The notes beneath the pieces are model-generated. The model was given only the letters and a program-made list of their open reading frames with translations. It was not told where the DNA came from and ran no database searches. Of a stretch of 60,042 nucleotides of DNA, positions 1-60,042 are shown one piece after another. The stretch comes from Escherichia phage Greed. The translations under genes were made by a program, and so were the position numbers. The DNA lies in the sequence record KX534337; one strand, given 5' to 3'. Position 1 is the first letter of the stretch; the number at the start of each line of letters is the position of its first letter.

Positions 1-137
1 AACAGCTTTAAGCTTCGCCCTACTATCTGCCCGTCCGGATTTAAACCGCGTACACCGTCGATTTTAGGCAGTATACAGCACGGAAACTTAATCTTTTCTT
101 CAACCGCGTCAGTCGCTAAATGTGGTTTAAATGCCAT
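1..137 (-). CDS. ATP-dependent DNA ligase, N-terminal segment (gene continues at 59138..60042 across the junction)
   Basis: Minus-strand ATG at 137..135 preceded by GAGG; translation MAFKPHLATDAVEEKIKFPCCILPKIDGVRG carries ligase motif I KxDGxR; frame is continuous with the ORF at the window end because 1..127 repeats 59916..60042. Confidence 0.6.
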   Translation of the reverse strand, partial: MAFKPHLATDAVEEKIKFPCCILPKIDGVRGLNPDGQIVGRSLKL

Positions 138-145
138 TGTTAACC

Positions 146-769
146 TCATTCATAATAATCATGTTGATGAGAACTGCCACGTATACCGCAACGTTCTAAA
201 AGTATTGCAGCTTTTTGAGCTTTCTCTTTCATACGGGTATTACGGCGTAAATGTCCGCTACCCTTTTTAGGTCTATTTTCCTTTTTCTTTGCTTCGGAAA
301 TAAGCTCTTTGCATTCCTGCAAACGGATCTTGCTTCTTTCCAATCGCATAGCAGAACGCGCACGTTCATCGCAAAATCTTTGGGCTTTACTACGCTGGTC
401 CTGATTAGCTGTATGACCTTTAACGTGGCGAAACTCAATAGTAAGATTATATTTACGAAGTTGATCGTTCAACCATTTGAAAGCTACACCTTCCTGTTCA
501 CTTTTCCAGCTTGCCTCTTTATACACTTTAATAGCGGTTGAACAATCTGTTTGCACAATTAAATGATCACCTGGATGGATTAATTTAGCCTTCATTCCCT
601 CCCAAATAACATTACAGATTGCCATTGTTTCAGCTGCATTATTATCAGGAGCTCCACGTAACGGTCCACCGTTAGCGTTATTTCCACGGTTGCACACTAC
701 CCAGCCCCCATATCCCGCGGCTTTTGTATTTGGACAAAAACTTGCATCAGATATAATTGTTACTCTCAT
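146..769 (-). CDS. rnhA: Ribonuclease H (RNase HI-like)
   Basis: 207 aa; RNase H catalytic pattern DASF...ETMAI...QTDC...KGH...CDERAR closely parallels E. coli RNase HI (TDGS, ELMA, STDS, KGH, CDELAR); basic C-terminal tail. Confidence 0.7.
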   Translation of the reverse strand: MRVTIISDASFCPNTKAAGYGGWVVCNRGNNANGGPLRGAPDNNAAETMAICNVIWEGMKAKLIHPGDHLIVQTDCSTAIKVYKEASWKSEQEGVAFKWLNDQLRKYNLTIEFRHVKGHTANQDQRSKAQRFCDERARSAMRLERSKIRLQECKELISEAKKKENRPKKGSGHLRRNTRMKEKAQKAAILLERCGIRGSSHQHDYYE

Positions 770-780
770 TGTTTATCCTT

Positions 781-806
781 AATAAAAAGGGGTCTGTTGA
801 CCCCTT
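781..806 (-). terminator. Putative rho-independent terminator (minus strand)
   Basis: 8-bp GC-rich stem AAGGGGTC/GACCCCTT with 4-nt loop, followed on the minus strand by TTTATT, directly after the stop of the 811..1041 gene. Confidence 0.4.
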
Positions 807-810
807 ATAG

Positions 811-1041
811 TTATGCAGGAATGGATTCTTCCGGTGCTTCCGGAATAACAATCTCGATTTCTTCCTCATTCTGGAAGGTTAGTCGAAACCCGTCTCCTGG
901 ACGCCCGAAAGCAAAGGTAAGGGCTATCGTATTATCCTGCTCGTAATGACAGATACTTTCTACTTTCATTTCGTTACCGTAAAAGTCACGGTAAATCATT
1001 CCAGGTAGCGCATCGGTCGCTTTGATCTTTCTTACAGCCAT
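811..1041 (-). CDS. Hypothetical protein (76 aa)
   Basis: ORF in the minus-strand gene array, compact spacing to neighbours; no recognisable motif. Confidence 0.4.
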   Translation of the reverse strand: MAVRKIKATDALPGMIYRDFYGNEMKVESICHYEQDNTIALTFAFGRPGDGFRLTFQNEEEIEIVIPEAPEESIPA

Positions 1042-1052
1042 TATTCCCCCGT

Positions 1053-1844
1053 TTACAGTTTGTCTTTGAACTCTTCGATATATTGCTCGATCGGATACTG
1101 CTTACGCTTGAAACGATCAAACAAGATTTTAGCAGATTCTACGTCTTCGTCGCTCTCTTTACTTGCGCCCGGTGCCATAAAATCACGCCATGTAAAACCG
1201 TTCAGATTATGCATCTTAGCGATGTGCTTGTTGTAACGGCTTTCCCAGTCCACACGCGGACCTTCCATCTTGCGTAAACCGCGCCCAAGCACCTGTACAT
1301 ACAAATCTTTCTGACGTTGTACAGCTTCACCATTATAAGGTCCGGTTTTAAACTCAACAACACTACCGTTAAGATCTGCACCATCCGCAAAGTTGTGTAG
1401 CATAGTTTCAATAACGTCATTCAATGTTGGAACCGTCACTTTGCCCTGGGCAATGCCTGCCAAATAACCGACGTTTTCTTCACCGTACAACTCGATCAGT
1501 TCTTTCTTGGTTGCTTCTGCTTCTTTGTTTGCGGACAAAGCCAACATCTGTTGTTCGAACATGTGTTCCTGTTCCAGGAAGTGAGCATAGCGCTCTTCGT
1601 CTACTTTGCACACAATCCATTTATATTCAACATCCTTGCTGAAGTCCGGATACTGATCTACTTCTACTACTTCCGTAGTAAAGAACTTGCCGTTATATTG
1701 AATAACAACTGTATCGCCCGGCTGCAATTCGTCACTTTCCAGAGCACGGTAGGTATAAAGACGACCACCCGCTTCAAACTTAACTTTGACAGTTACAACG
1801 CCTTTTAACAGAGCATGATAAGCTTTCTGAAATTCTTTACGCAT
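1053..1844 (-). CDS. Hypothetical protein (263 aa)
   Basis: Long ORF, GAGGA-type RBS upstream of ATG at 1844; no recognisable motif. Confidence 0.5.
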   Translation of the reverse strand: MRKEFQKAYHALLKGVVTVKVKFEAGGRLYTYRALESDELQPGDTVVIQYNGKFFTTEVVEVDQYPDFSKDVEYKWIVCKVDEERYAHFLEQEHMFEQQMLALSANKEAEATKKELIELYGEENVGYLAGIAQGKVTVPTLNDVIETMLHNFADGADLNGSVVEFKTGPYNGEAVQRQKDLYVQVLGRGLRKMEGPRVDWESRYNKHIAKMHNLNGFTWRDFMAPGASKESDEDVESAKILFDRFKRKQYPIEQYIEEFKDKL

Positions 1845-1885
1845 TTTAGTTTCCTCTTGGGCGGATTGACCGCCCGTTAATGTGG

Positions 1886-2296
1886 TTAGGCTTTATTCGG
1901 CACAATTTCCAGAGACGCGGAACCAACTTTCGATTCAACGCACTGGTTAAAGACTGCGGCTTGCTCCGCTGTAAGTTTACGCCAAGCCGCAACTTTCAAC
2001 ACAGGTTTATTTTCCACAAGCTGATCAACGTTAACACCAACTTTAATCAGATCGCCCAGGATTCCGTTAAGGCTTGGAAGATCAATCTTGCGATCAATCT
2101 TGTGTGTCATTTTCATAACCCCGCCAGTAATTTCAACTTTATTAGTCCCTTCTGATGGAGCAGGGAAATAGGACTTAATAATCTTTTCGCGTAGTGCTCG
2201 CTCGCGAGCTTGAAGCTTTTGTAATTCTGCTTTGGTTTTATACCACTCAATGACATCTGCTTCGGTTGCTTGTACTGCTTTATCTGCGTCGAACAT
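1886..2296 (-). CDS. Hypothetical protein (136 aa; track ORF extends to 2356)
   Basis: Internal ATG at 2296..2294 (MFDADKAV...) has a GAGGA RBS; the upstream extension has none. Confidence 0.45.
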   Translation of the reverse strand: MFDADKAVQATEADVIEWYKTKAELQKLQARERALREKIIKSYFPAPSEGTNKVEITGGVMKMTHKIDRKIDLPSLNGILGDLIKVGVNVDQLVENKPVLKVAAWRKLTAEQAAVFNQCVESKVGSASLEIVPNKA

Positions 2297-2328
2297 TTTT
2301 CTATCCTCTGTTGTGTTTCGATGTATGT

Positions 2329-2356
2329 ATAATAGCACATCCATGTGACAGGGCAA
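2329..2356 (-). promoter_or_regulatory. Putative sigma70-like promoter (minus strand)
   Basis: Minus-strand TTGCCC, 16-bp spacer, TATTAT located about 35 nt upstream of the 2296 start. Confidence 0.3.
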
Positions 2357-2537
2357 GACTCAATCTGTATCAATTAATCTTTTTAAACGGATTAGTAATC
2401 TAGCAACCTTCCTCCATTCAGCATCCTCCATTAATGGTGAAGGCTTATACGCTTCAGGTATCGGACAAGGTATATATGGCTCCATGTCAGATATTACTTG
2501 CTTTGATAACTTTTTCTTCCGTTTACCCATAAATGGC

Positions 2538-3125
2538 CTATTTCAAATAGCGGGAAGTCATAATTGGATGCAAAGACACTTCTTCCTCAGATGTAACCAC
2601 ATTTGCAGACGATCCAGTGGACCCGAAGCCGTTAGCACCGCGCTCAGTGGTCTTAAGCTCGTCCACTTCTACCAGTTGCACGCTGGGCAGCTTAATAAGC
2701 ATAGCTTGCGCAATGCGATCACCATGATTGACAGTAAAACTACCATCGTTATCAATAGTGATCTTAACCTTAAGTTCCCCAGTGTAGTCGCTATCAATGA
2801 CGCCCACGCAGTTTGCCAGACGCACGTTGTTTTTGAATCCGTGTCCGCTACGGGAATACACCATAAGCGCGTGACCTTCAGGAATATCAAACGCCAATCC
2901 TGTGTGGAATATGTGCTCGTAAGAGAAAATAATTTGCTCACATCCATCTTCACTCTTAAGATCCGCGTGCAGGTCAAAGCAAGCTGCCCCCGCACTGGCA
3001 AACGATGGAAGAATTGCGCTGTCTGTTAAGCGTTTCACCCCGAGAAGAGTTGGCGCAAAGGATGCAGCAGTTACGCTAGAATTAGTTATAGAAATAGTGT
3101 GCATATTATTTAATACGTCCGTCAT
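2538..3125 (-). CDS. dut: dUTP diphosphatase (trimeric dUTPase)
   Basis: All five dUTPase motifs present: AGAACFDL, YSRSGHG, GVIDSDYTGE, GDRIAQ, RGANGFGSTG. Confidence 0.85.
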   Translation of the reverse strand: MTDVLNNMHTISITNSSVTAASFAPTLLGVKRLTDSAILPSFASAGAACFDLHADLKSEDGCEQIIFSYEHIFHTGLAFDIPEGHALMVYSRSGHGFKNNVRLANCVGVIDSDYTGELKVKITIDNDGSFTVNHGDRIAQAMLIKLPSVQLVEVDELKTTERGANGFGSTGSSANVVTSEEEVSLHPIMTSRYLK

Positions 3126-3134
3126 AATTTCACC

Positions 3135-3602
3135 TTATTGGATTGAACCGCGATCAATTAACCATTGTTTCGCGTGCGCCTTAAAGATAATGCGGTAGTC
3201 ATCGAGACTAATTTCCGCGCGGATGGAATCTTTAACTTCATACCACTGCCATTCACCATTACTGAAGACAACCGGATTAAGCGGTAGAACGACCTTCCAT
3301 CCTTTACGTTCTATTTTATACATCAGAACTGGATATCTGCCAAGCTCTTTAGCAGATTGGACAGTCTGCTTCCACCATGTGTTTACTTGTGGCGTAGCAT
3401 GGTTTTTTACTTCAACCGCATGGTGGCATGTATTGCTGATATCACAACCACCGACAGCACTTTGATTCTGGTTTCGCTGAGCAATAGGTTTTTCCGGTAA
3501 CTGCATCCCCAGCTCTGCGTAGATTTCGGCATAAATTGCATTAAAGAAATCACATACTTCCCGCTCACCGCGTTGACCTTTAGCGCGAATATTTACTGCC
3601 AT
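3135..3602 (-). CDS. Putative PD-(D/E)xK nuclease (Holliday-junction-resolvase-like)
   Basis: 155 aa; KGQRGEREV...GGCDIS...VEVKN resembles the Hjc/PD-(D/E)xK core; assignment by motif only. Confidence 0.4.
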   Translation of the reverse strand: MAVNIRAKGQRGEREVCDFFNAIYAEIYAELGMQLPEKPIAQRNQNQSAVGGCDISNTCHHAVEVKNHATPQVNTWWKQTVQSAKELGRYPVLMYKIERKGWKVVLPLNPVVFSNGEWQWYEVKDSIRAEISLDDYRIIFKAHAKQWLIDRGSIQ

Positions 3603-3603
3603 T

Positions 3604-3906
3604 TCAAATCTCCTTCAAAGACTCACCAATAATCCGTTTAATTTTACACAGTCTGCGAACTTGAGTAAAGAACGCTCCGTTTTTCCAAGGTACGCCAAAA
3701 TCTCCGGTTGTGATTGGTTGCATAAAACCGGGAAGAACAATGCTAGCGCTGGCTGTAACTCCATCCGGTTTATCGTTAATAGTGATAATATAGTCTTCGT
3801 CCATTTTACTCATGATGCAACCAGACTCGACATCCGTCCCCATATAACGCACTTGCACAGACCATCCTGATTGTGACAGGTGCTGTTTAAACTCTTCATA
3901 TGTCAT
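3604..3906 (-). CDS. Hypothetical protein (100 aa)
   Basis: ORF tightly packed after 3135..3602; no motif recognised. Confidence 0.45.
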   Translation of the reverse strand: MTYEEFKQHLSQSGWSVQVRYMGTDVESGCIMSKMDEDYIITINDKPDGVTASASIVLPGFMQPITTGDFGVPWKNGAFFTQVRRLCKIKRIIGESLKEI

Positions 3907-3976
3907 ATAATCTCCAAAAGTTGAATATAAAACACTTCATAAAGAATTTTATATTGAAGTTCTGTTGATCTCAAGG

Positions 3977-4008
3977 AACAAAAAAGCCCAGGCATAAGGA
4001 TTCCTGGG
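3977..4008 (-). terminator. Rho-independent terminator (minus strand)
   Basis: Stem GCCCAGG/CCTGGGC with AATCCTTATG loop, followed on the minus strand by a T6 run; sits downstream of 4323..4640. Confidence 0.5.
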
Positions 4009-4015
4009 CTCTCTT

Positions 4016-4322
4016 GATTGTCGGATAGCTTACTTTGACTGCCGTCTTCGTCTATCCTGGCCTACTTGTACAGCCTCGCCAAAGGCCGGTGACGGTTTGG
4101 TACATCTGGCGCCGTCGCGTTAAACATCGTTCACATCGTTCAGTAAGTTGCGGGTTTATCCTGTCCGCTCCAGGAAGCCCAGCGAAAGTAGTTGCTGTAA
4201 GGAGGTACAGCTACCGCTTTCAAGGTCTTGAGTTAAGCATCGTTCACTAAGTTAATGTTGTTAAATTGTTAAACCTCGTTAACTGTGGTTATCTTAAAGG
4301 ATGCAGTCTTGAATGGCAAGCT
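4016..4322. promoter_or_regulatory. Non-coding regulatory island with CATCGTTCAC repeats
   Basis: About 300 bp without a credible ORF; CATCGTTCAC at 4126 and 4248, ATCGTTCAG at 4136, CCTCGTTAAC nearby. Confidence 0.35.
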
Positions 4323-4640
4323 TCAATTTTGCGCGGTTCCCTTTGCCGCTTTTGGTGCTAAAGTACCATCATTTAACATCAACTCAAAACCTGTTACTTG
4401 ATCGGTTGGAACAATAGGGTAATTCATAATAGCCATGTGGATACGATGCCCTCCGTCACATTCATCGATGTATTCATTACCCCAATAGTATAAATGCCCA
4501 TCTCTTCGAATATCCATTGGTGTTGGGAAATCTACAAGTATCCTTTTAATTTCTTTCCGTCCTTCTTTATGCAGATTAGTTTCAATACGGATAAGCTCCG
4601 CATAAATTGCTTCACAGATAGTGTTTACAATTCCCATCAT
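4323..4640 (-). CDS. Hypothetical protein (105 aa)
   Basis: ORF with start overlapping the upstream stop (ATGA coupling). Confidence 0.5.
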   Translation of the reverse strand: MMGIVNTICEAIYAELIRIETNLHKEGRKEIKRILVDFPTPMDIRRDGHLYYWGNEYIDECDGGHRIHMAIMNYPIVPTDQVTGFELMLNDGTLAPKAAKGTAQN

Positions 4641-4846
4641 TTACCCCTTAAGTTTTGAATCATTCTATCGCAGGCAGCTTTTACAGAAGAGTTCTGCCAG
4701 TCTTCTTCAATTTGTGAAGGTTCTTCAGGCGAATAAGCAGCACTAATTAAACACTGATTATAACCTTCAATATAAGCCTGTTTTGCGGTATCTACTATTG
4801 CTTGTAAAGCAATATTGAATAATTGTTCAGACATTTTACACCTCAT
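4637..4846 (-). CDS. Hypothetical protein (69 aa)
   Basis: Small ORF translationally coupled to 4323..4640. Confidence 0.45.
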   Translation of the reverse strand: MRCKMSEQLFNIALQAIVDTAKQAYIEGYNQCLISAAYSPEEPSQIEEDWQNSSVKAACDRMIQNLRGK

Positions 4847-5061
4847 AACAGAATTGTATATACATTTTGAAGATACCCGTAACTATATGTCGAGCGAACG
4901 CGCTTTACTTTAACAATACCGCGGCTTTCCAAAATACGGATACGATTACTCACATAACCTTTACTGCGTTTAATCTTTTTAGCCATATCTTTAATACTGT
5001 AACGGTTGGAGCGTAAAAGGTCTAACAAGTAAGGACCATGATAGGAACCAATAAAGACCAT
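4843..5061 (-). CDS. Small DNA-binding protein (winged-helix/HTH-like), 72 aa
   Basis: ATG at 5061..5059 with GAGG RBS; SIKDMAKKIKRSKGYVSNRIRILESRGIV resembles an HTH; the track ORF start at 5235 lacks an RBS. Confidence 0.4.
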   Translation of the reverse strand: MVFIGSYHGPYLLDLLRSNRYSIKDMAKKIKRSKGYVSNRIRILESRGIVKVKRVRSTYSYGYLQNVYTILL

Positions 5062-5069
5062 TTTATACC

Positions 5070-5144
5070 TCACAGAATGTACATAAACCAGAAATAACCA
5101 GCTACAAAAATAGCACCCGCAAATAATTTTAAAAGCTCGAACAT
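5070..5144 (-). CDS. Possible 24-aa hydrophobic micro-protein
   Basis: ATG at 5144..5142 preceded by GGAGGG; encodes MFELLKLFAGAIFVAGYFWFMYIL, a single predicted transmembrane helix; stop lies 6 nt before the next start. Confidence 0.25.
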   Translation of the reverse strand: MFELLKLFAGAIFVAGYFWFMYIL

Positions 5145-5243
5145 TGTTCCCTCCGTTAACTTTATGCTGTAAGTATAGCAGGACTTGAGATGTATGCAAC
5201 AACTTTAGACTTGAAATGCATCTATAAAATAGCACGATTTGCC

Positions 5244-5272
5244 TTTACATCTGATCAGTCTAACTGTACTAT
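5244..5272 (+). promoter_or_regulatory. Putative promoter (TTTACA, 17 bp, TACTAT) with GATC in spacer
   Basis: -35 TTTACA, 17-bp spacer containing GATCAGTCT, -10 TACTAT, about 30 nt upstream of the 5303 start. Confidence 0.35.
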
Positions 5273-5302
5273 TAACTCATAAGCAAAACGGAGGATTACA
5301 AA

Positions 5303-5527
5303 ATGGTCATGCTGAATAAAGTATATAGCACAATGGGCGCGGATTATAAAGTTGTACGTCACCCGCGTACTGGCAAATTTGAAGCATATATCCGTCCAAT
5401 GGGTGAAGGTTGGATGTATTACGGTACTTATGACGACGCTGAGCAAGCTTATGAAGAAGCGGAAAGTGCAGCGGAAGCATCCGAAATTATGGCAAGGTAC
5501 GACGTCGATGATTACTATCTCAACTAA
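5303..5527 (+). CDS. Hypothetical acidic protein (74 aa), lone plus-strand gene in the minus-strand arm
   Basis: GGAGG RBS 8 nt upstream; acidic C-terminal half (14 Asp/Glu); own promoter-like element. Confidence 0.4.
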   Translation: MVMLNKVYSTMGADYKVVRHPRTGKFEAYIRPMGEGWMYYGTYDDAEQAYEEAESAAEASEIMARYDVDDYYLN

Positions 5528-5553
5528 CAATAAAGAGCCTTTCGGCCCTTTAT

Positions 5554-7890
5554 TTATTTGCTTAAGTCTTTGAAAACACTCTCAATTGACTCGTCTATAT
5601 ACCATCCCAACCCCCTGAAATTACGCTTCAATGCATCCTCACGCGTAACCGGAACAAGCGCGCCCATGTCTACAAGTTGTTTGATAGTGAGGTCTGTTGC
5701 CGTACCTGCTCCCATCCTGTGATTCTTGAATGCTGCTAACCCGTAGGTTCTGCGTGTGATAGTTGCCTTCGGAATAATACCGTCAACTCGCAGCTCCTTA
5801 CGGTCACATGCAATTTTACCGCCAAGATAGTCTTTGCAAACCTGACAGATAGCCTTCACACGCGTTTCATCATCACCACCGATAGTACCTTTTTCCCATG
5901 CGTTGATCATAATGTCCTGTCCATGCGTGACAAAATCTACCGCCCATTGCATGTGATTGGGTTGAACGACAGGATTGATCCAGTTTTCCCCCACTGCTAA
6001 CAGGGATGCAAGACGCAGAGCTTTAAGGTGGGCACGGTTCCACGGCTGACGGATAGCTTCGTCTTTAGTTGCGTTAATGTGTTCATCACATAACAAGTTA
6101 AACTCCCGTTCAATCCTTTCCGCTTCAGGGCTTAACTGGACGGTAACGGTCTGGAACTTCGCCATTGTCACTAACGTGTGGTTAACGAGATGGCACACCA
6201 TGTCCTTTAATTGCTGAGGCATTGTGATTTCAGGATTCTCGTTTGCAGGAACTCGATCCCCTTCATATTGCACAATGTGGAAACGGGACAAGAAACCGTC
6301 TTCCATCATTTCACGTGTTAACGCTTCAAAGAATGTGTCCGGTGTTGTTTCGCCCAAAACGCTGAACGCCACCCCTTCCATTGTCTTGGTATTATTAGCC
6401 TTATCAGAATATCCAATACCGCCAACAACATCCATCGCACCAGATTTTTGATACACATCTGTAATAGTTTGCTTCAAGGTGTAGTTCGCAGTGCCTGGCT
6501 GAGCTGTCGCCATACCTTTAATGGTTTTACCAAACTCACCGTTAATATTCACAAACGAAGTATGATCCGCAAAACTTTTACGCAAGGCAGGACCGGAAGC
6601 ATAGTTAGTCATGTCTACAAATTCATGCACTTGCGGTAATTGCTCGCCTACTTGCTTACAGATATAACTGGGCCCAGCGTGAAGCATTTCTTTACCCACA
6701 CCTGATCGGGCAATAAGGACAAAGTAACCGTTCAGCCCTGTGTTGGTGATAGTATTCCACACCTTGCCACATACGCCGGATAAGAATGCTAAAGATGCAG
6801 TGATTGCAATTTCTTTCACCGGACGCTGCGATGCTTTGTAGATATACTTCGCAAGCTCACCAGCAAGTCCCGGCGGCCATTCAATAGCTGTTGCATCAAT
6901 GGACGTGCTTTCTGCAACTACTATTTCACCGGAAGGGCTGACTGTGGTTACAGGCATTTCCGTTACCTGCTGCATTGCACTGTGTGCGGCTTGCATACGG
7001 GCAGCGTAATCCCGCGCCAGCGCCGCTACGTTTTCCTGGGCAATACGCTCACGCTCCATGCGACCGCGACACATACGCAAACAACGGTCAATATGAACAT
7101 TGTTCTTATTAGCCTTTTCACGTTTGCCCAGTGCACTATAACGGAACAGACGACGACATTGCTCATTACTTTCTGTGTAAAATGCATACATGGAAATAAG
7201 GGCAAGGTCTGCTTCAGACTGGGAAGGGAATCCCATTTCAACCCATTCACCATTGAAGAGGCGTGCATACTTATCGCCGTTGTCCGCTTCAAGTGCACGC
7301 TGGTGAATAGTTGCATCGTCTTCTACCGGATCTTTTTCTACCAGTTCGATCTCATATGTCTTGCGCTGAAGATCAATTTCATTCACAAGCATAGTAAGAT
7401 AATGATCACGTTCTGCAACTGGTTTGTTATAGACAGGATTACCCGTGCAGATAATAAAACGCTCCTGACTATAAACCTCGACACCATCACGTCGGCGACC
7501 TTTACCGATGTTCCCTCTTAACCACAGGTGGACGCCCAAGCCTGAGCGACTTACTTCGGTGTAAGTATCGAACGCGGTCATGATCTGTTCAAAGCGGCGC
7601 AACTGTTCCGGCGTCGTGTGCTTCTTGGGATCAGGTTCATTGGTTGCGTTCTTCACATCCAGGTCGATGCAGGTGAACGGGTCTTGCGCAGTAAGCACGA
7701 AGCCAATATAAGGTTTGTTGAAATGAGCGGCGCAACCTTTAGCAGATTCAAACGTCATAAGCATATCCGGATCGGTAACGTCCGCCGCCATCAAACGCCC
7801 GATATCGTTGTCCCATACAAGAGGCTTTTTATCCGCATCGGCGACCGCCCATTGTGGGAAACCTTTAATTTCAGCGGGAAACAGTTCCAT
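5554..7890 (-). CDS. DNA primase-polymerase/helicase (prim-pol N-terminus, D5/P4-like NTPase C-terminus)
   Basis: 778 aa; N-terminal archaeo-eukaryotic-primase-like motif GLGVHLWLRG; central P-loop-like ARSGVGKE; large size and position typical of phage primase-helicases. Confidence 0.65.
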   Translation of the reverse strand: MELFPAEIKGFPQWAVADADKKPLVWDNDIGRLMAADVTDPDMLMTFESAKGCAAHFNKPYIGFVLTAQDPFTCIDLDVKNATNEPDPKKHTTPEQLRRFEQIMTAFDTYTEVSRSGLGVHLWLRGNIGKGRRRDGVEVYSQERFIICTGNPVYNKPVAERDHYLTMLVNEIDLQRKTYEIELVEKDPVEDDATIHQRALEADNGDKYARLFNGEWVEMGFPSQSEADLALISMYAFYTESNEQCRRLFRYSALGKREKANKNNVHIDRCLRMCRGRMERERIAQENVAALARDYAARMQAAHSAMQQVTEMPVTTVSPSGEIVVAESTSIDATAIEWPPGLAGELAKYIYKASQRPVKEIAITASLAFLSGVCGKVWNTITNTGLNGYFVLIARSGVGKEMLHAGPSYICKQVGEQLPQVHEFVDMTNYASGPALRKSFADHTSFVNINGEFGKTIKGMATAQPGTANYTLKQTITDVYQKSGAMDVVGGIGYSDKANNTKTMEGVAFSVLGETTPDTFFEALTREMMEDGFLSRFHIVQYEGDRVPANENPEITMPQQLKDMVCHLVNHTLVTMAKFQTVTVQLSPEAERIEREFNLLCDEHINATKDEAIRQPWNRAHLKALRLASLLAVGENWINPVVQPNHMQWAVDFVTHGQDIMINAWEKGTIGGDDETRVKAICQVCKDYLGGKIACDRKELRVDGIIPKATITRRTYGLAAFKNHRMGAGTATDLTIKQLVDMGALVPVTREDALKRNFRGLGWYIDESIESVFKDLSK

Positions 7891-7896
7891 ATTTAA

Positions 7897-8100
7897 TTAA
7901 GACCTCCGACGCTTATCGCCTTGCATCTTTTCCAGGACGGGTTCTGCTAATGAACGTTTATAGATGTACACGCTACCGATTTTAATAGCGCCGGGAATGC
8001 ATTCGCGCATTCTGGAGAGCTTAAATTTTGAAATACCGAACTGGTTTTCAATTTCGGTAGTTGTTATATAGTTGTGATTAAATTCTTCGACGTGGGTCAT
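7897..8100 (-). CDS. Small HTH DNA-binding protein (AlpA/excisionase-like)
   Basis: 67 aa; ITTTEIENQFGISKFKLSRM resembles a helix-turn-helix; basic C-terminus. Confidence 0.4.
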   Translation of the reverse strand: MTHVEEFNHNYITTTEIENQFGISKFKLSRMRECIPGAIKIGSVYIYKRSLAEPVLEKMQGDKRRRS

Positions 8101-8161
8101 AGCTCCTCCTTTGTCCGCACACTATACACAGATAAGAGGAGCCATTGCAATGCGTTTTGCG

Positions 8162-8908
8162 TTACAGGATATGGGGGCAATAATATTTATCCTTAACAAA
8201 CTGAAAAACTTCTTCAGGTGTGCGGTCATTACGAAGTTCAATCATATGATTGTCCAGCCATGCTAAACTCTCCTCAGCCTTATCTCTATTATTAAAGTGC
8301 AATAGCTTTGAAGGTGTATCGCCAGGAAGGGTAACTTCAATACAAAATGAACCTGTTTCTAAATGCGTTATGTTGCAAGTCGGCCAAACGCCGCGGTTTT
8401 CCCATACAGAAGGCGCATCCTCAAATCTACATGAGCTATACCATTTATTGCGAAGAGATGTGATCTCCTTACTTGTTAACGGGGCGCCCTTAACCCTTTC
8501 ATGCTCCTCCAGCCAGGCTTTAAATTTTGGGTTAGGTTTGCGCCCCGGCTTCCCTCCTTTCGCCTTTGCGCTTTCTTTAAACGCTTGCTCGTATGGGTCT
8601 GATCCCTTGCCCATGTGGTAATTGAATTTGCCCGTATAGCTGCGAAGCTCTTTGGCGTCCAGTTCATGTCCCAGCTTATCGCTCACCCATGCAAGGAAAG
8701 CTTCCCGCTCTGCATCCAGCTTTCCCGCTTTCGGTCTTACAGATTTTTTAACTGGCTGCTCCACATCCTCGTTGAAGTAATCTTCCACCATAGCAAGCGC
8801 CTGTGATTTGGTTGGTGCACCACGCAACCGTGAGCACGCTTGCACAACCCAAGCCGCGAAGCACATATCCTTAACCACAGTCTTTGAGGTAATAATTTCT
8901 TCACTCAT
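8162..8908 (-). CDS. Hypothetical protein (248 aa)
   Basis: Long ORF with no recognised motif. Confidence 0.5.
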   Translation of the reverse strand: MSEEIITSKTVVKDMCFAAWVVQACSRLRGAPTKSQALAMVEDYFNEDVEQPVKKSVRPKAGKLDAEREAFLAWVSDKLGHELDAKELRSYTGKFNYHMGKGSDPYEQAFKESAKAKGGKPGRKPNPKFKAWLEEHERVKGAPLTSKEITSLRNKWYSSCRFEDAPSVWENRGVWPTCNITHLETGSFCIEVTLPGDTPSKLLHFNNRDKAEESLAWLDNHMIELRNDRTPEEVFQFVKDKYYCPHIL

Positions 8909-8989
8909 AATCCACCTATACGCGTAGAAAGAAAGTTAATCATATAACAAAGTTTTTGTAATCGCAAAACCTTCGCAAAACTTTGTCTT

Positions 8990-9260
8990 TCCTGCATTAT
9001 ATTAAACGATAGTGCTAGTGGCCAGCATAGTGGCATCACCGCTTATAGTGCGCCGTTACTGGCTTTGCTATAGTGAGCCACTATACGCTCACTATACACT
9101 AATAACTAATTTTATTTTATTTAGTGGTAATAAAGTTTTGGGGTTTTGGGGGAGACCCCTATATATCCCGGAAAAAACAAAGAAATAGTAGTAGTAGTGA
9201 AAAACATAGTGAAATGCCACTATCTCACTATCACTACTAATTTAGTGTAAATCATGGGGG
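8990..9260. repeat. Iteron-like cluster of ATAGTG/CACTAT repeats
   Basis: At least 12 copies of (C/T)ATAGTG or its complement CACTAT within about 270 bp of non-coding DNA. Confidence 0.55.
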
Positions 9261-9299
9261 TGTCTATGTACCAAAAACCTAAAACTTTCAGTCAACAGA

Positions 9300-9420
9300 C
9301 TAAAAACGGATAGAAACTAAAAGTTAATAAGTAATACCATAAATATATATAAAATAAGGATTTATTAATAATGTATATAGTACCTATTGGTATTATTTGA
9401 ATGTTTTTGGGTCTGCAACA
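9300..9420. promoter_or_regulatory. AT-rich tract adjacent to the iterons (possible DNA unwinding element)
   Basis: About 120 bp of high A+T content (for example AAATATATATAAAATAAGGATTTATTAATAATGTATATAG) with no ORF. Confidence 0.35.
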
Positions 9421-9612
9421 AAAAGTCGCAAAACTCACAAAACCTGAACGGATGCAGATCAAAAACGAGAAGTCAAGTGCTTTTGAGGGAAATTTATTGA
9501 ACTATTGTGATCGGAAGGTATATCAAGCTATAATGCGCTTAATCGCGGGATATTGGAGGAGGACTTTATTGCGCGGTTGACCGGACCAGTAGGAGGGCTG
9601 GCCCGGAGTAGT

Positions 9613-9945
9613 TTAGAGCTGTACAGGTATGAAGTGGGCTAATGTGTCGTCGGACATGATACCCGACAATTTTTCGCTTACCCATTCGGACCAAATGCTA
9701 TCCGGTTCCTGGCGGTGCACAAACCAGATTTCGGATGTGCCTTCTTTGCGCATCGGCTGCACTTCTACAAGGAACTTGTCCTGCATAAGGCGGGTGAAGC
9801 ATACGCTAGTCATTGGAACTGGCTTTTCGTGTTTATTGTAATAAGGAGTCAGTAATTTATTTCCGAAGTTGGCAACTTCATAAACTGTTCCTTTGCGAAG
9901 ACCTCTGATGTCCGTGTAAGAGCGGATAAATGTTTTCATGTTCAC
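9613..9945 (-). CDS. Hypothetical protein (110 aa)
   Basis: ORF with RBS-like GGAG upstream; no motif. Confidence 0.45.
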   Translation of the reverse strand: MNMKTFIRSYTDIRGLRKGTVYEVANFGNKLLTPYYNKHEKPVPMTSVCFTRLMQDKFLVEVQPMRKEGTSEIWFVHRQEPDSIWSEWVSEKLSGIMSDDTLAHFIPVQL

Positions 9946-9988
9946 TCCTAGGCTCCCGCAGAAGCCCGTTGGTTGATGTGGTTATAGA

Positions 9989-10648
9989 TTATGCGTCCAG
10001 TCCGTTGTATTTGCGCCAAGCGTAGAACTGAATGGCGACCGTTGTCCCGTTGTAAGAAGGCATTGCAGCTTTCATTTCTTTCAGCTCCGGCGTGCGGCCA
10101 AGTTCAGCTAAAAGTTTGTCGCCCATTGCCCACACTTCGGCGGTTTTTCCTTTCAGAGGCTTGCGAGCGCCATTTTTGAAATCACAGCGAGCAGCTTTTG
10201 CATCCTGTTTTGGCGCGGCAGCTTTTGGCTCTTCAATTTTGATTTCAGAAACCTGCGTGGCAGCTTTTGCATGTTTCATATCTTTCTCTTCCTCCTGCTC
10301 CAGAGCTTCGAGGCAGCTTTTGACAATTTCCGGATTTACCATCGGGCGCAGTACCGAGACGCTGGCAGCTGGCGCGGCGGTCGGTGCCGGTACTTTCTGC
10401 TCCGGCTGCTGCGCTTTTTTATGGTCGCGCAGCACCTGAAGCACTTCCTTCTCGACGATGTAAAAACCGATCTCGTCCTGATGGATTAACTGTTCGTGTG
10501 CGTCGCGTGCAACCTGGCCCCAGCGAGTTTTGAGGGCGCGGCGTGCATTGGTCTTCATGGTGTAACGCATTTTGTCCTGTTCGCGGTGAGTTACTTTAGA
10601 CATGGTATAGCTCCTTTCGTTAATATTAGTTTGCTTATTACTGCCCAC
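9989..10648 (-). CDS. Ala/Lys/Glu-rich protein with conserved C-terminal domain (paralog of 53058..53885)
   Basis: 219 aa (alternative start at 10603); central KAAAP-rich low-complexity region; C-terminus VWAMGDKLLAELG...YAWRKYNGL aligns with AWALMDQISATLG...YARWKKFNGV of 53058..53885. Confidence 0.5.
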   Translation of the reverse strand: MGSNKQTNINERSYTMSKVTHREQDKMRYTMKTNARRALKTRWGQVARDAHEQLIHQDEIGFYIVEKEVLQVLRDHKKAQQPEQKVPAPTAAPAASVSVLRPMVNPEIVKSCLEALEQEEEKDMKHAKAATQVSEIKIEEPKAAAPKQDAKAARCDFKNGARKPLKGKTAEVWAMGDKLLAELGRTPELKEMKAAMPSYNGTTVAIQFYAWRKYNGLDA

Positions 10649-10676
10649 CGTAATGATGAGCAGTGTATAAGAAAAC

Positions 10677-10925
10677 TTATTGCACGATTGCTACGAAATC
10701 GGCGGTTGCGATATCCATGCTTGCGAAAGCAACGATGCCATAGTCGGTGTCGTTTTCGGCGTTAAACGCTTTGAGGAACTGCTGTACCGCTGCTTTATGG
10801 TTAAGCGTTACGTCGATAGCATAGTCCCAGCTATAGACTTTGCGCTTGCCAAAACCTTTAACTGCAATGCGTGCGCTTTTGGTGTTAGTTGGTGCCAAAA
10901 ATTTGGTGACGATAGAAGTAGCCAT
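10677..10925 (-). CDS. Hypothetical protein (82 aa), first gene of the leftward arm
   Basis: ORF with GAGGA RBS; immediately downstream of a promoter-like element. Confidence 0.45.
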   Translation of the reverse strand: MATSIVTKFLAPTNTKSARIAVKGFGKRKVYSWDYAIDVTLNHKAAVQQFLKAFNAENDTDYGIVAFASMDIATADFVAIVQ

Positions 10926-10954
10926 GATGTAATCCTCGTTTGTTTAAGTTGACT

Positions 10955-10984
10955 TATTATTGCCCAGTCAGATCAACTAGGCAA
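10955..10984 (-). promoter_or_regulatory. Putative leftward sigma70-like promoter
   Basis: Minus-strand TTGCCT, 17-bp spacer (contains GATCTGACT), AATAAT, about 25 nt upstream of the 10925 start. Confidence 0.35.
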
Positions 10985-11349
10985 GATATAAATCACTTAA
11001 TTTGTACTAAATCGTATTCCTTGTAAATGTCGCTAATGTACATATCGAACTGACCCATTAAGAAGATTTCGGCCTCCTCCCAGCTTGGGCAGATACATAA
11101 CCAGCTATTTTACCGGACGCGAGTTCCACTAATTTGAATTCCATGATGCAACCCTTAATGTGGTTAAGCAGTATTGCTTTGTTGAAGTAATAATAGCCTT
11201 GCATCGTGATATTGAATAGGCCAAAAGTGCTCTTTTAGAATTGTTTTGCATCTAGTGAAAAATACGCTTGCCCTGCATGTTTAGCACTAAGGGCCTAACT
11301 AACATCACATTATCTGGAGTATTCGCACGGGCACACACATGCTTATAAG

Positions 11350-11440
11350 GTGTGCCGGATCGACCAGGGGCATCCGGGTCCTGCGTGTGCGGAACCTACC
11401 AGGTGGGAGCAGCTCCCGCGTGTGCCGGAAATACCAGGGG
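11350..11440. repeat. Three imperfect GC-rich direct repeats (about 35-bp period)
   Basis: GTGTGCCGGATCGACCAGGGG (11350), GTGTGCGGAACCTACCAGGTGG (11385), GTGTGCCGGAAATACCAGGGG (11420); an inverted arm GGCACACAC lies just upstream. Confidence 0.6.
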
Positions 11441-11493
11441 CGCGCGAGCCCATGCACTTTACAAAATATTTTTATAAAAAGTGCAAAAAGGTG

Positions 11494-11522
11494 TAGACAC
11501 ATGATCGGTCTAGCACTACTAT
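11494..11522 (+). promoter_or_regulatory. Putative rightward promoter (TAGACA, 17 bp, TACTAT)
   Basis: -35 TAGACA, spacer containing CATGATCGGTCT, -10 TACTAT; a near-identical element recurs at 12337..12365. Confidence 0.4.
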
Positions 11523-11573
11523 ATACACATACCGCAAGGGTACTACAAATCAACTAATTTACGGGGGTACAAA

Positions 11574-11837
11574 ATGGTCCGCATCCTGGAACGTTATAAA
11601 AACGAAGCTACTGGCGCTATTGCATTCAAACGTATGTTAGTAAAACAAATCGACGGTTTATTCCGTGTTGTTAAAGAAGTCGATTACGGCAACGGCGCAG
11701 GGGTAAGCACCACTATCGTCCCGGGCATTAAAGCGTATAAAACTTTAAAAGGCGCCGAGAAAGCCTTAGCCGCCTGGAAACCTGCTCGTTATCAAATGTC
11801 CCGTGTCGAAGGGCTTATGCAGGAAGGTAAGATCTAA
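11574..11837 (+). CDS. Hypothetical protein (87 aa), first gene of the rightward arm
   Basis: ATG preceded by ACGGGGGTACAAA; the same leader/RBS is found upstream of 12399. Confidence 0.5.
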   Translation: MVRILERYKNEATGAIAFKRMLVKQIDGLFRVVKEVDYGNGAGVSTTIVPGIKAYKTLKGAEKALAAWKPARYQMSRVEGLMQEGKI

Positions 11838-11905
11838 GTTTGTTTATACAATGGGCATTAATACAGTGCCCATTAATAAGCTAACTAATCATATCGAGGT
11901 ATATT

Positions 11906-12190
11906 ATGTCCATCGTCACTATGTCGTTCTTCGACCATTGCAATAACGAAAAACAAATTATCGTGAACCTGCAAAAAGGATCTGTTGTCGCACGCAATGC
12001 TAACCGCCAATGCATCGCGCTAACCGATTTTGCTTTCCGCCTTAACGTGGACAACACCACCGCCAAAAATATCGTTCACGATACAGCGTTGGAAGCTGCT
12101 CACGCTGCGAAGGATAAAGGTATCCGCGACGCACGCAAAATCATGCACAAGGCGCTCGGCATCACGTTCTTCGTTGGGATTAAGGGGTAA
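11906..12190 (+). CDS. Hypothetical protein (94 aa)
   Basis: GAGGT RBS 8 nt upstream of ATG. Confidence 0.5.
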   Translation: MSIVTMSFFDHCNNEKQIIVNLQKGSVVARNANRQCIALTDFAFRLNVDNTTAKNIVHDTALEAAHAAKDKGIRDARKIMHKALGITFFVGIKG

Positions 12191-12195
12191 CTACT

Positions 12196-12339
12196 ATGTC
12201 ACGCAAATACACGCTTACACGCGCACAGCACGCGTTATTATTGCAGGTTATGCGCATGGAGTACGAAGAGACTACATGGGCGCAGGCTATGCAGACAGGG
12301 CGCGAGTTCTACGCGCAACTAATAGCACAAAATGCCTAG
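12196..12339 (+). CDS. Possible small protein (47 aa)
   Basis: ATG 5 nt after the upstream stop with AAGGGG RBS; open to TAG at 12337; below the ORF-track length cutoff. Confidence 0.3.
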   Translation: MSRKYTLTRAQHALLLQVMRMEYEETTWAQAMQTGREFYAQLIAQNA

Positions 12340-12365
12340 ACAACATGATCGGTCTGGTGGATACT
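12337..12365 (+). promoter_or_regulatory. Second copy of the TAGACA/CATGATCGGTCT promoter-like element
   Basis: TAGACA, 17-bp spacer with CATGATCGGTCT, GATACT; followed by the conserved ACGGGGGTAAACAAA leader before the 12399 start. Confidence 0.4.
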
Positions 12366-12398
12366 ACACACATCAACCAAACAACGGGGGTAAACAAA

Positions 12399-12626
12399 AT
12401 GCGTAGTTTCAAATGTGTAAGCGTAAATGCTACTGGTAACGGTCTGTTCACGGCAGGTAATGTATATGACTTCAACATGGAAAGTTATAAAGACACAACG
12501 CTTACAGGTGTAATGTTCGGTGGCGCTCGTGTCGTTCGCTGCCATTTAAACAAGAACACGGAAAATAAATATACCCTTATCAGTCGCTACACGGGCGAGC
12601 CGTTAGCTGTGTTCCATGCAGCTTAA
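12399..12626 (+). CDS. Hypothetical protein (75 aa; track ORF starts at 12030)
   Basis: ATG at 12399 has the conserved leader/RBS shared with 11574; the longer upstream extension overlaps other genes and lacks an RBS. Confidence 0.45.
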   Translation: MRSFKCVSVNATGNGLFTAGNVYDFNMESYKDTTLTGVMFGGARVVRCHLNKNTENKYTLISRYTGEPLAVFHAA

Positions 12627-12702
12627 GCTATAACGCACACAGCGCCGCGCTAGTGAGCTAATGTACATAGGTAATGGTAATGCATTAGCTCGGGCGAAAC
12701 AG

Positions 12703-12750
12703 GCGCACAGCGTCGCGCACAGCTCGCACAGCGCACACAGACCCACGCAG
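12703..12750. repeat. Tandem GCGCACAGC-like repeats in a 430-bp non-coding region
   Basis: GCGCACAGC, GCGCACAGC, GCACAGC, GCACACAG in tandem; strongly C+A-rich on the plus strand. Confidence 0.45.
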
Positions 12751-13060
12751 GCCCAGCCGCGCAACCCGACCCATCCTTTTCCAGGTACTTGGATCGCTGG
12801 GGCGTGCCCTGTCTATCCTGATAGTAAGTCCTTGCCTAAATCTCACCTGTCACATCCCTATCCACCTACATCCATGACCCCACCTACCTTCTTTTTGAAT
12901 ATATTGCGCTCATCCTTTCTAAATATATGGATTTTGGTAGTAAATTCTGAGTCGTCAACGTATAATTCGTCTTGTAGCTGCTCCATAGCTACCATCTTTA
13001 AGCGGATGCAACCAATTTCTATCAATTCACACCTGTTTTTAGAGCATCAAGGAGGTATTT

Positions 13061-13312
13061 ATGTGCGACACCAGTGCAAGCGCTACACCCAGCACCTCCA
13101 GCAATGTGGTTACAGAGGTAAATGCAATGCGATTAGGTCCATATCGCGGCTATTATGGTCGTGCTGCATGGAATGACGCTACTCAACGTTTTGAAGGCTG
13201 GATTATCTGCCCGGAACGTGTTAAATTTCACTCCGTAAAAGAGAAAAATATCGTTCTTAATTTTCAAAAATGTGTGACTAAATATGTAGAGGAGCAAGAA
13301 GAATGCGTGTAG
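13061..13312 (+). CDS. Hypothetical protein (83 aa)
   Basis: Strong RBS AAGGAGG 7 nt upstream of ATG. Confidence 0.5.
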   Translation: MCDTSASATPSTSSNVVTEVNAMRLGPYRGYYGRAAWNDATQRFEGWIICPERVKFHSVKEKNIVLNFQKCVTKYVEEQEECV

Positions 13313-13581
13313 AAGAGATTGTTGAAGGTAAAGAGTATCGTTTACTGACCGATATTGGTGGTGTTGGATATACTCCGGGCGATGGTACGGAGTTCCGGGA
13401 ACTGAAAGCTGGTTCTATTGTCACTGTTAATAAGGTGGTGTTTGATTTGCATAGCCTTTTCGGGCAGTGGAACCATACTGTAATTGTTAGCCAGGGTAGC
13501 GATGAATACGATGAAGAAGAGGATGCTTACGAAATCAGTTATACTGGTCTTGTAGGCGCCAATTTCCTGGAGGAAGTGTAA
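13303..13581 (+). CDS. Hypothetical protein (92 aa)
   Basis: Start overlaps the upstream gene; acidic C-terminus. Confidence 0.45.
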   Translation: MRVEEIVEGKEYRLLTDIGGVGYTPGDGTEFRELKAGSIVTVNKVVFDLHSLFGQWNHTVIVSQGSDEYDEEEDAYEISYTGLVGANFLEEV

Positions 13582-13632
13582 TTATCAATCTATAATGGGC
13601 TCTACGGAGCCCTTAATTATCTGGAGGTTGTT

Positions 13633-13935
13633 GTGCTGTATTTAGGAATGGACGAAACTGGACACGCGATTCCTTCTGTTAACAAGGAGACGCAAGTATT
13701 TACCGACTATTACGGGTCTGCTATCCCTGTAGAGCCCTGGGCTAACTTTATCGCTGTAGATGCAGATGGTAAAGTTCATTGTTATGACACCAAACCTTCT
13801 TGCTATGAATCTGGTAAGCAATGGATGCTTGGCGTATACGGATTACATGTCCGCTACTGCGGTGAAGTTGACCTTGAAGGTATGGACTGGCGCGATACGC
13901 TAAGGGAAATCAAAGAATATAGGCTTAACCCATGA
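13633..13935 (+). CDS. Hypothetical protein (100 aa), paralog of 51982..52281
   Basis: GTG start with GGAGG RBS; shares PEW...DxDG...EVDLEGMD...TL motif string with the protein at 51982..52281. Confidence 0.45.
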   Translation: MLYLGMDETGHAIPSVNKETQVFTDYYGSAIPVEPWANFIAVDADGKVHCYDTKPSCYESGKQWMLGVYGLHVRYCGEVDLEGMDWRDTLREIKEYRLNP

Positions 13936-14156
13936 AAATATTCATGATACTAGGCGTTATACTTGCCGCTTTTGTTGTATTTGCAATTGTAGATTCTAAA
14001 GAAATGGAGCGGCAAAACTGCCAACGTACTGGTAACAGCCGGGATGATATCATTTGGCAATATATTTACGATGCAAAAGGTAATGTTATGTCAATGTATC
14101 CTCAGGTTATTACTGAGTATGAATATAAATGTAATGACCGTAACAGGTGGAGATAA
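13932..14156 (+). CDS. Small membrane protein (74 aa)
   Basis: N-terminal hydrophobic helix MKIFMILGVILAAFVVFAIV; start overlaps upstream stop. Confidence 0.45.
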   Translation: MKIFMILGVILAAFVVFAIVDSKEMERQNCQRTGNSRDDIIWQYIYDAKGNVMSMYPQVITEYEYKCNDRNRWR

Positions 14157-14350
14157 TAATGGATAGACTATCCGATGAGCGCGTTGCTAAGCTTGCAGAA
14201 TATGACTGTGCAAGCAATGAGGAGGTTATGTCTTTAGCACAAGAGGTGAAGGAACTTCGAGCTGTAGCAAAGGACTTCCTGCGTCGTAATAAATATGGTC
14301 CTTTGTTCTATCGTGATTTGTATAACCGTTTTAAGGAGATTGTGAAATGA
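14147..14350 (+). CDS. Hypothetical protein (67 aa)
   Basis: Translationally coupled small ORF. Confidence 0.4.
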   Translation: MEIIMDRLSDERVAKLAEYDCASNEEVMSLAQEVKELRAVAKDFLRRNKYGPLFYRDLYNRFKEIVK

Positions 14351-14616
14351 TTACCGCTCAAGAAGCTCGTGAATTAAGCGATAAGCTGGATATTAGCGAA
14401 GATATTGAATTTATCAGTAACAGCATTCGCGTAGCTGCTACAAAGGGATACAATAAAGTATCACTGGTAACAAAATACGGATCTGTTGGCAATCCCGACA
14501 CTCAAGACCCAACCACTATGAAGATTGCTAAATGGTTAGCTGATTCTGGTTTTAAGGTGTTATATTATCCTTCAATGGACCAACGTGATAACGAGCGTAC
14601 TGAGGTAGCATGGTGA
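14347..14616 (+). CDS. Hypothetical protein (89 aa)
   Basis: ATGA overlap with the upstream gene. Confidence 0.45.
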   Translation: MITAQEARELSDKLDISEDIEFISNSIRVAATKGYNKVSLVTKYGSVGNPDTQDPTTMKIAKWLADSGFKVLYYPSMDQRDNERTEVAW

Positions 14617-14683
14617 TTGAAGAAAATATCAAATATTGGAAAGGCTTTATTGACGAAATGTTGAAACCATTGGAGAAGAAATA

Positions 14684-15076
14684 ATGCTATTAGTCGTCAC
14701 CGGAGGTCGAGATTTTAAGCATGTGGAGTATATTTATGCTCAATTGGATAAGCTGCATATGCAAAGAAGGATAACCACACTACGCCACGGTGACGCTGAC
14801 GGTGTTGACCGCATTTGCGCACAGTGGGCAGAGCGCAACGGTATTAAGACAGAAGCGTTCCCTGCCCCGTGGGACAATCTTTCCTTACCAAATACCAAGA
14901 TACGGTATAATGCCAAAGGTGCTTATAATGCACAAGCAGGCGCTTACCGCAATCAATTAATGCTGGATACCGATCCTAAACCGGATCACGCTATTGTGTT
15001 TCCTGGCGGAGCTGGTACTATGGATATGTACAGACGGATTAAAGCATCCGGTATTCCTTACACTTTAGCGGAGTAA
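14684..15076 (+). CDS. SLOG/DprA-like Rossmann-fold protein (DUF2493-like)
   Basis: 130 aa; VVTGGRDF...HGDADGVDRICAQWA...FPGGAGTMD matches the glycine-rich nucleotide-binding pattern of SLOG-type proteins; motif-level call only. Confidence 0.4.
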   Translation: MLLVVTGGRDFKHVEYIYAQLDKLHMQRRITTLRHGDADGVDRICAQWAERNGIKTEAFPAPWDNLSLPNTKIRYNAKGAYNAQAGAYRNQLMLDTDPKPDHAIVFPGGAGTMDMYRRIKASGIPYTLAE

Positions 15077-15079
15077 ATA

Positions 15080-15550
15080 ATGGCTGACGTTAAAACTATT
15101 GTTGATGCAATGGACGAGTCCAAAGACTGCCAACTGAAGAAGTCGTTTGAAGTAAAACAGGTTACAGAGACTCAGTTGGTCTGTAATTTTGCGCGTTATT
15201 GTGGACTGGGGCGCGGGAAAGACTGGAACGGGCTTATTGTTATGCCCACATCGCAGATTCTCGTTTACGTCCGCAATATTGTAGAAGATCTTTTGCGTCT
15301 TCAAATAGATATTGGTGACGTAGAAATCAACATGACCGCGAGCTCTACCATTGTGGTTAAATGGCAGTCGGGCGAGACACTGCGTTTGGAAGCGTGTTAT
15401 TGTGCTAAGAGCTTGCACCACCTGCGCGGCTGTCATTACCAGTTCGTTGGGTTTGTACATCCGCAAGGGTTAAGCGAGCGTACGGCGCTTGTAGCTCGTT
15501 TGCTGCTGCGTCCTTATAATAACGAGCCGGAAGTCATATACGAGGCATAA
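15080..15550 (+). CDS. Hypothetical protein (156 aa)
   Basis: ORF 4 nt after the upstream stop; no motif. Confidence 0.45.
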   Translation: MADVKTIVDAMDESKDCQLKKSFEVKQVTETQLVCNFARYCGLGRGKDWNGLIVMPTSQILVYVRNIVEDLLRLQIDIGDVEINMTASSTIVVKWQSGETLRLEACYCAKSLHHLRGCHYQFVGFVHPQGLSERTALVARLLLRPYNNEPEVIYEA

Positions 15551-15551
15551 G

Positions 15552-15758
15552 ATGGAAACTCCATTAGCTAAACAAATGATAGAGCGTGCGGATCGGGACG
15601 GTTTACCGGAAGACCATGCTATGCGTCGAACTGCCCAAGTATTTGACGAAATTAGCGTTAAATATGCGATGGGTAAGAGCACGCCTAAAGGTTTATTGGG
15701 CGCCTGGGCTCGCGCTTGGCGCTGCTGGTGCAACTACACCGGAGAACCACTTGTATGA
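15552..15758 (+). CDS. Hypothetical protein (68 aa)
   Basis: Small ORF, coupled to neighbours. Confidence 0.4.
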   Translation: METPLAKQMIERADRDGLPEDHAMRRTAQVFDEISVKYAMGKSTPKGLLGAWARAWRCWCNYTGEPLV

Positions 15759-16177
15759 TTAAACACGTTAAACAGCCAACGTTGAATACATGCGTTTCTG
15801 CGTGTTTGGCAATGATCCTTAATAAACCTGTCGAAAAGGTCATTAAGGAATTTCACAGTCGTTATTATAACAACTGGGAAATCACTATCAGCGAATATTT
15901 GACTAAAAACGGCGTCCCGCATCATTGTTCAGAAGGTGGTGGGCGTGAAACTTTGCATATGGGAGGTTTGTTCCTATGCACGGTGCCAAGTCTTAATATT
16001 CCTGGCGCATTGCACCAGATTGTGATTGATATGACGGATCACAAGTTTATTGTGCATGATCCAATTAAAGGATGGGAAGGTAAAAAGTTCTATGTTGGTC
16101 CGGATCAAGATCCTGAAGAGCCTGGAGCTTTTATCATTCATACTTGGGTCAAAGACGTTGAAATCCTGCCTTATTAA
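15755..16177 (+). CDS. Putative C39-like (papain-fold) cysteine peptidase
   Basis: ATG at 15755 overlapping the upstream stop; QPTLNTCVSACLAMIL resembles the C39 catalytic-Cys region and HKFIVHDP a candidate catalytic His; motif-level only. Confidence 0.4.
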   Translation: MIKHVKQPTLNTCVSACLAMILNKPVEKVIKEFHSRYYNNWEITISEYLTKNGVPHHCSEGGGRETLHMGGLFLCTVPSLNIPGALHQIVIDMTDHKFIVHDPIKGWEGKKFYVGPDQDPEEPGAFIIHTWVKDVEILPY

Positions 16178-16239
16178 TTTTCTTGCTATCACATAACCCT
16201 TCATTGTATTGTGTACCCATCGAATAAGAGGGGTACACA

Positions 16240-16425
16240 ATGACCAAACTATACGCCGGATTGTTTTTATTTGCGACGTTGATGTTCGCTGGGCTTTATA
16301 CCTATACAGTAGTCGAACAACCTTCCACGGTTATCCGAATCTTTGCAAGTACAGGGCTTTGCATCTGTCTTATTCTATTTGTTTTATGCATTGTTATTAT
16401 CCAAGACCAAAGGAAAGTTAAATGA
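16240..16425 (+). CDS. Small membrane protein (61 aa)
   Basis: Two hydrophobic helices; RBS AGAGGGG embedded in an inverted repeat. Confidence 0.4.
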   Translation: MTKLYAGLFLFATLMFAGLYTYTVVEQPSTVIRIFASTGLCICLILFVLCIVIIQDQRKVK

Positions 16426-16886
16426 CCACAATTGCGTTTGATGGAAAAGTATTAGCTGCGGACCGTGGCGTTATGCGCGGGGAAGCTGTGACTGCTTATA
16501 AGAAAGTTCATAGCGTGAATGGACATCGTGGACGGTTTTTACTGGGCTTGTGCGGTTTGACAGCATTTACCGATCAGGTGTTGCGTTATTTTAATAGCGC
16601 GGAACCTGTTAAGTTCCCTGATATTAAACTTTACAGCAAAGATGATGATTACGGGCAAACTTGCGGTCTTGCTGTCACTCCGGAAGGTACTTGCCATTTT
16701 ATTTATAATGATGGTACTTTGAGCGAACCCATGCTGGATGGATGGGGATCTGAGGGTAGCGGTTGTGTGTTTGCTGCTGGCGCGTTAGCTGCTGGTGCAA
16801 GTGCGAGCGAAGCTATTGAGTTGGCAATTAAACACACCACATGCGCATTCCTGGGAGTTGATACAATATCATTTGAGGGTTTTTAA
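16422..16886 (+). CDS. HslV/proteasome-beta-like Ntn-hydrolase peptidase (putative)
   Basis: Begins MTTIAFDGK (Thr exposed after Met removal, as in HslV MTTIVSV); KKV, GLCGLTA and GSEGSGCVFAAGALAAG parallel HslV GFAGGTA and IGSGGPYAQAAARAL. Confidence 0.45.
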   Translation: MTTIAFDGKVLAADRGVMRGEAVTAYKKVHSVNGHRGRFLLGLCGLTAFTDQVLRYFNSAEPVKFPDIKLYSKDDDYGQTCGLAVTPEGTCHFIYNDGTLSEPMLDGWGSEGSGCVFAAGALAAGASASEAIELAIKHTTCAFLGVDTISFEGF

Positions 16887-17147
16887 ATGACTACATTCAG
16901 TCACCTGATCCCACCTGCTTATCATAGTAAGGTAGTTGACCACGGGACGCATGTTGTAATTGGTGGCGAAATCTTTATCACAGATAACGAGGAAATCGCC
17001 ATTGCAATTATTGACAGCACTCAGCATGACTTTATGGTTATCCTGCAACACGAACCAGATAACTTCACTTTTTACTCCAGCTACGGGGTCGATAAAGGTG
17101 GAAAAAGCCTTGTTAGCTGGTACATTAGTGAGTGGTTTGACGGGTAA
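16887..17147 (+). CDS. Hypothetical protein (86 aa)
   Basis: ORF starting 1 nt after the upstream stop. Confidence 0.4.
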   Translation: MTTFSHLIPPAYHSKVVDHGTHVVIGGEIFITDNEEIAIAIIDSTQHDFMVILQHEPDNFTFYSSYGVDKGGKSLVSWYISEWFDG

Positions 17148-17229
17148 TCTCCTTAGATCAATTCTCCTTGCGCCGTATCAAGTTTCTCTGTTACCCTTGA
17201 GTGGTTCATGTCAAGCGGAGGAACTCGAT

Positions 17230-17667
17230 ATGGCACTTCAACCTCGTGGTATTCGTAATAACAATCCAGGCAATATTCGCTGGGGTGATAATTGGCAGGG
17301 CTTAGTTCCTGCTGATAAGCGAACCGATAAATCTTTTGCTCAATTCACGCAACCGATTTACGGCATTCGTGCGCTAGCGAAAATCCTGACAAACTACACC
17401 AAACGTGAAGGCTTGCCCAATGTAGGTAAGAAAAACATCGACACTGTACGTGAAATTATCGCTCGCTGGGCACCGCCTAACGAAAACGATACGGAAGCGT
17501 ATATTCGCTCTGTTGCTAAAGCAATTGGTGTTCAACCTAACGATCCAATTAATGTCTTCGACAAGGCAATTATGTCAGGATTGGTGAAAGCAATCATTCG
17601 TCATGAAAATGGCATGATGCCCTATACCGACGACGTAATTAACCGCGCTATTGCAATGGTACTTTAA
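17230..17667 (+). CDS. Hypothetical protein with NNPGNIR motif (candidate endolysin by position; track ORF starts at 16960)
   Basis: ATG at 17230 has a GGAGG RBS; lies immediately upstream of the holin; function not recognisable from sequence. Confidence 0.45.
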   Translation: MALQPRGIRNNNPGNIRWGDNWQGLVPADKRTDKSFAQFTQPIYGIRALAKILTNYTKREGLPNVGKKNIDTVREIIARWAPPNENDTEAYIRSVAKAIGVQPNDPINVFDKAIMSGLVKAIIRHENGMMPYTDDVINRAIAMVL

Positions 17668-17672
17668 CTGAC

Positions 17673-17693
17673 GGGGCGTTAGCCCCTTTTATT
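17673..17693 (+). terminator. Putative rho-independent terminator
   Basis: GGGGC/GCCCC stem with GTTA loop followed by TTTTATTT. Confidence 0.45.
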
Positions 17694-17703
17694 TGGAGGG
17701 AAC

Positions 17704-18048
17704 ATGTTCAATTCACCCAACGAACATTGGGCAGTTCTAGCGGGGTTTGCGTTTATCTCCCTCATTGGGGGAGCTCTCGGTTATGTCATGCGTACAATAG
17801 ACGCTGGTAAGAAAGTACGGGCAAGCATTGCGTTTCTTGAAGGCTTATCCGCCGCTTTCTTTGGCGTTATAATGTATGCGATCTACAGGGAGTTTAACAT
17901 CAGCCTTTGGTTCGCTTTTGGCCTTGCTGGCCTATTTGCTTGGGCAGGTTCACGTGCTACGCTAAAAGCCCTAACGTCGCTTATAGCTTCACGGACAGGG
18001 ATCAAACTCGATTCAGGGGACTGCAAACATGAAAACGATTCTAAATAA
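17704..18048 (+). CDS. Holin
   Basis: 114 aa with three hydrophobic helices and a charged C-terminus, directly upstream of the spanin pair. Confidence 0.6.
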   Translation: MFNSPNEHWAVLAGFAFISLIGGALGYVMRTIDAGKKVRASIAFLEGLSAAFFGVIMYAIYREFNISLWFAFGLAGLFAWAGSRATLKALTSLIASRTGIKLDSGDCKHENDSK

Positions 18049-18505
18049 CTTCTTCAGTTTTATAAAAACTAAACCGCGTCTGTTTATCGAGTATTTGATG
18101 ATCGGCGCGGTTGTGTTTTTATGCGGGGTGGCTGCATACTTGTGGTCACAGAACGAGCTTAGCAAAACTAATTTAAATCATGCTGAGCAAAGACTAACCG
18201 TTGTAGAACGGGACAATGCAAAGCTGGGCGAAGCTGTTGTATTTCTTGCATCCCAACGGGAGAAGGATACTGAATCCTATCGAAAATTGGCTTCAGCAAT
18301 TGAAAGTGAGCAACATAACCACAGGTTGCTTCAGGACAAATTAAAAGCACTGGAGAAAAGCAATGCCGACGTCAAAGCTTATCTTAATGAGCGTGTTCCT
18401 GATGATTTGCGCAGGCTGCTCGACGGAGATACAACCTCCACCACCGCCGCAGATAGTGAAGATAAAACTTCCGGCCCATCTGTTGGTAGAATGTCGGGAA
18501 GTTGA
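18029..18505 (+). CDS. Inner-membrane spanin (Rz-like)
   Basis: N-terminal transmembrane helix followed by a long charged, coiled-coil-like periplasmic region; the o-spanin overlaps in another frame. Confidence 0.6.
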   Translation: MKTILNNFFSFIKTKPRLFIEYLMIGAVVFLCGVAAYLWSQNELSKTNLNHAEQRLTVVERDNAKLGEAVVFLASQREKDTESYRKLASAIESEQHNHRLLQDKLKALEKSNADVKAYLNERVPDDLRRLLDGDTTSTTAADSEDKTSGPSVGRMSGS

Positions 18506-18668
18506 TAAATATCCTTTGGTTTATACAAGGGACATTATCCAACGTTTGCAGGATACAGAAACAGCTCTGACTGAATGTAAACTGAGGGTTAAGGAAATCA
18601 TACGCTATGAAGCTGAAAATGTTTCGCTTGATTTTGTAGGATCAAGCAATTATATTCAGCCTAAATAG
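18363..18668 (+). CDS. Outer-membrane lipoprotein spanin (Rz1-like), overlapping the i-spanin in another frame
   Basis: Signal peptide with lipobox-like ICAGCS followed by a PPPPP run, as in lambda Rz1; overlapped arrangement with the Rz-like gene. Confidence 0.55.
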   Translation: MPTSKLILMSVFLMICAGCSTEIQPPPPPQIVKIKLPAHLLVECREVDKYPLVYTRDIIQRLQDTETALTECKLRVKEIIRYEAENVSLDFVGSSNYIQPK

Positions 18669-18688
18669 CAATAAGAAAGGGGGCTTCC

Positions 18689-19246
18689 ATGAACGGGGCA
18701 AGTCAAGAGCAATATGATCCTGACTGGACGAATTACATCCAGTATGCAAATAGCTTGTCCGCTGAAGAGATGGCAATACGTGACAAAGTTGTTGCTGAGT
18801 ACATGTTCGACTACAATTGGACTAACGCTTGCATGAGATGCGGGTTCAATGCTATGTTTGCACAGGAGCTTGGCCAACGCTTTGCCACGGACTGTTATGT
18901 TCGATGGAAGCTCAAGGAGATTGAAAGATCCCGTGTTCAACGTACTTCTGAGCAAGCTAACATTGAAGCAGACCTTGAGCGTCAGCATATCATTGAAGCA
19001 TTAAAACGTGAAGCTCATTATACAGGACCGGGATCTTCTCAAGCTGCTAGAGTCGCCGCATTGGGCAAGCTTGCACAAATTTATGATTTGGATGCTCCCA
19101 AGAAGGCTAAGATTGATGTTACTAACAGAGGCGGCGTAATGATAGTCCCTGCTGTAGCAAATATTGACGAATGGGAAAAAACTGCATCCGAGTCTCAACA
19201 ACGACTAGTTAAAGAGACTGAAGATGGAGCTAAACCGACAATCTGA
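18689..19246 (+). CDS. terS: Putative terminase small subunit
   Basis: 185 aa ORF immediately upstream of and overlapping the large terminase; assignment by position. Confidence 0.45.
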   Translation: MNGASQEQYDPDWTNYIQYANSLSAEEMAIRDKVVAEYMFDYNWTNACMRCGFNAMFAQELGQRFATDCYVRWKLKEIERSRVQRTSEQANIEADLERQHIIEALKREAHYTGPGSSQAARVAALGKLAQIYDLDAPKKAKIDVTNRGGVMIVPAVANIDEWEKTASESQQRLVKETEDGAKPTI

Positions 19247-20783
19247 TAACATGCCGCGAGTCGTCTGGAAACCACATCCAGGTTCACAGACACTCGCTCT
19301 ATCCTGCCCCGCTGATATTATCCTATACCACGGAACTCGCGGTCCTGGAAAAACGGACTGCCAGCTTATGCGTTTCCGTAAGAACGTTGGCGTAGGGTAC
19401 GGTAAATTTTGGAAGGGTATTATATTCGACCGTGAATATAAAAACCTTGATGACCTTGTAACTAAATCCCAGCGTTGGTTTCCTGAATTTAAAGACGGGG
19501 CTAAATTCCTTAGCTCTAAGTCTGATTATAAATGGGTTTGGCCTACAGGTGAAGAGCTATTGTTCCGCGTTGCTTGTAAAGAAAAGGATTACTGGTCTTA
19601 TCACGGTCACGAATACCCATTTATCGGATGGAACGAATTAACAAAATATCCGGACGGGCGTTTGTTTGAAGCTATGATGTCCTGTAACCGTTCATCTTTC
19701 TTACCAGAAGATAACCCAATTATCAATCCAGATGGTACGGTCACATATTTACCGGATATCCCTCTGGAAGTGTTTGCCACCAGTAACCCGTTTGGTGCGG
19801 GGCATAACTGGGTTAAGAAACGCTTCATTGACGCTGCACCGATGGGTAAAATACTCAGGAAGACTACGCGAGTGTTTAACCCGAGGACGCAGAAAGACGA
19901 AGATGTGGTTACGACGCAATGCCATATCTTTGGTTCGTACCGTGAAAACAAAAACCTAAGTCCAAAATATATTGCAGAACTTATGTCTATCACAGACCCG
20001 AACAAGCGTGCTGCATGGTTGGGCGGGAGCTGGGATATTACATCCGGTGGTATGTTCGATGATCTGTGGCGTAGCACTGTTCACAAAGTACGACCATTCC
20101 CGATTCCAGCGAGTTGGAAGATTACACGTTCTTTCGACTGGGGTTCTTCAAAACCATTCTCTGTTGGTTGGTGGGCTATTAGTGATGGCTCTGATGTTGT
20201 GCGTGAAGATGGCACTACATTCTCCACGGTCCGCGGTGACCTGTTTAGGATTAACGAATGGTATGGGACCAACGGTAAAACAAATGAAGGTCTACATTTG
20301 CTGGACTCAGAAATTGCAAGCGGTATACTGGAGCGGGAATTGGCCTGGGGTATACACGATCGTGTAGTTCCTGGTCCTGCGGATAACTCCATTTGGGATC
20401 TGGAGAACAATAACTCCACCGCTGCAACAATGGCGAAGAAAATTCGTCTTAACGGGAAGTTATACAACGGTATACATTGGAAGCGCAGTGATAAGTCTGC
20501 TGGGTCACGTAAACGGGGCTGGCAGAAAATGCGTGAGTTTCTTAAAGCTGCACTGCGGGAAGATGCGAACGGTAAACCTTTGCCCGGTCCGCGCGAGAAT
20601 CCAGCAATGTACATTTTTGATAACTGCAACTATTTCTTTGAGCTGGTTCCAAGTCTACCTCGCGATGAAGTAGATCAGGACGACGTTGATACGGAATGTG
20701 AAGACCATATGGGTGATGAAGTTCGTTATATGGTTCTGGATCAAGCTGTTTATACAGGTGTTGGCAAAACTATCGGTATTTAA
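19224..20783 (+). CDS. terL: Terminase large subunit
   Basis: 519 aa; N-terminal Walker A YHGTRGPGKTD; size and position before the portal gene. Confidence 0.8.
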   Translation: MELNRQSDNMPRVVWKPHPGSQTLALSCPADIILYHGTRGPGKTDCQLMRFRKNVGVGYGKFWKGIIFDREYKNLDDLVTKSQRWFPEFKDGAKFLSSKSDYKWVWPTGEELLFRVACKEKDYWSYHGHEYPFIGWNELTKYPDGRLFEAMMSCNRSSFLPEDNPIINPDGTVTYLPDIPLEVFATSNPFGAGHNWVKKRFIDAAPMGKILRKTTRVFNPRTQKDEDVVTTQCHIFGSYRENKNLSPKYIAELMSITDPNKRAAWLGGSWDITSGGMFDDLWRSTVHKVRPFPIPASWKITRSFDWGSSKPFSVGWWAISDGSDVVREDGTTFSTVRGDLFRINEWYGTNGKTNEGLHLLDSEIASGILERELAWGIHDRVVPGPADNSIWDLENNNSTAATMAKKIRLNGKLYNGIHWKRSDKSAGSRKRGWQKMREFLKAALREDANGKPLPGPRENPAMYIFDNCNYFFELVPSLPRDEVDQDDVDTECEDHMGDEVRYMVLDQAVYTGVGKTIGI

Positions 20784-20794
20784 CTGGAGGGTAT

Positions 20795-22291
20795 ATGGGT
20801 ATTGATGCAACTCACCCGCTATATGACAAGTGGAAGGACGCATGGGTTAAGTGCAACGACTGCTATGAGGGTGAAGATAAAATTAAGGAAGAAGGTGTTA
20901 AATATCTACCACCTTTAGCTTCCATGATTATTGATGGGATGAATAATCCTAATGATTTGGGCTTTCAACGTTGGCTCGCTTATCGTCTGCGTGCTAACTT
21001 CCCTGACGATTATTCAAGTGCGGTTACAAACAATTTAGGTCTGCTACACCAGAAGCCTCCTACAATCCAGCTCCCACCTGAAATGGAATACATGCGGGAG
21101 CTGTGTACTGCGGACGGTGAAGACATTATTGCTCTGCTACGTCGCATCAATGAAATGCAGTTAAAAAATGGACGTTTGGGCCTGCTGCTGGACTTGCCGA
21201 AAGGTGAGGATGTAAATAACAGACCTTATATTAGCGTTTATGATGCTTTATCCATTATCAACTGGGATGATGGTAAAGATGAATTGGGCAATATCAACTT
21301 GAACATGGTTGTTCTGGATGAAAGCGGTCCTGTACGTGTCAATCAGTTTGACTGGAAAGAAGAGAAGCGTTATCGCGTTCTACAATTAGGTCCAATGGAC
21401 ACAGATGAAGTAGCAGGTGGAGCGGTCTACTCCCAACATCTGTTTATTAACAATACCAATTATGATGAAGGGCAAATGATTGCTCCTTATTATAAAGGTA
21501 ATACGCTGGATGAAATTCCTTTCCAGTTTGTCAATACAACAGATATTACCCCAGCACCGGAAGCGCCGCCATTGTTGGGTCTTGCTAACATTTGTCTAAG
21601 CATGTACCGAAGTGACGCGGATTACCGCCAATGCTTGCATATGCAGGGTCAGGATACTTTAGTTGTTGTTGGTGGCTCTGGCGAGAATGGGGATAAAGCC
21701 CCTCAACGTATTGGTCCTGGTGCGGTGATTAACGTTGCTCTTGGGGGTGACGCTAAATATGTAGGCGTTAGCGGCGATGGTTTGTCCGAGCAACGCCTTG
21801 CATTGGCGGCGGATAAGCAGGAAGCTCAGATTAAAGCTGGGCAGATGGTAAACAACACCAAGAGCACGCAGGAATCAGGCGAAGCTATGAAAACGCGTAT
21901 TGCTGCGCGTACCGCTAGCCTGATTCGAATTGCGTATACTGGTGCGGCAGGTTTGGAAAACTTGCTGAAGGTCTGCGCTAAATGGATGGGTGCTGATCCA
22001 GAGAAAGTTGTGGTTAAGCCTAATCTTGAATTTACCAAGAGCATGTTTAACGGTCAGGACTTTGTTCAAATTATTACTGCACGCAACCTTAAGGCTCCGA
22101 TCAGTTTGCAGTCTATTCATGGCTGGCTTGTTGATCAGGGCTTAACCACACTAAGCTTTGAAGAAGAAATGGCAATTCTTGAAGAAGAGCTTAAGAAGTG
22201 GCCTCTGCCCGATGATGCTAAAGCTGATTTAAACGCAGAGCAGCAAGTAAACAAAGATCCTAAGGAAGACGACGCTTCCGATAAAGAATAG
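20795..22291 (+). CDS. Portal protein
   Basis: 498 aa ORF directly after terL with an acidic C-terminus; standard gene order. Confidence 0.6.
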   Translation: MGIDATHPLYDKWKDAWVKCNDCYEGEDKIKEEGVKYLPPLASMIIDGMNNPNDLGFQRWLAYRLRANFPDDYSSAVTNNLGLLHQKPPTIQLPPEMEYMRELCTADGEDIIALLRRINEMQLKNGRLGLLLDLPKGEDVNNRPYISVYDALSIINWDDGKDELGNINLNMVVLDESGPVRVNQFDWKEEKRYRVLQLGPMDTDEVAGGAVYSQHLFINNTNYDEGQMIAPYYKGNTLDEIPFQFVNTTDITPAPEAPPLLGLANICLSMYRSDADYRQCLHMQGQDTLVVVGGSGENGDKAPQRIGPGAVINVALGGDAKYVGVSGDGLSEQRLALAADKQEAQIKAGQMVNNTKSTQESGEAMKTRIAARTASLIRIAYTGAAGLENLLKVCAKWMGADPEKVVVKPNLEFTKSMFNGQDFVQIITARNLKAPISLQSIHGWLVDQGLTTLSFEEEMAILEEELKKWPLPDDAKADLNAEQQVNKDPKEDDASDKE

Positions 22292-22386
22292 TTGCAACTT
22301 GCAAGTTGATCGGTTTATATTAACGAACACGGGGCTGGGACGGCTCAGCCCCAAAAACGTCACACGGGTGACAACGGAGATAAGAA

Positions 22387-23259
22387 ATGAAAAAGAGTTC
22401 TGTAGCTATTAGTGTTGGTATGGCTTTGATTAATCCACGCGCTCGCGGTGAAGGTGATGTGGAACTGGAATATGAATATGCATCTGCGGAAGAAATCCCG
22501 GCAGAGTTTGCTGCTCTTTACGCAGAGCAGGGCGGTAAATACGTTCTTGCAAAAGTTAAAGGTGTAGCCCCTGCTGATAGCGTTCGTCGTCTGGAAAGTG
22601 CGTTAGCTAAAGAACGTAACGACCATCGTCAGGTGAAGCAACAGATTAGCGCGCTTGGGCGTCCGGTTGAAGAAGTTCTTGCGGACCTTGATCGTATCCC
22701 TCAACTGGAAGCTGCCGCTAACGGTAAAGGTACTCCGGAAGACATCGAAAAGATGGTTAAAGCCCGTCTTGCTCCGCTCGAGCGTCAATTACAAACTGTA
22801 GCAGCTGAACGCGATTCCGTTAAGCAGGAAATTGAAGGCTACCGCACTCGCGAAACTAAAGCGAAGATTAAAGACGCAGTTATTGCTGCTGCATCCGGTG
22901 CTAAGCTGCGTCCGTCTGCTATCGAAGATGCGGTGACTTATGCACAGTTGCAAATGACCGTCGACGAGAACGGCAATGTGGTTACGAAAGATGGGGCTGG
23001 TGTAACTCCATACCTGACTCCGGCTGATTGGCTGAACGAAATCCTTCCGAAACGTCCGCACTGGGCTGAAGGATCTGCTGGTGGTGGTGCATCTGGTCCG
23101 GGCGCTGGCGGACATCACGGCGAAGACCCTTACAGTCACGACGGTTGGAACATCTCTAAACAGATGAATCTCTGGAAAACTAATCAATCTTTAGCTAAAC
23201 GCTTAGCTGAAAAGAATGGCGTAGACCCGCTGAAGCCTGTACGTCCTGCTAAGAAATAA
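22387..23259 (+). CDS. Putative scaffolding/head morphogenesis protein
   Basis: 290 aa, charged coiled-coil-like protein between portal and major capsid genes. Confidence 0.4.
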   Translation: MKKSSVAISVGMALINPRARGEGDVELEYEYASAEEIPAEFAALYAEQGGKYVLAKVKGVAPADSVRRLESALAKERNDHRQVKQQISALGRPVEEVLADLDRIPQLEAAANGKGTPEDIEKMVKARLAPLERQLQTVAAERDSVKQEIEGYRTRETKAKIKDAVIAAASGAKLRPSAIEDAVTYAQLQMTVDENGNVVTKDGAGVTPYLTPADWLNEILPKRPHWAEGSAGGGASGPGAGGHHGEDPYSHDGWNISKQMNLWKTNQSLAKRLAEKNGVDPLKPVRPAKK

Positions 23260-23273
23260 GTTGACATCCCGAC

Positions 23274-23305
23274 GTCCCTGATGTTAAGTTTCAACACATC
23301 AGGGA
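23274..23305 (+). promoter_or_regulatory. Stem-loop in the leader of the major capsid gene
   Basis: Inverted repeat GTCCCTGATGTT/AACACATCAGGGAC with 8-nt loop and no T-tract; lies in a 122-nt leader. Confidence 0.35.
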
Positions 23306-23381
23306 CACGGGTTCCTAAACAGCCTTCCACGGGGAAAGGCTACCAACAGTAAACAAATCAATCCTTTTCCTGGAGACAAGT

Positions 23382-24443
23382 ATGTCTAAATCTAAAATTA
23401 TTCTACCATTTGGTCGTGGTGAAACTGACCTGACTCGTTTGAAGGATGTCATTGTCCCTGAGATCTTCACTGGTTATGTGCAGACGCAGACCGCTGAACT
23501 TTCTGCTCTGATTCAATCCGGTGCGGTTGTAATGGACGAGCGTTTATCTGCTAACCTTGCTGGTGCAGGTCTGACTTTTAACGAGCCGTTCTATAACGAC
23601 CTGAAAGATGAAGACGAAGATATCGCTGTTGATAAAGGCGATCCGTCCAAACCGTCTAACATCACTACCGGATCTGAAGTTCAGGTTCGTATGAGTCGTT
23701 CAAAATCCTGGGGTTCTGCGGATCTGGTATCAGCTTTGATTGGTAACGACCCAATGACCGCTATCGGTAACCGCGTGTCTGCGTGGTGGGTCCGCCGTCT
23801 GCAAGCTGCATACATCGCAACCTGGAAAGGTGTATTTGCTAATGCGAAGAAATCTCATAACGACGATTTGACTTTCGACATCTCTGGTTCTTCTTTTGTA
23901 AATAACCAGACCAACTTTACCGCGTCTAACTTCATCAACGCAACTGCAACGATGGGTGATGCTGCCCGCGGTCTGACTATGATTATGGTACACTCTACCG
24001 TTCGTAACCGTATGCGTCAGTTGAACCTGATCGACTTCATTCCAGATGCTCGCGGTGAAACTCAGTTTGAGTATTATCAGGGTCTGCGTATTATTGAAGA
24101 CGACTCCATGCCACACGATCCGTCTGCTGGTGTGTTTGAAAGCTGGCTGTTCGGCCCGGGCGCAACTGCAATGGGTGCTGGATCACCGAAAGTTCCGACC
24201 GCTGTGGTGCGTGACGAAGCCGCTAACCAAGGCGCTGGTGAAGAAGTTCTTCACAACCGTGTTGAATGGATTCTGCATCCGGTTGGCCATGCTTGGGCTG
24301 CTGCTCAAACTGCTAAAGGTGGTCCGTCTAACGCTGCTACCACTAACAACCTGGCCCATGAAGATTCCTGGCGTCGTGCGTTCCCTGAGCGCAAGCAGCT
24401 TAAAGTTGCACGCCTGATCACTCGTGAGTATCAGGGTTCCTAA
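23382..24443 (+). CDS. Major capsid protein
   Basis: 353 aa; position after the scaffold-like gene, long leader, terminator immediately downstream. Confidence 0.6.
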   Translation: MSKSKIILPFGRGETDLTRLKDVIVPEIFTGYVQTQTAELSALIQSGAVVMDERLSANLAGAGLTFNEPFYNDLKDEDEDIAVDKGDPSKPSNITTGSEVQVRMSRSKSWGSADLVSALIGNDPMTAIGNRVSAWWVRRLQAAYIATWKGVFANAKKSHNDDLTFDISGSSFVNNQTNFTASNFINATATMGDAARGLTMIMVHSTVRNRMRQLNLIDFIPDARGETQFEYYQGLRIIEDDSMPHDPSAGVFESWLFGPGATAMGAGSPKVPTAVVRDEAANQGAGEEVLHNRVEWILHPVGHAWAAAQTAKGGPSNAATTNNLAHEDSWRRAFPERKQLKVARLITREYQGS

Positions 24444-24474
24444 GGCTTCACTCAACGCCGCGCTGTAGTATTTT

Positions 24475-24501
24475 GGGGACATCTTATGTCCCCTCTTTTT
24501 T
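24475..24501 (+). terminator. Rho-independent terminator after the major capsid gene
   Basis: GGGGACAT/ATGTCCCC stem with CTT loop followed by TCTTTTTT. Confidence 0.55.
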
Positions 24502-24513
24502 AGGAGAACAACC

Positions 24514-24837
24514 ATGCGTTATCAACGTTATGAACGACATGACTTGATGGAAAAATCGTTGCAGGTGGAGCCAATTTCAATTACTCTCGATCCTGCTACG
24601 ATTGACACCACAACTTCAGAAGTAAAAACGGTTACTGTTAAAATAAACTTTGTCCCAGGCGGAACTACAAACAAAGCGTATAGCGCGTCAGTTGACGGTT
24701 CCTCTGCTACAATTAAAGACAACGGGGACGGTACAATTACCGTGACCACAACCGAAAGCAGCGGTACTTCAAACTTGACAGTAACGTCCAAGGCAAAGGA
24801 TAGTGTTACTGGTACATGTGTTATTAATGTGACCTAA
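24514..24837 (+). CDS. Ig-like (Big_2-type) domain protein, possible capsid decoration
   Basis: 107 aa; Thr/Ser/Val-rich beta-strand pattern TVKINFVPGG...GTITVTTTESSG...TCVINVT typical of bacterial Ig-like domains. Confidence 0.45.
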   Translation: MRYQRYERHDLMEKSLQVEPISITLDPATIDTTTSEVKTVTVKINFVPGGTTNKAYSASVDGSSATIKDNGDGTITVTTTESSGTSNLTVTSKAKDSVTGTCVINVT

Positions 24838-24853
24838 AAATAAGGATTAAACA

Positions 24854-25507
24854 ATGAAGACATTAATTGAAGCATTGTTAGAACTTGATCCGGAAAACCC
24901 GAATCATTGGACCAGCGATGGCTTACCTAAAGTAGACGCTCTGCGTTTCGCTACCGCTAACCCGTCTTTAACCCGCGACGATATTACGACTGCTGCCCCT
25001 CTATTCACCCGCGATAACCGCGTGCTGGAAGAGCCCGAGCCAGTGGAACCTGTTAAATCTGCTGATCCAGTTTTACATGAAGCTGTCAAACAGGAGAAAG
25101 CTCATGAAGAACAAAAGAAAGTCGCGGTTGCAACGATGCAAATCGAAGTTAAGATTAGCGAAGCACTGCGTGCTCTTCTGGAGCCGGAAAAAATCGGTGA
25201 CGCTTCCAGCTTAACCGATGAAGAAATGAAAGCGAAGCGCGAAAAGCTTAGCAATGTGGTTAAAGAGATTGCCCACACTAAGCACGCGTTAGAGATCGCT
25301 ATCGCAGACGTTCAAGCGGATCTGGATAAGATTATCGTTGAGCAGGAGCGTCGTCGTCCTAAGTCCGGTCTTACTGCAACTCAGATGTATCTTGAAGCGC
25401 AGAAAAAACGTAAACCGGAAGACATGCTTTCTGACCATCGCTTCCAGAACCCTATTGACGATCCGGTCGCCCGTATGGTTGCACGTAATATGATGCGTCG
25501 AGGTTAA
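24854..25507 (+). CDS. Hypothetical structural-module protein (217 aa)
   Basis: Charged, helical-looking ORF between capsid and connector genes. Confidence 0.45.
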   Translation: MKTLIEALLELDPENPNHWTSDGLPKVDALRFATANPSLTRDDITTAAPLFTRDNRVLEEPEPVEPVKSADPVLHEAVKQEKAHEEQKKVAVATMQIEVKISEALRALLEPEKIGDASSLTDEEMKAKREKLSNVVKEIAHTKHALEIAIADVQADLDKIIVEQERRRPKSGLTATQMYLEAQKKRKPEDMLSDHRFQNPIDDPVARMVARNMMRRG

Positions 25508-25645
25508 CCATGGAAATGAGCCATAGACAATATGTGTTGTGGCTCCTCCGACGTAATAGAAAACGGCGTCAAGAAGACGCCGTTTCTGTTCCTGAAGAAG
25601 AGCTCCCGCCGCTTATCCCTACAACCATCGCAATGAGGAAGAAAG

Positions 25646-26152
25646 ATGGAGATTCCACTGATAGTTGAAGATGGTACTGGTGTACCGGACGCCAACAGTT
25701 ATGTTACCATTGAACAAGTCCGCATGTATGCAGCAATGCGAGGTATTGTACTTCCAAGTGAAGACGAAGATCTAAAGACAAAGATCTTTGACGCTATGGA
25801 TTTTGTGGAAGGGTACAGCCAACGCTTTAAAGGTTATAAAATTAACCCACAGCAACCGCTAAATTGGCCACGCTACGGGGTGTTTGTGGACGGGTTCGAG
25901 CTACCCCAAAGCCCCTTACCAAAGGCGCTTATAAACGCTGTTTGCCAGCTTACAGCGGACTCAGCTACTGGCGGTCCTCTTAATGGGAAAACTACTGCAT
26001 ATGCAGTCAAAAGAACTAAAGTAGAAGGTCTTGAGATTGAATACGCAACTGGTAGCACAGCACAGTCAGGTCCAGCAAAAACATATGATAAAGCTATGAC
26101 GTTTTTATCACCTTTGCTGGGTTATCAAATGGGTAATAGACTGATACGGTGA
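25646..26152 (+). CDS. Putative head-tail connector/adaptor protein
   Basis: 168 aa ORF in the canonical position after capsid genes; assignment by synteny. Confidence 0.4.
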   Translation: MEIPLIVEDGTGVPDANSYVTIEQVRMYAAMRGIVLPSEDEDLKTKIFDAMDFVEGYSQRFKGYKINPQQPLNWPRYGVFVDGFELPQSPLPKALINAVCQLTADSATGGPLNGKTTAYAVKRTKVEGLEIEYATGSTAQSGPAKTYDKAMTFLSPLLGYQMGNRLIR

Positions 26153-26155
26153 TTT

Positions 26156-26536
26156 ATGAGCTTTCCTTACGAGCAGCTAGTTGAAGCTGCAAAGCAAATG
26201 ATCAACGATGCAGGTGTTAACTGTACCCTTGTGGTTATGGAGCAAGGGGAAGGTCAAGATGAATGGGACGATCCAAGCGTTGAAAAACGATACCCATTCA
26301 TCGGAGCTTTCCTTTCACCGAAGGAAAAGATGATTGGTGGCAGTCTTGTTTCTGCTGGTGAACTGAAAGTGTTGACTTACCCAATGACACCTCCATTGAC
26401 TCGCGATAAAGCAATGACTGCACGCATTGAGCGTGTGTCACCGGATGGGGAACTGGAAGTGTGGACAATAAATGAGTTTGTTGATACACGACCAGCTAAC
26501 GTTTCTGTTTTTTACACTTTTAAGGTCACGCGATAA
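26156..26536 (+). CDS. Putative head closure protein
   Basis: 126 aa, tightly coupled; synteny-based. Confidence 0.35.
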   Translation: MSFPYEQLVEAAKQMINDAGVNCTLVVMEQGEGQDEWDDPSVEKRYPFIGAFLSPKEKMIGGSLVSAGELKVLTYPMTPPLTRDKAMTARIERVSPDGELEVWTINEFVDTRPANVSVFYTFKVTR

Positions 26537-26943
26537 TGGGATTCGGGGCGGATATTCGACGTGCAAGTCAGAAGGTACTTGTTCAGACAAGCGAGCAGGC
26601 CAAAAAAGTCGTTGTCAAGTTCACAGAGAACGTGATACAGGATACTCCTGTTAAGACCGGACGCACAAAAGGTGGTTGGCGGTCATCCATTGGTGCGCCG
26701 TATGCAACGGAAACTATCCGCCTCGATCCTACTGGAGAGATGGCTAAAGCTGAAGCCCGAGTTGTTGCACGCCAACTACCTAATGATAAAGACTGGACTT
26801 TCTATTTTAGCAACCTGACACCATATGCTGGCAAACTGGAGTTCTTAGGTTGGTCACAGCAAGCCCCGAACGGTATGGTTCGTATTAACGTAGCGAAGCT
26901 TCCAATGTTGATACGTCAAGCTATAGCAGAAGGAAAACTATAA
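26536..26943 (+). CDS. Putative neck/tail completion protein
   Basis: 135 aa; ATGA-type overlap with the upstream gene; synteny-based. Confidence 0.35.
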   Translation: MGFGADIRRASQKVLVQTSEQAKKVVVKFTENVIQDTPVKTGRTKGGWRSSIGAPYATETIRLDPTGEMAKAEARVVARQLPNDKDWTFYFSNLTPYAGKLEFLGWSQQAPNGMVRINVAKLPMLIRQAIAEGKL

Positions 26944-27392
26944 TGCTTGGATACGATTTCATTAATGATGCATTTAATAAGATGCTACGCGAAGCAGTTG
27001 GACCGGATATTGGTATAGCGTGGAAGAATAAGAAGTTCACACCTAAAGCCAACCAGATGTGGTTAAAGGCAATCAATGCTCCCGCTTCCACTTACGCTGC
27101 AACGCTAGGTGATAACGGTCTGAATGAAATTCCAGGCTTCTACCAAATCACAGTATATAGTCCTTTAAACACTGGAACGTCTAAGCAGAATCAAATCTTG
27201 GATTCTATTCGGAAAAAGTTTAAACTGGGCTTGCGTATCCCGTGCCCGGATGACCACACGTTACGGATTGTCAGTTTAGACTTTTCGCAAGGTGGACAAA
27301 CTTCGCTGAACGATTTTACCAAAGGCGGGGTTGAAGATAACTGGGACGTTAACTTTATCACAATCTATTGGTCGGCTCGTGAGCCGAGGTAA
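26943..27392 (+). CDS. Putative tail terminator protein
   Basis: 149 aa immediately upstream of the major tail protein; synteny-based. Confidence 0.35.
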   Translation: MLGYDFINDAFNKMLREAVGPDIGIAWKNKKFTPKANQMWLKAINAPASTYAATLGDNGLNEIPGFYQITVYSPLNTGTSKQNQILDSIRKKFKLGLRIPCPDDHTLRIVSLDFSQGGQTSLNDFTKGGVEDNWDVNFITIYWSAREPR

Positions 27393-27406
27393 GAGAGGAT
27401 CTAAAT

Positions 27407-28330
27407 ATGGCTACAGGTTCACGTTATTCGTGTTACTACGTCAAAGAAGATGTAAGCAACACTACGCCAGCGAGTGCGAAGTTTACTCCGTTCCGTGTGA
27501 CCAGCTCCGGTCTGGACATTAATATTGCAACGCTGGAATCTGAAGAACTGCGCGATGACGCTGAAACTGCGGACTTCCGCCTCGGTGCTCGCAGTGTTGA
27601 AGGTACAGTAACGGGCGAAATGTCCTTCGGCACCTTCGATGATCTTATTGCTGCTGCACTTCGTGGGGAGTGGCAAGACAACGTCCTTAAAGGCGGTATT
27701 ATCCGTCAGTCATTTACTTTCGTAGACTATAACGCAGATCTACCGTCAGGTAAATATACAATTTATCGCGGTTGTGAAGTTAACAGCATGACTTTCTCAT
27801 TGTCTGCTGAAAACATGACCACAGTAGAGTTCGGTATTGTTGGTCGTTCTATGGAGATTGCGGAATCCTTACCTGCTGGATCTTCTATCAAAGCGCGTAC
27901 AACTACTTCTCCGATGGACGGCTTCTCTGGTCGCTTGCTGGAAAACGACGAAGAGATTAGCGTTATTACGGAAATCGGTCTTACTGTTGAAAACGATATT
28001 GCACCGCGCTTTGTTGTTGGTTCTAAGTTCTCCATTGAACCGTCCGCTGGTCGCCGTGCGGTAACTGGTACAGCTAACGTTTACTTCCTGGATAACAAGC
28101 TGCGTATGAAGTATCTGGATGAAGTGGAAACTTCAATCAAGTTTGATCTGATTGACCCAAGCAATCCGGAACAAAAATACACTGTGGAAATTCCTCGCGT
28201 GAAATTCACTGAAGCTCCGCGTCCTATTGACGGTGAAGGGGATATCATGCTTAATATGGGCTACCGCGGATTGCTGGACCCAGCAACCGCAAGTTCCATC
28301 AAAATTACCCGCGTTGTAGCGGGAGGCTAA
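27407..28330 (+). CDS. Major tail protein
   Basis: 307 aa, strong RBS, located before the chaperone/tape-measure genes. Confidence 0.55.
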   Translation: MATGSRYSCYYVKEDVSNTTPASAKFTPFRVTSSGLDINIATLESEELRDDAETADFRLGARSVEGTVTGEMSFGTFDDLIAAALRGEWQDNVLKGGIIRQSFTFVDYNADLPSGKYTIYRGCEVNSMTFSLSAENMTTVEFGIVGRSMEIAESLPAGSSIKARTTTSPMDGFSGRLLENDEEISVITEIGLTVENDIAPRFVVGSKFSIEPSAGRRAVTGTANVYFLDNKLRMKYLDEVETSIKFDLIDPSNPEQKYTVEIPRVKFTEAPRPIDGEGDIMLNMGYRGLLDPATASSIKITRVVAGG

Positions 28331-28339
28331 GGATAAGAA

Positions 28340-28747
28340 ATGACCGACACCAAAAAAGCCAAAGTTGTAGTAGCTAAAAGCTTCCGTGATTTTAAAACTG
28401 TGAGCCGGGCTAACGACCCGGCAAACACTAAGCCAATGAATGTGGTTATTCCTGGTGTAGGCGACACTGGCGAAAAACTCTACATTCGTAGCCGCTACTG
28501 CACAGAGTACCGTGATGCCGAACTGAAAGCACAGCGTCAACTGTTGGCGCTTATGCAGGGTAAAGACGGTGAAGTAACGGATGCTATGAAGGAAGATATC
28601 CTTACCCGTTCACTGTGTAACCTTGTAGCAGGTTGGACTTTTGACGAGCCACCGACTGTTGACAACGTGTTTGAGTTCTTAACGGAGAACCCAACTGTCC
28701 GAGAAGATCTTAACGTATTTGCCGCTAAAGATAGTAATTTTTTCTAA
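28340..28747 (+). CDS. Tail assembly chaperone (gpG-like)
   Basis: 135 aa ORF directly upstream of the tape measure gene, ending in a slippery heptamer. Confidence 0.55.
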   Translation: MTDTKKAKVVVAKSFRDFKTVSRANDPANTKPMNVVIPGVGDTGEKLYIRSRYCTEYRDAELKAQRQLLALMQGKDGEVTDAMKEDILTRSLCNLVAGWTFDEPPTVDNVFEFLTENPTVREDLNVFAAKDSNFF

Positions 28748-29145
28748 AAGCGCGCAGACAGTTAATTGATAAGAAGATCCTCCAATGGGAACTAAATAGC
28801 AAAGTCCCCGGCGGGGGATCTTCTTTATTATCGCAACTGCAAAAGGTTGAGGAACAGTCTGGTAAGACGCCACCTAAGCTTAAAGAATATCGGGAAAAGG
28901 AAATACCGGTTTGCTTTGAATACCTGTCTACTTTATTTGATGACATTTACACTGGAGGGGATTTTAGTTATACAGAATTGCACAGCTATCAGGTAACAAT
29001 GGGCTTACATCTTCAACCGTACGAATGCGAAATACTGCGACAGCTATGGCTTGAAAAGCGCGTGTCTGAAGCTGAACAAAATGCTAAACTCATGGAAAGT
29101 CAAATGCAAAATCAGAATAAAGGTAGAAGGAAAAGGAGAAGGTAA
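28340..29145 (+). CDS. Tail assembly chaperone frameshift product (gpGT-like; -1 shift at 28738..28744)
   Basis: Slippery heptamer T_TTT_TTC at the last codons of the 28340 ORF; the -1 frame has no start codon but stays open for 134 codons to TAA at 29143, overlapping the tape-measure ATG. Confidence 0.55.
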
Positions 29146-32100
29146 TGGCCGAAACTGCTTCGCTAGTAATCAGAGTTGACGCGAAAGGGATTAGCACAGC
29201 GGACTCCATGCTGCGCAACCTTGCGCGTACAGGTGACACAGCGGAGCGTTCCGCTCAACGTGTCACATCCAGCTATAAAACATTGTCTAACACATCTAAC
29301 GAACTTGCAACTGTCACAAGTCGTTTAGATGCTGCAATTGTAGGAATGATCAGCGTTGACACCATTAACCGTGTTATTTCGCTATCGGACTCCTGGACTA
29401 TCCTCACCAACAAACTTGAACTGGCTCGTACGGGTAATGAAACCGTTGCGGATGCACAGCAACGCGTGTTTGATATTGCCCAGCGGTCACGTACAAGCTT
29501 GGAAGCAACTGCAACTCTATATTCCCGTCTCCAGCGTGCAATGAAGAATACTGGTATGACGGGTATGGAGCTTGGACGTATCACTGAAACAATTAACAAA
29601 GCGATGATTGTTTCCGGTGCAACGTCACATGAAGCAAGCGCTGCTCTTATTCAGTTTTCGCAAGCAATGGCATCCGGTGTTTTGCGCGGGGATGAATTCC
29701 GTTCTGTTGCAGAACAAGCCCCGCGCTTAACTCAAATCATGTCCGATGCATTAGGTGTTACCATTGGACAATTGCGTGAAATGGCTTACAGCGGCAAGTT
29801 GAGCGCCGATGTGGTTATCAAATCGTTGTCTGGTGCTGCGGATACAATTGATAAAGAATTTAGCCGCACTATGCCAACGTTTAACCAGCAATGGACGGTT
29901 GCAACAAACAACTTGACTAAGTTCATGGGCGAATCCCAAAAGACTCAAGGTGCGGTTGCTGCATTGGGACAGACGTTTGTTGCGTTATCCAAAAACTTAG
30001 GAACGGTTGTAACAGTTGGTTCAGCTTTAGCCACAGTAATTACCGCCCGTATCATTACGGCAATGCTTGCTAAGACTAAAGCGTCTATAGCTGCTGCAAA
30101 AGCATCGCAGATGGAAGCTGCACAAACGGCGGCAACTACTGCGGTGATGCAAAGCTCTATTGGCGTTACCGCGCAGAAAGCGGCTGCGGATCGTGCTGCT
30201 TCTCTTGCAGCGTTACAGGTTGCTCGCGGGTCATTAGCGGTTGCTAAAGGTACGGCAGCGGAAGCAGGCGCACGTCTTGCGCTTATTAACGCTACCCGTG
30301 CGCATTCTGCGGCAATTATGGCGGACGTACAAGCGCGGCAAGCGCTCAATGCTGCACTTAATGCAACTGTACCAGCCGCAAGCCGGGCAGCTACAGCAAT
30401 GAGCGTGCTGCGCGGTGCTATGGGGTTAATTGGCGGTCCTGTTGGTGTAGCAATGCTGGCAGCGGGTGCAATTTACTCTTATAAAGCATCGCTGGAAGCT
30501 GGTCGTGCGGAAAACAATCAGTTTGCGGATAGTGTTGATTCTGTACGCGAGAAACTGATGCAGATGACAGAAGCTCAGTTGGCAGCTAACGCAGTTAAAG
30601 CTCGCGCAATCCTCCCCGAACTTGAAGAGCAAATGAAGCGGGAGCAAACTGCTCTTAAATCTGCAACGGAAACGCAGAAGTTCTATGAAGCACAATTAAA
30701 ACGTCGTGCTGCGTCCGGTCGTGATACAGCTAGTGCTGAGAAAAATTTACAGATTGCTACGGATAACGTCAAGCTTGCTGCTGAACGTGCTGAAGAAGCT
30801 CAACGCCGTTACAACAATGTCTTAGAAATGACAAGCCCTGCTATCGAGAAGATAATTCCGTTAGCTCGTCAGCTTGCAGCGGATATGAAAGCAGTGCTTA
30901 ATATCAAATCCGGTCCGCTTATTGACGAGAAAGTGCTTGATCGTTTTAAAGGTCAGTTAGGTGACGTTAACCGTGAGATTGACGTTAACACGGTCAAAGG
31001 TGCTGGTAACGCTCGCCAGGCTGCAATCCTTAGTGGGCTGTATCAAACTCTGGGCAAAGATGCAGACACCTACGGAAGTCTAATTCGCAAAGTAGCTATG
31101 GGGCAGGATGTTAGCTCTGAAGCAACAAGCGAGTCCGCAAAAGAACTTGTTAAATATGCTCAAGAGCTAGCGGAAGCTTACGGCAAGAATTATGATCTCG
31201 AGGAAGCGGAGAGGAACCGAACTAAAGCGACAAAAGACGGTATTAAAGCAGAACAACAGAACGCCAAAGTTATTGACGATTTACGCAACAAGCTTAACGA
31301 AGTAACCACAGGGGTTAAGGAAAACGCTAAAGCTAAAGCGCAAGCTGTAGCACTCAATAAGTTAAATGCGTCCGCAACGGCTGCGGAAAAAGCAGAAGTT
31401 GTTAGTCTTGCTGCTGCAATTTACGATGCAGAAGAAGCTCAAAAGAAACTGGACGATCGTAAGAAGAATCGTAAGTTTGCTCAGGGTCTGTTAGATGAAG
31501 GTATGACAGACTACGCGCAAATTGAATACGAGATGCAAGAAAAGATTATGAAGCTTCACAGGGATCAACAAGCGGATGATCTTGAGCATTATAAGCTCTA
31601 CGAAGATGCAAAGACGCAAGTCCTGAAGAAAGCAAGTATGGAAAGAGAAAATCTGGATAAAGTTCTTATGAACCGAATGATATCCTTTTCTCAGGAATCC
31701 TTAGGCATTATAATGGATGGCCTGTCACAGGCTGTAAGCCAGCAGAACTTCTTTTATAAAGCTATGTTTGCAGCACAGAAAGCAATGCAAATCCCATCAA
31801 TCCTTGCCAACACGGAAACGGCAGCATCTGCGGCGCTTGCATGGGGTACACAGCAAGGAGGTGCTACGATGGGTGCAACAATGGCAGCTATAGTGAAAAC
31901 TATGGGTTATGCGTCCGCTGCTACTGTGGGTGGCTTAGCGATCGCTGGTATGGCTCACGACGGTATTGATAACGTTCCGCGTGAAGGTACATGGCTGCTG
32001 GATAAGGGTGAACGTGTACTTAATGCTCCGTCTAATGACAAGTTAAATCGCTTCCTGGATAGCCAAGCTTCACAACAAGGTGGCGTGAATATGTCCGGTG

Positions 32101-32261
32101 GTGTTAGCATTGTTCAGTATATCACGGTGCAAGGGAATGGCGATGCAGCACTCACACAAGCCATGCAAAAAGCGGCCCGTGATGGCGCTGAGCAGGGATA
32201 TAATAAAGTTCTTAATGACTTTGCATCCCGAGGAACAATTCGTAGAACTGCAATGGGGTAA
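29145..32261 (+). CDS. Tape measure protein
   Basis: 1038 aa, Ala/Gln-rich helical protein with hydrophobic segments, directly after the chaperone pair. Confidence 0.8.
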   Translation: MAETASLVIRVDAKGISTADSMLRNLARTGDTAERSAQRVTSSYKTLSNTSNELATVTSRLDAAIVGMISVDTINRVISLSDSWTILTNKLELARTGNETVADAQQRVFDIAQRSRTSLEATATLYSRLQRAMKNTGMTGMELGRITETINKAMIVSGATSHEASAALIQFSQAMASGVLRGDEFRSVAEQAPRLTQIMSDALGVTIGQLREMAYSGKLSADVVIKSLSGAADTIDKEFSRTMPTFNQQWTVATNNLTKFMGESQKTQGAVAALGQTFVALSKNLGTVVTVGSALATVITARIITAMLAKTKASIAAAKASQMEAAQTAATTAVMQSSIGVTAQKAAADRAASLAALQVARGSLAVAKGTAAEAGARLALINATRAHSAAIMADVQARQALNAALNATVPAASRAATAMSVLRGAMGLIGGPVGVAMLAAGAIYSYKASLEAGRAENNQFADSVDSVREKLMQMTEAQLAANAVKARAILPELEEQMKREQTALKSATETQKFYEAQLKRRAASGRDTASAEKNLQIATDNVKLAAERAEEAQRRYNNVLEMTSPAIEKIIPLARQLAADMKAVLNIKSGPLIDEKVLDRFKGQLGDVNREIDVNTVKGAGNARQAAILSGLYQTLGKDADTYGSLIRKVAMGQDVSSEATSESAKELVKYAQELAEAYGKNYDLEEAERNRTKATKDGIKAEQQNAKVIDDLRNKLNEVTTGVKENAKAKAQAVALNKLNASATAAEKAEVVSLAAAIYDAEEAQKKLDDRKKNRKFAQGLLDEGMTDYAQIEYEMQEKIMKLHRDQQADDLEHYKLYEDAKTQVLKKASMERENLDKVLMNRMISFSQESLGIIMDGLSQAVSQQNFFYKAMFAAQKAMQIPSILANTETAASAALAWGTQQGGATMGATMAAIVKTMGYASAATVGGLAIAGMAHDGIDNVPREGTWLLDKGERVLNAPSNDKLNRFLDSQASQQGGVNMSGGVSIVQYITVQGNGDAALTQAMQKAARDGAEQGYNKVLNDFASRGTIRRTAMG

Positions 32262-32264
32262 TAT

Positions 32265-32849
32265 ATGCTCACTTGGCCCGAAGAAATTAGACCGTCTGAG
32301 ATGGAATGGTATCTAGTTTCAAACTCTGTAGAATTTACAAGCCCCTTCAATGGGGCTTCCCAAACTGTGTCCTATCCTGGATCACGATGGGAAGCAACGT
32401 TGACATTTAGTAATTTAAATGACTGGCAATCCAGAAAGCTCGAATCAACATTAGCTAAGCTTGATGGTAAAGCTGGTCGAATTATGCTTCAAGATTTTGG
32501 TCGTTGGGGACGCGCACCGATTGGATCACCTGTGGTTAACGGTGCAAACAATACAGGGACAACTTTATCAACTAAAGGTTGGACACCTAATAGAAAGGTT
32601 TTATGGGAAGGGGATTACATCGCAGTAAACGATGAATTAAAATTAATAACCGAGGATGCTTGGAGCGATTCTTCTGGCAACGTGATATTAAATATCGCCC
32701 CGATGCTAAGGACTATTCCACCGAATGGGGCTAAAATCGAGACTCAAAAGCCACAAGGGGCTTTCCGGTTAGCGGAAAATACTAACGGGGTTAAGCGTCA
32801 GCCCGCTTTTAATAATTCATTCACTCTAAAATTCTCGGAGGCGTTCTAA
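32265..32849 (+). CDS. Minor tail protein (distal tail, gpM-like position)
   Basis: 194 aa immediately after the tape measure gene; synteny-based. Confidence 0.45.
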   Translation: MLTWPEEIRPSEMEWYLVSNSVEFTSPFNGASQTVSYPGSRWEATLTFSNLNDWQSRKLESTLAKLDGKAGRIMLQDFGRWGRAPIGSPVVNGANNTGTTLSTKGWTPNRKVLWEGDYIAVNDELKLITEDAWSDSSGNVILNIAPMLRTIPPNGAKIETQKPQGAFRLAENTNGVKRQPAFNNSFTLKFSEAF

Positions 32850-33433
32850 TGCTATTCAGTCCTTTCAGCGATACGCTTCTCAACGCAATGGAGCAGTCGA
32901 ACGTTAGTCTGGTACTTGCTGCGGAAATTGACTTTCCTTCTGGTGTAACGCGTGTGCATACTGGGACAGGGCTTGTTGTTATTAATGGTCAAACTTTCCT
33001 TGGCGTTGGTACTCTTGGGGACGTTGGGTCAGTGACTGAGGAAAACAGCACTAGCTCCAGCACAATGTCCATGGCGCTTAGCGGTCTGGACATGAGTCTT
33101 GTTGGGGAGACATTAAACGAAGAAGTTATCGGGCGTAATGTTGTTTGCTATATTGCAGTAATGAACGAGCAAGGAAATGTCATTGCTGCTAATGTTTTAT
33201 TTGAAGGTTTTATTACCGACACGGCATTAAAAGCTGGTCAACAGAATGCATTGAGTTATGTTATTTCCAACGTTTTTGAGCGTTGGTCACAAGGTTTACC
33301 GGATCGCTATACAGATGAAAGTCAACAGCGTTTATATCCGGGCGACCGTTTCTTTAGATACATTGCACAAATGGCTGAACGTTCAATCTTTTGGGGGAGT
33401 AAGAAAGATGCGCCAGGGTTCTCCTATGAGTAA
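32849..33433 (+). CDS. Minor tail protein (gpL-like position)
   Basis: 194 aa, ATGC overlap with the upstream gene; synteny-based. Confidence 0.45.
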   Translation: MLFSPFSDTLLNAMEQSNVSLVLAAEIDFPSGVTRVHTGTGLVVINGQTFLGVGTLGDVGSVTEENSTSSSTMSMALSGLDMSLVGETLNEEVIGRNVVCYIAVMNEQGNVIAANVLFEGFITDTALKAGQQNALSYVISNVFERWSQGLPDRYTDESQQRLYPGDRFFRYIAQMAERSIFWGSKKDAPGFSYE

Positions 33434-33842
33434 GTTACCGGGCTGGCAGACACGTTTATTAACCACAGTAAAGGAGTTGTCATCGACTCCTTTTTCTTGG
33501 GGTGAAAATGATTGCTGCACCTTCGCGGCTAAATGTGTTGATGCGCAATACGGCACAAATATCTACGAACAAGTCGCTGGAAAATATAGTACAGAGCTTG
33601 GAAGTAAAAAGTTCACTATTGAAAGAGTTGGAACCGCTTACCTTCCATTGTTATTGGATACCTACCTCAGCGAACGAGTTGACAAGAACTATGCGCAAAG
33701 AGGTGATGTGGTTACATTTGAGGGAGCATTGGGCTTAACTGCTGGCATATTATGGACTGGATATGTATGGGCTATGGGTCCGAACGGTGTGGAAACATTC
33801 CCGCTTAATAAGATCAAAATTACGGATATTTGGAGGGTCTAA
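33426..33842 (+). CDS. Tail assembly protein with NlpC/P60-like motif (gpK-like C-terminal half)
   Basis: ATG at 33426; GENDCCTFAAKC and QRGDVVTFEG resemble the NlpC/P60 Cys region of lambda gpK. Confidence 0.45.
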   Translation: MSKLPGWQTRLLTTVKELSSTPFSWGENDCCTFAAKCVDAQYGTNIYEQVAGKYSTELGSKKFTIERVGTAYLPLLLDTYLSERVDKNYAQRGDVVTFEGALGLTAGILWTGYVWAMGPNGVETFPLNKIKITDIWRV

Positions 33843-36800
33843 TGCCACCAGCAATAATTGGAGCAGCAATAGCTTTAGGTGCGTCGGCTGCTGCTGCGGC
33901 TAGTATTATTTCGGCCACTACCGCTCTCGTTATCGGTATTGCTGCAACCGCGGCAGGTGCTCTTTTAACTAAGACACCAAATATGAACTTTGATGCTTAC
34001 AAGGGGCAGCAAGAGCGTAAACAGGTTCTGCGTGCAGCTACAGCGTCACGTTCTGTTGTATATGGCACGACCGTAGCGTCCGGACTATTAGCATTTGCGG
34101 AGGAAGAAGCTGGAGATCAAGATGAAGGTGAATGGATGCATCTTGTTGTCGTTCTTGCTAGTCATAAATTGGAAGGTATTGAAACGATTTGGTTGGGTGA
34201 TGACGGAATTGATTGGTTTGGTGAAAACGCTACTTGGGAGTTCCATAACGACCGTCAGACTGTTGACCCATTCATGTTAAAACATTGTCCTTCCTGGAAG
34301 GAGGATATGATTGGCAAGGGTATTGCATGGCTACGTTTAAGCTTAAAGTTTGATGCTGAAAAATTCCCATCCGGTTTGCCAAACGTCAAGGTGTTGAAAA
34401 AGGGACGTAGAGTTTATGACCCACGTTCCGGTCAAACTGTCTTTAGCGATAACGCTGCTCTTGTTATTCTTGATTATTTCCGCACGTATTTAAAGCGAAA
34501 GGACGAGAATATTAACTGGGACCAATTCAAGGAAGCTGCTAACATCTGCGATGAGTTTGTTACTAACGCAGATAACACTACGGAAAGACGCTATCGCATT
34601 AACGGTGAGTTTGAAGTGGACGAAGCACCTGCCAAGATCCTTGATGCTATGCTTGAAGCTTGCGGTGGGGAACTAACCTATATTGGCGGTAAGCATGGTC
34701 TGTTAGTTGGTGCTTATTACGGCCCGGCCACCATGACTTTGGATGAAAGCTGCATTGCTGGGGATATCAAAATAATCCCTGAGACGTCTTATAAAGAGCG
34801 TACCAATACCATTACAGGTACATTCGTCGACCCGAAGCAAACATACGCTGAAGCAGATTTCCCTCCAGTTGTGGTTAAGGAATGGGTGGAAAAAGATGGC
34901 GGTGAAATAACGCAAGACATGGATTTCCGCTTTGTTACAAGCGAATATCAAGCTCAACGTCTTGCTAATATTATTTTACGTCGTAAGCGTGTTGGTCGAA
35001 CAATTGAAGTGCCGTGTAACATGAAGGGGTATAAATTCCGCCCGGGCATGTATGTCAACGTAACCATTTCAAATATCGGAATGAAAAACGTTGAGATGCG
35101 CGTTACTAAATGGTCATTCGATCCTAAAGGTGGGATTAATCTTGTCCTTCGTCAAGATTTCCTGGAAATGTGGGACGACGCTATTGGTAAACCAATGGAG
35201 CGCCCGGATCTGGTAGACCTTCCGTCTGGTGCTATTGCTCAACCGCAAAACCTTCAGTATCAGGTATTGCAAATTAGCGATGTTGTGCAGGGTGTTTTAA
35301 CGTGGAGCAATATTGGACAGGTGGCATATAACCGCGTAGCCGTGCGACAGGGAGGTACAACGGTTTGGACCGCACAAGTCCCTGGCCAAAACGTTCGCGT
35401 TACTGGGTTGCTGCGGGGCGCGTATACAGCGCATGTTCAAGCGGTAGCTTATAGCGGGGCAATATCGCCTGAAGCATATCTGGAATTTAATATTCAGGCT
35501 CCGCCGCCACCAACATCTATTGAAGTACAACAGGGTTACTTTGCTATAAGCCTGATCCCTAAATCTGCGGACCTTGCAAACGTTAGCACGCAGTATGATT
35601 TTTGGACTTCCGGTGAAACAAGATTGTCATCTGTGTCTACAGAGGTTGTTGAGCGTGAAGCAACTCGTAAAGGTATGGGCACAACCTGGACTTCGGAAGG
35701 TTTGAAGAATGACCACACTTATTACTGGTATGTCCGCACCATTAACGCTTTCGGATCATCTGCATTTGTAGAAGTAGCTGCATTGTGCTTTACAACAGCT
35801 ACAGATTTGATGCCACAAATTGATTCTGAATTTAAGAAGACGGAGACTTATAAAGAGCTCACTACTGAAATCACAGGTGTTAAAGATGGAGTTACTCAGC
35901 TTAGCCAAACTGTAGTAGAAACTGAACAGCGTTTAAGTCAAAGCGTTAGCAATGTTCAACAAAGCGTTATTACTTTGGATGGTGTTGTTCAGGATCAGGG
36001 CGTTACCATTAACGAACAAGGACAGCTCATCGATGCACAGGGTAAGTTGATTGACACTCAAGGTAAGACTATTGAAACGGTTAGCGCGACCGTGCAGGAG
36101 ACAAGTAAAGCAGTTGTAGATCTGGAAGGTAATGTTAACGCTCAATGGGGTGCTAAGGTACAAGTTGACAGCAAAGGGCAAAAATACGTTGCTGGTATCC
36201 AGCTAGGTATGGAGGGTTCCGGTGGGGCTGTTCAGTCTTACTTCATGGTAAGCGCTAACAACTTTGCTATCTATAACCCGACAAATAGCGTAGCAGAACT
36301 AGCATTTGCTGTTAAGAACGGTCAAGTGTTCATGAAGGCTGCGTTTATTGAAAATGGTACTATTGACAGCGCTAAAATTTCAAATCAAATTCAGTCAACA
36401 AACTACGCAAACAATAGCGCGGGTTGGATGATTAACAAGAATGGTAGCGCTCAGTTTAACAACGTAACGATAAGAGGTACTGTATACGCTAGCAACGGAT
36501 CTTTCACAGGCACAGTGAACGCAACAAGCGGTAAATTCAAGGGTACTGTGGAAGCTACCAGTTTTGTGGGTGATGTTGCGAATATGTGTGTCATTGCTGA
36601 GTCTGCAATACCAAACACACAAACTACAAGTTCAAGAACCTGGACAAAAACTTTCAAAGACTCATCTGGTTCAACATTATCTAAAGACTTTGTGTTGCTA
36701 TTAAGTTATAGTTTAACCGCATATACATCAAATCAGGCAAGTCGTATAATTGTGACTGCTAACATAGGGGGGACATCAATCACAAGGAGGATTGAGCGAG

Positions 36801-36964
36801 CTGCTAATGGTCCTGCCATGGATGTAACCATACCTTTAGCAGTGAAAGGAAAGACAGCGTCGAGCGTAACAATAAGCGTTAAGGAGGAGTATACGAACGT
36901 CTATGGGAGCTACTTGCGCCCGTCTGTAATATTAATGACTCGCGGAACTGGTAGTTGGTCGTAA
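33830..36964 (+). CDS. Central tail fibre/host-specificity protein (gpJ-like) with N-terminal gpI-like hydrophobic segment
   Basis: 1044 aa; segments align with lambda gpJ (VAGIQLGMEGSGG vs VAGIGLSMEDTEEG; fibronectin-like region YYWYVRTINAFGSSAFVE vs YYFYIRSVNTVGKSAFVE); the first 45 residues are an Ala/Gly-rich hydrophobic stretch like the gpI C-terminus. Confidence 0.75.
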   Translation: MEGLMPPAIIGAAIALGASAAAAASIISATTALVIGIAATAAGALLTKTPNMNFDAYKGQQERKQVLRAATASRSVVYGTTVASGLLAFAEEEAGDQDEGEWMHLVVVLASHKLEGIETIWLGDDGIDWFGENATWEFHNDRQTVDPFMLKHCPSWKEDMIGKGIAWLRLSLKFDAEKFPSGLPNVKVLKKGRRVYDPRSGQTVFSDNAALVILDYFRTYLKRKDENINWDQFKEAANICDEFVTNADNTTERRYRINGEFEVDEAPAKILDAMLEACGGELTYIGGKHGLLVGAYYGPATMTLDESCIAGDIKIIPETSYKERTNTITGTFVDPKQTYAEADFPPVVVKEWVEKDGGEITQDMDFRFVTSEYQAQRLANIILRRKRVGRTIEVPCNMKGYKFRPGMYVNVTISNIGMKNVEMRVTKWSFDPKGGINLVLRQDFLEMWDDAIGKPMERPDLVDLPSGAIAQPQNLQYQVLQISDVVQGVLTWSNIGQVAYNRVAVRQGGTTVWTAQVPGQNVRVTGLLRGAYTAHVQAVAYSGAISPEAYLEFNIQAPPPPTSIEVQQGYFAISLIPKSADLANVSTQYDFWTSGETRLSSVSTEVVEREATRKGMGTTWTSEGLKNDHTYYWYVRTINAFGSSAFVEVAALCFTTATDLMPQIDSEFKKTETYKELTTEITGVKDGVTQLSQTVVETEQRLSQSVSNVQQSVITLDGVVQDQGVTINEQGQLIDAQGKLIDTQGKTIETVSATVQETSKAVVDLEGNVNAQWGAKVQVDSKGQKYVAGIQLGMEGSGGAVQSYFMVSANNFAIYNPTNSVAELAFAVKNGQVFMKAAFIENGTIDSAKISNQIQSTNYANNSAGWMINKNGSAQFNNVTIRGTVYASNGSFTGTVNATSGKFKGTVEATSFVGDVANMCVIAESAIPNTQTTSSRTWTKTFKDSSGSTLSKDFVLLLSYSLTAYTSNQASRIIVTANIGGTSITRRIERAANGPAMDVTIPLAVKGKTASSVTISVKEEYTNVYGSYLRPSVILMTRGTGSWS

Positions 36965-36971
36965 TAAATAA

Positions 36972-36995
36972 TTAACCCCTCAAACGAGGGGTTAA
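36972..36995. terminator. Bidirectional rho-independent terminator
   Basis: TTAACCCCTC/GAGGGGTTAA stem with AAAC loop, flanked by A/T runs on both sides; lies between the convergent gpJ-like and lipoprotein genes. Confidence 0.55.
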
Positions 36996-36998
36996 TTT

Positions 36999-37232
36999 TC
37001 AATAATCGATCACACAGTTTGAAGGTGAGCCAATTCGTCGGTATTCGTGATCAATTTCATGGCACCATTGCCCAGTCATTGGAAGCTTTTCGGTATCATA
37101 AATTAAAGAACCGTTACCATCGCGATCCAAAGGTTTTGGAACGACACCGGAATTAGGTTTACCAGTATTTAAACCATTACCACATGCAGTAAGGGACAAA
37201 CATAATACCAGCATAATTAGAGCGTGTTTCAT
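36999..37232 (-). CDS. Small lipoprotein, candidate superinfection-exclusion protein (Cor/Llp-like by context)
   Basis: 77 aa; signal peptide MKHALIMLVLCLSLTACG with lipobox LTAC; encoded antisense inside the tail module next to receptor-binding genes. Confidence 0.5.
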   Translation of the reverse strand: MKHALIMLVLCLSLTACGNGLNTGKPNSGVVPKPLDRDGNGSLIYDTEKLPMTGQWCHEIDHEYRRIGSPSNCVIDY

Positions 37233-37247
37233 CGGGACTCCTTTGTG

Positions 37248-37276
37248 TTGTTGTCAAGGTTCAATTTTAATATACT
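37248..37276 (+). promoter_or_regulatory. Putative promoter for the tail fibre gene
   Basis: TTGTTG, 17-bp spacer, TATACT in the 70-bp divergent intergenic region. Confidence 0.3.
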
Positions 37277-37287
37277 TGTTGTGTTGA

Positions 37288-49208: not shown

Positions 49209-49769
49209 TTACAGGCTATAGTTCACGTGGCATTTCGAAGTTTCTTCGATGGTGCATTCTACAAGTTGAACACCATGTTCGTCAAGCAGTTGCGGACCAA
49301 TTACGTTTACCATGTATGCAGCCAGGTTTTCCGCGGTTGGGTTAAACGGTAAAGATACCAGTGAATCGTTAAAGGCTTTAAGATCTTCATCCCCTTCACC
49401 GAAAGTAGGCCAACCGCGTTCAGTTTGACTATCTGTGCGAATACAACATTGCAGCCCATTAATCAGCATATCCTGATCCCAATGCAGGAACTTATGATCC
49501 CAGTTGTCTTCCAACCATTGACAGAGCGTAGTTTTAACCACACTAAAGTCGATAACTCGCCCAACACTGTCCAGCTTAGCGCGCTCTTTTACTTCGACGT
49601 TAACAAGACCTCTGCCCATTTCAATTGGTACTTCTTTAACTGTTTCTTTCGGCGCAACTTTAAAGTGAAACTTATAGTTGTGACCGTGAAGGTGTCGACA
49701 CTTGCTTTCATGACCAACGACACGGTGACCTGCACAAATTTCATGTGAACGAATTACTGTATAACTCAT
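49209..49769 (-). CDS. queD: 6-carboxy-5,6,7,8-tetrahydropterin synthase (QueD-like)
   Basis: N-terminal CAGHRVVGHESKCRHLHGHNYKF matches the QueD/PTPS CxxxHGH zinc site; 186 aa with a C-terminal extension. Confidence 0.7.
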   Translation of the reverse strand: MSYTVIRSHEICAGHRVVGHESKCRHLHGHNYKFHFKVAPKETVKEVPIEMGRGLVNVEVKERAKLDSVGRVIDFSVVKTTLCQWLEDNWDHKFLHWDQDMLINGLQCCIRTDSQTERGWPTFGEGDEDLKAFNDSLVSLPFNPTAENLAAYMVNVIGPQLLDEHGVQLVECTIEETSKCHVNYSL

Positions 49770-50323
49770 TTTAATACCTCTTTAGACTGTTCAATTTCTA
49801 ACGCACGTTGCGCCGACGCAATAATGTCTTTCAAATCTTCTACCAGATTCTTATGACCGCGTTCGCCCGGCTGCAACGCCTTTTTAATCAAATGTTGTAA
49901 AGCTGGGTTAGTTGTCTTCCAAGCTTCCAAGACATCATAGACGTCCACGATGCATTTTACAACATTCCCGTTTTGATCTTTACCATAAATAACTTTCTGA
50001 TATTTATTCATGGGAATTTTAGATGGTTCGTATTTCGTAAAAATTGCGGTTTTATCAATTCTCCAGTCGGGCAAATTTGCTTCAATAGATTGTTTGACGT
50101 AATCATCCGCAACAATATATCTCCAGGCTATGATATCTTGAACTTTATAAGGGCTATTCTCATCCATAGCCGAACGCCCTTCTATAGCCCAATCCCATCC
50201 ATGTAATAGATTCTTAACGTGTGTGCCGTTGCGCAAACGAACTTCAAACTTCTCATTACGAAGAAAAATAGGCATTCCTTTACCGTCGTGTTGGTGCCAA
50301 ATTTTATTCAAATTATCTTTCAT
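49766..50323 (-). CDS. Hypothetical protein (185 aa) inside the deazaguanine cluster
   Basis: ATG at 50323 directly follows the upstream stop; no motif recognised. Confidence 0.45.
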   Translation of the reverse strand: MKDNLNKIWHQHDGKGMPIFLRNEKFEVRLRNGTHVKNLLHGWDWAIEGRSAMDENSPYKVQDIIAWRYIVADDYVKQSIEANLPDWRIDKTAIFTKYEPSKIPMNKYQKVIYGKDQNGNVVKCIVDVYDVLEAWKTTNPALQHLIKKALQPGERGHKNLVEDLKDIIASAQRALEIEQSKEVLK

Positions 50324-50325
50324 TT

Positions 50326-50832
50326 TTACGCTCTCGCTGTACGTGAATGAACTTCGTAAACAATCCAAAGGATAGCGGACGCTGTGAACTTACTTAAGCT
50401 CATTGCTACCATAGATCCTGGATTAACAATACCTATAATACTTAAGAACACAATGGAGTCAATCGGTACAGCTACCAAAGAGCTAATAAATACACGTTGA
50501 TGAAACGGCTTCTTAGTAATCGTGTATACCGCATAGTCCGCAAACTCGCTAAGAGCAAAGGATGCAACGGATGCAACTACAACAGCAGGATCCCCAAATA
50601 CCCAGCTAAGGATGCAACCCACAATCATTGCAGGGATGACGCCTTTGCCAGCGTTACGCTGTGCGTAATCACGCAGAACAAAGATAATACCTACAAAGAA
50701 AGCCATCATGGGGACTACGCCAAGTGGCGTATTAAGCATTGGAAGGTAGGAAAAGCCCAGGTTTACGAATGTAATTGCAGCCAGATAAGCAACGATAAAT
50801 TTCATACTTTTGTTCTCCAGTTTTAACAGCAC
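50326..50832 (-). CDS. Integral membrane protein, possible queuosine-precursor (YhhQ-type) transporter
   Basis: 168 aa with about five hydrophobic helices; FVLRDYAQRNAG loop; located between queC and queD. Confidence 0.4.
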   Translation of the reverse strand: MLLKLENKSMKFIVAYLAAITFVNLGFSYLPMLNTPLGVVPMMAFFVGIIFVLRDYAQRNAGKGVIPAMIVGCILSWVFGDPAVVVASVASFALSEFADYAVYTITKKPFHQRVFISSLVAVPIDSIVFLSIIGIVNPGSMVAMSLSKFTASAILWIVYEVHSRTARA

Positions 50833-50925
50833 TATTCGCTGGTTGTTGGGTTTAAAAGCTTTAGTAGTATAGTTGGGTTACCGCACCCTAAACAATGCGC
50901 TAGCGGTGCGGTTTTCGCGGTAAGA

Positions 50926-51633
50926 TCAAGCTTTGCTAATAAATTCGCTGTACCCTTTAGCACGCAGTTTGCACGCTGGACATTCCCCGCAACCGTATCC
51001 CCAGTCATGCAGAGTACGACGGACACCATTATAGCACGTATGGGACTGCTCAATTACTGTGGTTAAGAAACCAACCTTATCCGCCAGCTCAAACGTTTCT
51101 GCTTTATTTAAACGCATAAGCGGAGTAACAAAATGGATATCTGTTTCATATCCAACGTTTAAGGTAGCTTCAAGCAAATCTACAAACTGCTGGCGGCAAT
51201 CCGGATAACCGCTATAGTCCGTTTCACAAACGCCTGTAACCACATAGCGAGCTCCAACCTTCTGCGCGTAGGCGTGCGCGGTAGTCAGGAAAAGAGCATT
51301 ACGGTTTGGCACAAAGCTTGCCGGAAGGTTGTTGTGCTGTTCGTGATGTTCGTTAACATCACCTTCGTTCCCGATTAAAGCACTATTGCCGATCTGTTTC
51401 AAAGCAGGTAATTCAAAGACAACAAACGGGACATTGTGCTCTTTACAAATTTGATTAGCACAAGCCAGCTCAATGTTATGACGTTGACCGTATGCAAAAC
51501 CGATAGCGTAAACTTTGTCATAGTTATTAAGTGCAAGACCCAAACAGGTCACGCTGTCCTGGCCGCCAGACAGGACGACAACGGCGGAGTTATGATTTTT
51601 TACAGGGAATACCAGTTTATCTAATTTATTCAT
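50926..51633 (-). CDS. queC: 7-cyano-7-deazaguanine synthase
   Basis: 235 aa; PP-loop VVLSGGQDS; VTGVCETDYSGYPDC; C-terminal zinc cluster CYNG...CGECPACKLR; close parallel to E. coli QueC throughout. Confidence 0.9.
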   Translation of the reverse strand: MNKLDKLVFPVKNHNSAVVVLSGGQDSVTCLGLALNNYDKVYAIGFAYGQRHNIELACANQICKEHNVPFVVFELPALKQIGNSALIGNEGDVNEHHEQHNNLPASFVPNRNALFLTTAHAYAQKVGARYVVTGVCETDYSGYPDCRQQFVDLLEATLNVGYETDIHFVTPLMRLNKAETFELADKVGFLTTVIEQSHTCYNGVRRTLHDWGYGCGECPACKLRAKGYSEFISKA

Positions 51634-51634
51634 T

Positions 51635-51823
51635 TTAGAAACCTTTAAGGCTAATATTAAGGTTAATGACTACTTGTTCAACTACAGCTTCAGAGGTTAC
51701 CTGACGCTGGTGTATCTCAAGCTCCGTATGTATTTTCTTGGATGCAGCACGACAAATAGCGTCATTCAACTCGTCTTGTAAACGTTGAATTTTCTGCATA
51801 AGGATTACAGTTTCTTCATTCAT
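51635..51823 (-). CDS. Hypothetical protein (62 aa), tandem paralog of 51816..52028
   Basis: Shares the pattern EL-E/D...HxEL-E/D-I...VxIN...I-K/S-G with the adjacent upstream gene. Confidence 0.4.
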   Translation of the reverse strand: MNEETVILMQKIQRLQDELNDAICRAASKKIHTELEIHQRQVTSEAVVEQVVINLNISLKGF

Positions 51824-52028
51824 TTACTTCACCTTTAATATTACAAGGGTTAATTGTTACGTTAGACATTACAATTGGATGATTGCGTGCTCCAATTGTA
51901 CTAACGTGATTAATATCTAATTCTACATGCACGCCCTGCATAGTAGCGTGAGCAATTGAAGAATTAAGTTTTTCTACCAGCTCAGTGATCATTTCCTGAT
52001 GCTGTTTCGCTTCTTCCAAAGTGATCAT
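51816..52028 (-). CDS. Hypothetical protein (70 aa), tandem paralog of 51635..51823
   Basis: See 51635..51823; the two genes overlap by 8 nt. Confidence 0.4.
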   Translation of the reverse strand: MITLEEAKQHQEMITELVEKLNSSIAHATMQGVHVELDINHVSTIGARNHPIVMSNVTINPCNIKGEVNE

Positions 52029-52281
52029 TTCTTTTCACCTTCACTAATGTTTGTTTATAATCCATACCTTCAAGGTCAACTTCTGCCATTTCACAAAAGT
52101 TATCATCTTCCCAGTATGATGTCCATTTAGTTTCACTGTCCATCAACGTTGGCTCATACTCGAATCCGTAAACTGTACCGTCTTGATCCGTAGCCAGCCA
52201 CCGTACCCATTCAGGGACATCAAGCTTATTACCAAAGTATTCAACTTCTTTAGTATGCACAACCTGACTTAACACACGCAT
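51982..52281 (-). CDS. Hypothetical protein (99 aa), paralog of 13633..13935
   Basis: Shares PEW...DxDG...EVDLEGMD...TL with the plus-strand gene at 13633. Confidence 0.45.
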   Translation of the reverse strand: MRVLSQVVHTKEVEYFGNKLDVPEWVRWLATDQDGTVYGFEYEPTLMDSETKWTSYWEDDNFCEMAEVDLEGMDYKQTLVKVKRNDHFGRSETASGNDH

Positions 52282-52988
52282 TATTCCACCCCGATATATT
52301 TGTGAACCTGAAGCTGCAACGTGTAACCGTGTTTCATACAGCTTTGGACAACGGCTTGGATATTGCTGTGGTTAAGGTCTTCATCCTGCTCGTCCATTGG
52401 CTGTAAATATATCTTACCCTTGAAACCCTTCGGAGGTCTAGCGATAAATGGCGTAGCCTGATGATCTAATGCTTGAAGAGGTAAACCATCTTCCACGTTT
52501 ACACAGCACGCTTTAAGTACATATTTAAATGCATTAGCGCGGTGCAGCACAGAAGGATGAATCTTTGAGGTCTTGGGACTACATACAATTACAGGTAACT
52601 GGGAAAAGTTCTTAGGTAAAGGCATAGACCCATTAGTTTCAATTTGCACCAAATAGCCGCGCGATAACAGTTGTTCAATAAACGGGTTAATTTGCTGACG
52701 GAACGGTTCACCCCCAGTGATAACCACAAGTGAGGTGCTATTGCCTGATTCCAGCTTACGGCTTTCGATTAAACGCATAATATCGACAATATGATAAAGA
52801 CTACGACCAACAGTATAATCGGTATCACAGCCAGGGCATTGCAGATTACACCCAGCAAGACGCACAAATACAGCAGGTTGGCCGCAGAATGGACCTTCAC
52901 CCTGAATGGTAGAGAATACCGAATGCACGTCTAAATACATATCGTTTTCTTTAGAACGGGACTCGGGAGCTTGTTGATTAATATTCAT
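52281..52988 (-). CDS. queE: 7-carboxy-7-deazaguanine synthase (radical SAM)
   Basis: 235 aa; TIQGEGPFCGQPAVFVRLAGCNLQCPGCDTDY contains the radical-SAM Cx3Cx2C-type cluster and QueE-like N-terminus. Confidence 0.8.
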   Translation of the reverse strand: MNINQQAPESRSKENDMYLDVHSVFSTIQGEGPFCGQPAVFVRLAGCNLQCPGCDTDYTVGRSLYHIVDIMRLIESRKLESGNSTSLVVITGGEPFRQQINPFIEQLLSRGYLVQIETNGSMPLPKNFSQLPVIVCSPKTSKIHPSVLHRANAFKYVLKACCVNVEDGLPLQALDHQATPFIARPPKGFKGKIYLQPMDEQDEDLNHSNIQAVVQSCMKHGYTLQLQVHKYIGVE

Positions 52989-53057
52989 CTTAAATCCTCT
53001 AGTGAAAAAGAAAGCGCCTCATTGGGCGCTTTCATTATAACGTGATATGTTTTGATA

Positions 53058-53885
53058 TTACAAGCCGTTCAGGGCTTCCGGTACTGGCATAGGTACGCGA
53101 CCAGTTACACCATTAAACTTCTTCCAACGTGCATACTGAGTTTTAACGGTATCTTCGTTCAGACCGTGACGACCTGCTAGATTCAGAACATAAGAGATTG
53201 GAGCAGGCTGACCCAGCGTAGCGCTAATCTGATCCATCAGGGCCCAGGCACGACCGCAGGAAGTTTCAGGTTGCGGACGACGAACACCATTCTGTTCAGG
53301 CATACGGTTCGCTTCTTTCGCTTTTTCACGTTCAGCTTTTTCGCGGGCTTTTTCAGCAGCCTTTTCAGCCTGTTTAGCAGCGCGGATCTTGTCTTTGAAG
53401 CCTTTGATAGACGAATCCAGTTCGTCAACCATGCTCTGAGCAGCAGTTACTGCACCGGACAGATCTTCACCTTTGGATTTTTTAACAACTGCTTTCAGCT
53501 CTTTCAGAGCATTCTTTAAATGCTTCAGCTGTTCAGAACCCTTAGATTCTGCTTCCGTGATCTGATCAACAGTGCTTTCATCGGTAATACCGGATAAAGC
53601 AAACTTCACGGTTTCAACTACCTGGGAAAGAGCGGTAAATTTATTTTCAGCTTCAGTACGAATTTCAGCTTGTTTCTTTTCAGCGGCAGCTTTTTTCTCT
53701 GCTTCTTTTTTCTCTTTTGCTACGCGTGCAGCTTCAGCGGCAGCGGCTTTTTTAGCTTCTGCGTCGTTAGCAGTAGCTTCTTTCTTTGCAGGCTTAGCAG
53801 ATTTTGCAGCGGCAGCAGCGGCTGCGGCAGCAGCGGCTGCGGCAGCAGCGGCTTTCTTATCTTCAATATTACTCATTTTCTTCAC
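53058..53885 (-). CDS. Ala/Lys/Glu-rich histone-like protein with poly-Ala tract and conserved C-terminal domain (paralog of 9989..10648)
   Basis: 275 aa; 19-residue poly-Ala run, KAAAE-type repeats, C-terminal domain aligning with 9989..10648. Confidence 0.5.
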   Translation of the reverse strand: MKKMSNIEDKKAAAAAAAAAAAAAAAAKSAKPAKKEATANDAEAKKAAAAEAARVAKEKKEAEKKAAAEKKQAEIRTEAENKFTALSQVVETVKFALSGITDESTVDQITEAESKGSEQLKHLKNALKELKAVVKKSKGEDLSGAVTAAQSMVDELDSSIKGFKDKIRAAKQAEKAAEKAREKAEREKAKEANRMPEQNGVRRPQPETSCGRAWALMDQISATLGQPAPISYVLNLAGRHGLNEDTVKTQYARWKKFNGVTGRVPMPVPEALNGL

Positions 53886-53924
53886 TCCGAATTATTATGG
53901 GTTCGTTTGTTACCAACGGGGTTA

Positions 53925-53953
53925 AATGTACCAAAGGATTTTGTGACACGCAA
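53925..53953 (-). promoter_or_regulatory. Putative sigma70-like promoter (minus strand)
   Basis: Minus-strand TTGCGT, 17-bp spacer, TACATT about 40 nt upstream of the 53885 start. Confidence 0.3.
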
Positions 53954-54003
53954 CCCCTTACATAAACATTTTTAAAAATATTTTTGATCAGGGTTAGAAC
54001 TTA

Positions 54004-54498
54004 TTAGCTCTTCGCACCTCTGCCCGGTGTCCATGCTGCTTGCAATGCGGGTTGCTCACAAATGACCCTGGCACCGGAAATAATACCACCCTCCCGTTCA
54101 GCATCGTATTTGACACGGGCAGGTTTCCAAAGTCCTTCATCCATTGACGGTACATATTGCCCAAGTTGAGGCGAGCAAAAGCCCTGGATATCATATTCCA
54201 CACAGAATTCGGCTTGTGCGCTAATTTGGGCGTGATCCAGGAGTGTTTCTGGAAGTTGCGTAAAGTAATCAGACAAAATGCGCTCAACGATTTCCCGTTC
54301 ATAAGGTGCAGCTCCTAAATTTTCTGTCAAGTTAATATAAAGCATTTGAAGATCAACATCTTCAAGATCGTGTAAATCGTCTACTGGTGTTACCAGTGTT
54401 GACTCCGGACAACAAATAATTCCAAGTTGGTGTAGTGTCAGCCAATTGGGATGCTTTGCCAAGAGTTCAAATTTATCTGTATCAATTAGGACGTACAT
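54004..54498 (-). CDS. Hypothetical protein (164 aa)
   Basis: Acidic ORF; no motif. Confidence 0.45.
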   Translation of the reverse strand: MYVLIDTDKFELLAKHPNWLTLHQLGIICCPESTLVTPVDDLHDLEDVDLQMLYINLTENLGAAPYEREIVERILSDYFTQLPETLLDHAQISAQAEFCVEYDIQGFCSPQLGQYVPSMDEGLWKPARVKYDAEREGGIISGARVICEQPALQAAWTPGRGAKS

Positions 54499-54557
54499 TG
54501 CAATCCCCTATAAATAAGTAATGCCCCAATAGTAGGGGCATTAGATGTTGAAGTCAA

Positions 54558-56540
54558 TTAAAAAGGAACGTAATCCGGATCGTCTACTTGCACAGGGTTA
54601 ACCACATTGTTCACTGTTATACCTTGCGTATTCTGCGAAACAATATCGTCCCAGCTCACATCATCGTTATAGCTTGGCCCTTCGGTTGTTCCATCCTGCC
54701 CGTATACTTTAACCTGAATAGCTTCGTCGTCCTGCGGTGCTTCAAACTTACCGAAACAAGTACCATCATAATCATAGTTCAATATCTCAGGCCATTTCTT
54801 ATTGGTATGAACTTTGATGTATTTTGGTGTTTTAAGCATTGCAGCAACATCAAGAGCTTCTTCAATAGTTTGTGGTAAAGGTAAATGTGTCCTTTTCTTC
54901 CACCATGCGACAGCTTTACGACCTGCCCAGTCCCCGTGAAGCAGAGCTACCCATTCACTGAATATTTTACTACCGCAATAATAAGTCACCTTCATTGTTG
55001 GAGGTTTAGAGCTGTCATTGCGTTTAGTATGCTTTGCATAAGTCACATGCGTAACTTTAAAGTCTTCAACTACTGGAATATCCTGCTTGATCAGGGCTTC
55101 CGTACTTGCTGCTTTCTTGAGTTTGGTCTGGAACTTAAACTCATGACCGCAAAAGCCTTCTTTAACGTAATCCGTCCCGCGTAGCCTAAATCCTTTCAGA
55201 TATAATTGTTGAACTTGTTCCTGTGTGACGCTGTTCATTGGGATTGGTGCGAAGCCACCACAATAGCGAGCGGATGCATGATTATACGACCCACATACAT
55301 CGCATTCTTTAACCGGAGCAGTACCAGCACCTTTTTCGCCCGGGCGCTTGGGTTTAACAGGGTCGTTAATAGGGCCCAAACGGCGCGTATTACCGCTGAA
55401 ATCCAGTACAAGGCAGTTCTGCTTGGGGCTTGCCGCAATAGCTTGTAAGCGCCCCTCCTGCGTGGAAAGATCAAAGCCCTCCGCGTACACCGGACGCGTA
55501 CCGCGACCCAGCATCTGGACCCATAGCACCGCCGACGCAGTTGGGCGGAGCATGATAATTAAGTCTAGCATTGGATGATCAAAACCTGTGGTTAAGACGT
55601 TGTTGTTCGTTAATGCTCGAAATTCACCGCGCTTGAATTTTTCAATAATCTCGTCACGTTCTTTTGCATCAAGCTTAGAGTGAATACATCCACAGCTAAT
55701 ACCCATATCGTTCAGCATATCGCAGGCGTCTTTAGCGTGTTCAATACCAGAACAAAATATAAGCCAGCTTTGACGGTCTTCACCACATTCAATTGCTTCC
55801 TCAAGTGCGCGGAGTGTTGCGTCATCGCGGTTTACCGCACTTTGCAGCTCACTCTGGATAAACTCACCGCCGCGTTTACCTACCCCGTTGAGGTCCAGTT
55901 CCATCTTAGTACGCTTTGGCACAACCGGAAGAAGATAACCTTGCTCCAGGAACCAGTTGAAGGCTTCCGGAGTAGTTGCATCGAACGTTACCTTATCAAA
56001 TAACGCATCATCGTCTTCGTTTTCCTTAACAATTGAACCATACCCCAGTCGATAAGGTGTAGCGGTAAGACCGATGATTTTTAAATACGGGTTAACTTCA
56101 CGCAACGCTGCAAAGAACTTCTTATACATTGTTGCATCACGCGGACTAATAAGATGTGCTTCATCCACAAAAATAAGATCAACTTTGCCGAACTTTTTCG
56201 GATGCTTAGCAACGGACGCAATCCCTGCAAAGGTAATAAGATTGTAGACTTCTTTACGCTTCAAACCCGCGCTGTAAATACCTGCTGGCGCTTCGGGCCA
56301 AACTTTCATTAATTTATCATAGTTTTGTGCAATTAACTCTTTGACGTGAGTTAACATCATTACGCGCTGGTTTGGATACCATTTATAAAGCAGATCGAGG
56401 AACCCCGCGATAACGAGCGATTTTCCTGTCCCTGTTGGTAACAGGATCAAAGGGTTCCCCGCGTTACCCTTTTCAGCATCAAAATAGCGGAATACGCTAT
56501 AAACTGCTTCCTGTTGATAATCGCGGAGCCTCATAATCAA
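54558..56540 (-). CDS. Superfamily-2 DNA helicase (DEAH-type) with C-terminal zinc-finger-like region
   Basis: 660 aa; Walker A LPTGTGKS, Walker B/motif II FVDEAHLISP, motif VI QMLGRGTR; Cys cluster CDVCGSYNHASARYCGG. Confidence 0.75.
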   Translation of the reverse strand: MIMRLRDYQQEAVYSVFRYFDAEKGNAGNPLILLPTGTGKSLVIAGFLDLLYKWYPNQRVMMLTHVKELIAQNYDKLMKVWPEAPAGIYSAGLKRKEVYNLITFAGIASVAKHPKKFGKVDLIFVDEAHLISPRDATMYKKFFAALREVNPYLKIIGLTATPYRLGYGSIVKENEDDDALFDKVTFDATTPEAFNWFLEQGYLLPVVPKRTKMELDLNGVGKRGGEFIQSELQSAVNRDDATLRALEEAIECGEDRQSWLIFCSGIEHAKDACDMLNDMGISCGCIHSKLDAKERDEIIEKFKRGEFRALTNNNVLTTGFDHPMLDLIIMLRPTASAVLWVQMLGRGTRPVYAEGFDLSTQEGRLQAIAASPKQNCLVLDFSGNTRRLGPINDPVKPKRPGEKGAGTAPVKECDVCGSYNHASARYCGGFAPIPMNSVTQEQVQQLYLKGFRLRGTDYVKEGFCGHEFKFQTKLKKAASTEALIKQDIPVVEDFKVTHVTYAKHTKRNDSSKPPTMKVTYYCGSKIFSEWVALLHGDWAGRKAVAWWKKRTHLPLPQTIEEALDVAAMLKTPKYIKVHTNKKWPEILNYDYDGTCFGKFEAPQDDEAIQVKVYGQDGTTEGPSYNDDVSWDDIVSQNTQGITVNNVVNPVQVDDPDYVPF

Positions 56541-57445
56541 TCTTTCCCGTAATAATTAGCTACTTGATAGTTTTGACAACCAACTTTCTGTCCTTGCGTA
56601 TCCACTGCGACGGAATGGAAATTGCAATACCATGTTCCATCTTCTTTAGGTTCAAGGAATTGGCATGTGCGGCAGTTTACTTCCGGCATAGTTTTACGCC
56701 AGCATAGTGAGGAGTGATCGCACCATTTACATTCGAAGAAAGTGGAATCTTTAAATGCGCGGTCCGGAATATTTGTAGCAATAGCAATCTGCACACCACG
56801 ATCAATATACATGTCCGCGGTAACAGGATCAAACGGAATAATTTCTGCGTAAACTTCATCGTCATTCTTGTTTACAGCAAGATATAACGCTGCGCCAAGA
56901 CCTAGTTTTCGCATGTACACGTTCATCTGTACATAGTGCTCAGGTTTAGCTTCTTTGACACCTTTAGCTTTCAGCTTTTTAAAAGACTTATCGTTATGAG
57001 TCTTCATTTCGGTAAGCACAGGCATCCCAGGCTGCACGTCCGGACAACCTATAACCACACCATCGCAGGAACCGCCAAAGTGTCCGCCAGCTTCGCTGAT
57101 ACGGAACTGGTGTCCATTTTCGTCCTGCTGGTAAACCTGCATACCTGCCGCAAGCAGCATAGCAATGAAACGGGCTTCTTCCAGATGTCCGCGGTTAAAC
57201 AGTCGAAGCTGGCGCCCGTCAAACTCTTTGCGTGTAGCCCAGCGATATCCATAGAAAAGCTTGCGTGCGCATTGCTGCCCAATAAGGGAAGCGCCTAAGT
57301 GACTGCGGTTACCGCTTTCAGGGCGATAAGCGTCTTCAATTGTGGGAATGACTACGCCAAGATACTTACGGTAAGTCCCACCCTGATCTTTTTGCACACC
57401 GTCATTGATCGCTTGAAGTGTTTTTTCTGCAATATAAATAGCCAT
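56537..57445 (-). CDS. PD-(D/E)xK exonuclease (RecB/Cas4-like) with C-terminal Cys cluster
   Basis: 302 aa; GGSCDGVVIG...LTEMKTH (D/E-x-K core), EHYVQMNVYM (QhxxY-like), C-terminal Cys-rich region. Confidence 0.5.
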   Translation of the reverse strand: MAIYIAEKTLQAINDGVQKDQGGTYRKYLGVVIPTIEDAYRPESGNRSHLGASLIGQQCARKLFYGYRWATRKEFDGRQLRLFNRGHLEEARFIAMLLAAGMQVYQQDENGHQFRISEAGGHFGGSCDGVVIGCPDVQPGMPVLTEMKTHNDKSFKKLKAKGVKEAKPEHYVQMNVYMRKLGLGAALYLAVNKNDDEVYAEIIPFDPVTADMYIDRGVQIAIATNIPDRAFKDSTFFECKWCDHSSLCWRKTMPEVNCRTCQFLEPKEDGTWYCNFHSVAVDTQGQKVGCQNYQVANYYGKD

Positions 57446-57510
57446 TGGAATACCTTAGAAAAATAAGCCGTCTTTCGACGGCTTATGGACACTACAGAGG
57501 GAGGGTTATT

Positions 57511-58344
57511 TTACTGCTGCCACGGCGGGACTGCTGCTTGTGCCGGATGCGGTTCAGCTTGCTGCTGCGGCTGAGCTTGCTGCTGAGGTGCTGCTGCCTG
57601 GCCCGGCTGTGCTACCTGCTGCGCCCACGGCTGCTGTGGTGCTGCGTTTTGAGCAGGATTATCCCACGGTTGCGGTGCGGCATTCTGCCACGGTTGTGCT
57701 GCTGCGCCCTGCTGTGGTGCTGGTTGCTGCTGCACAGGCTGCTGAACTGGCTGCTGTTGCTGCACCGGAGCTTGCTGCTGTACAGGCGCTTGCTGTTGCT
57801 GAGCAAACGGGTTAGCTGCTGGTTGCTGTGGTGCTGCGCCCGGGAAAGCTGGCTGCTGAGCTGGCGCACCTGCACCGAACGGGTTAGCTACTGCCGCTTG
57901 AGCACCCATTGCTGGAGCACCTGCTTCTTTTTCTGCATACTTAACCGGATCGTTGATGTTAGCATAACCGTTAGGCTCGTTGCTGTCTTCATAACCTTCC
58001 TGAGAACGAACTTTCAGACGCAGGTTCAGCGGAATGTTATGCAGTTGAGCAGGAGTATCCCAGCGGATTACGCCAACCGCATGGGAAAGCGCGCCCAGTT
58101 GTTCGTATGCGATACGCACAGTATCTTCGTTGTCGTTGATAACGTTGTAACGAGCAAAGATTTTACGACCTTTAGCAAAACCATCAATGATGCTAAACGT
58201 TACCTGGATCGCCATACCGCCATTTTTGGTCGGTTTAAATTCAGATGCTTCAATTACTGCTTTATACCAACCTTTCGGCAATGCGCCGTAAGAAGGTGCT
58301 TGATAGCTGCTCGCGTCAAAGTGGAAATTAGTTGGCATAGTCAT
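57511..58344 (-). CDS. Putative single-stranded DNA-binding protein with Gln/Pro/Ala-rich C-terminal tail
   Basis: 277 aa; N-terminal 130 aa globular; C-terminal about 140 aa low-complexity Q/P/A repeats; sits in the recombination module. Confidence 0.45.
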   Translation of the reverse strand: MTMPTNFHFDASSYQAPSYGALPKGWYKAVIEASEFKPTKNGGMAIQVTFSIIDGFAKGRKIFARYNVINDNEDTVRIAYEQLGALSHAVGVIRWDTPAQLHNIPLNLRLKVRSQEGYEDSNEPNGYANINDPVKYAEKEAGAPAMGAQAAVANPFGAGAPAQQPAFPGAAPQQPAANPFAQQQQAPVQQQAPVQQQQPVQQPVQQQPAPQQGAAAQPWQNAAPQPWDNPAQNAAPQQPWAQQVAQPGQAAAPQQQAQPQQQAEPHPAQAAVPPWQQ

Positions 58345-59072
58345 TAGTTAATACCTTTCATTTTGTTGATAACAGAACCTAAGTGTGGGACTTCAACCGC
58401 ATCTAAACGTCCCGAACGATCCTTAGCGATTGTATTAAAGTCCGGTTGAGTTTGCAAGTAACGATATGAGTTACCTTGCTGATCCTTATTTACATTCAGA
58501 CGAAATACTTCGTCGAAGAAATAAGGGAGCATTTGTCCCAATTTGGACCCAGGCATAGATGGAGCATACGCGGTAACACCGGAGACTTCATCTTTGTCTT
58601 TGCCCATTTTAGCAGACATATAAACATGTTTGCCAGGAATATCGCGAAATTTACGGATCAGATCTTGCATCTTTTCAAGCAAAGTACCATAAGCTTGACG
58701 AGGATCTTTCGTTCCCTTTTTCGCGTTGTTTAAACATTGTTCAGCAATTTCGCTCAAGCTGTCAAGCGCAATAGAATCGAAATACTGCTGGTTAGCTGGA
58801 GTTACGCACCACTGATAAGCCGCTTCAACGTCTTCCAGACATTTCACTTCAATTACCGGAATATCGTAAACGATGGGCAAACCCATGTTACCATAAACAC
58901 GGTTAAGGTTTTCCGCTGCAATAGACAACAGACCGGATTCTGCGCTGATTAAAATTGGTTTAGGTAGTGTGGCTACAAGGCTGGTTTTACCCATACCTGC
59001 TTCACCGTAAACCAGAATTTTAACACCTGTGTCCTGCACAACTTGTGAAGACATTTTAATTTCAATGGCCAT
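58344..59072 (-). CDS. RecA-fold ATPase (Sak4-like recombination/annealing protein)
   Basis: 242 aa; Walker A VYGEAGMGKTSL; size and neighbourhood (SSB-like, nuclease) typical of phage Sak4-type ATPases. Confidence 0.5.
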   Translation of the reverse strand: MAIEIKMSSQVVQDTGVKILVYGEAGMGKTSLVATLPKPILISAESGLLSIAAENLNRVYGNMGLPIVYDIPVIEVKCLEDVEAAYQWCVTPANQQYFDSIALDSLSEIAEQCLNNAKKGTKDPRQAYGTLLEKMQDLIRKFRDIPGKHVYMSAKMGKDKDEVSGVTAYAPSMPGSKLGQMLPYFFDEVFRLNVNKDQQGNSYRYLQTQPDFNTIAKDRSGRLDAVEVPHLGSVINKMKGIN

Positions 59073-59137
59073 TTAACGCCTCTCTTTTAAGTTCGCACTC
59101 ATTGTAACGTAATATACTTTGAACCCTCAATTACTTT

Positions 59138-60042
59138 TTAATCTAAAGCCTGATCACTTTCATCGCGGAAATGCATAAAGTTTGCAAAACGCGGTTTATC
59201 TTTCACGCCATGAGGGAAGTGTTTATATGAAATAGTCCGACCTTTAATTTTGTCAGGGTTATTCCAATAATAAATCTTATCCTCTTGCGTTAGTTTACCA
59301 GGACTAACGTTGATTGTATTGCCCGTCTTAACGTCTTTACAAACCAACGTCCCGATCATACCGTTAGGAACTTTATTTTCCTGATGTGAAGATCGTGTAG
59401 TCCTTCCCAGCTCGTTAACAGTAGCTTCATTAAGATTAGTTTCACCCTCAATAATATCAAGGACAATAGCATCTTCCTGAATAAAGCGTTTAATACGAAG
59501 ATATCCACCTTCACGAACTGTGCCGCGCCCATGTTTATAAGGCTTGTCAGGATCACGGATAATAATACCTTCATAACCCATATCAAGCCAGATGTTTTCC
59601 CAGTAGAGCAACTCTTCTAAAGACTTAACCACATACATTGGCACAACTTGCAGGTCGAGCAATTCACCTTTCGCGTGCTGTGTGGTTATAAAATCTTTCA
59701 TCATGTTGTAGCGGGCTTCATAGCCCAGCTCTGCAACGCTCTCAGCGCACAGATCAAAGATGTGCCATTTCAGGAACGGTTCACCTTCAATTGTGTTTAC
59801 CGCACTGGTTGTTTTACGACACAGGTCTGGATCTGTTTCCACCCCTGCCGCAAGCTCACCGTCATAGCCCATGTATTGAGAACCGCTGAAAATTGCGCTG
59901 GTATGGCGGTTTTTAAACAGCTTTAAGCTTCGCCCTACTATCTGCCCGTCCGGATTTAAACCGCGTACACCGTCGATTTTAGGCAGTATACAGCACGGAA
60001 ACTTAATCTTTTCTTCAACCGCGTCAGTCGCTAAATGTGGTT
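59138..60042 (-). CDS. ATP-dependent DNA ligase, C-terminal part (5' end is at 1..137)
   Basis: Frame open from 59138 to the window end; YEGIIIRDPDKPYKHGR and GYLRIKRF resemble ligase motifs IV and V; the N-terminus with KIDGVRG is in the duplicated segment. Confidence 0.65.
   Translation of the reverse strand, partial: PHLATDAVEEKIKFPCCILPKIDGVRGLNPDGQIVGRSLKLFKNRHTSAIFSGSQYMGYDGELAAGVETDPDLCRKTTSAVNTIEGEPFLKWHIFDLCAESVAELGYEARYNMMKDFITTQHAKGELLDLQVVPMYVVKSLEELLYWENIWLDMGYEGIIIRDPDKPYKHGRGTVREGGYLRIKRFIQEDAIVLDIIEGETNLNEATVNELGRTTRSSHQENKVPNGMIGTLVCKDVKTGNTINVSPGKLTQEDKIYYWNNPDKIKGRTISYKHFPHGVKDKPRFANFMHFRDESDQALD
59916..60042. repeat. 127-bp terminal redundancy (identical to 1..127)
   Basis: Exact sequence identity between 1..127 and 59916..60042, read by eye. 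Confidence 0.9.

Follow-up and report, generated by a model that had tools for sequence, protein, structure and literature searches.

What does a small acidic protein do for a phage when its gene is read against a long arm of oppositely oriented genes, and is the gene real in the first place? An earlier note on this DNA had singled out such a gene, describing a 74-aa protein with an acidic, Tyr-rich C-terminal half that is expressed independently from its own promoter on the plus strand, and had proposed that small proteins of this kind are candidate DNA mimics or anti-defence factors. We examined this proposal in the window, that is, the whole stretch of DNA that was analysed, 60,042 bp in length. 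The product of the ORF, MVMLNKVYSTMGADYKVVRHPRTGKFEAYIRPMGEGWMYYGTYDDAEQAYEEAESAAEASEIMARYDVDDYYLN, has a pI of 4.42 and a net charge of -7 (14 D+E versus 7 K+R). The description of its composition was accurate: residues 35-74 carry a net charge of -11 and 7 of the 10 tyrosines of the protein, while residues 1-34 have a net charge of +4. Orthologues of the gene are named PhiDruSM1 ORF65, CPT_Seurat59 and bas23_0068, and the family corresponds to phrog_22269 (function unknown), which matches residues 1-74 of 74 with an E-value of 5e-54 in PHROGs. The coordinates of the features of the locus are presented in Table 1.

Table 1 Features of the acidic gene and its surroundings, in window coordinates
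Feature	Position	Strand	Basis or remark
Conserved block TTTAGACTTGAAATGCATCTA ... ATAGCACGATTTGCC, ahead of the -35 hexamer	5204..5243	+	7-phage alignment
Candidate sigma-70-type promoter	5244..5272	+	promoter scan, 9/12 matches
-35 TTTACA, 17-nt spacer, -10 TACTAT	5244..5249 (-35); 5267..5272 (-10)	+	promoter scan
Spacer motif TGATCAGTCT	5252..5261 (GATC 5253..5256)	+	inside the 17-nt spacer
RBS GGAGG, 8 nt ahead of ATG	5290..5294	+	sequence; annotated RBS in phage Seurat
CDS, acidic AP2-like protein, 74 aa, ATG start	5303..5527	+	ORF call, homology
Hairpin AAUAAAGAGCC-UUUC-GGCCCUUUAUU, A-tract before, T-tract after	5529..5554	both	putative bidirectional intrinsic terminator
Primase gene (primase/helicase, 778 aa)	5554..7890	minus	convergent with the acidic gene

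Searches with the region 4000..8000 returned 37 matching phage records, the best of which were 95-97% identical (Aeromonas phage SD04 and the Escherichia phages WildeMaa, GottfriedDienst, CSP1/CSP1C, Seurat and CAjan). The matching records that were inspected are all from Seuratvirus (Queuovirinae) and have genomes of 55-63 kb; thus, the window represents practically a complete Seuratvirus genome in circular permutation. On the minus strand, ORFs of at least 100 aa extend over 146..10648 and 43857..59872; the plus strand carries a block of them over 12030..42101. In a circularly permuted genome of ~60 kb, the two minus-strand spans add up to a leftward arm of ~27 kb, so that the figure of roughly 40 kb of minus-strand genes given previously was too high. 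The gene does sit opposite this arm, as had been stated, but the word "lone" holds only in part, since some records annotate two more small plus-strand ORFs nearby, namely, bas23_0064 and the 30-aa PH_ORF69 (window 5190..5282). We rejected PH_ORF69 as a coding gene because stop codons interrupt its frame in four relatives (L004, L012, L014 and L015). On the other side, a gap of 26 nt separates the acidic ORF from the stop codon of the convergent primase gene. Rfam (at gathering thresholds) and ARAGORN gave no matches in the entire window, and PADLOC gave no match.

Is the ORF a genuine protein-coding gene? Using tblastn, we found it in 34 related phage records, in the same position in each; 33 copies are full-length and share 96-100% amino acid identity, even where the flanking DNA is only ~88% identical. 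A divergent 65-aa form with 40% identity occupies the same place in Salmonella phage STP-SP5. HMMER, run exhaustively against 1.84 billion representatives, revealed three further short members (P0005, P0007 and P0017; 66-74 aa, 41-56% identical), which lie on contigs of 41-61 kb from metagenomic relatives, either phage genomes or pieces of such genomes. At these three loci the gene is again on the strand opposite to its neighbours, convergent with a primase gene and ~230-240 bp from the first leftward gene, and synteny beside the primase gene is kept down to 40% identity. A word-indexed search of 5.8 billion proteins recovered four family members and no others, and a scan of IMG/VR revealed three loci. 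By these searches, the family is limited to Seuratvirus and a handful of relatives, a delimitation added here. Between the window and the relative L011, dS is 0.68 and dN is 0.10 (dN/dS 0.15); in more distant pairs synonymous sites are saturated and the protein is kept. Judged by this pattern of substitution, the ORF is a real protein-coding gene under purifying selection. The earlier note had named one finding that would speak against the gene, namely, that the antisense 91-aa ORF at 5255..5530 is the real one. Only close relatives keep the antisense frame open (93-97 codons); it is broken in the divergent relatives, being reduced to 18-51 codons in the same four genomes in which PH_ORF69 is interrupted, while the plus-strand ORF is intact there, and the antisense ORF was rejected.

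The next question is how the gene is expressed. In an alignment of seven phages covering -260 to +40, in which synonymous sites are saturated, the -10 hexamer TACTAT and the sequence CGGAGG are invariant, while the -35 hexamer is variable (TTTACA or TTTACC in close relatives; TAGACA, TAGTAC and TAGAGC in distant ones). From the position of the promoter we infer a transcription start near 5279. Ahead of the -35 hexamer, the sequence TTTAGAC(T/G/A)TGAAA..CATCTA ... ATAGCACGATTTGCC is largely conserved in the same alignment, and this block may be a UP element or an operator. As a test for a regulon or an operator, we searched the window for further copies of the block and found none; a part of it, ATAGCAC.A..TGCC, recurs at 12322, ahead of a promoter of the class described below, at 12337. 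Farther left stands the invariant sequence TTAACTTTATGCTGTAAGTATAGCA, which on the minus strand reads TGcTATACT, an extended -10 element, with 16 nt between it and TTGCAT (5199..5194). The two elements at this distance point to a candidate leftward promoter arranged back-to-back with the rightward one. The conserved block sits between these two promoters, of which the leftward one is a candidate.

The assignment of the rightward promoter to a "GATC-spacer class" also stood up, in that such a class exists and has three plus-strand members in the window. The motif TGATC(A/G)GTCT occurs exactly three times, each time flanked on the plus strand by -35-like T(T/A)(T/G)ACA and -10-like TACTA(T/C) hexamers, and the -35 hexamers start at 5244, 11494 and 12337. 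The promoters at 11494 and 12337 stand at the head of a cluster of small plus-strand genes (11.5-15 kb), one of which (14684..15076) is an orthologue of DruSM1 ORF83, scored as anti-AVAST III. Therefore, the motif may mark early or counter-defence genes of the phage. At the other end of the unit, the hairpin has an RNA folding energy of -9.5 kcal/mol (z = -1.6), which is weak on its own, and it was missed by a strict terminator scan; the Seurat and SA80RD records have a terminator annotated there for each strand. Taken in this arrangement of signals, the unit looks monocistronic, with a predicted mRNA of ~275 nt.

Evidence on the function of the gene is available for the phage PhiDruSM1. Its ORF65, which is labelled "ORF65 (PH_ORF70)" and lies at 46513..46737 in GenBank PP596835 (Escherichia phage Dru_SM1), is identical to the window gene at 72 of 74 amino acids (the substitutions are E51K and N74S) and at 218 of 225 nucleotides (97%). 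The DruSM1 locus has the same position on the plus strand, convergent with a 778-aa primase gene, and the same 240 bp upstream. Ojima et al. (bioRxiv 10.1101/2024.04.14.589459) plated a PhiDruSM1 knock-out library on E. coli harbouring a plasmid library of defence systems. On hhe-bearing E. coli, phage with an in-frame deletion of ORF65 plated ~1000-fold less efficiently (10^-3) and formed small plaques, and on Druantia type I the loss was milder; in cells with no defence system the gene was not needed, and its absence mattered for two of the systems tested. The cloned ORF65 coding sequence behind a vector RBS was scored "Anti-defense insert: Yes, Anti-hhe" in a supplementary table; the complementation is scored in this table only, without wording in the main text of the preprint, and it was done with the deletion phage present (10.1101/2024.04.14.589459). 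Since the deletion phage was present, a direct inhibitor and a factor acting on phage DNA or expression are not separable by this complementation. Hhe combines helicase and Vsr-endonuclease domains in one large protein; in the literature searched we found no description of its trigger or mode of action. Thus, the view of the gene as an anti-defence candidate is borne out by published experiments on an orthologue identical at 72 of 74 residues, and the anti-Hhe role, already published for this 97%-identical orthologue as a preprint, of which the literature searched contained no journal version, is not a discovery of the present work.

According to the primer table, the ORF65 deletion spares Met-Val and the six final codons as well as the promoter, RBS and terminator. 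Polar effects are unlikely, because the deletion is in-frame and the unit is convergent with its sole downstream neighbour. One additional piece of evidence comes from the deletion of PH_ORF69, which gave the same two phenotypes as the deletion of ORF65 (10.1101/2024.04.14.589459). We mapped this 66-bp deletion to window positions 5193..5258; the -35 hexamer, the GATC and the upstream block are lost, and the -10 hexamer is left. As the 30-aa ORF is not conserved, the simplest reading of this deletion is inactivation of the ORF65 promoter, and the matching phenotypes of the two deletions support the claim that the gene is independently expressed from a promoter of its own. The deletion takes the candidate leftward -35 element too, and leftward genes could contribute.

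To what kind of protein does this function belong? The Pfam AP2 profile (PF00847) matches the window protein below threshold (E-value of 0.006; 17.3 bits versus a gathering score of 33.3 bits), and only four of ten family members match it at all, the best with an E-value of 0.0018. A profile of the family itself, compared with all PDB sequences by hmmsearch, retrieved the AP2 domains of WRI1 (E-value of 4e-6), ERF096 and AtERF1; the non-family matches that were checked in the scan of 1.84 billion proteins carry 2-8 Pfam AP2 domains each; and with hhalign, a comparison between the family and a small AP2 profile gave a probability of 96.4% with an E-value of 1.3e-9 over 40 columns. In PHROGs, the protein also weakly matches the part of the HNH endonuclease family phrog_99 that bears AP2, with an E-value of 0.0027. 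Structure prediction, a check named in the earlier note, was run with AlphaFold2 and gave an AP2-like model in which a three-stranded sheet (strands 13-19, 26-32 and 38-43) is packed on a C-terminal helix (46-66), followed by a disordered acidic/aromatic tail (66-74). Mean pLDDT was 78 and 82.5 in the two models, and in the latter it was 85-95 over residues 1-60. The AP2 architecture, a three-stranded antiparallel beta-sheet against a C-terminal alpha-helix, is present in the model. Foldseek found no match in PDB with an E-value at or below 0.001, the top matches being unrelated, and in BFVD it returned the protein itself and then many small uncharacterised phage beta3-alpha proteins (E-values of 0.01-0.2). 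In the preprint, ORF65 is called a "transcriptional regulator (SplA)" by HHpred (10.1101/2024.04.14.589459); by HMMER, we found no SplA match in any of ten family members at E-values up to 10. On the strength of profile homology and the predicted fold, the 74-aa protein is a divergent AP2-like domain, an assignment made here, and its acidic, Tyr-rich C-terminal half consists of the AP2 helix, longer and acidified, plus the tail.

The AP2 similarity bears on a reading in which the protein is irrelevant and the effect belongs to the RNA or DNA of the locus, to a decaying remnant of an HNH-AP2 homing endonuclease or to the antisense 91-aa gene. Phage AP2 domains are usually found in HNH homing endonucleases, HNH_3 endonucleases are encoded in Seuratvirus genomes and one of them has a weak AP2 tail, and the phrog_99 match points the same way; however, the remnant was rejected, as no Pfam HNH match was found, hhalign against the DruSM1 HNH endonuclease gave a probability of 0.1%, and the position of the gene is fixed in all relatives rather than mobile. 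The antisense frame is open in close relatives, but the plus-strand ORF is intact in all relatives, shows a dN/dS of 0.15 and has outlasted the antisense frame in the four divergent genomes. Ojima et al. raise non-coding RNA as a general caveat (10.1101/2024.04.14.589459), against which stands the anti-hhe score of the coding sequence alone with a vector RBS. We regard this reading as very improbable, and its remnant-endonuclease, RNA-only and antisense-gene versions are effectively excluded.

Another important question is whether the protein still binds DNA as AP2 domains do. In the published structure of AtERF1, the base contacts are R150, R152, W154, E160, R162, R170 and W172. In the HMMER and hhalign registers, the corresponding residues of the window protein are R19, P21, T23, Y29, R31, W37 and Y39, of which two of seven (R19 and R31) are identical. 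The Arg/Trp base-contact set and the basic surface of AP2 domains are thus not found in this protein, with its pI of 4.4 and net charge of -7. Within the family, M1, M3, L4, N5, Y8, S9, D14, R31, W37, A49 and E61 are invariant, and V2, K6, V7, Y15, Y29, T42, D44 and E54 are nearly so; E51 and E58 are variable, and R19 is replaced by Leu in three members. The conserved residues Y29, R31 and W37 fall, by alignment register, on the would-be DNA-facing side of the sheet, and conserved residues are also found in an extra N-terminal segment and at two helix glutamates. Acidity is family-wide (pI 4.05-5.05, net charge of -2 to -12), and the two most divergent members possess only 3-4 basic residues; the divergent members have a net charge of -10 to -12 and N-terminal halves of net 0.

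We propose, giving the proposal an even chance of being correct, that the locus in this Seuratvirus coliphage is a monocistronic anti-defence cassette, the acidic AP2-like product of which binds Hhe directly and neutralises it. Host RNA polymerase would probably start at the class promoter, recognising TTTACA, the spacer with TGATCAGTCT and TACTAT, and the mRNA of ~275 nt would end at the bidirectional terminator common to the primase gene. The product would be the strongly acidic 74-aa AP2-like fold, that is, a three-stranded sheet on a long helix, then a disordered tail. It would neutralise the single-protein Hhe helicase/Vsr-nuclease and, more weakly, Druantia type I, presumably acting at the protein level by direct binding of Hhe and not as a sequence-specific transcription factor. 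The proposed interface would combine the Arg31/Trp37/Tyr29 face of the sheet with an acidic stripe of the helix (E47, E51, E54, E58 and E61), and it would occupy the nucleic-acid-binding site of the helicase-nuclease. Four considerations lead us to favour a direct inhibitor over a DNA-binding protein: the product is too acidic and has too few base-contact residues for ordinary AP2 binding; the phage does not need the gene when no defence system is present; the effect of losing it is confined to two systems, both with a helicase; and no operator-like motif recurs in the genome, which gives no sign of a regulon. Against direct inhibition, R31, W37 and Y29 lie, by register, on the DNA-contact face of AP2, and their conservation appears just as compatible with nucleic-acid binding.

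The contrary reading, that the protein is a functional nucleic-acid-binding AP2 domain protecting the phage indirectly, seems to us rather unlikely, although it is a serious rival. Its target could possibly be a DNA structure, an end, a 7-deazaguanine-modified Queuovirinae site or its own promoter region, and it would either mask a feature that Hhe or Druantia senses or cuts, or switch on the gene of the true inhibitor. The AP2 homology is significant, and R31 and W37 (invariant) and Y29 (nearly invariant) lie on the DNA-contact face by register, yet five of the seven AtERF1 base-contact positions listed above are not identical. Likewise, the N-terminal half of the window protein carries a net charge of +4, but the whole is at -7, and in the divergent members, at -10 to -12, the N-terminal halves are net 0. 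The conserved non-coding block adjoining the promoter could be an autoregulatory operator, although it is without a second copy in the genome. The HHpred call of Ojima et al., "transcriptional regulator (SplA)" (10.1101/2024.04.14.589459), would agree with a DNA-binding role, but SplA is absent by HMMER in ten of ten members at E-values up to 10. Finally, the complementation, made with the phage present, agrees with this reading as well, whereas the phage grows without the gene in cells that carry no defence system.

Within the direct-inhibitor reading, a more specific form can be put forward tentatively, at somewhat less than an even chance: an AP2 fold has turned into an acidic decoy for the nucleic-acid-binding site of Hhe, with a weaker action on Druantia I. 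The partial effect on Druantia I, a second helicase-containing system, would be in keeping with a decoy in competition for DNA-binding sites. A sharper version of direct inhibition is the classical DNA mimic of the Ocr, ArdA and AcrIIA4 kind, namely, a rigid carboxylate array titrating several DNA-binding defence proteins, with the AP2 similarity as a remnant of the fold; we consider this version distinctly improbable. In the sequence and the models, the glutamates E47, E51, E54, E58 and E61 form a stripe with i, i+3/i+4 spacing along the helix, followed by the acidic tail, but E51 and E58 of this stripe vary in the family. Acidity is conserved family-wide, and two different helicase-containing systems are affected, both of which speak for a mimic. 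Weak matches to the AcrIIA4 family were obtained in two libraries (E-values of 0.077 and 0.055); however, they are below threshold and come from one of ten members, NCBIfam gave only sub-threshold AcrIIA4 and L18Ae matches, and no significant similarity to known mimics was found.

What do these results add? Criteria taken from sequence alone had led the earlier reader to a genuine anti-defence gene. We have added the AP2 assignment, the limits of the family, the set of conserved residues and the connection of the promoter class with the plus-strand cluster of small genes. The AP2 ancestry comes with a short list of residues for mutation, namely, R31, W37, Y8, D14, E61 and the nearly invariant E54. 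If the decoy reading is true, this would be, to our knowledge, the first anti-defence protein with an AP2 fold, and it would offer a handle on what Hhe recognises.

Among known systems, PhiDruSM1 ORF65 is the orthologue, with the same promoter region and the same convergent downstream primase gene in a phage of the same genus. The left neighbour in the window, in contrast, is a 72-aa MarR-like winged-helix gene, which is absent from DruSM1 and most relatives, and our AP2 assignment differs from the SplA-like label given to ORF65 in the preprint. Compared with AP2/ERF domains (PF00847; AtERF1 1GCC/2GCC, WRI1 7WQ5, TEM1 7ET4), the window protein scores below the gathering threshold, is acidic rather than basic, possesses an extra conserved N-terminal segment, MVMLNKVYS, and has a helix of ~21-27 residues that is followed by the acidic/aromatic tail. 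Unlike the AP2 domains in HNH homing endonucleases of phages and bacteria, it is free-standing, without HNH or any other domain. Like T7 Ocr, ArdA, AcrIIA4 and AcrIF2, it is a small and strongly acidic protein that the phage can do without when no defence system is present, and it appears to have its own, possibly early, promoter; unlike them, it shows no significant sequence or fold similarity to these proteins, and its target is the Hhe helicase/Vsr-nuclease, whereas the mimics of the Ocr, ArdA and Acr type act on restriction-modification, BREX or CRISPR. Other counters to Hhe have been described in Bas63, namely, the NAD+ synthesis genes g79/g80 (PhageMaP preprint, 10.1101/2024.10.10.617714), the loss of which likewise lowers phage fitness on hhe cells. 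However, g79/g80 encode metabolic enzymes with mild effects on plaque size, whereas ORF65 is a non-enzymatic protein of 74 aa with a plating effect of 10^-3.

The leftward operon on the minus strand begins with a conserved hydrophobic micro-ORF of 24 aa, which was unannotated in every feature table inspected. A comparison with 13 relatives recovered it in 12, including Salmonella phage STP-SP5, where it reads MFEFVKIFASVIFIALYFWLMYWV; the divergent phage L014 yielded no ATG-initiated version. The micro-ORF stop codon overlaps the ribosome-binding site of the following gene (TGAGGTGTAAAATG), and the identity of this following gene varies between phages. In Greed, the slot is filled by a MarR-like winged-helix gene lying directly left of the intergenic region that precedes the acidic 74-aa gene, whereas the majority of relatives have small, unrelated genes at this site (Seurat58-like 65 aa, or 85, 123 or 135 aa in length). 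The position downstream of the micro-ORF looks like a swappable cassette site. The coordinates of these and the other features are presented in the table.

Features of the Escherichia phage Greed genome (KX534337)
Feature	Coordinates	Strand	Characteristics
Stretch without a conserved gene, 416 nt	3907..4322
MarR-like winged-helix protein, 72 aa	5061..4843	-	Pfam MarR E 9e-6, above gathering score
Conserved hydrophobic micro-ORF, 24 aa	5144..5070	-	MFELLKLFAGAIFVAGYFWFMYIL; own GGAGGG ribosome-binding site
Candidate leftward promoter	5172..5199	-	TTGCAT (5199..5194), 16-nt spacer, TGcTATACT (5180..5172)
DruSM1 ORF72 ortholog	9989..10648	-	Product contains MSKVTHREQDKMRYTM...
Same-class promoter 1	11494..11522	+	Class pattern as in the promoter of the 74-aa gene
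Same-class promoter 2	12337..12366	+	Class pattern as in the promoter of the 74-aa gene
DruSM1 ORF83 ortholog	14684..15076	+	Product starts MLLVVTGGRDFKH...

The candidate leftward promoter stands back-to-back with the rightward promoter of the 74-aa gene, and its -10 region is identical across the seven aligned phages. The consensus promoter scan did not report it, because its -35 element agrees with the consensus at just 3 of 6 bases. The rightward class has two more members, located at the head of a plus-strand cluster of small genes and both following the pattern TAGACA, CA or ACA, TGATCGGTCT, 5-6 nt, and TACTAT or TACTAC. The second shares an upstream ATAGCAC.A..TGCC with the promoter of the 74-aa gene; in the first, an inverted repeat (TAGAC-N9-GTCTA) spans the -35 element and the spacer, an arrangement suggestive of an operator that overlaps the promoter.

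The stretch without a conserved gene contains repeated CATCGTTCA(C/G/T) motifs (4124..4150, 4238..4250) as well as a GC-rich part, and an HNH endonuclease is inserted near its equivalent in several relatives. This stretch, where Rfam gave no match, could represent an origin or iteron region; alternatively, it could specify a non-coding RNA.

In a 45-aa predicted metagenomic protein (P0004) from a 1.2-kb contig, the last 30 residues of the 74-aa protein follow an N-terminus resembling the neighbouring 69-aa gene (MDQQLFNIA..LQAIVDTAKQAY). This composite probably arose as a chimera during assembly or recombination.

Greed also carries orthologs of two other anti-defence genes of phage PhiDruSM1, ORF72 (anti-BREX I) and ORF83 (anti-AVAST III), identified via the sequences in the supplementary table of Ojima et al. 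(bioRxiv 10.1101/2024.04.14.589459), from which these activities are also taken. In the ORF72 ortholog, the ATG comes after the GTG that is given as the start of the ORF.

Follow-up and report, generated by a model that had tools for sequence, protein, structure and literature searches.

A repeat-rich intergenic gap as the candidate replication origin of Escherichia phage Greed, possibly read by two phage proteins

Upstream of the operon that encodes the primase-helicase of Escherichia phage Greed lies an intergenic gap crowded with short repeats, and the question it raises is whether replication of the phage DNA begins there and, if so, which proteins would read the repeats. The window analyzed here, that is, the entire 60,042 bp of sequence record KX534337, represents a Seuratvirus genome (Queuovirinae) that is complete and circularly permuted, 96.4% identical over positions 8000–10500 to Escherichia phage WildeMaa and 94–97% identical to phages SA80RD, CSP1, and SD04. 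The Queuovirinae are coliphages with 7-deazaguanine in their DNA. The minus strand of Greed carries the genes from 146 to about 10,925, among which the non-coding gap occupies 704 bp (8909–9612). To its left is a minus-strand operon for a 248-aa orphan protein (8162–8908; phrog_27223, function not assigned), a 67-aa protein (p67; 7897–8100; phrog_11967), and the 778-aa primase-helicase (5554–7890; Pfam NrS1-1_pol-like_HBD and DUF3987); the right flank is formed by a minus-strand gene for a 110-aa protein, which faces the gap with its 3′ end. Between the primase-helicase start codon (7890) and the first repeat lie 1.1 kb and the genes for p67 and the 248-aa protein, in line with the distance of about 1 kb given in the first-pass annotation. 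The gap, described there as ORF-free and about 700 bp long, carries no annotated conserved gene in relatives except for a 44-aa ORF called in two records, both from one collection; the remaining marks in the relatives' gaps are in silico promoters and terminators only. The gap ORFs scanned (44 and 59 aa) had no Pfam or PHROG match, and an Rfam scan of 8700–9900 returned a single sub-threshold match, hence no known RNA family.

The most conspicuous repeat of the gap, designated motif 1, is the hexamer ATAGTG (CACTAT in the opposite orientation), which occurs in exact form on the plus strand at 9009, 9027, 9045, 9070, and 9206 and on the minus strand at 9079, 9090, 9218, and 9226. Counted on both strands of the whole genome the hexamer is unremarkable (35 copies versus 29.6 expected), but nine of the 35 fall within 9009–9231, and the TAGTG core is present in 15 copies within 9010–9247. 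Outside this cluster, 271 bp of the genome contain on average 0.12 hexamers and 0.29 cores, and the best other segment of that length holds two hexamers or three cores. In 5000 first-order Markov simulations of 8990–9260, the hexamer averaged 0.25 copies and never exceeded three, and nine copies of any hexamer as a repeat were reached in 0.03% of 5000 Markov simulations. Motif enumeration, suggested as a check in the first-pass annotation and carried out here against a simulated background, places the enrichment far above chance. The figure of at least 12 copies of (C/T)ATAGTG or CACTAT given there proved too high, the literal count being eight plus one GATAGTG; it is wrong for the exact motif (nine hexamers), but the 15 cores surpass it when degenerate copies are counted as well.

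The motif 1 copies fall into two clusters. Cluster A (9009–9101) has five plus-strand cores (9010, 9016, 9028, 9046, and 9071) followed by three on the minus strand (9079, 9090, and 9097), and contains a perfect 10-nt inverted repeat, TATAGTGAGC/GCTCACTATA, at 9069–9078 and 9087–9096. Cluster B (9185–9247) begins with plus-strand copies (ATAGTAGTAGTAGTG at 9185–9199 and ATAGTG at 9206), continues with three minus-strand copies (CACTAT at 9218 and 9226 and CACTAC at 9232), and ends in one plus-strand copy (TTAGTG at 9242). Between the clusters, a short AT-rich tract (9098–9133) holds a lone TTAGTG at 9121–9126. The motif 1 cores are 5–7 bp long, stand in both orientations, and are irregularly spaced at 6–25 bp. 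As a phylogenetic footprint, the motif 1 columns are conserved at 0.66 versus 0.60 for the flanking columns, a modest gap only (p=0.03).

All motif 1 copies lie on one side of the main AT-rich tract (9280–9420), a candidate unwinding element, the core of which is kept in all relatives. Its A+T content amounts to 79% at 9280–9399 and 83% at 9309–9408, and the top-ranked 60-, 100-, and 120-bp A+T segments of the genome are all located within 9280–9420; the AT-rich stretch noticed earlier beside the repeats is therefore the most AT-rich of the whole 60 kb. The cumulative G−C curve has its global minimum at 9106, and not at the switch of gene orientation near 11 kb, but it is almost flat from 9,000 to 13,000, because of which the minimum lends weak support to an origin. 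For host initiation factors, one DnaA box with one mismatch was found in the 720-bp region, compared with a genome rate of 2.7 per kb; the IHF consensus is absent from this region, and neither DnaA boxes, IHF sites, nor GATC cluster there.

Both edges of the region carry predicted sigma-70-type promoters that face outward. On the left, a minus-strand promoter (9024 to 8996; TGGCCA-17-TATAAT) is predicted to drive the operon for the 248-aa protein, p67, and the primase-helicase, and the first two copies of motif 1 (9009–9021) cover its spacer and −35 element. The same site has been annotated in silico in phage SA80RD. An alternative minus-strand promoter is predicted at 8967 to 8939 (TTGCGA-17-TATGAT). 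At the right edge, the plus-strand promoter (9505–9534; TTGTGA-18-TATAAT) is conserved.

A second, less obvious repeat, motif 2 (GTTTTG/CAAAAC), which had escaped the first-pass annotation, occurs in Greed in six copies (8965, 8976, 9135, 9143, 9429, and 9438), whereas 500 bp would be expected to contain 0.37, and its cluster in 8965–9443 is the densest in the genome. The copies form three pairs. The left pair (8965–8981, minus strand), two copies of TCGCAAAAC reading CAAAAC on the plus strand, lies to the left of cluster A and overlaps the −35 element of the alternative promoter. The spacer pair (9135–9148, plus strand), in which two GTTTTG words are separated by GG, lies between clusters A and B. 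The far pair (9429–9443, minus strand), composed of TCGCAAAAC and TCACAAAAC, is situated beyond the AT-rich tract in the orientation opposite to the spacer pair. The tract at 9280–9420 is in this way bracketed by two GTTTTG on one side and two CAAAAC on the other. The spacer pair also lies in one arm (AAAGTTTTGGGGTTTTGG) of an imperfect inverted repeat of 18 nt, the partner of which is just past cluster B, at about 9271–9288. As a universal feature, this inverted repeat flanking cluster B was rejected, having beaten shuffled sequences in Greed and KurtStettler only.

The homologous gap was gathered from about 25 loci in GenBank phages, IMG/VR, metagenomes, and Logan assemblies, with the IMG/VR scan contributing two loci only. 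The right half of the gap, from the AT core onward (9272–9612), is conserved in all of these loci. In the left half the layout is constant, consisting of two clusters of plus-strand and then minus-strand copies and a T-rich spacer ending in a run of C, but the repeated word differs; this two-cluster order is retained across three motif types. The word ATAGTG is found in WildeMaa, SA126VB, Dru_SM1, the KurtStettler group, and locus L013, where the 248-aa protein is 52–100% identical to that of Greed. The word is ATAGGG(T) in CAjan, Seurat, slur01, and locus L015 (alleles CAjan and P0010), with 248-aa proteins 44–45% identical to Greed's, and TAGGGGTA in locus L014 (allele P0009), with a protein 48% identical. 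Finally, Skure, STP-SP5, and loci L022 and L033 have no 248-aa gene and carry six to eight copies of GGAATAA at the position equivalent to the motif 1 array.

The identity of the motif 1 word follows neither of the other two proteins of the operon. The primase-helicase was rejected as the reader of ATAGTG because the enzymes of KurtStettler (ATAGTG) and CAjan (ATAGGG) are 98–100% identical in every block of 40 residues; those of Greed (ATAGTG) and Skure (GGAATAA) are likewise 98–100% identical throughout. The small protein p67, which by eye resembles an excisionase-like helix-turn-helix protein, was also rejected: CAjan and L014 have identical p67 and different motifs, and the p67 of L015 groups with the ATAGTG phages, yet the word of L015 is ATAGGG. 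Since the word changes with the allele of the 248-aa gene and follows neither of these two proteins, the 248-aa protein is the best candidate for the motif 1 reader, a role suggested by comparison of sequences. The central part of this protein (residues 51–130) is basic, with a pI of 9.9, and its identity is about 0.76 within the ATAGTG group and about 0.33 between groups. The protein has no relatives in Pfam, NCBIfam, or PDB, and when 1.84 billion representative proteins were searched with a profile, its own family alone was retrieved, which is limited to Seuratviruses (23 phage records and 11 clusters). The genome has no other cluster of ATAGTG, so that the candidate target of the 248-aa protein is one region beside the gene encoding it; a general transcription factor would not be expected to have a single target of this kind. 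Its gene cannot be universally essential, because the Skure-type phages lack it.

Motif 2 behaves differently in that it follows the helicase part of the primase-helicase, the architecture of which was examined in an AlphaFold model built with 63 homologues (mean pLDDT 89). In Foldseek searches, the N-terminus resembles the NrS-1 primase-polymerase and the remainder resembles MCM and ORC AAA+ proteins, giving a layout in which an NrS-1-like PrimPol is followed by an MCM-like AAA+ module (DUF3987) and, at about 674–778, by a C-terminal α/β domain. In a phmmer search, the enzyme matched SaPI5 PriRep5 (7OLA; E=7e-11), over query residues 60–264 only, that is, the N-terminal primase part, and NrS-1 was also matched; a C-terminal fragment used as query returned nothing. 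Basic residues prevail in the last ~105 positions (pI 9.3), which show a helix-strand-helix-helix-strand-strand order in the model, from which a winged-helix-like topology may be assumed. As to the primase part, the template sites of the NrS-1 primase are 5′-GTG(A/G) and 5′-TTTGGTTA (PMC8718748), and they resemble ATAGTG(G/A) and GTTTTGG. As an explanation of the repeats, this resemblance is only a lead, for GTG is missing from the repeat of the CAjan-type phages, although their primase domain is the same.

The primase-helicase is a mosaic: residues 1–280 are ~100% identical in all Seuratviruses, and the remainder exists as three alleles, T1 (that of Greed), T2, and T3, which share 59–68% identity over this remainder and 33–46% in the last 105 residues. 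The motif 2 word is GTTTTG/CAAAAC with T1, GTTTA(T/C) with T2, and AATTTT(A/C) with T3, and it matches the C-terminal allele in all 21 typed loci (19 at first, followed by SA126VB and Dru_SM1). The rule is also true in the left halves of the gap, which are not alignable between the 248-aa clades. In these halves, T1 loci show a 4- to 10-fold enrichment of their cognate word, the enrichment in T2 and T3 loci is weaker, and non-cognate words do not exceed expectation; the T2 and T3 signals are two to five copies versus about one expected, of words that are short and AT-rich. The held-out haplotype L033 (T3, GGAATAA arrays, no 248-aa gene), examined only after the rule had been stated, has five copies of AATTTT(A/C) versus 1.1 expected (P=0.008), and the T1 word is absent from its gap. 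Co-variation of adjacent segments can partly reflect linkage; simple block linkage is nevertheless unlikely because the motif 2 copies interleave with the motif 1 clusters. These comparisons point to GTTTTG/CAAAAC as a better candidate than ATAGTG for the iterons of the helicase, and to the C-terminal domain (~674–778) as the candidate reader of motif 2.

Taken together, the best-supported reading of the gap is a replication origin. The gap unites a motif cluster unique in the genome with the top-ranking AT-rich tract and the skew minimum, it heads the operon, and the enzyme encoded there is related to self-loading initiator helicases. The first-pass annotation, which had offered the locus as a candidate origin, is in this respect partly supported; its classic-iteron picture calls for revision, given the short cores, the two symmetric clusters, and a second motif that follows the helicase. 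We think it probable, with moderate confidence, that 8940–9450 is the Greed replication origin, that it is read by two phage proteins, and that it is of the SaPI/P4 kind with the array of an accessory protein overlapping the operon promoter. In the predicted mechanism, the primase-helicase would bind GTTTTG/CAAAAC through its C-terminal domain, and its hexamers would assemble at the pairs around cluster B and the AT-rich tract, melt the 83% A+T segment at 9309–9408, and then prime with the enzyme's own PrimPol domain, by analogy to the SaPI Rep/PriRep self-loading helicases. The 248-aa protein would occupy the 15 TAGTG-core sites of clusters A and B, and because cluster A overlaps the predicted operon promoter, we propose that binding there autoregulates the operon of the 248-aa protein, p67, and the primase-helicase. 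The motif 1 arrays probably bend or organize the origin DNA or help to recruit the helicase, in the style of accessory origin-binding proteins. Transcription from the outward promoters at both edges (9024 to 8996, minus strand; 9505–9534, plus strand) may add negative supercoiling and favor unwinding of the AT-rich tract.

The strongest alternative, which we consider unlikely, is purely transcriptional control, in which the 248-aa protein would use the ATAGTG arrays as operators to repress the primase-helicase operon or to set its timing, with the divergent plus-strand promoter as a possible further target, and replication would start elsewhere or proceed without a fixed origin (e.g., by a recombination-dependent route). 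Such a role would account for the position of the first two motif 1 copies over the predicted operon promoter (spacer and −35), for the overlap of the second predicted promoter with the left motif 2 pair, and for a regulator gene placed first downstream, as is usual for autoregulators; the operon promoter is, moreover, annotated in silico in relatives, and recombination genes are present (a Sak4-like annealing protein, an exonuclease, and RusA in the CAjan annotation). However, an operator needs far fewer than 15 sites, and these are spread over 240 bp in two clusters of dyad symmetry, mostly at a distance from the promoter; a regulator without another genomic target would, moreover, serve itself alone. 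Left unexplained are also the conserved, genome-extreme AT-rich tract, the skew minimum, and the co-variation of motif 2 with the helicase C-terminus. Operator function is in any case compatible with an origin and not exclusive of it.

Less probable still is an origin for which the primase-helicase, GTTTTG sites, and AT-rich tract are sufficient, the ATAGTG arrays having no part in initiation and moving together with the 248-aa gene as a mobile regulatory cassette. That Skure, STP-SP5, L022, and L033 keep the AT core and motif 2 sites without a 248-aa gene is in agreement with this possibility, as is the fact that SaPI Reps require no accessory factor (PMC9371898). Those same phages, however, have a dense GGAATAA repeat in place of motif 1, suggesting that some array is required, and the two-cluster layout of plus-strand and then minus-strand copies has been conserved over three motif types. 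It is highly improbable that the gap serves in packaging (pac/cos) or that the 248-aa protein binds it as a centromere-like site, since, although bidirectional arrays of short repeats are also known from the binding regions of terminase small subunits and ParR/ParB, the probable terminase genes (18,689–20,783, assigned by ORF size and position alone) are ~9.5 kb away, the relatives' records start beside that region and not at the gap, and the phage is a virulent siphovirus with no plasmid relatives and with no partition genes seen in the CAjan annotation.

Returning to the origin with two protein readers, the independent behavior of the two repeat sets suggests a more specific form of it, which we put forward tentatively and with clearly less confidence than the origin itself. 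The gap would be a two-key origin with two interleaved repeat sets, each having its own reader, namely the Seuratvirus-only 248-aa protein with an unrecognized DNA-binding fold and the C-terminal domain of the MCM-like helicase, and with modules that reassort independently. Nine combinations were found, to which the helicase contributes three alleles and motif 1 four site types or more, T1, T2, and T3 each occurring with two or three types of motif 1. If this model is true, these phages would constitute a natural combinatorial set of orthogonal origins. Outside the Seuratviruses, no such gap precedes the primase operon in the distant relatives Pantoea phage Vid5 and Nonagvirus JenP1, whose primases are of the same family, and this counts against the origin reading; Hafnia phage yong3 has a looser version of the arrangement.

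In the literature searched, including the Seuratvirus comparative paper and the BASEL paper, no origin is described for Seuratvirus, Nonagvirus, or Queuovirinae. An origin beside a primase-helicase gene would be expected; the double co-variation and an orphan protein as the candidate site binder would not, and what sets the gap apart is its second, accessory array, which is linked to the orphan protein. The pairing of the 248-aa protein with motif 1 points to a possible new family of DNA-binding proteins, and the matched protein-site pairs found in nature are a ready-made experiment on the evolution of initiator specificity. Queuovirinae phages are in wide use (BASEL collection) and are relevant to therapy and engineering; a defined origin would enable replicon cloning, marker-frequency studies, and tests of the effect of DNA hypermodification on initiator binding.

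The Greed gap is worth comparing with known origins, among which those of the SaPI Rep/PriRep type appear functionally the closest by analogy. SaPI Reps are self-loading helicases that recognize penta- or hexanucleotide iterons by a C-terminal winged helix and bind and melt the origin without ATP, and their origins have 6–12 iterons flanking an AT-rich center, at least two per side and in opposite directions (PMC9371898). The six copies of motif 2 in 8965–9443 are within this range (motif 1 has nine hexamers and 15 pentamer cores), and the AT-rich center of Greed is bracketed by two opposed motif 2 repeats per side, as in SaPI origins. In SaPI Reps, specificity resides in the C-terminal winged helix and varies in matched fashion between elements; in Greed and its relatives, the repeat that co-varies with the helicase C-terminal allele is motif 2 and not motif 1, and the putative winged helix is assigned from the order of secondary-structure elements in the AlphaFold model. 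SaPI5 PriRep5 is, like the Greed enzyme, a fused primase-helicase of similar length (797 versus 778 aa) with detectable sequence similarity. In contrast, the Greed gap lies upstream of its operon, two genes before the primase-helicase start, whereas the SaPI origin is immediately downstream of rep; the most conspicuous repeat of Greed, ATAGTG, follows the orphan protein and not the helicase; and the similarity detected to PriRep5 covers the primase part alone, the Greed helicase part being MCM-like in fold searches. Because of the different position relative to the genes and of homology detected in the primase part only, the gap is not a strict member of the SaPI class.

Compared with the origins of iteron plasmids and of lambda (O protein), the Greed gap shares an initiator gene adjoining repeats and an AT-rich unwinding element, as well as sites overlapping the initiator's promoter, an arrangement that leads to autoregulation. 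Their iterons, however, are 17–22 bp long, direct, and regularly spaced, whereas the Greed cores are 5–7 bp and in both orientations, and those systems use DnaA boxes and the loading of host DnaB, whereas the phage brings its own helicase-primase. Of the classic iteron plus unwinding-element architecture first proposed for this locus, the adjacent AT-rich element (83% A+T at 9309–9408) is indeed present, and direct iterons of 17–22 bp are not.

Phage P4 offers a further parallel in its α protein of ~777 aa, which combines a primase, a helicase, and a C-terminal origin-binding winged helix, and in the octamer type I iterons of ori/crr, which are direct and inverted and form two separate clusters. 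Unlike in Greed, the α primase is of the Toprim (DnaG-like) and not the AEP/PrimPol type, one protein reads all the repeats, and the clusters are kilobases apart. The division of labor proposed here has its nearest functional analogy in E1/E2 of the papillomaviruses, where a helicase-initiator with short inverted sites by an AT-rich tract is joined by a second protein with separate sites, which regulates transcription and aids helicase loading. The papillomavirus system differs in belonging to a eukaryotic virus, in the lack of homology to the 248-aa protein, and in the number and layout of the sites. If confirmed, the combination of a helicase-initiator with a separate site-specific accessory protein in Greed would be the bacterial-virus counterpart of the E1/E2 logic.

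Within 9505-9612, at the right edge of the gap, lies a conserved plus-strand promoter of the sigma-70 type (TTGTGA-18-TATAAT), which faces the 3' end of a minus-strand gene. Downstream of the promoter's counterparts in Dru_SM1 and STP-SP5 comes a plus-strand ORF, that of STP-SP5 being HNH-like by sequence; an HNH_3 gene occupies the matching place in the related locus L014, and a further compared locus, L020, has a leader sequence class in common with these loci. The window retains just ~70 nt downstream of the promoter, comprising a 5' hairpin (GCG-CTTAAT-CGC; relatives carry compensatory variants), the sequence GGAGGAGGA, a mini-ORF (TTG-CGC-GGT-TGA), and a second hairpin at 9585-9607. The segment 9505-9612 may represent a homing endonuclease remnant, a landing pad for such an element, or a small RNA.

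On the left side of the gap, the 44-aa ORF (8905-9039, minus strand) that is called in WildeMaa (as bas23_0072) and, at the corresponding position, in KurtStettler overlaps the predicted operon promoter and the first repeats. It gave no family match, no equivalent is annotated in SA126VB or CAjan, and it is probably not a gene. The 67-aa product p67 (7897-8100, minus strand) has, by eye, the look of an excisionase/HTH_17-type DNA-binder (YITTTEIENQFGISKFKLSRMR...IGSVYIYKR); the tail at its C-terminus, MQGDKRRRS, is found only in phages with the 248-aa gene, another tail taking its place in Skure, STP-SP5, and yong3. Of the phages without the 248-aa gene, Skure was the one checked; it has two ORFs separating its p67 homologue from the primase gene (locus L008, 24919-25200), one of 93 aa with a weak AP2-domain match (E=2e-4) and an orphan of 89 aa. 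The primase-helicase gene itself (5554-7890, minus strand) proved to be a sharp mosaic on comparison among Seuratviruses: codons 1-280 are ~100% identical, whereas codons 281-778 fall into three alleles with 59-68% identity (33-46% over the final 105 aa), a structure that implies recombination at a fixed junction.

Repeats of another kind occur at 57300-57800, where the trinucleotide repeat GCAGCA/CAGCAG is dense, with as many as 15 copies within 300 bp; it sits in the only 1-kb stretch of the window with 55% G+C, within overlapping long ORFs (57445-58347, plus strand; 57511-58344, minus strand).

Inside cluster A, a non-motif element, CGCCGTTACTGGCTTTG (9051-9067), lies between repeat copies. 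Every ATAGTG-type locus retains it, even L013, the most diverged, and it may serve as a site for something else. Positions 9084-9096 read ATACGCTCACTATA, which is like the T7 promoter core, ATACGACTCACTATA, less one base. Two adjoining CACTATA copies probably produce this likeness by chance, because no phage RNA polymerase was identified among the window ORFs.

The template recognition sites reported for the NrS-1 PrimPol, 5'-GTG(A/G) and 5'-TTTGGTTA (PMC8718748), resemble ATAGTG(G/A) (9009-9247) and GTTTTGG (9135-9148) of the window. Any link between the two is doubtful, since the CAjan-type phages share the window's primase domain, yet their repeat is without GTG.

Follow-up and report, generated by a model that had tools for sequence, protein, structure and literature searches.

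Arrays of tandem direct repeats in non-coding DNA have been described as the ori iterons of lambda, the ori and crr repeats of P4 and the 43-bp sopC repeats of F, which share a core of ~20 bp and a less conserved segment between the cores, and iteron and operator arrays of this kind are required in cis and co-vary with a known binder. Bacterial and phage intergenic minisatellites (VNTRs), which are young and homogeneous, consist of head-to-tail copies; their copy number is polymorphic in near-identical genomes, and indels fall at the boundaries of the repeats. T4-type phages carry PeSL cassettes, which, as reportedly described by Arbiol et al. in 2010, combine an early promoter with a stem-loop, and E. 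coli carries REP/BIME elements with a unit length of ~35 nt. Here we analysed an array of GC-rich direct repeats in the early region of a Seuratvirus phage. Literature searches found no description of it; the element is of an ordinary kind, namely a tandem repeat between genes or possibly an array of accessory binding sites, and it is its place that is new.

The Seuratvirus array resembles iteron and operator arrays in its tandem, direct, non-coding cores and less conserved inter-core segments, in adjoining an AT-rich tract and a promoter, and in its variable copy number. Unlike them, it is missing from about half of the genus, irregularly spaced (27–37 nt), GC-rich and asymmetric, and its binder is only putative. 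It is like VNTRs in its head-to-tail copies, its copy-number polymorphism and its boundary indels, which are consistent with slippage or unequal recombination, but its units are old, with diverged tails and a kept core. As in PeSL cassettes, hairpin-capable GC-rich sequence directly precedes an early-promoter cassette that is conserved and occurs more than once, and the surrounding early region is hyperplastic, with exchange of small genes; unlike in those cassettes, the hairpins are embedded in a tandem repeat with a shared core, and there is one array only, the second promoter cassette near 12333 having none. Units of REP/BIME length were also compared with that family. Unit 1 begins GTGT-GCCGGAT and ends GCATCCGG, where K-12 REP has GTAG-G(C/T)CGGAT...GCATCCG(G/A)C. 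A REP/BIME identity was rejected, since the units begin GTGT and not GTAG, only unit 1 is palindromic, its interior is unrelated and all units are direct and at one locus; nor did any of 5,426 complete E. coli genomes match the array by BLAST.

Results

Genomic context of the array

A 1.2-kb query around the array retrieved 34 phage records, nearly all of them Seuratvirus (Queuovirinae), and CAjan, CSP1 and KS_A8 were ~94% identical to it over its full length. From these matches, the 60,042-nucleotide stretch of DNA that was analysed (the window) reads as the essentially complete genome of a virulent, dPreQ0-modifying E. coli siphophage of this genus, with a GC content of 44.6%. Leftward from 11204 lie small ORFs and then the primase (5554–7890), and the gene block wraps round to DNA-metabolism and modification genes; rightward from 11574, small early ORFs lead to the terminase, portal, capsid and tail genes. 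The full annotations of GottfriedDienst and Skure have a matching layout, and neither of these complete genomes has an integrase or repressor as judged from its annotation. The array sits between the last leftward and the first rightward ORF (Table 1), and the initial annotation was right to place it where leftward and rightward genes diverge.

Downstream of the array lies a rightward early promoter candidate, the TAGACA-17-TACTAT cassette of which is at least 90% conserved in 26 records, 12 of them without the array. The array ends 37 bp upstream of its −35 hexamer, and the intervening AT-rich tract is in the position of an UP element and may function as one. To the left of the array is a conserved flank of ~140 nt containing a leftward promoter candidate that here matches 8 of 12 consensus positions and falls under the threshold of the promoter scan; the scan lists a plus-strand TTGAAT-18-TAGAAT overlapping it, the −10 of which is not conserved in Skure or KS_A8. 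Both candidate promoters point outward, and neither predicted transcript crosses the array. If the promoter assignments are right, the array is predicted to lie in an untranscribed spacer between divergent promoters.

Several other features of the early region were observed. The leftward promoter candidate is bracketed by a 26-nt imperfect inverted repeat (73%; 11206–11231 and 11283–11308), which adjoins the last leftward ORF at its start codon and is conserved in relatives, array-less ones too; when it is included in folding, the z-score is about −2.5 on both strands. A second early-promoter cassette at 12333–12365, TAGACA-ACATGATCGGTCT...TACTAC, contains the same conserved GATCGGTCT spacer as that at 11494–11522, and the repeated cassette may serve as a module for recombination or for regulation in the early region. 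In WildeMaa (~1840–2125) and SA80RD, a promoter of this type precedes a purine-rich, apparently non-coding leader of ~270 nt, AAAGGAAAGGGAAGCAGAAG..., which ends in TCCGGGAC direct repeats and may be a structured leader or a small RNA.

Table 1 Features of the array and of the spacer that contains it (positions in the window)
Feature	Coordinates	Strand	Remarks
Repeat unit 1 core GTGTGCCGGATCGACCAGGGGC	11350..11371	+	Reference copy; orthologous to CAjan unit 2 and GottfriedDienst unit 1
Repeat unit 2 core GTGTGCGGAACCTACCAGGTGG	11385..11406	+	73% to the reference copy (unit 1)
Repeat unit 3 core GTGTGCCGGAAATACCAGGGGC	11420..11441	+	86% to the reference copy (unit 1)
Whole GC-rich island	11346..11457	.	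68% GC; varies among relatives, some having it, some a rearranged form and some none
Weak inverted partial copy of the 5' half of the unit, TCGCACGGGCACAC	11323..11336	+	Against 11350–11363; 14 nt, 79% complementary
Last leftward small ORF	11058..11204	-	48 aa here, 70 aa in CAjan; start codon adjoins the conserved left flank
First rightward gene	11574..11837	+	87 aa, function unassigned, phrog_27467; ORF list, homology
AT-rich tract CAAAATATTTTTATAAAAAGTGCAAAAAGG	11458..11493	+	Directly upstream of the −35 hexamer; kept in all relatives
Rightward early promoter candidate TAGACA-17-TACTAT	11494..11522	+	Conserved GATCGGTCT spacer; promoter scan
Leftward promoter candidate TTCACT-16-TAAAAG	11232..11259	-	TAAAAT in CAjan; putative, read by eye

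Structure of the repeat units

The repeat search returned three imperfect 22-nt copies with the consensus GTGTGCCGGA-N3-ACCAGGKG, starting at 11350, 11385 and 11420 (spacing 35/35), and Tandem Repeats Finder (TRF) gave 11350–11441 the highest score in the window (94; period 35, 2.6 copies, 73% matches). These results confirm the three GC-rich direct repeats at ~35-bp spacing that had been noticed in the sequence, and correct the gap inside the unit, which had been given as 4 nt and is 3 nt from GGA to ACCAGG. GC content is 65–68% in the array versus 33–46% in the flanks. A degenerate pattern drawn from the three copies occurs only at those three sites in 60 kb, against 0.14 expected, a test that is partly circular as the pattern derives from the same copies; the pattern scan found no further copy of the core elsewhere in the 60-kb genome. 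The second-highest TRF score belongs to a perfect 15-nt × 3 tandem repeat, GCGGCAGCAGCGGCT, at 53809–53853 in the minus-strand ORF 53058–53885, which is probably a coding low-complexity repeat.

Each 35-nt unit consists of a conserved 22-nt head and a 13-nt tail. Paralogous heads are 73–86% identical and tails 38–54%, with 29% expected for random sequence of the same composition. Every tail can form a small hairpin, the sequence of which differs from unit to unit: unit 1 together with 11372–11384 holds the short palindrome GCCGGAT...ATCCGG, and the unit 2 core is followed by the hairpin-capable GTGGGAG-CAG-CTCCCGC. Among 18 distinct units from all relatives, which derive from two array lineages and were aligned with ACCAGG as the anchor, G(-6), A(-4), ACCAGG, K(+6) and G(+7) were constant, and GTGYGC usually precedes them. 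The inverted arm that had been described just upstream of the repeats does exist, but it is weak and belongs to the conserved flank, being present in array-less relatives too; it overlaps a 12-nt alternating purine-pyrimidine run at 11331–11342. All relatives have a perfectly alternating tract at this position to the left of the array (~584–606 in GottfriedDienst, ~1242–1265 in SeppeHuegi), with the alternation kept and the sequence different (CG versus CA/TG), and it may confer Z-DNA-forming potential between the divergent promoters.

Other identities were considered and set aside. CCWGG (Dcm/EcoRII) sites are no special feature of the array, as 88 occur in the genome and they are not avoided elsewhere. 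Compared by eye with consensus sequences, neither sigma-54, sigma-32 and N4-type hairpin promoters nor FadR and RutR operators, the EcoKI site, Chi and G-quadruplexes fit the spacing or all of the units. A scan for tRNA and tmRNA found none. CRISPR arrays have repeats of 28–37 nt with the hairpin of the host system and spacers of ~30 nt or more; the 22-nt core and 13-nt tail of the present array led us to reject both a CRISPR array and a solitary-repeat RNA anti-CRISPR, and the I-E and I-F repeats of E. coli presumably have no hairpin in common with it.

Distribution among relatives

The segment between two conserved anchors was extracted from 18 phage records or contigs and 9 further contigs. 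Across the ~30–33 related genomes and contigs surveyed, a GC island is kept in some form in ~16, and the array is absent from at least 17, which all have the same junction, flanks, promoter and gene order. The locus takes four states: window type, GottfriedDienst type, scrambled GC island, and nothing. Window-type arrays have four units in CAjan, CSP1, KS_A8, Dru_SM1 and one Logan contig, and three in the window and one identical Logan contig, the window lacking the first unit of CAjan (alignment A1); CSP1C was placed in this type from BLAST coverage only. The GottfriedDienst type, with three to four diverged units and extra hairpins, occurs in GottfriedDienst and SLUR25/63, and in the metagenome contig L160 (PPYE01311188.1) with one unit inverted. 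SeppeHuegi, ECP2304 and SA126VB have a GC island of 75–100 bp with no or one recognisable unit. The array-less junction was read in Skure, slur01, KurtStettler, KS_A3, PLYYY01, yong3, SA80RD and five further contigs beyond a duplicate of slur01, and was always ATATAAAGCTGCCAAA(A)TATT; ATATAAAGCTGCCAAAATATT spans the point occupied by the island in the window, and the Skure-type junction is ATATAAAGCTGCCAAAAT. A further five (phiG7, OddieOddie, RCIP0359, SD04 and KS_S4) were counted as array-less from BLAST coverage, with the junction unread.

The number of units is thus 0, 1, 3, 4 or 4–5 among relatives with flanks 79–97% identical, and the length of the island varies from 0 to 160 bp. Units are spaced 27–37 nt apart, and how far the last of them stands from the promoter depends on the array type; the units therefore have no helical phasing. 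Orthologous units of the two array lineages are 73–78% identical, compared with 79% for neighbouring non-coding DNA. On the other side, lineages with flanks only 79–87% identical share the last-unit core of 19 nt without any difference, and the unit 3 segment CCGGAAATACCAGGGGCGC is identical between window-type and GottfriedDienst-type arrays. In the first full unit, the 8-nt loop between CCGGATC and GATCCGG is exactly inverted in L160 relative to SLUR25 (CCCTGGTA versus TACCAGGG), which reads as a hairpin-mediated micro-inversion between otherwise near-identical arrays. Head-to-tail copies (period 35, 2.6–3 copies) with copy-number polymorphism are what is found in a tandem repeat or minisatellite. 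Variable units, divergence between lineages and absence in relatives together indicate, as far as comparison of the records goes, an array that is old, structurally unstable and dispensable.

Beyond the genus, a search of 185,579 species genomes and of viral contigs with the three-unit pattern gave no related array, all matches being unrelated repeats, either perfect tandem or coding ones. An exact-flank scan of viral contigs gave no match, and a first scan of them with GCCGGANNNACCAGGGG was too unspecific, giving more than 100 chance single matches. The last-unit core had one match in viral contigs, a chance one, and 27 in metagenomes, where L160 was the only Seuratvirus sequence and the others were chance matches in GC-rich DNA.

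When every ORF of the window was compared with GottfriedDienst, which has an array, and with Skure, which has none, the adjacent 87-aa ORF (11574–11837) was the only credible gene to co-occur with the array. By tblastn, it is in exactly the Seuratvirus records that have multi-unit arrays, with the exception of Dru_SM1, which has the array without the ORF. Its product is ~90% identical in Wifcevirus myophages and also occurs in Drexlerviridae and in Klebsiella, Serratia and Pectobacterium phages, and no array was found near the homologs in the two neighbourhoods inspected (Wifcevirus and the Drexlerviridae phage MM01). Since homologs in other families stand without a neighbouring array, physical linkage is the best explanation of the co-occurrence, and the 87-aa protein appears to be the product of a promiscuous small early gene.

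Terminal duplications around the locus

Exact terminal duplications were found in two independently deposited records, ECP2304 (OR880647.1; 1–3695 = 59896–63590) and yong3 (OM868075.1; 1–3424 = 59400–62823), and both contain the array locus. Their right boundaries are homologous, lying immediately before (A)TCCATCCTGATAGTA and mapping to ~12810 in the window, and the left boundary of ECP2304 maps to ~9222. The two exact duplications with a shared right boundary suggest a probable direct terminal repeat of 3.4–3.7 kb, at ~9222–12810 in the window, enclosing both the array and the divergent early promoters. A terminal repeat of 1,091 bp has been reported in a related Pseudomonas phage of the Queuovirinae (PMC10484667), and literature searches found no published statement on Seuratvirus termini.

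Repeat-rich non-coding regions lie at both inferred boundaries. The left boundary falls within a non-coding region of ~650 bp at 8930–9600, which carries ATAGTG/CACTAT repeats (9010–9100 and 9190–9240) and short repeats of the GTTTTGGG / GCAAAAC type, has an equivalent gap of 830 bp in GottfriedDienst, Skure and ECP2304, and is a candidate origin, terminus or packaging region. At the right, 12630–12810 is GC-rich and non-coding, with ~5 tandem CGCACAG heptamers at 12703–12740 (TRF) just inside the boundary.

Discussion

We tentatively favour the view that the array is a lineage-restricted, dispensable, GC-rich minisatellite acting, if at all, as double-stranded DNA, possibly as an accessory cluster of binding sites or as a modulator of spacer length. 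Because old paralogs keep a head of ~20 bp while their tails drifted, the heads may be recognition sites. The asymmetric core G-GA-N3-ACCAGG-K-G, usually after GTGYGC, would then be the site of a putative sequence-specific DNA-binding factor of the host or the phage, which would modulate the neighbouring early promoters, its input being accessory and not essential; in addition, an island of varying length would set the divergent promoters closer together or further apart and so alter their coupling. A binding-site cluster is supported by an array that is real and unique in the genome, by cores that are more alike than tails and constant across units of two lineages, and by a last-unit core identical across diverged lineages. 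It is further supported by a position near a conserved promoter and outside the predicted transcripts together with the lack of an RNA signal, and by retention of a GC-rich island in ~16 of ~33 genomes despite an AT-rich, compact intergenic region. Against it stand the absence from at least 17 relatives, the unfixed spacing, the inverted unit in L160, the divergence of orthologous units as fast as neighbouring non-coding DNA and the confinement of the core to the array locus within the genome. Co-occurrence identified no binding protein among the window ORFs, only the adjacent 87-aa gene co-occurring. The proposal in the initial annotation that the repeats are protein-binding sites is therefore retained as the leading, unproven reading of the array at the DNA level, but the switch role that had been attached to it is unsupported.

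A neutral minisatellite, generated by slippage or unequal recombination in a recombination-prone junction of the early region, functionless and kept or lost by drift and hitch-hiking, is nearly as likely as binding sites. Absence of the array from at least 17 relatives with a locus that is otherwise unchanged fits this account directly, as do the varying copy number, spacing and content with one unit inverted, the divergence of orthologous units at the rate of flanking non-coding DNA, and the failure to find a partner protein or other genomic sites. It sits less well with old paralogs whose cores are clearly more alike than their tails and with the unchanged last-unit core of diverged lineages, and 100–160 bp of functionless GC-rich DNA would be unusual in a compact phage genome of 44.6% GC.

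More speculatively, the array could be a modular tuning element of the genome region that Seuratvirus phages express first, horizontally gained and lost, comprising either sites for a DNA-binding factor or a supercoil-responsive element, and balancing the divergent early promoters within the probable terminal repeat. The factor would possibly read dPreQ0-modified GA/GGC motifs, which are contained in every core.

It is unlikely that the array works through DNA structure, forming cruciforms or Z-DNA under negative supercoiling between strong divergent promoters and so buffering torsion and promoter coupling. Ranked by alternating purine-pyrimidine runs of 7 nt or more, 11331–11470 comes second among the 140-nt segments of the genome, but its own runs are short (8–12 nt) and not statistically exceptional; the perfectly alternating tract of the flank is 12 nt here and 23–24 nt in GottfriedDienst and SeppeHuegi. 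All unit tails are hairpin-capable, and the CCGGATC/GATCCGG loop inversion between SLUR25 and L160 would fit hairpin- or cruciform-mediated rearrangement, but the hairpins are not maintained by compensatory change and the array as a whole is dispensable.

An essential cis-acting site, whether iterons of a replication origin beside an AT-rich unwinding element or a site for terminase, or else a REP-like relic of a mobile element, is very improbable. As in an iteron origin, three direct repeats of ~20 bp are followed by AT-rich sequence, CAAAATATTTTTATAAAAAG, the locus is inside the probable terminal repeat, and the arms of unit 1, GCCGGAT/GCATCCGG, are common to the E. coli REP element. However, an iteron origin is required in cis, and at least 17 viable relatives with the same primase, helicase and polymerase genes lack the array, which therefore excludes an essential role in origin function or packaging. 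A terminase or terminus site is also contradicted by the distances of ~2.1 kb and ~1.4 kb from the terminal-repeat boundaries, which are themselves inferred from sequence records. A mobile-element relic would not be expected to have a single palindromic unit at a single locus, with no BLAST similarity to the E. coli genomes and nothing similar in the species genomes searched.

The suggestion that the repeats form a structured RNA fares no better; a structured or sponge RNA, in which the units of a transcribed array would fold to form the motifs of an RNA-binding protein or would simply display them, is a most improbable explanation. Unit tails can form small hairpins, and C-to-T changes in the unit 2 variant preserve G-U pairs on the plus strand only, but folding energies of the region, the check proposed in the initial annotation, equalled those of dinucleotide shuffles (z −0.23 on the plus strand and −0.08 on the minus strand). 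RNAalifold of seven orthologous arrays gave a covariation term of +0.64, which is no support, with double changes only in a long-range helix between lineages, and no compensatory changes were found for the unit-2 hairpin in KS_A8 and CSP1, where it is broken. Rfam gave no match in the whole window at the gathering score and nothing credible in 11150–11650 at E<=10. A site scan found no conserved promoter reading into the array, both flanking candidates pointing away from it, and no terminator-like site after it.

Least probable of all are operators of a transcriptional switch that toggles leftward and rightward transcription through the small proteins encoded at 4843–5061 and 7897–8100, both of which had been put forward as helix-turn-helix (HTH) partners: the direct repeats do lie between divergent gene blocks and the former protein is a MarR-like winged helix, but the phage is apparently virulent with no repressor or integrase annotated in complete relatives, the sites are clear of both sets of promoter hexamers, the array is absent or scrambled in relatives of the same gene order (the outcome that the initial annotation had named as speaking against its proposal), and the 7897–8100 protein has no detectable DNA-binding domain. 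The 4843–5061 protein is in no other Seuratvirus record and therefore cannot be the cognate of an array common to CAjan, CSP1, KS_A8 and GottfriedDienst. This minus-strand gene encodes 72 aa; tblastn of the protein against 50,697 phage records gave a single match, to a gene of a Salmonella phage at 41% identity, and the protein appears to be an accessory regulator unique to the present phage. A switch of the lambda OR/OL kind was rejected, as the phage is not temperate and the putative operators neither overlap the promoters nor are conserved with them. The interpretation as a switch or a structured RNA was thus largely wrong.

The direct importance of the array is modest, and one consequence of the analysis is that a tempting 'genetic switch' annotation is removed from a virulent phage. 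The terminal-duplication finding may be more useful, for the annotation and engineering of Queuovirinae genomes. At the point of divergence, the left flank and the flanking promoter cassette are the conserved control elements, and the conspicuous repeats are not. CAjan, CSP1 and GottfriedDienst on one side and Skure, KurtStettler and yong3 on the other form a natural series, with and without the array and with different copy numbers, that is suited to asking whether upstream spacer content tunes divergent early promoters; engineered mutants of CAjan already exist. If the array is a tuning element, phages with and without it would be adapted to different hosts or conditions.

Follow-up and report, generated by a model that had tools for sequence, protein, structure and literature searches.

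What kind of element is a short sequence that recurs, nearly unchanged, between the -35 and -10 hexamers of four promoter-like sites in a coliphage genome? The question arises from one such site, at positions 11,494 to 11,522 of a 60,042-nucleotide stretch of Escherichia phage Greed (sequence record KX534337; the whole of this analysed stretch is called the window here). The original prediction, made from the letters alone, listed three plus-strand copies of a promoter-like element with a GATC-containing spacer of 17 bp, along with a leftward candidate that also has GATC in its spacer, and all four are present with exactly the coordinates and sequences that it gave. It proposed a co-regulated promoter class, possibly sensitive to Dam methylation or bound by a phage regulator. 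As argued below, the shared sequence has the look of a site to which a phage regulator binds, more than that of a switch operated by Dam methylation. If so, the sites make up a promoter family of an ordinary kind, marked by an operator-like sequence, that appears to be undescribed in the literature searched.

Four promoter-like sites flanking a divergent control region

The genome is of the Seuratvirus (Queuovirinae) type, that is, a CAjan-like coliphage of a group with 7-deazaguanine DNA, and the gene set of the window is that of relatives annotated with DpdA, QueC, QueD, QueE, and FolE. The neighbourhood of the sites is 92-97% identical to CAjan, KS_A8, KurtStettler, slur01, and about 30 other Seuratvirus members, and the gene order agrees with that of the complete relatives. 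A leftward block that comprises the replication and 7-deazaguanine genes occupies 42.6-60 kb and wraps to 1-10.9 kb, and a rightward block (11.6-42.6 kb) begins with small uncharacterized genes, followed by the lysis, packaging, and structural genes; a 650-bp intergenic region (10926-11573) separates the two diverging blocks. In the Nonagvirus 9g, the equivalent region was assigned divergent promoters, Pl and Pr, by Kulikov et al. (PMC4276943); for Seuratvirus promoters, transcription starts, expression, and binding, nothing was found in the literature searched. The four promoter-like sites, denoted here c1 to c4, flank this divergent early control region (Table 1).

Table 1 Promoter-like sites, their cores, adjoining elements, and downstream genes in the window
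Feature	Position	Strand	Sequence and remarks
Upstream block of c1	5228..5243	+	AATAGCACGATTTGCC; directly 5' of the -35 hexamer; common to c3 and other promoters of the group
c1	5244..5272	+	TTTACA tctGATCAGTCTaactg TACTAT; followed after 30 nt by the ATG of the AP2-like gene
c1 core	5252..5261	+	TGATCAGTCT
Gene for 74-aa AP2-like protein	5303..5527	+	Solitary rightward gene, convergent with the primase gene; downstream of c1
82-aa gene	10677..10925	-	Downstream of c4
c4	10984..10956	-	TTGCCT agtTGATCTGACTgggc AATAAT; leftward promoter-like site
c4 core	10975..10966	-	TGATCTGACT
AT-rich UP-element-like stretch	11462..11493	+	5' part of the conserved c2 cassette; mosaic breakpoint just upstream
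c2	11494..11522	+	TAGACA catGATCGGTCTagcac TACTAT; main rightward promoter-like site of the divergent region
c2 core	11502..11511	+	TGATCGGTCT
87-aa gene	11574..11837	+	First gene downstream of c2
Upstream block of c3	12321..12336	+	AATAGCACAAAATGCC; inside the coding sequence of a 47-aa ORF
c3	12337..12365	+	TAGACA acatGATCGGTCTggtg GATACT; internal promoter-like site
c3 core	12346..12355	+	TGATCGGTCT; 1 nt further from the -35 hexamer
75-aa gene	12399..12626	+	Downstream of c3; ATG at 12399

Promoters of the sigma70 type have -35 and -10 hexamers that approach TTGACA and TATAAT, keep A and T at positions -11 and -7, respectively, and stand 16-18 bp apart; c1 to c4 conform to this. Each of c1 to c4 scores 9/12 against the sigma70 consensus with a spacer of 17 bp, the -35 hexamers matching at 4-5 of the 6 positions; all four are correctly oriented, and their -10 hexamers end 24-45 nt before an ATG preceded by a Shine-Dalgarno sequence. 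The 10-bp sequence TGATCNRWCT, hereafter the core, spans -27/-26 to -18/-17 in the four sites and thus overlaps the polymerase footprint, and its GATC occupies spacer positions 4-7 or 5-8 (-27 to -22), outside the hexamers. Relative to c1 and c2, the register of the core against both hexamers is shifted by 1 bp in c3 and c4. The core has no dyad symmetry: c2 and c3 have the arms TAGAC/GTCTA only, which are not kept in variants, and c1 has no arms at all. At c3, the TAG of the -35 hexamer is also the stop codon of the 47-aa ORF (12196-12339). No significant hairpin was predicted for c1 to c3 (z -1.7 to +0.5). An RNA element as the shared feature was rejected, given that an Rfam search over 4800-13200 produced one chance-level match only and that there are no tRNAs.

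Enrichment of the core in promoter context

A score of 9/12 alone is not above chance (46 sites in 20 kb versus 40.9 expected), and GATC as such occurs at expectation in the window (217 observed, 205 expected). A generic signal of GATC in the spacer was likewise rejected: promoter-like sites with GATC early in the spacer number 8 versus 6.0 expected, and the extended core alone is special. A motif scan of the kind suggested along with the original prediction returned, all in promoter-like context, three exact copies of GATCRGTCT, against 0.42 expected in the 60-kb window (three were reached in 1 of 100 shuffles), and four matches to TGATCNRWCT, against 1.4 expected. The three exact copies are on the plus strand, 3-4 nt past a -35-like hexamer, in 17-bp spacers and upstream of small genes. 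All 4 TGATCNRWCT matches lie in a sigma70-like context, 2-3 nt past a -35-like hexamer with a 17-bp spacer, a configuration that appeared 0.006 times on average, and at most once, in 1000 dinucleotide shuffles; the copies are paralogues, so c1 to c4 do not count as independent events in this comparison.

Conservation and loss of the core in related phages

The core was defined from the paralogues in the window, and variation was then counted among orthologous alleles; a MAFFT alignment of the four cassettes misplaced c4, and the comparisons were therefore hand-anchored on the core. Positions that vary among the alleles amount to 2 of 36 in the core as opposed to 11 of 32 in the rest of the spacers (Fisher p 0.004), a difference to which the relatives compared, all 85-97% identical, lend limited weight. 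TGATC is invariant in every type-A allele, and the following N takes A, C, G, and T. The c1 orthologues in 11 loci keep TGATC-N-GTCT, with A, C, or G as N. The c2 cassette, about 100 bp from the AT-rich stretch to the first ~40 nt of the leader, is nearly invariant in 14 loci and 26 Seuratvirus records, and the sequences on either side of it have been replaced by unrelated ones at mosaic breakpoints. Site c4, too, lies between mosaic breakpoints; its conserved stretch begins some 10 nt before the -35 hexamer, and the centre of the site, TGATC-N-G, is invariant in 12 of 13 loci, with T, G, or C as N. When c1 and c4 are compared, hardly anything but the hexamers, the core, and the ribosome-binding region has escaped divergence.

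The core has also been lost or altered in several relatives. In Seurat, c4 keeps its hexamers and flanks, and ACTTCAACTTAGT replaces AGTTGATCTGACT. Seurat and WildeMaa share a variant rightward promoter, TAGACA yaGATCArGTCAtg... TACTAT, in which GATC and GTC are kept. In L020, a relative from a gut metagenome, the core is present at c1 and c4, the rightward promoter is without GATC, and c3 has GATGCGTCT. Of the two lineages whose AP2 homologue is 56-59% identical, L025 keeps TGATC in the c1 spacer and L027 has an AP2-homologue promoter without GATC; the leftward promoter of both contains GATC-N1-2-GT(T)CT, 7 nt further upstream. TGATCNRWCT is absent from the whole genome of the Nonagvirus 9g, the promoters of which share GTTATAGTA instead. 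The Hafnia phage yong3 has a type-A c2 with the core, yet no AP2 homologue.

The class of promoter-like sites with a conserved spacer element that had been predicted is borne out by this comparison: the core is above chance, the sites are at the right distance from genes, and the core evolves more slowly than its surroundings. On the strength of these sequence features, c1 to c4 are probably real promoters of a single family.

A possible operator in the spacer

What the core does is less clear-cut. That it is a protein-binding regulatory site strikes us as nearly an even proposition, and the best explanation of the data as a whole, to which we give similarly tentative credence just short of an even chance, is a set of sigma70-type early promoters co-repressed through the shared core. 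Host RNA polymerase would read four related promoters of small early genes to the left and right of the control region: c2 would be the main rightward promoter, c3 and c4 would each be a second promoter some hundreds of bases along its arm, and c1 would serve the isolated gene for the AP2-like protein. A trans-acting protein would bind the 10-bp core, TGATCNGWCT, at about -27 to -17 inside the spacer and, by occupying the position of the polymerase, would repress the four promoters together, which could provide for early shut-off and autoregulation. The most plausible binder would be the 74-aa AP2-like protein expressed from c1 itself.

The asymmetry of the core and its 1-bp shift against the hexamers fit a bound protein better than a contact with RNA polymerase: polymerase contacts are expected at a fixed register, and a separate protein tolerates shifts, which favours an operator-like site; the GATC-N1-2-GT(T)CT motif that L025 and L027 carry at another offset, in a different promoter, points the same way. 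The same hexamers also occur with a replaced core (c4 of Seurat, the rightward promoter and c3 of L020). These very cases count against an operator as well, in that the core is dispensable at single promoters. Dyad symmetry is a feature of most phage repressor operators, and the asymmetric core does not have the dyad expected for a dimeric binder. Of the E. coli factors considered (IHF, FNR, MetJ, LexA, DnaA, and sigma54), none is known to have a consensus site that fits the core.

The 74-aa protein as a candidate binder

The 74-aa protein is the only product encoded nearby with a DNA-binding-like fold, and we regard its role as the binder of the core as unlikely on balance, albeit the leading candidacy. 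Its match to the Pfam AP2 family (PF00847) is below threshold (17.3 bits versus a cut-off of 33.3, E 0.006), four AP2 proteins head its sequence matches in the PDB, and its predicted structure (pLDDT 78) is a sheet of three main strands and a helix, the arrangement of the AP2 fold; Foldseek searches with it gave nothing significant. The protein shares the three-stranded sheet plus helix with the AP2/ERF domains (PF00847) of plant ERF/DREB factors, apicomplexan ApiAP2 proteins, and phage HNH homing endonucleases, and also their pattern R..GK(F/W).A.I and W.GT(F/Y)...EEA.AY. Unlike them, it stands alone, without a nuclease or any other domain, and remains below the Pfam threshold; several of the base-contacting residues of AtERF1 are not conserved in it. 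AP2 domains bind short asymmetric sites (6-10 bp) as monomers via the major groove, which suits the asymmetric core.

The distribution of the gene offers another line of evidence. It is present at 96% identity or more in all 33 Seuratvirus records that match, and the c1 core is kept in every Seuratvirus with the gene and in L020, where the protein is 84% identical; in L025 (56% identity), just the TGATC part of it is kept. Both 9g and yong3 lack the gene and have no core at the c1 position, and the gene at the AP2 position in 9g is unrelated. This co-occurrence of gene and core is suggestive but imperfect, given the core in c2 of yong3 and the AP2-homologue promoter without GATC in L027. A search of IMG/VR with the 74-aa protein yielded 3 loci only, and the more divergent lineages came from protein look-ups.

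L020, Skure, and GottfriedDienst have a second AP2-like gene, encoding 93 aa (Pfam AP2 E 1.9e-6), which follows the primase gene within its leftward operon and so appears to the right of it on the map; it is absent from the window.

Shared descent of the promoter cassettes

The alternative that survives best, and that we rate as somewhat unlikely, is inherited similarity only: one cassette would have been duplicated and recombined, the core would be a remnant, and function would be limited to the 17-bp spacing. The four copies are paralogues, so shared descent does account for part of their similarity, and the blocks that they share outside the core bear this out. Directly upstream of the -35 hexamer, c1 and c3 have in common AATAGCAC-N4-TGCC (AATAGCAC-N4-KGCC in degenerate form); c2 and c3 agree not only in the core but also in the leader and in the first bases that would be transcribed; and the ribosome-binding regions of c1 and c4 both read AAACG(G)AGGATTACA ahead of the ATG. 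Also consistent with a remnant are the losses of the core at single promoters of Seurat, L020, and L027 without visible consequence, and the closeness of the relatives compared, noted above. Descent alone, however, does not readily explain why the non-core positions of the same spacers vary far more than the core, nor why c1 and c4, otherwise diverged to background, have kept 8 of the 9 core bases at about the same offset, nor the related motif at a different offset in L025 and L027.

The leader shared by c2 and c3 had been included in the original prediction as a further common element. The similarity is real (ACGGGGGTACAAAATG at c2, ACGGGGGTAAACAAAATG at c3), but it belongs to the Shine-Dalgarno region and is not a promoter element. 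As a regulatory element the leader was rejected, since in relatives it varies with the downstream gene and not with the promoter; nor is it enriched when 2 mismatches are allowed (23 observed versus 18.8 expected).

The block (A)ATAGCAC-N4-KGCC precedes the -35 hexamer of many Seuratvirus-like promoter-like sites, with or without the TGATC core. It is found at 5228-5243, 12321-12336, and 11219-11230 (minus strand) of the window and also in L020, L023, L024, L025, and L027, and is more widespread than the core.

The palindrome at c4

That the four sites do not form one class is a quite improbable explanation; c4 would then be a separate palindromic operator or hairpin with the TGATCTG centre arising by chance, or some of the sites, notably c3, would be inactive. 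Site c4 indeed contains an imperfect 25-bp palindrome (10984..10960, minus strand), TTGCCTAGT-N7-ACTGGGCAA, that extends from the -35 hexamer to the base before the -10 hexamer and folds at -13.3 kcal/mol (z -3.6, versus z -1.7 to +0.5 for c1 to c3). In Seurat, the arms of the palindrome are kept by a symmetric change of G to C and C to G, and its centre is replaced. Arguing against a separate class, the TGATC-N-G centre is the part that stays invariant in 12 of the 13 loci while N changes, and the ribosome-binding region is common to c4 and c1; no U-tract follows the hairpin, which is thus not an intrinsic terminator. As for c3, the overlap of its -35 hexamer with a stop codon could point to inactivity, as could the allele in L012, where the -10 hexamer reads GGTACT and the key A (-11) is lost. 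The palindrome is absent from c1 to c3, so c4 may belong to a different regulatory unit, and another protein, dimeric in form, may use it as an operator, whether in addition to or in place of the binder of the core; judged by sequence, the place of c4 among the four is not as firm as that of c1 to c3.

The 82-aa product encoded downstream of c4 is homologous to gp36 of 9g (34% identity), which is labelled 'TetR family transcription regulator' in the 9g record. It was rejected as a regulator, there being no Pfam match and no helix-turn-helix in its predicted fold. The AF2 model, a confident one (pLDDT 89), has a beta3-alpha-beta2 topology and weakly resembles RNase H-like domains and the N-terminal domain of HicB.

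DNA modification and Dam methylation

Two further explanations concern the chemistry of the DNA. The first, which we hold to be very improbable, makes the use of the promoters, or the binding of a regulator, contingent on whether the GA guanines of the core are 7-deazaguanine (preQ0). In CAjan, preQ0 replaces the G of GA, and so of GATC, and that of GGC (PMC7544227), and the window carries the DpdA/QueC/QueD/QueE/FolE-type gene set. The core has three guanines followed by A, of which GATC supplies two and AGAC, on the opposite strand, the third; another is in the -35 hexamer TAGACA, and preQ0 alters the major groove, which AP2 domains read. Set against this, a GA can be expected in any 10-mer, given how frequent this dinucleotide is, and 9g, which also has 7-deazaguanine DNA (Kulikov 2014, PMC4276943), is nevertheless without the core. 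A combination of the two ideas, in which the core would be the operator of a stand-alone AP2-type factor and either binding or polymerase use would depend on the preQ0 state, is still more improbable. If it were true, the phage could distinguish DNA that is injected or fully modified from newly replicated DNA and time its early shut-off by this, and hypermodified bases would act in gene regulation, not defence evasion. The -35 hexamers and the core both contain modified GA sites and so offer a natural test case for the handling of preQ0 by polymerase and other proteins.

Control by Dam or SeqA, with the methylation state of the spacer GATC modulating promoter activity, can be given hardly any credence. 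GATC is the most invariant part of the core, the E. coli host is dam+, and the known Dam-sensitive promoters (IS10 pIN, Mu mom with OxyR, pap with Lrp, and agn43 with OxyR) similarly combine a dam+ host with GATC in the promoter region. In those promoters, however, GATC forms part of one of the two hexamers (-10 or -35) or of a site for a regulator; here it is confined to the spacer, and the GATC of c1 to c4 was not recognized as part of any known methylation-sensitive regulator site. Furthermore, GATC is neither avoided nor enriched genome-wide (217 versus 205), and type-C promoters and c3 of L020 work without GATC, if they work at all. Unlike in the Dam-sensitive systems, the G of the site is replaced by preQ0 in this phage group and m6A is scarce: wild-type virion DNA of CAjan contains 83 m6A per million nt versus 865 in a queC mutant, a difference that its authors put down to dPreQ0 inhibiting the adenine methylase (PMC7544227). 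Were all 217 GATC sites of the window methylated, about 3600 m6A per million nt would be expected, far above the CAjan value. With GATC outside the hexamers, preQ0 at GA, and m6A scarce in CAjan (PMC7544227), the suggested Dam sensitivity is unlikely.

Comparison with known promoter sets

If the sites are sigma70-type early promoters co-repressed through a shared core, the arrangement, judged by analogy, seems familiar in kind: host-type early promoters that share an operator-like sequence in a divergent region. As in lambda (PL/PR with OL/OR) and P22, and as proposed for 9g (Pl/Pr; PMC4276943), the divergent region is situated between two long transcription units. In common with the lambdoid sets, there are host sigma70-type promoters, a short repeated sequence at a position that would exclude polymerase, and a small DNA-binding-like protein encoded nearby. 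Unlike lambdoid operators, which have dyad symmetry and multiple adjacent copies, the core is asymmetric and occurs once per promoter as a candidate site; and unlike in lambdoid phages, there is no helix-turn-helix repressor, integrase, or lysogeny module, the candidate binder being AP2-like. The middle promoters of T4, in which a MotA box accompanies a sigma70 -10 hexamer, are a second parallel, with a phage-specific box that defines a co-regulated class, as the core might do in c1 to c4. The box of T4 middle promoters stands at -30, whereas the core of c1 to c4 has its centre near -22 and accompanies a good -35 hexamer; no counterpart of MotA or AsiA was noticed.

As coliphages, Seuratviruses have been isolated widely; both the BASEL collection and the work on 7-deazaguanine DNA include them. 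A set of early promoters with a common 10-bp core and a candidate AP2-like regulator would be a testable entry to the timing of their early expression, and even if the core proves functionless, the curated promoter map would still be useful for annotation.

Additional features of the control regions

Two promoter-like sites without the core were observed on the minus strand. One of these, denoted Pl' (11190..11230; GCACTTTTGGCC TATTCA-17-TATTAT), has the upstream block and lacks TGATC; the other, TTGCAT-16-TATACT at about 5187-5215, is back-to-back with c1, which makes the c1 locus a second small divergent promoter region. Judging by the sequence and the list of ORFs, a small gene between Pl' and c4 (11058-11147, minus strand) seems shortened, with about 29 codons from the ATG at 11147 compared to 70 aa for gp70 of CAjan and 50-55 aa in BASEL relatives. 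The gene directly downstream of c2 has ~81% DNA identity with one from Wifcevirus myophages (ECML-117, FEC19, WFH, and others), which indicates exchange between unrelated coliphage groups.

Upstream of c2, at a distance of 50-140 bp, three 22-nt direct repeats (GTGTGCCGGAAATACCAGGGGC-like) with an exact spacing of 35 bp occupy 11350-11441, each followed by a different short GC-rich palindrome. CAjan, KS_A8, GottfriedDienst, and SLUR25 have the unit as well, and the divergent region of 9g has three copies of it (L011, 18948-19019); the unit is thus conserved across genera, from Seuratvirus to 9g, and its flanks are not. These repeats are candidate iterons of a replication origin or candidate regulator sites. 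Finally, the relatives with the variant rightward promoter have a GC-rich untranslated stretch of ~270 nt, absent from the window, between that promoter and the first gene (3450-3720 in WildeMaa, L024), which may be a structured leader or a small RNA.

Follow-up and report, generated by a model that had tools for sequence, protein, structure and literature searches.

An untranslated and conserved, putative control region in the early genes of Escherichia phage Greed and other Seuratviruses: a possible site of Rho-dependent termination

Introduction

The Rho factor of E. coli loads on long stretches of RNA that are C-rich, G-poor, unstructured and untranslated, which are called rut sites, and terminates transcription downstream of them. 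Rut sites are usually conserved by composition and not by exact sequence. Two of the described examples, phage lambda tR1 (in the order cro-nutR-tR1-cII) and E. coli trp t', resemble the locus described here in several respects. In each case an untranslated stretch begins right after a stop codon, and the sense strand carries, over more than 78 nt, a C-rich, G-poor and unpaired tract with many YC dinucleotides. Hairpins lie upstream of the tract, there is no intrinsic terminator, and the likeness extends to the location, within the early operon of a phage and before the next gene. The nutR-tR1 layout of lambda is itself one in which a site after the stop codon precedes a rut-like tract. The locus also departs from known rut sites, as it has no sequence similarity to them and no boxA, and we infer Rho dependence here from the sequence. 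In addition, conservation of blocks and of a GCACAGC repeat at the level of sequence is unusual for a rut site.

A second group of described systems is formed by the replication origins of phage P4 and the SaPI islands, whose primase-helicases self-load at origins made of short iterons. The P4 ori/crr uses the octamer TGTTCACC, and the SaPI ori is likewise of the iteron type. These origins share with our locus direct repeats of 8 to 9 nt by an AT-rich segment, and the presence of a phage-encoded prim-pol/helicase fusion. They differ in that our locus has 3 to 5 units on one side only and lies about 4.7 kb from the helicase gene, and in that its repeats do not co-vary with the helicase allele, the array being absent in a subgroup that shares the allele.

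Seuratviruses are E. coli phages that have been isolated widely, are present in the BASEL collection and carry 7-deazaguanine-modified DNA. The literature that was searched contained no paper on the region discussed here and no Seuratvirus transcriptome, nor did the papers cover early-gene regulation or the start site of replication in these phages.

Genomic setting of the element

The window, i.e., the whole stretch of DNA that was analysed, is the 60-kb genome of the Seuratvirus (Queuovirinae) Escherichia phage Greed (KX534337). At 90-98% identity, its segment 12300-13400 matches 33 phage records, among them KurtStettler (Bas22), SLUR76, CAjan and Seurat; with few exceptions these are E. coli Seuratviruses. 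Genes are directed leftward until about 11300 and rightward starting at 11574, which places 12627-13060 about 1.3 kb into a rightward block of small early genes. This stretch of 434 bases is flanked on the left by a gene for 75 aa (12399-12626, with its stop codon at 12624-12626) and on the right by the gene at 13061. All of the neighbouring genes are without known function, there is no candidate antiterminator protein among them, and the block of small early genes around the stretch is otherwise highly mosaic. Outside the stretch, an array of three 22-nt units at 11350-11441 is present only in the window, CAjan and Dru_SM1, and was rejected as an alternative origin or operator owing to this restricted occurrence. 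The features of the element are as follows.

12606-12643, + strand: hairpin H0, an inverted repeat with 5' arm GCTGTGT (12606-12612) and 3' arm ACACAGC (12637-12643)
12655-12691, + strand: hairpin H1, a perfect 9-bp inverted repeat GAGCTAATG / CATTAGCTC with a 19-nt loop containing GGTAATGGTAATG
12661-13176, + strand: spurious ORF of 171 aa, not a gene
12703-12740, + strand: imperfect tandem array of GCGCACAG(C) units, with three exact CGCACAGC copies and a degenerate CGCACACAG at 12732
12740-12900, + strand: C-rich, G-poor, unpaired rut-like tract (about 160-190 nt), the most extreme in the 60-kb window
12765-12790, 12809-12826, 12838-12847 and 12878-12888, + strand: conserved blocks in the C-rich tract, respectively CCCGACCCATCCTTTTCCAGGTACTT, CTGTCTATCCTGATAGTA, AAATCTCACC and CCCCACCTACC
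12858-13025, - strand: spurious ORF of 55 aa with a TTG start, not a gene
12889-12960, no strand: AT-rich segment with 32% G+C, lying after the C-rich tract and before the candidate promoter
12931-12958, - strand: candidate leftward promoter TTGACG-16-CAAAAT, a scan match that overlaps the rightward candidate
12938-12966, + strand: candidate sigma-70-type promoter TAGTAA-17-TATAAT, predicted for the gene at 13061
12974-12992, + strand: 5'-UTR hairpin H3, GTAGCT / AGCTAC, followed by the conserved CATCTTTAAGCGGATG at 12993-13008
13049-13063, + strand: Shine-Dalgarno sequence AAGGAGG (13049-13055) and ATG (13061), the start of the downstream gene

Coding status

A preliminary description had taken 12627-13060 to be non-coding and its only listed ORF, 12661..13176, to be spurious, and the substitution pattern and indels among relatives support both statements. 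The ORF does exist, has no evident Shine-Dalgarno sequence and shares DNA with the gene at 13061, which is read in a different frame. Its start ATG is missing from the GottfriedDienst-type relatives, and a 1-nt and a 31-nt indel break it up in relatives. Database entries disagree on the product expected from the 12661 start, giving it 58, 92, 126 or 171 aa or no annotation at all (171 aa in KurtStettler, 126 aa in Seurat, 92 aa in CAjan and 58 aa in SeppeHuegi in GenBank), and these lengths differ because of frameshifts. Three-base periodicity is lacking; 71 of 264 columns in 12627-12890 are variable among 16 close relatives, and they divide 25:24:22 by position modulo 3.

The 55-aa ORF on the minus strand, 12858..13025, at first looked plausible, since 18 of 21 relatives have it intact (one stop and two frameshifts occur among the 21). 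AGGTG is placed 4 nt ahead of its TTG start, and a 42-aa minus-strand ORF is annotated in the ECP2304 and CSP1C records. Its changes are 4 synonymous versus 16 non-synonymous, falling 7:7:6 on the codon positions, whereas the core of the neighbouring gene (13127-13309), which served as a control, showed 12 synonymous versus 1 non-synonymous change and a codon-position split of 1:0:12. The ORF was rejected as a gene on this substitution pattern and on the distant relatives: both it and the + strand ORF are lost in STP-SP5 and yong3. None of the four ORFs inside the region has a match in PHROG or Pfam, and none of the relatives compared, the distant ones included, has an intact gene here.

Conservation and modularity

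Whether the region is shared by close relatives was a point on which the preliminary description could have failed. The core is single-copy in the genome and is found in every Seuratvirus examined, down to relatives of only about 65-70% identity, but the constancy does not extend to the whole region, since the tandem-repeat segment is replaced in one subgroup and the right half in another. In the first subgroup (GottfriedDienst, SA126VB, SLUR25 and ECP2304) the repeat segment is swapped for a longer, hairpin-rich insert, with the GottfriedDienst-type junction at GGTAATGGTAATGCATTA. In the second (WildeMaa, SA80RD, Dru_SM1 and Skure) a gene for an HNH homing endonuclease takes the place of the sequence from just after CCCCACCTACC to about 13126. 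The same replacement is probably carried by phiG7, which has a homing endonuclease annotated nearby and matches the left half only. Hybrid forms also exist, as SeppeHuegi carries an STP-SP5-like segment, and the same ATAACGCACACAGC block is abutted by different upstream genes. A set of 5,426 E. coli genomes and the plasmids of PLSDB yielded no match to the element, on which ground a host or plasmid origin was rejected.

Three distant relatives were found, namely Salmonella phage STP-SP5, Hafnia phage yong3 and the metagenome contig L111. Their common block order is ACGCACACAGCGC, a hairpin, 2-4 GCACAGC units, CCCGACCCAYC..TTTC..GGTACTT and TGTCCATCCTGATAGTA, followed by AAATCTCACC, CCCCACCTACC, TTTGAATAT, GGATTTTGGTAG.AAATTCTGA and CATCTTTAAGCGGATG. 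The last of these is kept in STP-SP5 and L111 and not in yong3, and STP-SP5 and L111 also conserve TTTGAATAT and GGATTTTGGTAG.AAATTCTGA. Several blocks of 10-26 nt are invariant across 11 sequences. Identity to the three distant relatives is 0.63-0.68 over the non-coding stretch versus 0.55-0.67 at the third codon positions of the adjacent gene, which indicates moderate purifying selection, concentrated in the blocks. Among the matches listed in the metagenome scan were at least seven close relatives and at least one useful distant one (L111), while a DNA pattern search of viral contigs returned close relatives and two unrelated contigs, probably chance matches. All 13 of the 13 pattern matches in genome contigs were without BLAST similarity to the window.

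Repeats and base composition

The "four or five" tandem units of the preliminary description correspond to three exact copies of CGCACAGC (12704, 12716 and 12725) and two degenerate ones (12634-12644 and 12732-12740). The whole window holds 6 copies of CGCACAGC versus 1.84 expected, and Tandem Repeats Finder reports arrays at 12703-12727 (period 12), 12714-12740 (period 9) and 12703-12737 (period 7). Between 12673 and 12737 just 3 of 65 columns are variable among 16 close relatives. Two to four copies of GCACAGC are retained in STP-SP5, L111 and yong3, and the copies, along with several other blocks, are invariant in relatives that are only 63-68% identical, which is more than chance would give. 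The GottfriedDienst-type relatives, in which the array segment is replaced, are left with only two copies of CACAGC. At its 5' edge the C-rich tract is bordered by the repeats, which may be part of a rut site or a site for a sequence-specific factor.

A C-rich pair that had been pointed out earlier was located as CCACCTAC at 12862 and 12880. The strand asymmetry was likewise confirmed as a strong excess of C over G, but its description as "C+A-rich" needs qualification, as the segment 12700-12888 is mainly C-rich (C 40.7%, G 19.6%, A 21.2% and T 18.5%). The 78 nt at 12842-12919 have the largest C-minus-G excess on the + strand in the 60-kb window (+26), with a runner-up value of +18 within the + strand gene block. 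Rho is expected to need at least about 70-80 nt in which C clearly outnumbers G, and the count from 12840 onward is 30 C and 5 G in 78 nt. Low structure and YC richness are found as well: 12814-12893 is the most unpaired 80 nt in 11500-19000 (0.737 versus a mean of 0.451, SD 0.059), and the YC dinucleotide peak, at 24 per 80 nt versus a mean of 6.4 (SD 3.2), is the highest in the same range. One small hairpin, at 12809-12824, lies inside CTGTCTATCCTGATAGTA. Judged by its sequence, the tract would also be free of translating ribosomes, since none of its frames bears a coding signature and it lies beyond the stop codon at 12624-12626. Prediction of intrinsic terminators gave none between 12235 and 13597.

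The composition outlasts the sequence. Maximum C-minus-G is 17-30 within the non-coding stretch versus at most 15 in the flanks in all lineages compared (STP-SP5, yong3, L111, the GottfriedDienst-type and endonuclease-carrying relatives, and Providencia phage PSTCR7), and the G-poor bias persists in every lineage, including where the sequence has been replaced.

Hairpins and RNA structure

The 3' arm of H0 is within the conserved ACGCACACAGCGC (12633-12645), a block found directly 3' of the upstream stop codon whatever the upstream gene, and its 5' arm is in the end of that gene. The 3' arm is conserved as ACACAGC(G/T)C and its distance to the 5' arm varies by lineage; in STP-SP5, L111 and yong3 it pairs with a nearby GCGCTGT. 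H1 has a compensated stem in STP-SP5 (GAGCTAGCCC/GGGCTAGCTC), is re-formed as GGTAATG/CATTACC in the GottfriedDienst-type relatives, and in Seurat contains a G-U wobble that allows pairing on the + strand only. Conservation extends to the loop, with the bases A(A/G)G(T/C)AAT, and the sequence of this hairpin is unrelated to boxB. H3 is kept in all 8 of 8 distinct variants, with compensated stems in STP-SP5 (GTACC/GGTAC) and L111, and two of its wobble variants fold better on the + than on the - strand. H1 and H3 would act on the + strand, where their compensatory and wobble changes pair better. A long-range pairing of GGTAC with CCTACC is a further proposal.

Folding z-scores for the whole region are +0.44 (+ strand) and +1.39 (- strand), the former meaning that the region is not more structured than shuffled sequence, and the RNAalifold consensus is weak (-18.6 kcal/mol, with an unfavourable covariation term and few true compensatory pairs) in a comparison of about five independent lineages, too few for covariation statistics. 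A highly structured RNA was rejected on these values. Rfam 15 gave no match in 12627-13060 at E<1 and only two in 11000-15000, both outside the stretch and far below gathering scores, and no tRNA or tmRNA was found in the window.

Promoter candidates and the downstream gene

The hexamers of the rightward promoter candidate are invariant among 21 close relatives. In STP-SP5 and L111 the -10 element is TATACT at the same position and the -35 element is TAGAAA or TAGCAA; two other promoter-like sites in the operon have TAGACA as their -35. The leftward candidate keeps TGAC-N18-AAA in STP-SP5, L111 and yong3, and is lost in the endonuclease-carrying relatives, in which the left half of the element is still there. 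Minus-strand CsrA-type GGA motifs and a Chi-like GGTGG, noticed by eye, were dropped because they are not conserved in STP-SP5 and because the endonuclease-carrying phages are without the leftward promoter. In the downstream gene, a conserved HicB-like core begins at ATG 13127. Of 21 relatives, 16 keep the frame open between 13061 and 13127, and the other 5 have a frameshift there.

A possible Rho-dependent terminator followed by a candidate promoter

The preliminary description had also raised an RNA or protein-binding role, and the present evidence narrows the choice of functions. As the most likely of the readings considered, we tentatively take 12627-13060 to be an untranslated intercistronic control region that could quite plausibly combine a Rho-dependent terminator or attenuator with the promoter of the next gene. 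Transcripts from upstream promoter-like sites (e.g., TAGACA-17-GATACT at 12337-12365) would pass the stop codon at 12626 and would begin by folding into hairpins H0 and H1. Next to be exposed would be some 160-190 nt of RNA with much C and little G, unfolded and free of ribosomes, on which Rho would load as on a rut site, halting RNA polymerase in the AT-rich stretch downstream. After trimming by exonucleases, H0 and H1 may remain as stable 3' ends. The sigma-70-type promoter candidate at 12938-12966 would then restart transcription, giving an mRNA that starts with H3 and provides the gene at 13061 with a strong ribosome-binding site. Rho action, promoter activity and trimming of 3' ends are each what we infer from the features described above.

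Several observations sit less easily with a Rho-dependent terminator and promoter. The core is universal while the flanking genes are swapped, which is more than a simple terminator would predict. The -35 of the rightward promoter candidate is weak (3/6) and falls below the threshold of the scanning tool. Furthermore, the exact conservation of the GCACAGC units and several blocks suggests that a sequence-specific partner may recognize them, and such a partner is unnamed in the Rho model.

Alternative explanations

An extension of this last point is that the core, comprising H0 and H1 with its fixed loop, the GCACAGC units, CCCGACCCAYC..GGTACTT, ATCCTGATAGTA and CCCCACCTACC, would be a new, Seuratvirus-specific cis element with a sequence-specific partner, either an antitermination or Rho-modulating RNA or a replication origin. 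We regard this as possible but doubtful.

Taken by itself, the first of these forms would be a cis-acting or processed non-coding RNA, such as an antitermination site of the nut or put kind or an RNA that titrates a host RNA-binding protein as a decoy or sponge. It would account for the linear block ACGCACACAGCGC followed by H1, in which the stem covaries and the loop is fixed, for the invariance of the GCACAGC units and four further blocks, and for the G-U-tolerant changes that point to the + strand; its position after the stop codon and ahead of the rut-like tract is that of the lambda nutR-tR1 layout. Yet inspection revealed no conserved boxA-like sequence (CGCTCTTA / TGCTCTTTAACAA) of the kind found in a lambda-type nut site, the element has one copy in the genome, and the neighbourhood offers no candidate antiterminator protein. 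The null Rfam result, overall folding no better than shuffled sequence and the weak consensus fold, with only some five lineages on which to judge covariation, also count against an RNA with a specific partner, which we consider unlikely.

The same repeats could be read as an origin of DNA replication, with the GCGCACAGC units serving a phage initiator as iterons (the 778-aa prim-pol/helicase encoded at 5557-7890 being one possibility), the AT-rich segment 12889-12960 as the unwinding element, and the overlapping promoters supplying either transcriptional activation or an R-loop primer from a G-rich leftward transcript. In keeping with an origin, the element is single-copy with a core universal in the genus, its short direct repeats are invariant across distant lineages and close to the segment of 32% G+C, and it lies about 1.3 kb from the point of transcription divergence and the sign change in GC skew. 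The phage encodes a prim-pol with a DUF3987 helicase that resembles PDB 7ola, a structure deposited under the name 'DNA primase', and the leftward promoter-like site faces a stretch that would yield G-rich RNA, with four GGG runs at 12745-12775. However, the units of 8-9 nt have irregular spacings of 12, 9 and 9 nt, which is not the pattern of phased 17-22-bp iterons. The primase-helicase has two alleles that differ over its C-terminal 170 aa (100% and 54% identity to the window), and these do not co-vary with the element as iterons and their initiator would: KurtStettler, SLUR76 and CAjan have the other allele and the same repeats, while GottfriedDienst, SA126VB and SLUR25 have the allele of the window and no tandem array, a comparison which assumes that the C-terminal domain binds the origin. 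The AT-rich segment and both promoter candidates are replaced by the endonuclease cassette in viable phages, although the cassette is itself AT-rich. Finally, the hairpin changes favour + strand RNA, the skew change is inseparable from gene orientation, and the sole site resembling a DnaA box, CTATCCACC with a 7/9 match, was rejected as it is not conserved. An origin at this locus thus appears rather unlikely.

More improbable is that the stretch is a remnant without present function, be it a decayed gene (e.g., on the minus strand), a scar of a homing endonuclease or a recombination linker between modules. The + strand excess of C over G is what a former minus-strand gene would have left, as coding strands here have positive GC skew. 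Module junctions also fall inside the element (the insert at GGTAATGGTAATGCATTA, the HNH cassette right after CCCCACCTACC and the SeppeHuegi segment), and different upstream genes join the ATAACGCACACAGC block. A remnant would nonetheless not be expected to keep blocks invariant at divergences that leave the neighbouring gene with only 55-67% identity in its third positions, or to maintain hairpins by compensatory change. Relatives have no intact gene here, and no protein family matches any frame. That 12661..13176 or the 55-aa ORF is translated after all is very improbable in view of the lost ATG, the missing codon periodicity and the excess of non-synonymous changes.

Comparison with G-poor stretches in other phages

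Long, unannotated, G-poor stretches comparable to that of Greed occur in the early operon of Nonagvirus 9g (24866-25904 of its record, minus strand) and in the Providencia Craquatrovirus phages PSTCR7 and PSTCR4 (717-1361 in L023/L024). They measure 0.6-1.0 kb with 13-15% G on the sense strand and, as in the element, have CCCCAC-type motifs near their 3' part, then AT-rich, promoter-like sequence and the next gene. Unlike the element, the 9g and PSTCR7 stretches start with a canonical intrinsic terminator, so that a Rho site there would be redundant, and the PSTCR7 stretch is A-rich and not C-rich. None of these stretches has significant sequence similarity to the window (best E 0.015-0.026), for which reason homology was rejected; the likeness is a lead and not evidence of homology.

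Implications

On the features compared here, the element is best classed with conserved, untranslated control regions of a general type that is already known. The spurious ORFs annotated across it in several GenBank records should be removed. If it is only a Rho-dependent terminator with a promoter, it would be an ordinary element of a well-known kind. If instead it is a new cis element, then Nonagvirus and Craquatrovirus would have counterparts that resemble it in composition and belong to its functional class. For the biology of Seuratviruses, the element is a concrete place in which to seek the boundary between early and middle transcription or the origin of replication.

The end of the non-coding element and its replacement

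The non-coding element of Greed (window 12627-13060) is followed directly by the ATG of a HicB-like gene at 13061, which is annotated at 252 nt in some records and 186 nt in others. The initial 22 codons (13061-13126) are of low complexity, show little conservation, and carry a frameshift in 5 of 21 relatives. Conservation sets in with the HicB-like core, whose ATG at 13127 is served by a separate GAGG ribosome-binding site. Because the first codons are variable and the core is independently equipped, the 13061 start may add an extension that the protein can do without, or it may open a coupled leader ORF.

In some relatives, a free-standing HNH homing endonuclease gene with its own extended -10 (TGCTAAAAT) stands in place of the element's right half together with this N-terminal extension.

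HNH endonuclease gene, at the equivalent of window 12889 to ~13126:
L013, 2838-3311
L014, 2830-3312
L021, 2008-2481
L022, 2008-2481

The downstream HicB-like protein shows 80-84% identity in the HNH-carrying phages versus 98-100% otherwise, as would be expected from co-conversion or target-site divergence near a homing site.

Repeats and cassettes upstream of the element

Several further repeated features occupy the neighboring early region.

11350-11441, direct repeats of 22 nt in three copies, GTGTGC(C)GGA..ACCAGG(G/T)G., spaced exactly 35 nt
11494-11577 and 12337-12401, a promoter-plus-leader cassette, present twice: TAGACA(A)CATGATCGGTCT, a -10-like TACTAT or GATACT, then ACGGGGGTA.A.AAAATG

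The direct repeats look like iterons or operators and are placed in a non-coding stretch of 70% G+C that separates divergent early operons. The pattern used recovered them from the window, CAjan, and Dru_SM1 alone, Dru_SM1 having two copies, and a CDS is annotated over them in the CAjan record. Each cassette precedes a small early gene. CAjan and the GottfriedDienst-type relatives have neither the second cassette nor its gene (12399-12626, 75 aa), an absence pattern resembling that of a moron-type insertion. Within a 47-aa gene (12196-12339), a small hairpin at 12219-12235, ACGCG-CACAGCA-CGCGT, holds an additional GCGCACAGC copy in its loop; CAjan and the GottfriedDienst-type relatives share this hairpin.

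Long non-coding stretches in related phages

Long unannotated stretches are also found in the early operons of other phages.

Nonagvirus 9g, 24866-25904
Providencia phages PSTCR7 and PSTCR4, 717-1361

Their sense strand is G-poor (13-15% G), and each begins with an intrinsic terminator and ends in AT-rich, repeat-bearing, promoter-like sequence. AACAATAAC-type repeats are abundant throughout the PSTCR7 stretch, and GATCTTTATAAAT occurs twice in that of 9g.

Alleles of the primase-helicase

The C-terminal 170 aa of the 778-aa primase-helicase (5557-6066, minus strand) come in two allelic forms across E. coli Seuratviruses that are near-identical in other respects, with 100% identity to the window in ~17 records and 54% in ~16. 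This points to module exchange within the replicative primase-helicase gene.

Follow-up and report, generated by a model that had tools for sequence, protein, structure and literature searches.

The locus

The window is the whole stretch of DNA that was analysed, 60,042 nucleotides from Escherichia phage Greed (KX534337). It belongs to a Seuratvirus and matches phage KS_A3 at 99.4%. The region of interest, 15755-16886, holds three consecutive genes on the plus strand. They encode a C39-like cysteine peptidase, a small membrane protein and a proteasome homolog of the PPH type (Table 1). The earlier note had picked out the same three open reading frames, and its coordinates were right. Each product matches a PHROGs family: phrog_4049 at 1e-58, phrog_22841 at 4.6e-45 and phrog_1040 ("peptidase HslV family") at 5.4e-32, in gene order.

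Table 1. Coordinates of the features at the locus and the basis on which each was assigned
Feature	Position	Strand	Basis
C39-like (papain-fold) cysteine peptidase, stand-alone, 140 aa	15755..16177	+	phrog_4049, fold, catalytic residues
Hairpin, 12 bp, over the SD region and AUG of the 61-aa gene	16207..16242	+	predicted folding
61-aa protein, two predicted transmembrane helices	16240..16425	+	phrog_22841, hydropathy
PPH-type proteasome homolog (Ntn threonine peptidase), 154 aa	16422..16886	+	phrog_1040, alignment, AF2 model
SLOG/YspA-like protein	14684..15076	+	Pfam PF10686 at 2.1e-18

The genes are closely packed. ATGA overlaps lie at gene borders at 15755-15758 and 16422-16425, and the stop of the PPH gene abuts the following gene, which starts at 16887. 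A promoter and terminator scan of the region gave counts no better than shuffled sequence, so we make no claim about a transcription unit here. Judged by sequence comparison, all three genes are under purifying selection. Between the window and phage CSP1C, dN/dS is 0.026 for the PPH gene (at dS 0.55) and 0.05-0.15 for the 61-aa gene.

The 61-aa protein had been called a two-helix membrane protein, and it does have two hydrophobic segments, with a Kyte-Doolittle 19-residue mean of up to 2.96. It is a lineage-specific insert: tblastn across the collected loci found it in Seuratvirus only. The hairpin ahead of its gene has a predicted energy of -20.1 kcal/mol (z = -3.9 against shuffles). Seurat, CSP1C and L009 share an identical sequence here, which leaves no room for covariation. 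From this predicted fold over the ribosome-binding site, the hairpin probably restrains translation of the 61-aa gene.

The proteasome homolog

The 154-aa protein (landmarks MTTIAFDG...GSEGSG...AAGALAAG) had been described as an Ntn hydrolase resembling HslV. The fold is indeed that of a proteasome beta subunit or HslV, and the catalytic residues are kept. Alignment with E. coli HslV by hhalign gives a probability of 96% and an E-value of 1.7e-9, with a gap opposite HslV residues ~60-90, the region of helix H2. The AF2 model (pLDDT 97.2) has helices at 47-58, 115-123 and 128-138 only, and it is the second helix of the first pair, H2, that is missing. A Foldseek search with this model puts HslV on top, and HslV, proteasome beta5 and BPH all score at E about 1e-5. 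Its key positions are T2 (Thr1 once Met1 is gone), D14, K28, G45 and G112-S113-G114. The set is intact and the catalytic residues align with the HslV equivalents of Thr1, Asp17, Lys33 and Gly47. Across an alignment of 71 PPH sequences K28 is invariant, and M1, T2, D14 and G45 are each present in at least 90%.

The PPH family has been published as typical of tailed phages, ~140 residues long and lacking helix H2, with WP_042125023.1 (OC.1434257) as a representative (Fuchs et al. 2021, PMC8665760). By these published features, as read from its sequence and predicted model, the window protein is an ordinary PPH member (PMC8665760). Host methionine aminopeptidase would take off Met1 and bare the threonine nucleophile, and activity is predicted on that ground. 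By analogy with HslV and BPH, the protein probably assembles into oligomeric rings and breaks down peptides or unfolded proteins. We also considered whether a Kuttervirus "C-N hydrolase", Maynard_187, could be a hidden PPH, and rejected it at an hhalign probability of 0.1%.

The C39-like peptidase

The 140-aa protein (MIKHVKQPTLNTCVSACLAMIL...HKFIVHDP) is a soluble, stand-alone C39-family cysteine endopeptidase by its fold and catalytic tetrad, with peptidase activity predicted. The earlier note was right about this fold, a papain-like one that is nearest to leader-peptide-cleaving domains. The catalytic set is predicted to be Q7 (the oxyanion glutamine), C13 (the nucleophile), H87 and D102. 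It is intact, and it aligns with Q26, C32, H105 and D121 of CvaB. Among 73 homologs Q7, H87 and D102 are conserved in all, and C13 in 72. The note had given HKFIVHDP as a motif of this peptidase. It does hold the catalytic Asp102 (in "HDP"), but the catalytic histidine lies elsewhere, at H87 (GALHQ). Both proteins have peptidase folds and both have catalytic residues that are conserved in their homologs, and the note had named the contrary outcomes as refuting.

HMM searches give a more mixed answer. The phrog_1040 match places the proteasome homolog in an HslV family, but neither protein passes its Pfam threshold. The C39-like protein scores 13.7 bits against PF03412 (gathering cut-off 22) over residues 3-24 only, and the PPH protein scores 15.4 bits against PF00227 (cut-off 22.4). 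PF03412 matches just 21 of the 73 C39-like homologs, and weakly (best E 7e-4). An NCBIfam search returned no hits, and PDB sequence searches with the C39-like protein or its family profile gave nothing significant. PHROGs gives phrog_4049 no functional label, while some pipelines already call the protein a "cysteine protease" or match it to ComA.

The family is large. Clustering at 50% identity splits it into over 1000 groups, nearly all of them with proteins of ~140 aa, and it is found in 196 phage records. Since PPH is typical of tailed phages as well (PMC8665760), the earlier description of the two peptidases as unusual phage cargo was overstated. In those longer C39-like family members that were examined, toxin-carrier domains are absent and the fusion partners are uninformative. 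A scan of a genome collection for bacterial contexts returned only 2 loci.

Genomic niches

The two families live in different parts of phage genomes. In lambdoid genomes C39-like genes occur in the nin region, preceded by cI, Ant, a replication initiator and a DnaC-like loader and followed by NinB, NinG and a Q-like gene. In Kuttervirus they lie between the genes for topoisomerase II subunits, and in Mydovirus, Samunavirus and Vibrio phages they lie in arrays of small hypothetical genes. PPH genes are found beside TerL-type clusters in 29, 17 and 5 of 78 loci, and their other frequent neighbours are portal, TerS, HNH, adaptor Ad1, Hc1, Neck1 and the tail terminator. This position amid late packaging, head and connector genes in most phages suggests a role late in infection.

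One can imagine that PPH is a morphogenetic protease, which removes the scaffold or matures the capsid where the head module has no canonical prohead protease. Many unrelated loci have the gene beside TerS, TerL or portal, or between Ad1 and Hc1. The head module of the window consists of portal, scaffold (phrog_206) and major head protein and lacks a protease gene, and no protease family is among the recurrent neighbours of PPH. However, no protease is required for heads that use a scaffold only, as in P22, SPP1 and T7. The place of PPH inside the late modules also varies as it does with morons, and a literature search found no proteomic evidence from Seuratvirus virions. We consider this role quite improbable. 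The search found nothing relevant on the function of any phage PPH or proteasome homolog or of any phage C39 peptidase, nor on Seuratvirus virion proteomics generally.

Another scenario is that PPH replaces or poisons host HslV by docking on host HslU, and so redirects ATP-dependent proteolysis. HslV is its closest solved relative, the host HslU gene adjoins the HslV gene, and no phage ATPase partner is seen beside PPH genes. Yet PPH has no H2 helix region, which means that its surface differs from that of HslV. It is also present in phages of many hosts, and BPH and Anbu function without a known HslU-type partner (PMC8665760). These points make docking on HslU very unlikely.

Are the two peptidases linked?

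The earlier note suggested that the products of all three genes may form one processing or export module. The genes are co-oriented and closely packed with overlapping stop and start codons, so it is easy to see why. The two peptidase genes are also 0-650 bp apart on one strand in four genera (Seuratvirus, Nonagvirus, Vidquintavirus and Craquatrovirus) even though the proteins are only 28-40% identical. In PSTCR7 the stop of one peptidase gene overlaps the start of the other.

The wider distribution does not fit such a unit. The note had itself suggested a co-occurrence analysis, and in IMG/VR a PPH gene lies within 10 kb in 15 of 71 C39-like loci (9 of the 45 whose downstream sequence reaches 6 kb or more), which leaves 56 with none. 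In the other direction a C39-like gene is present in 2 of 80 PPH loci, both Seuratvirus, and missing from 78. The intervening gene is no more constant. It is the 61-aa membrane protein only in Seuratvirus, soluble proteins of 117-120 aa and 96 aa in Nonagvirus and a SLOG protein in Vid5, and in PSTCR7 there is none. There is no ABC transporter or other exporter. At least 90% of the PPH homologs start with Met-Thr, so PPH has no propeptide that would need processing. On the reciprocal neighbourhood counts and the variable intervening gene we reject an obligate pair or module, and any joint processing, export or maturation unit is distinctly unlikely.

We argue that the locus holds two accessory proteases, each encoded by a single gene and independent of the other, and we put the probability of this at roughly 0.6. 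They would be adjacent only because a rightward block of small accessory genes meets the lysis and packaging block at this point. Independence is also supported by six lambdoid-type loci that carry both genes, with the C39-like gene in a nin-type early region and PPH 3.2-5.6 kb downstream, directly before TerS-TerL-portal in three of them. It must be noted that the co-occurrence in 15 of 71 loci is well above random expectation. Some functional linkage may exist within the clade of the four genera. It is conceivable because the spacing is kept despite the divergence, because the genes overlap in PSTCR7, and because a SLOG gene travels along with them.

In Vid5 the gene of a SLOG homolog (41% identity) separates the C39-like gene from PPH, and in PSTCR7 another immediately precedes the C39-like gene. 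The SLOG/YspA-like protein is therefore a recurrent neighbour of both peptidase genes in related phages, but we treat it as context and claim no partnership. A further candidate for a conserved partner was the 86-aa protein encoded downstream of PPH. One weak paralog-like hit aside, it occurs in Seuratvirus alone, and it was rejected since it has no similarity to the ORF downstream of PPH in PSTCR7 (E = 7).

What the C39-like peptidase might do

The C39-like protein has no signal peptide and no membrane domain, and its neighbourhood contains no ABC transporter, other exporter or double-glycine leader substrate. It should therefore work in the cytoplasm of the infected cell. A "VVIGG" in the 86-aa protein was considered as a double-glycine leader. 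On inspection it is hydrophobic only at -4 and -12 and its segment contains Gly and Pro, so it was rejected. That the peptidase is a lysis accessory, a cell-wall enzyme like the PeiR/PeiW/PeiP pseudomurein endoisopeptidases or NlpC/P60 and CHAP, seems to us extremely unlikely. Going by every characterised C39 enzyme, it would cut a protein after a small-residue site of the Gly-Gly type. Its position in early, replication or nin regions across many unrelated phages suggests a host target, for takeover or counter-defence, and not a phage-specific substrate. The host-takeover or anti-defence roles raised in the earlier note are possible.

There is precedent for a C39 domain acting in the cytoplasm. 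The C39 toxins Cpe1 (T6SS) and StbD-CT (CDI) cleave the Gly-Gly ATP-lid (HAGGK) of GyrB and ParE. By analogy that lid is a candidate target of the phage enzyme, although a speculative one. The phrog_4049 family could be the phage counterpart of these toxins, cutting the GyrB/ParE lid or another host Gly-Gly site early in infection, but we regard this as doubtful. Under such a reading an early cut of the lid would stop host DNA topology. The alternative Gly-Gly target could be a ubiquitin-like conjugate of a defence system.

The topoisomerase version of this idea is the more specific one. Here the peptidase would be a host-takeover weapon that collapses host DNA topology by cutting the Gly-Gly of HAGGK. 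In Kuttervirus and Agtrevirus the C39-like gene is nested in a phage topoisomerase II operon, and the lid of that topoisomerase lacks Gly-Gly and reads AGS instead. It is tempting to see this loss as a signature of self-protection. However, AGS is also found in Kuttervirus genomes without a C39-like gene (Cba120, Det7, Vi01 and heyday), which means that lid motif and gene do not correlate and that this evidence is neutral. The topoisomerase linkage is confined to one phage family, and no topoisomerase gene is seen in the window phage. For lambdoid carriers, which are expected to need host gyrase for replication, destroying it would be awkward. Finally, the phage family is not closer in sequence to Cpe1 and StbD-CT than to the C39 domains of transporters. 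A weapon against GyrB and ParE is unlikely on these grounds.

Significance

The result is mostly one of correct annotation. The locus carries an ordinary PPH member and a stand-alone peptidase with a C39 fold, both already recognised by annotation pipelines. Both families are large and their active sites are strictly conserved. The mapped niches are starting points for work on function, with the C39-like genes amid early, nin and topoisomerase genes and PPH amid late packaging and connector genes. C39 toxins were recently found to destroy both gyrase and topoisomerase IV, which provides a concrete assay for the phage enzyme.

Comparison with known systems

The C39 domains of ABC exporters for bacteriocins and quorum peptides (CvaB, ComA, PCAT1 and LahT) come with transmembrane and ABC domains, and the phage protein has neither. 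It also differs from exporter C39 domains in being encoded in early or accessory phage regions. The "HDP" motif that holds its catalytic Asp102 is found in CvaB as well. In contrast to Cpe1 and StbD-CT, it lacks a carrier (PAAR, Rhs or CdiA), an entry domain, an N-terminal extension and a recognised immunity gene, and its neighbours are phage genes. PDB profile searches with the phage family detect no sequence similarity to these toxins.

The proteasome homolog is much closer to what is known. It shares with HslV (ClpQ) the Ntn fold, the MTTI N-terminus and the equivalents of Asp17, Lys33 and GSG. It differs in being about 20 residues shorter than HslV (~175 aa), in lacking H2 and in having no hslU-like ATPase among the adjoining genes, and identity is about 17-24%. 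The published PPH family is the better fit. Like its members, the window protein has a Met-Thr N-terminus without a propeptide, the conserved Asp, Lys and Gly and no H2. It is similar in size (154 aa against about 140) and nearest to HslV and BPH. The family is known from tailed phages of Proteobacteria. The window phage is a Seuratvirus, and the homologs of its protein lie on phage-sized contigs.

Layout of the locus

Between 15500 and 17700 the window shares 99.4% identity with Escherichia phage KS_A3, and 92-98% with Seurat, CAjan and further members of Seuratvirus (Queuovirinae). The plus strand between about 11 and 42 kb leads from small accessory genes through lysis genes to TerS, TerL, portal, scaffold, major head protein and connector genes. 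The three genes considered here lie at the end of the accessory block, in its final kilobase, immediately 5' of the lysis cassette. The earlier note placed three consecutive ORFs at 15755-16886, and they lie exactly there with the motifs it quoted. ATGA start/stop overlaps occur at 15755 and 16422, and the gene after the phage proteasome homolog (PPH) begins at 16887. All three products match phage families (E 1e-32 to 1e-58), and all three genes are under purifying selection (for PPH, dN/dS is 0.026 at dS 0.55 against phage CSP1C). These are genuine genes rather than chance ORFs.

Carriage of the 68-aa gene immediately 5' of the C39-like gene varies by indel: KS_A3-like phages have it, and it is missing in Seurat, CAjan and many more, which align at 90% coverage in two pieces. 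The Shine-Dalgarno region and AUG of the 61-aa gene are paired in a stable predicted hairpin (-20.1 kcal/mol, z -3.9), whose sequence does not vary among relatives. This hairpin may hold back synthesis of a small membrane protein that could be toxic, or it may serve as an RNA processing site. The endolysin start is ambiguous: records give a 145-aa product (ATG 17230) or one of ~213 aa, and the open frame (16960-17667, +) reaches back to TTG 16960, overlapping an 86-aa gene.

Features of the window and of the comparison loci
Feature	Sequence	Position	Strand	Remarks
SLOG/YspA-like gene	window	14684-15076	+	PF10686, 2e-18
68-aa gene	window	15552-15758	+	phrog_27185
C39-like peptidase gene	window	15755-16177	+	140 aa
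Hairpin	window	16207-16242	+	
Membrane protein gene	window	16240-16425	+	61 aa
PPH gene	window	16422-16886	+	154 aa
Endolysin	window	17230-17667	+	
Holin	window	17704-18048	+	spanins also in lysis block
TerS	window	18689	+	
TerL	window	19224	+	
Portal	window	20795	+	
Scaffold	window	22387	+	phrog_206
Major head protein	window	23382	+	
SLOG/YspA-like gene	locus L060	10465-10833		
SLOG/YspA-like gene	locus L005	2669-2986		
Topoisomerase II large subunit	Salmonella phage Maynard (L006)	1065-2978		
C39-like insert	Salmonella phage Maynard (L006)	2980-3429		

The C39-like peptidase

Pfam Peptidase_C39 matches residues 3-24 of the 140-aa protein at 13.7 bits, below the cut-off of 22, and the PHROGs label of its family, phrog_4049, is 'unknown function'. 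Profile comparison with the peptidase domain of CvaB gives a match (E 4.7e-6) that aligns Q7/C13/H87/D102 with CvaB Q26/C32/H105/D121. The CvaB sequence used was checked against plasmid cvaB (100% identity). Wu and Tai reportedly defined C32 and H105 experimentally as its catalytic residues in 2004. A 73-sequence alignment has Q7, H87, D102 and P103 in every member; C13 is kept in 72, with Ser in the remaining one. AlphaFold models the protein with high confidence (pLDDT 95.3). Given the conserved residues, the model and the CvaB alignment, the fold proposed by the earlier note stands: this is a stand-alone C39-fold cysteine peptidase whose predicted active site is complete.

Since the protein has no signal peptide, membrane domain or exporter, it would act in the cytoplasm. 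All characterised C39 enzymes cut after a small-residue, Gly-Gly-type site, and by analogy this one would too. The substrate would be a host protein, because unrelated carrier phages have no candidate substrate gene in common.

It is worth considering type II topoisomerases as that substrate. Two C39-fold toxins, Cpe1 (PMC12136450) and StbD-CT (bioRxiv 10.64898/2026.05.07.723447), cleave the HAGGK ATP-lid of GyrB and ParE. Some Kuttervirus and Agtrevirus phages (Ackermannviridae) carry the C39-like gene as an insert, placed precisely where the genes for the large and medium subunits of their topoisomerase II meet, and others lack it. The Maynard version is found at full coverage in 28 of 234 records, and a divergent insert occupies the identical site in Ag3, Se-J/Se-H and a few others. 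Cba120, Det7, Vi01 and heyday have no insert, and their two topoisomerase genes abut. The ATP-lid of the Kuttervirus/Agtrevirus topoisomerase II large subunit reads LYAGSNF, versus LHAGGKF in E. coli GyrB and KAGGNF in T4 gp39, and this is the Gly-Gly position that Cpe1 and StbD-CT cut in GyrB/ParE. The location and the AGS lid are suggestive context for topoisomerase targeting. However, the AGS motif runs through the whole family whether or not the C39-like gene is present: phages without the insert carry it equally, so it is suggestive and not a test. We put the probability that the phage C39-like peptidase targets a type II topoisomerase at roughly 0.15. What makes the family significant is mainly the possibility that it acts on type II topoisomerases of the host, or at some other Gly-Gly site.

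The proteasome homolog

The 154-aa protein matches phrog_1040, 'peptidase HslV family' (E 5e-32), while its match to Pfam Proteasome is sub-threshold. Aligned with E. coli HslV (MG1655) by hhalign (probability 96%, E 1.7e-9), it matches Thr1, Asp17, Lys33 and the GSG motif, with a gap opposite the H2 region. Its structure model has very high confidence (pLDDT 97.2) and resembles HslV, proteasome beta5 and BPH (E ~1e-5). A profile search found 141 short homologs (~140-165 aa), mostly from phage-sized contigs. K28 is invariant among 71 PPH sequences, and M1, T2, D14, G45 and G114 are kept in at least 90%. The earlier note was therefore right to see an HslV-like Ntn hydrolase: sequence and model give an Ntn fold with predicted catalytic residues immediately after Met1. 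Going by the established behaviour of HslV and methionine aminopeptidase, removal of Met1 would expose the Thr nucleophile and PPH would assemble into ring oligomers.

PPH genes neighbour TerS, TerL or portal; elsewhere they are found with head-tail adaptor Ad1 on one side and Hc1, Neck1 and the tail terminator on the other. Two late-module sites recur in PPH loci L078-L157, one directly before TerS/TerL and one between Ad1 and head-closure Hc1; an HNH endonuclease is a frequent neighbour (12 loci). The window's own types of head and connector genes (phrog_206/784, 477, 161, 169) recur in many contigs that carry PPH.

One can imagine PPH as a morphogenetic protease, as it occupies this late-module niche and the head module of the window (20795-24443, +), with portal, scaffold and major head protein, has no recognisable prohead protease. 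However, scaffold-only phage heads require no protease, so we consider this role very unlikely.

Pairing of the two peptidase genes

The earlier note suggested that the peptidases and the 61-aa protein may form a processing or export module. The two peptidase genes do adjoin in four lineages. The gap is 245 bp in Seuratvirus, occupied by the 61-aa gene, and 330-644 bp in Nonagvirus, where it encodes one or two soluble proteins. A SLOG gene separates the pair in Vidquintavirus Vid5, and in Craquatrovirus PSTCR7 the C39-like stop overlaps the PPH start. Such neighbours are confined to ~58-61-kb siphophages; elsewhere the genes are separate. PPH lies within 10 kb of the C39-like gene in 15 of 71 IMG/VR loci, always downstream on the same strand (9/45 among loci where 6 kb or more of sequence is available downstream). 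Only 2 of 80 PPH loci have a C39-like gene, both Seuratvirus, and the 61-aa protein was not found outside that genus.

Their habitual niches differ too. In ~30 lambdoid-type loci the C39-like gene sits in the nin region (cI, Ant, replication initiator, DnaC-like loader, C39-like, NinB, NinG, Q-like), and arrays of small hypothetical genes hold it in Mydovirus, Samunavirus and Vibrio phages. Six lambdoid-type loci have both genes. In three, TerS-TerL-portal follows immediately after PPH, which is 3.5-5.6 kb downstream of the C39-like gene; a fourth has a portal-like gene alone, further downstream of PPH; in two the sequence past PPH is too short or unresolved to tell. Because of the counts, the separate niches and the restriction of the 61-aa protein, we read the peptidases as two independent accessory genes and not as a module. 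In the compact Seuratvirus genome the order accessory, lysis, packaging brings them within 250 bp of each other.

Even so, their co-occurrence far exceeds random expectation, and a SLOG/YspA gene accompanies both in three genera: Seuratvirus, Vid5 (between them, 41% identity) and PSTCR7 (directly upstream). For these reasons C39-like, PPH and perhaps SLOG may be functionally linked within the siphophage clade. SLOG proteins are predicted to bind or process nucleotides, so a counter-defence role for this one is conceivable. Locus L112 has a SLOG/YspA-like gene 1.7 kb upstream of a PPH.

Relation to known systems

Deposited names for the 154-aa protein include 'peptidase HslV family', 'putative protease', 'ATP-dependent protease' and 'proteasome subunit alpha type-2', and in one metagenomic record the 140-aa protein bears the title of a ComA peptidase-domain structure. 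In the CSP1C record (PQ202980.1) 'cysteine protease' and 'HslV' are used, with product names that appear one gene off: these two sit on the 61-aa and 86-aa genes, a holin-sized gene is called 'endolysin', and 'DprA' is attached to the gene that follows the SLOG one. The sequence reading of the peptidase genes was correct, yet they are no new kind of system, because deposited annotations already name both.

Nor does the evidence support calling them unusual phage cargo, as the earlier note did. An exhaustive profile search puts the C39-like family at 1072 clusters at 50% identity, nearly all ~140-aa proteins. PPH is a published family of ~140 residues, in group I beside HslV and BPH, lacking H2, and termed the first truly viral proteasome-like family (PMC8665760); our literature search found no later paper on PPH function. 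Compared with that family, the 154-aa protein is an ordinary member. The 140-aa protein falls outside the curated Pfam C39 family and has no transporter; it is a stand-alone phage branch of an already known fold.
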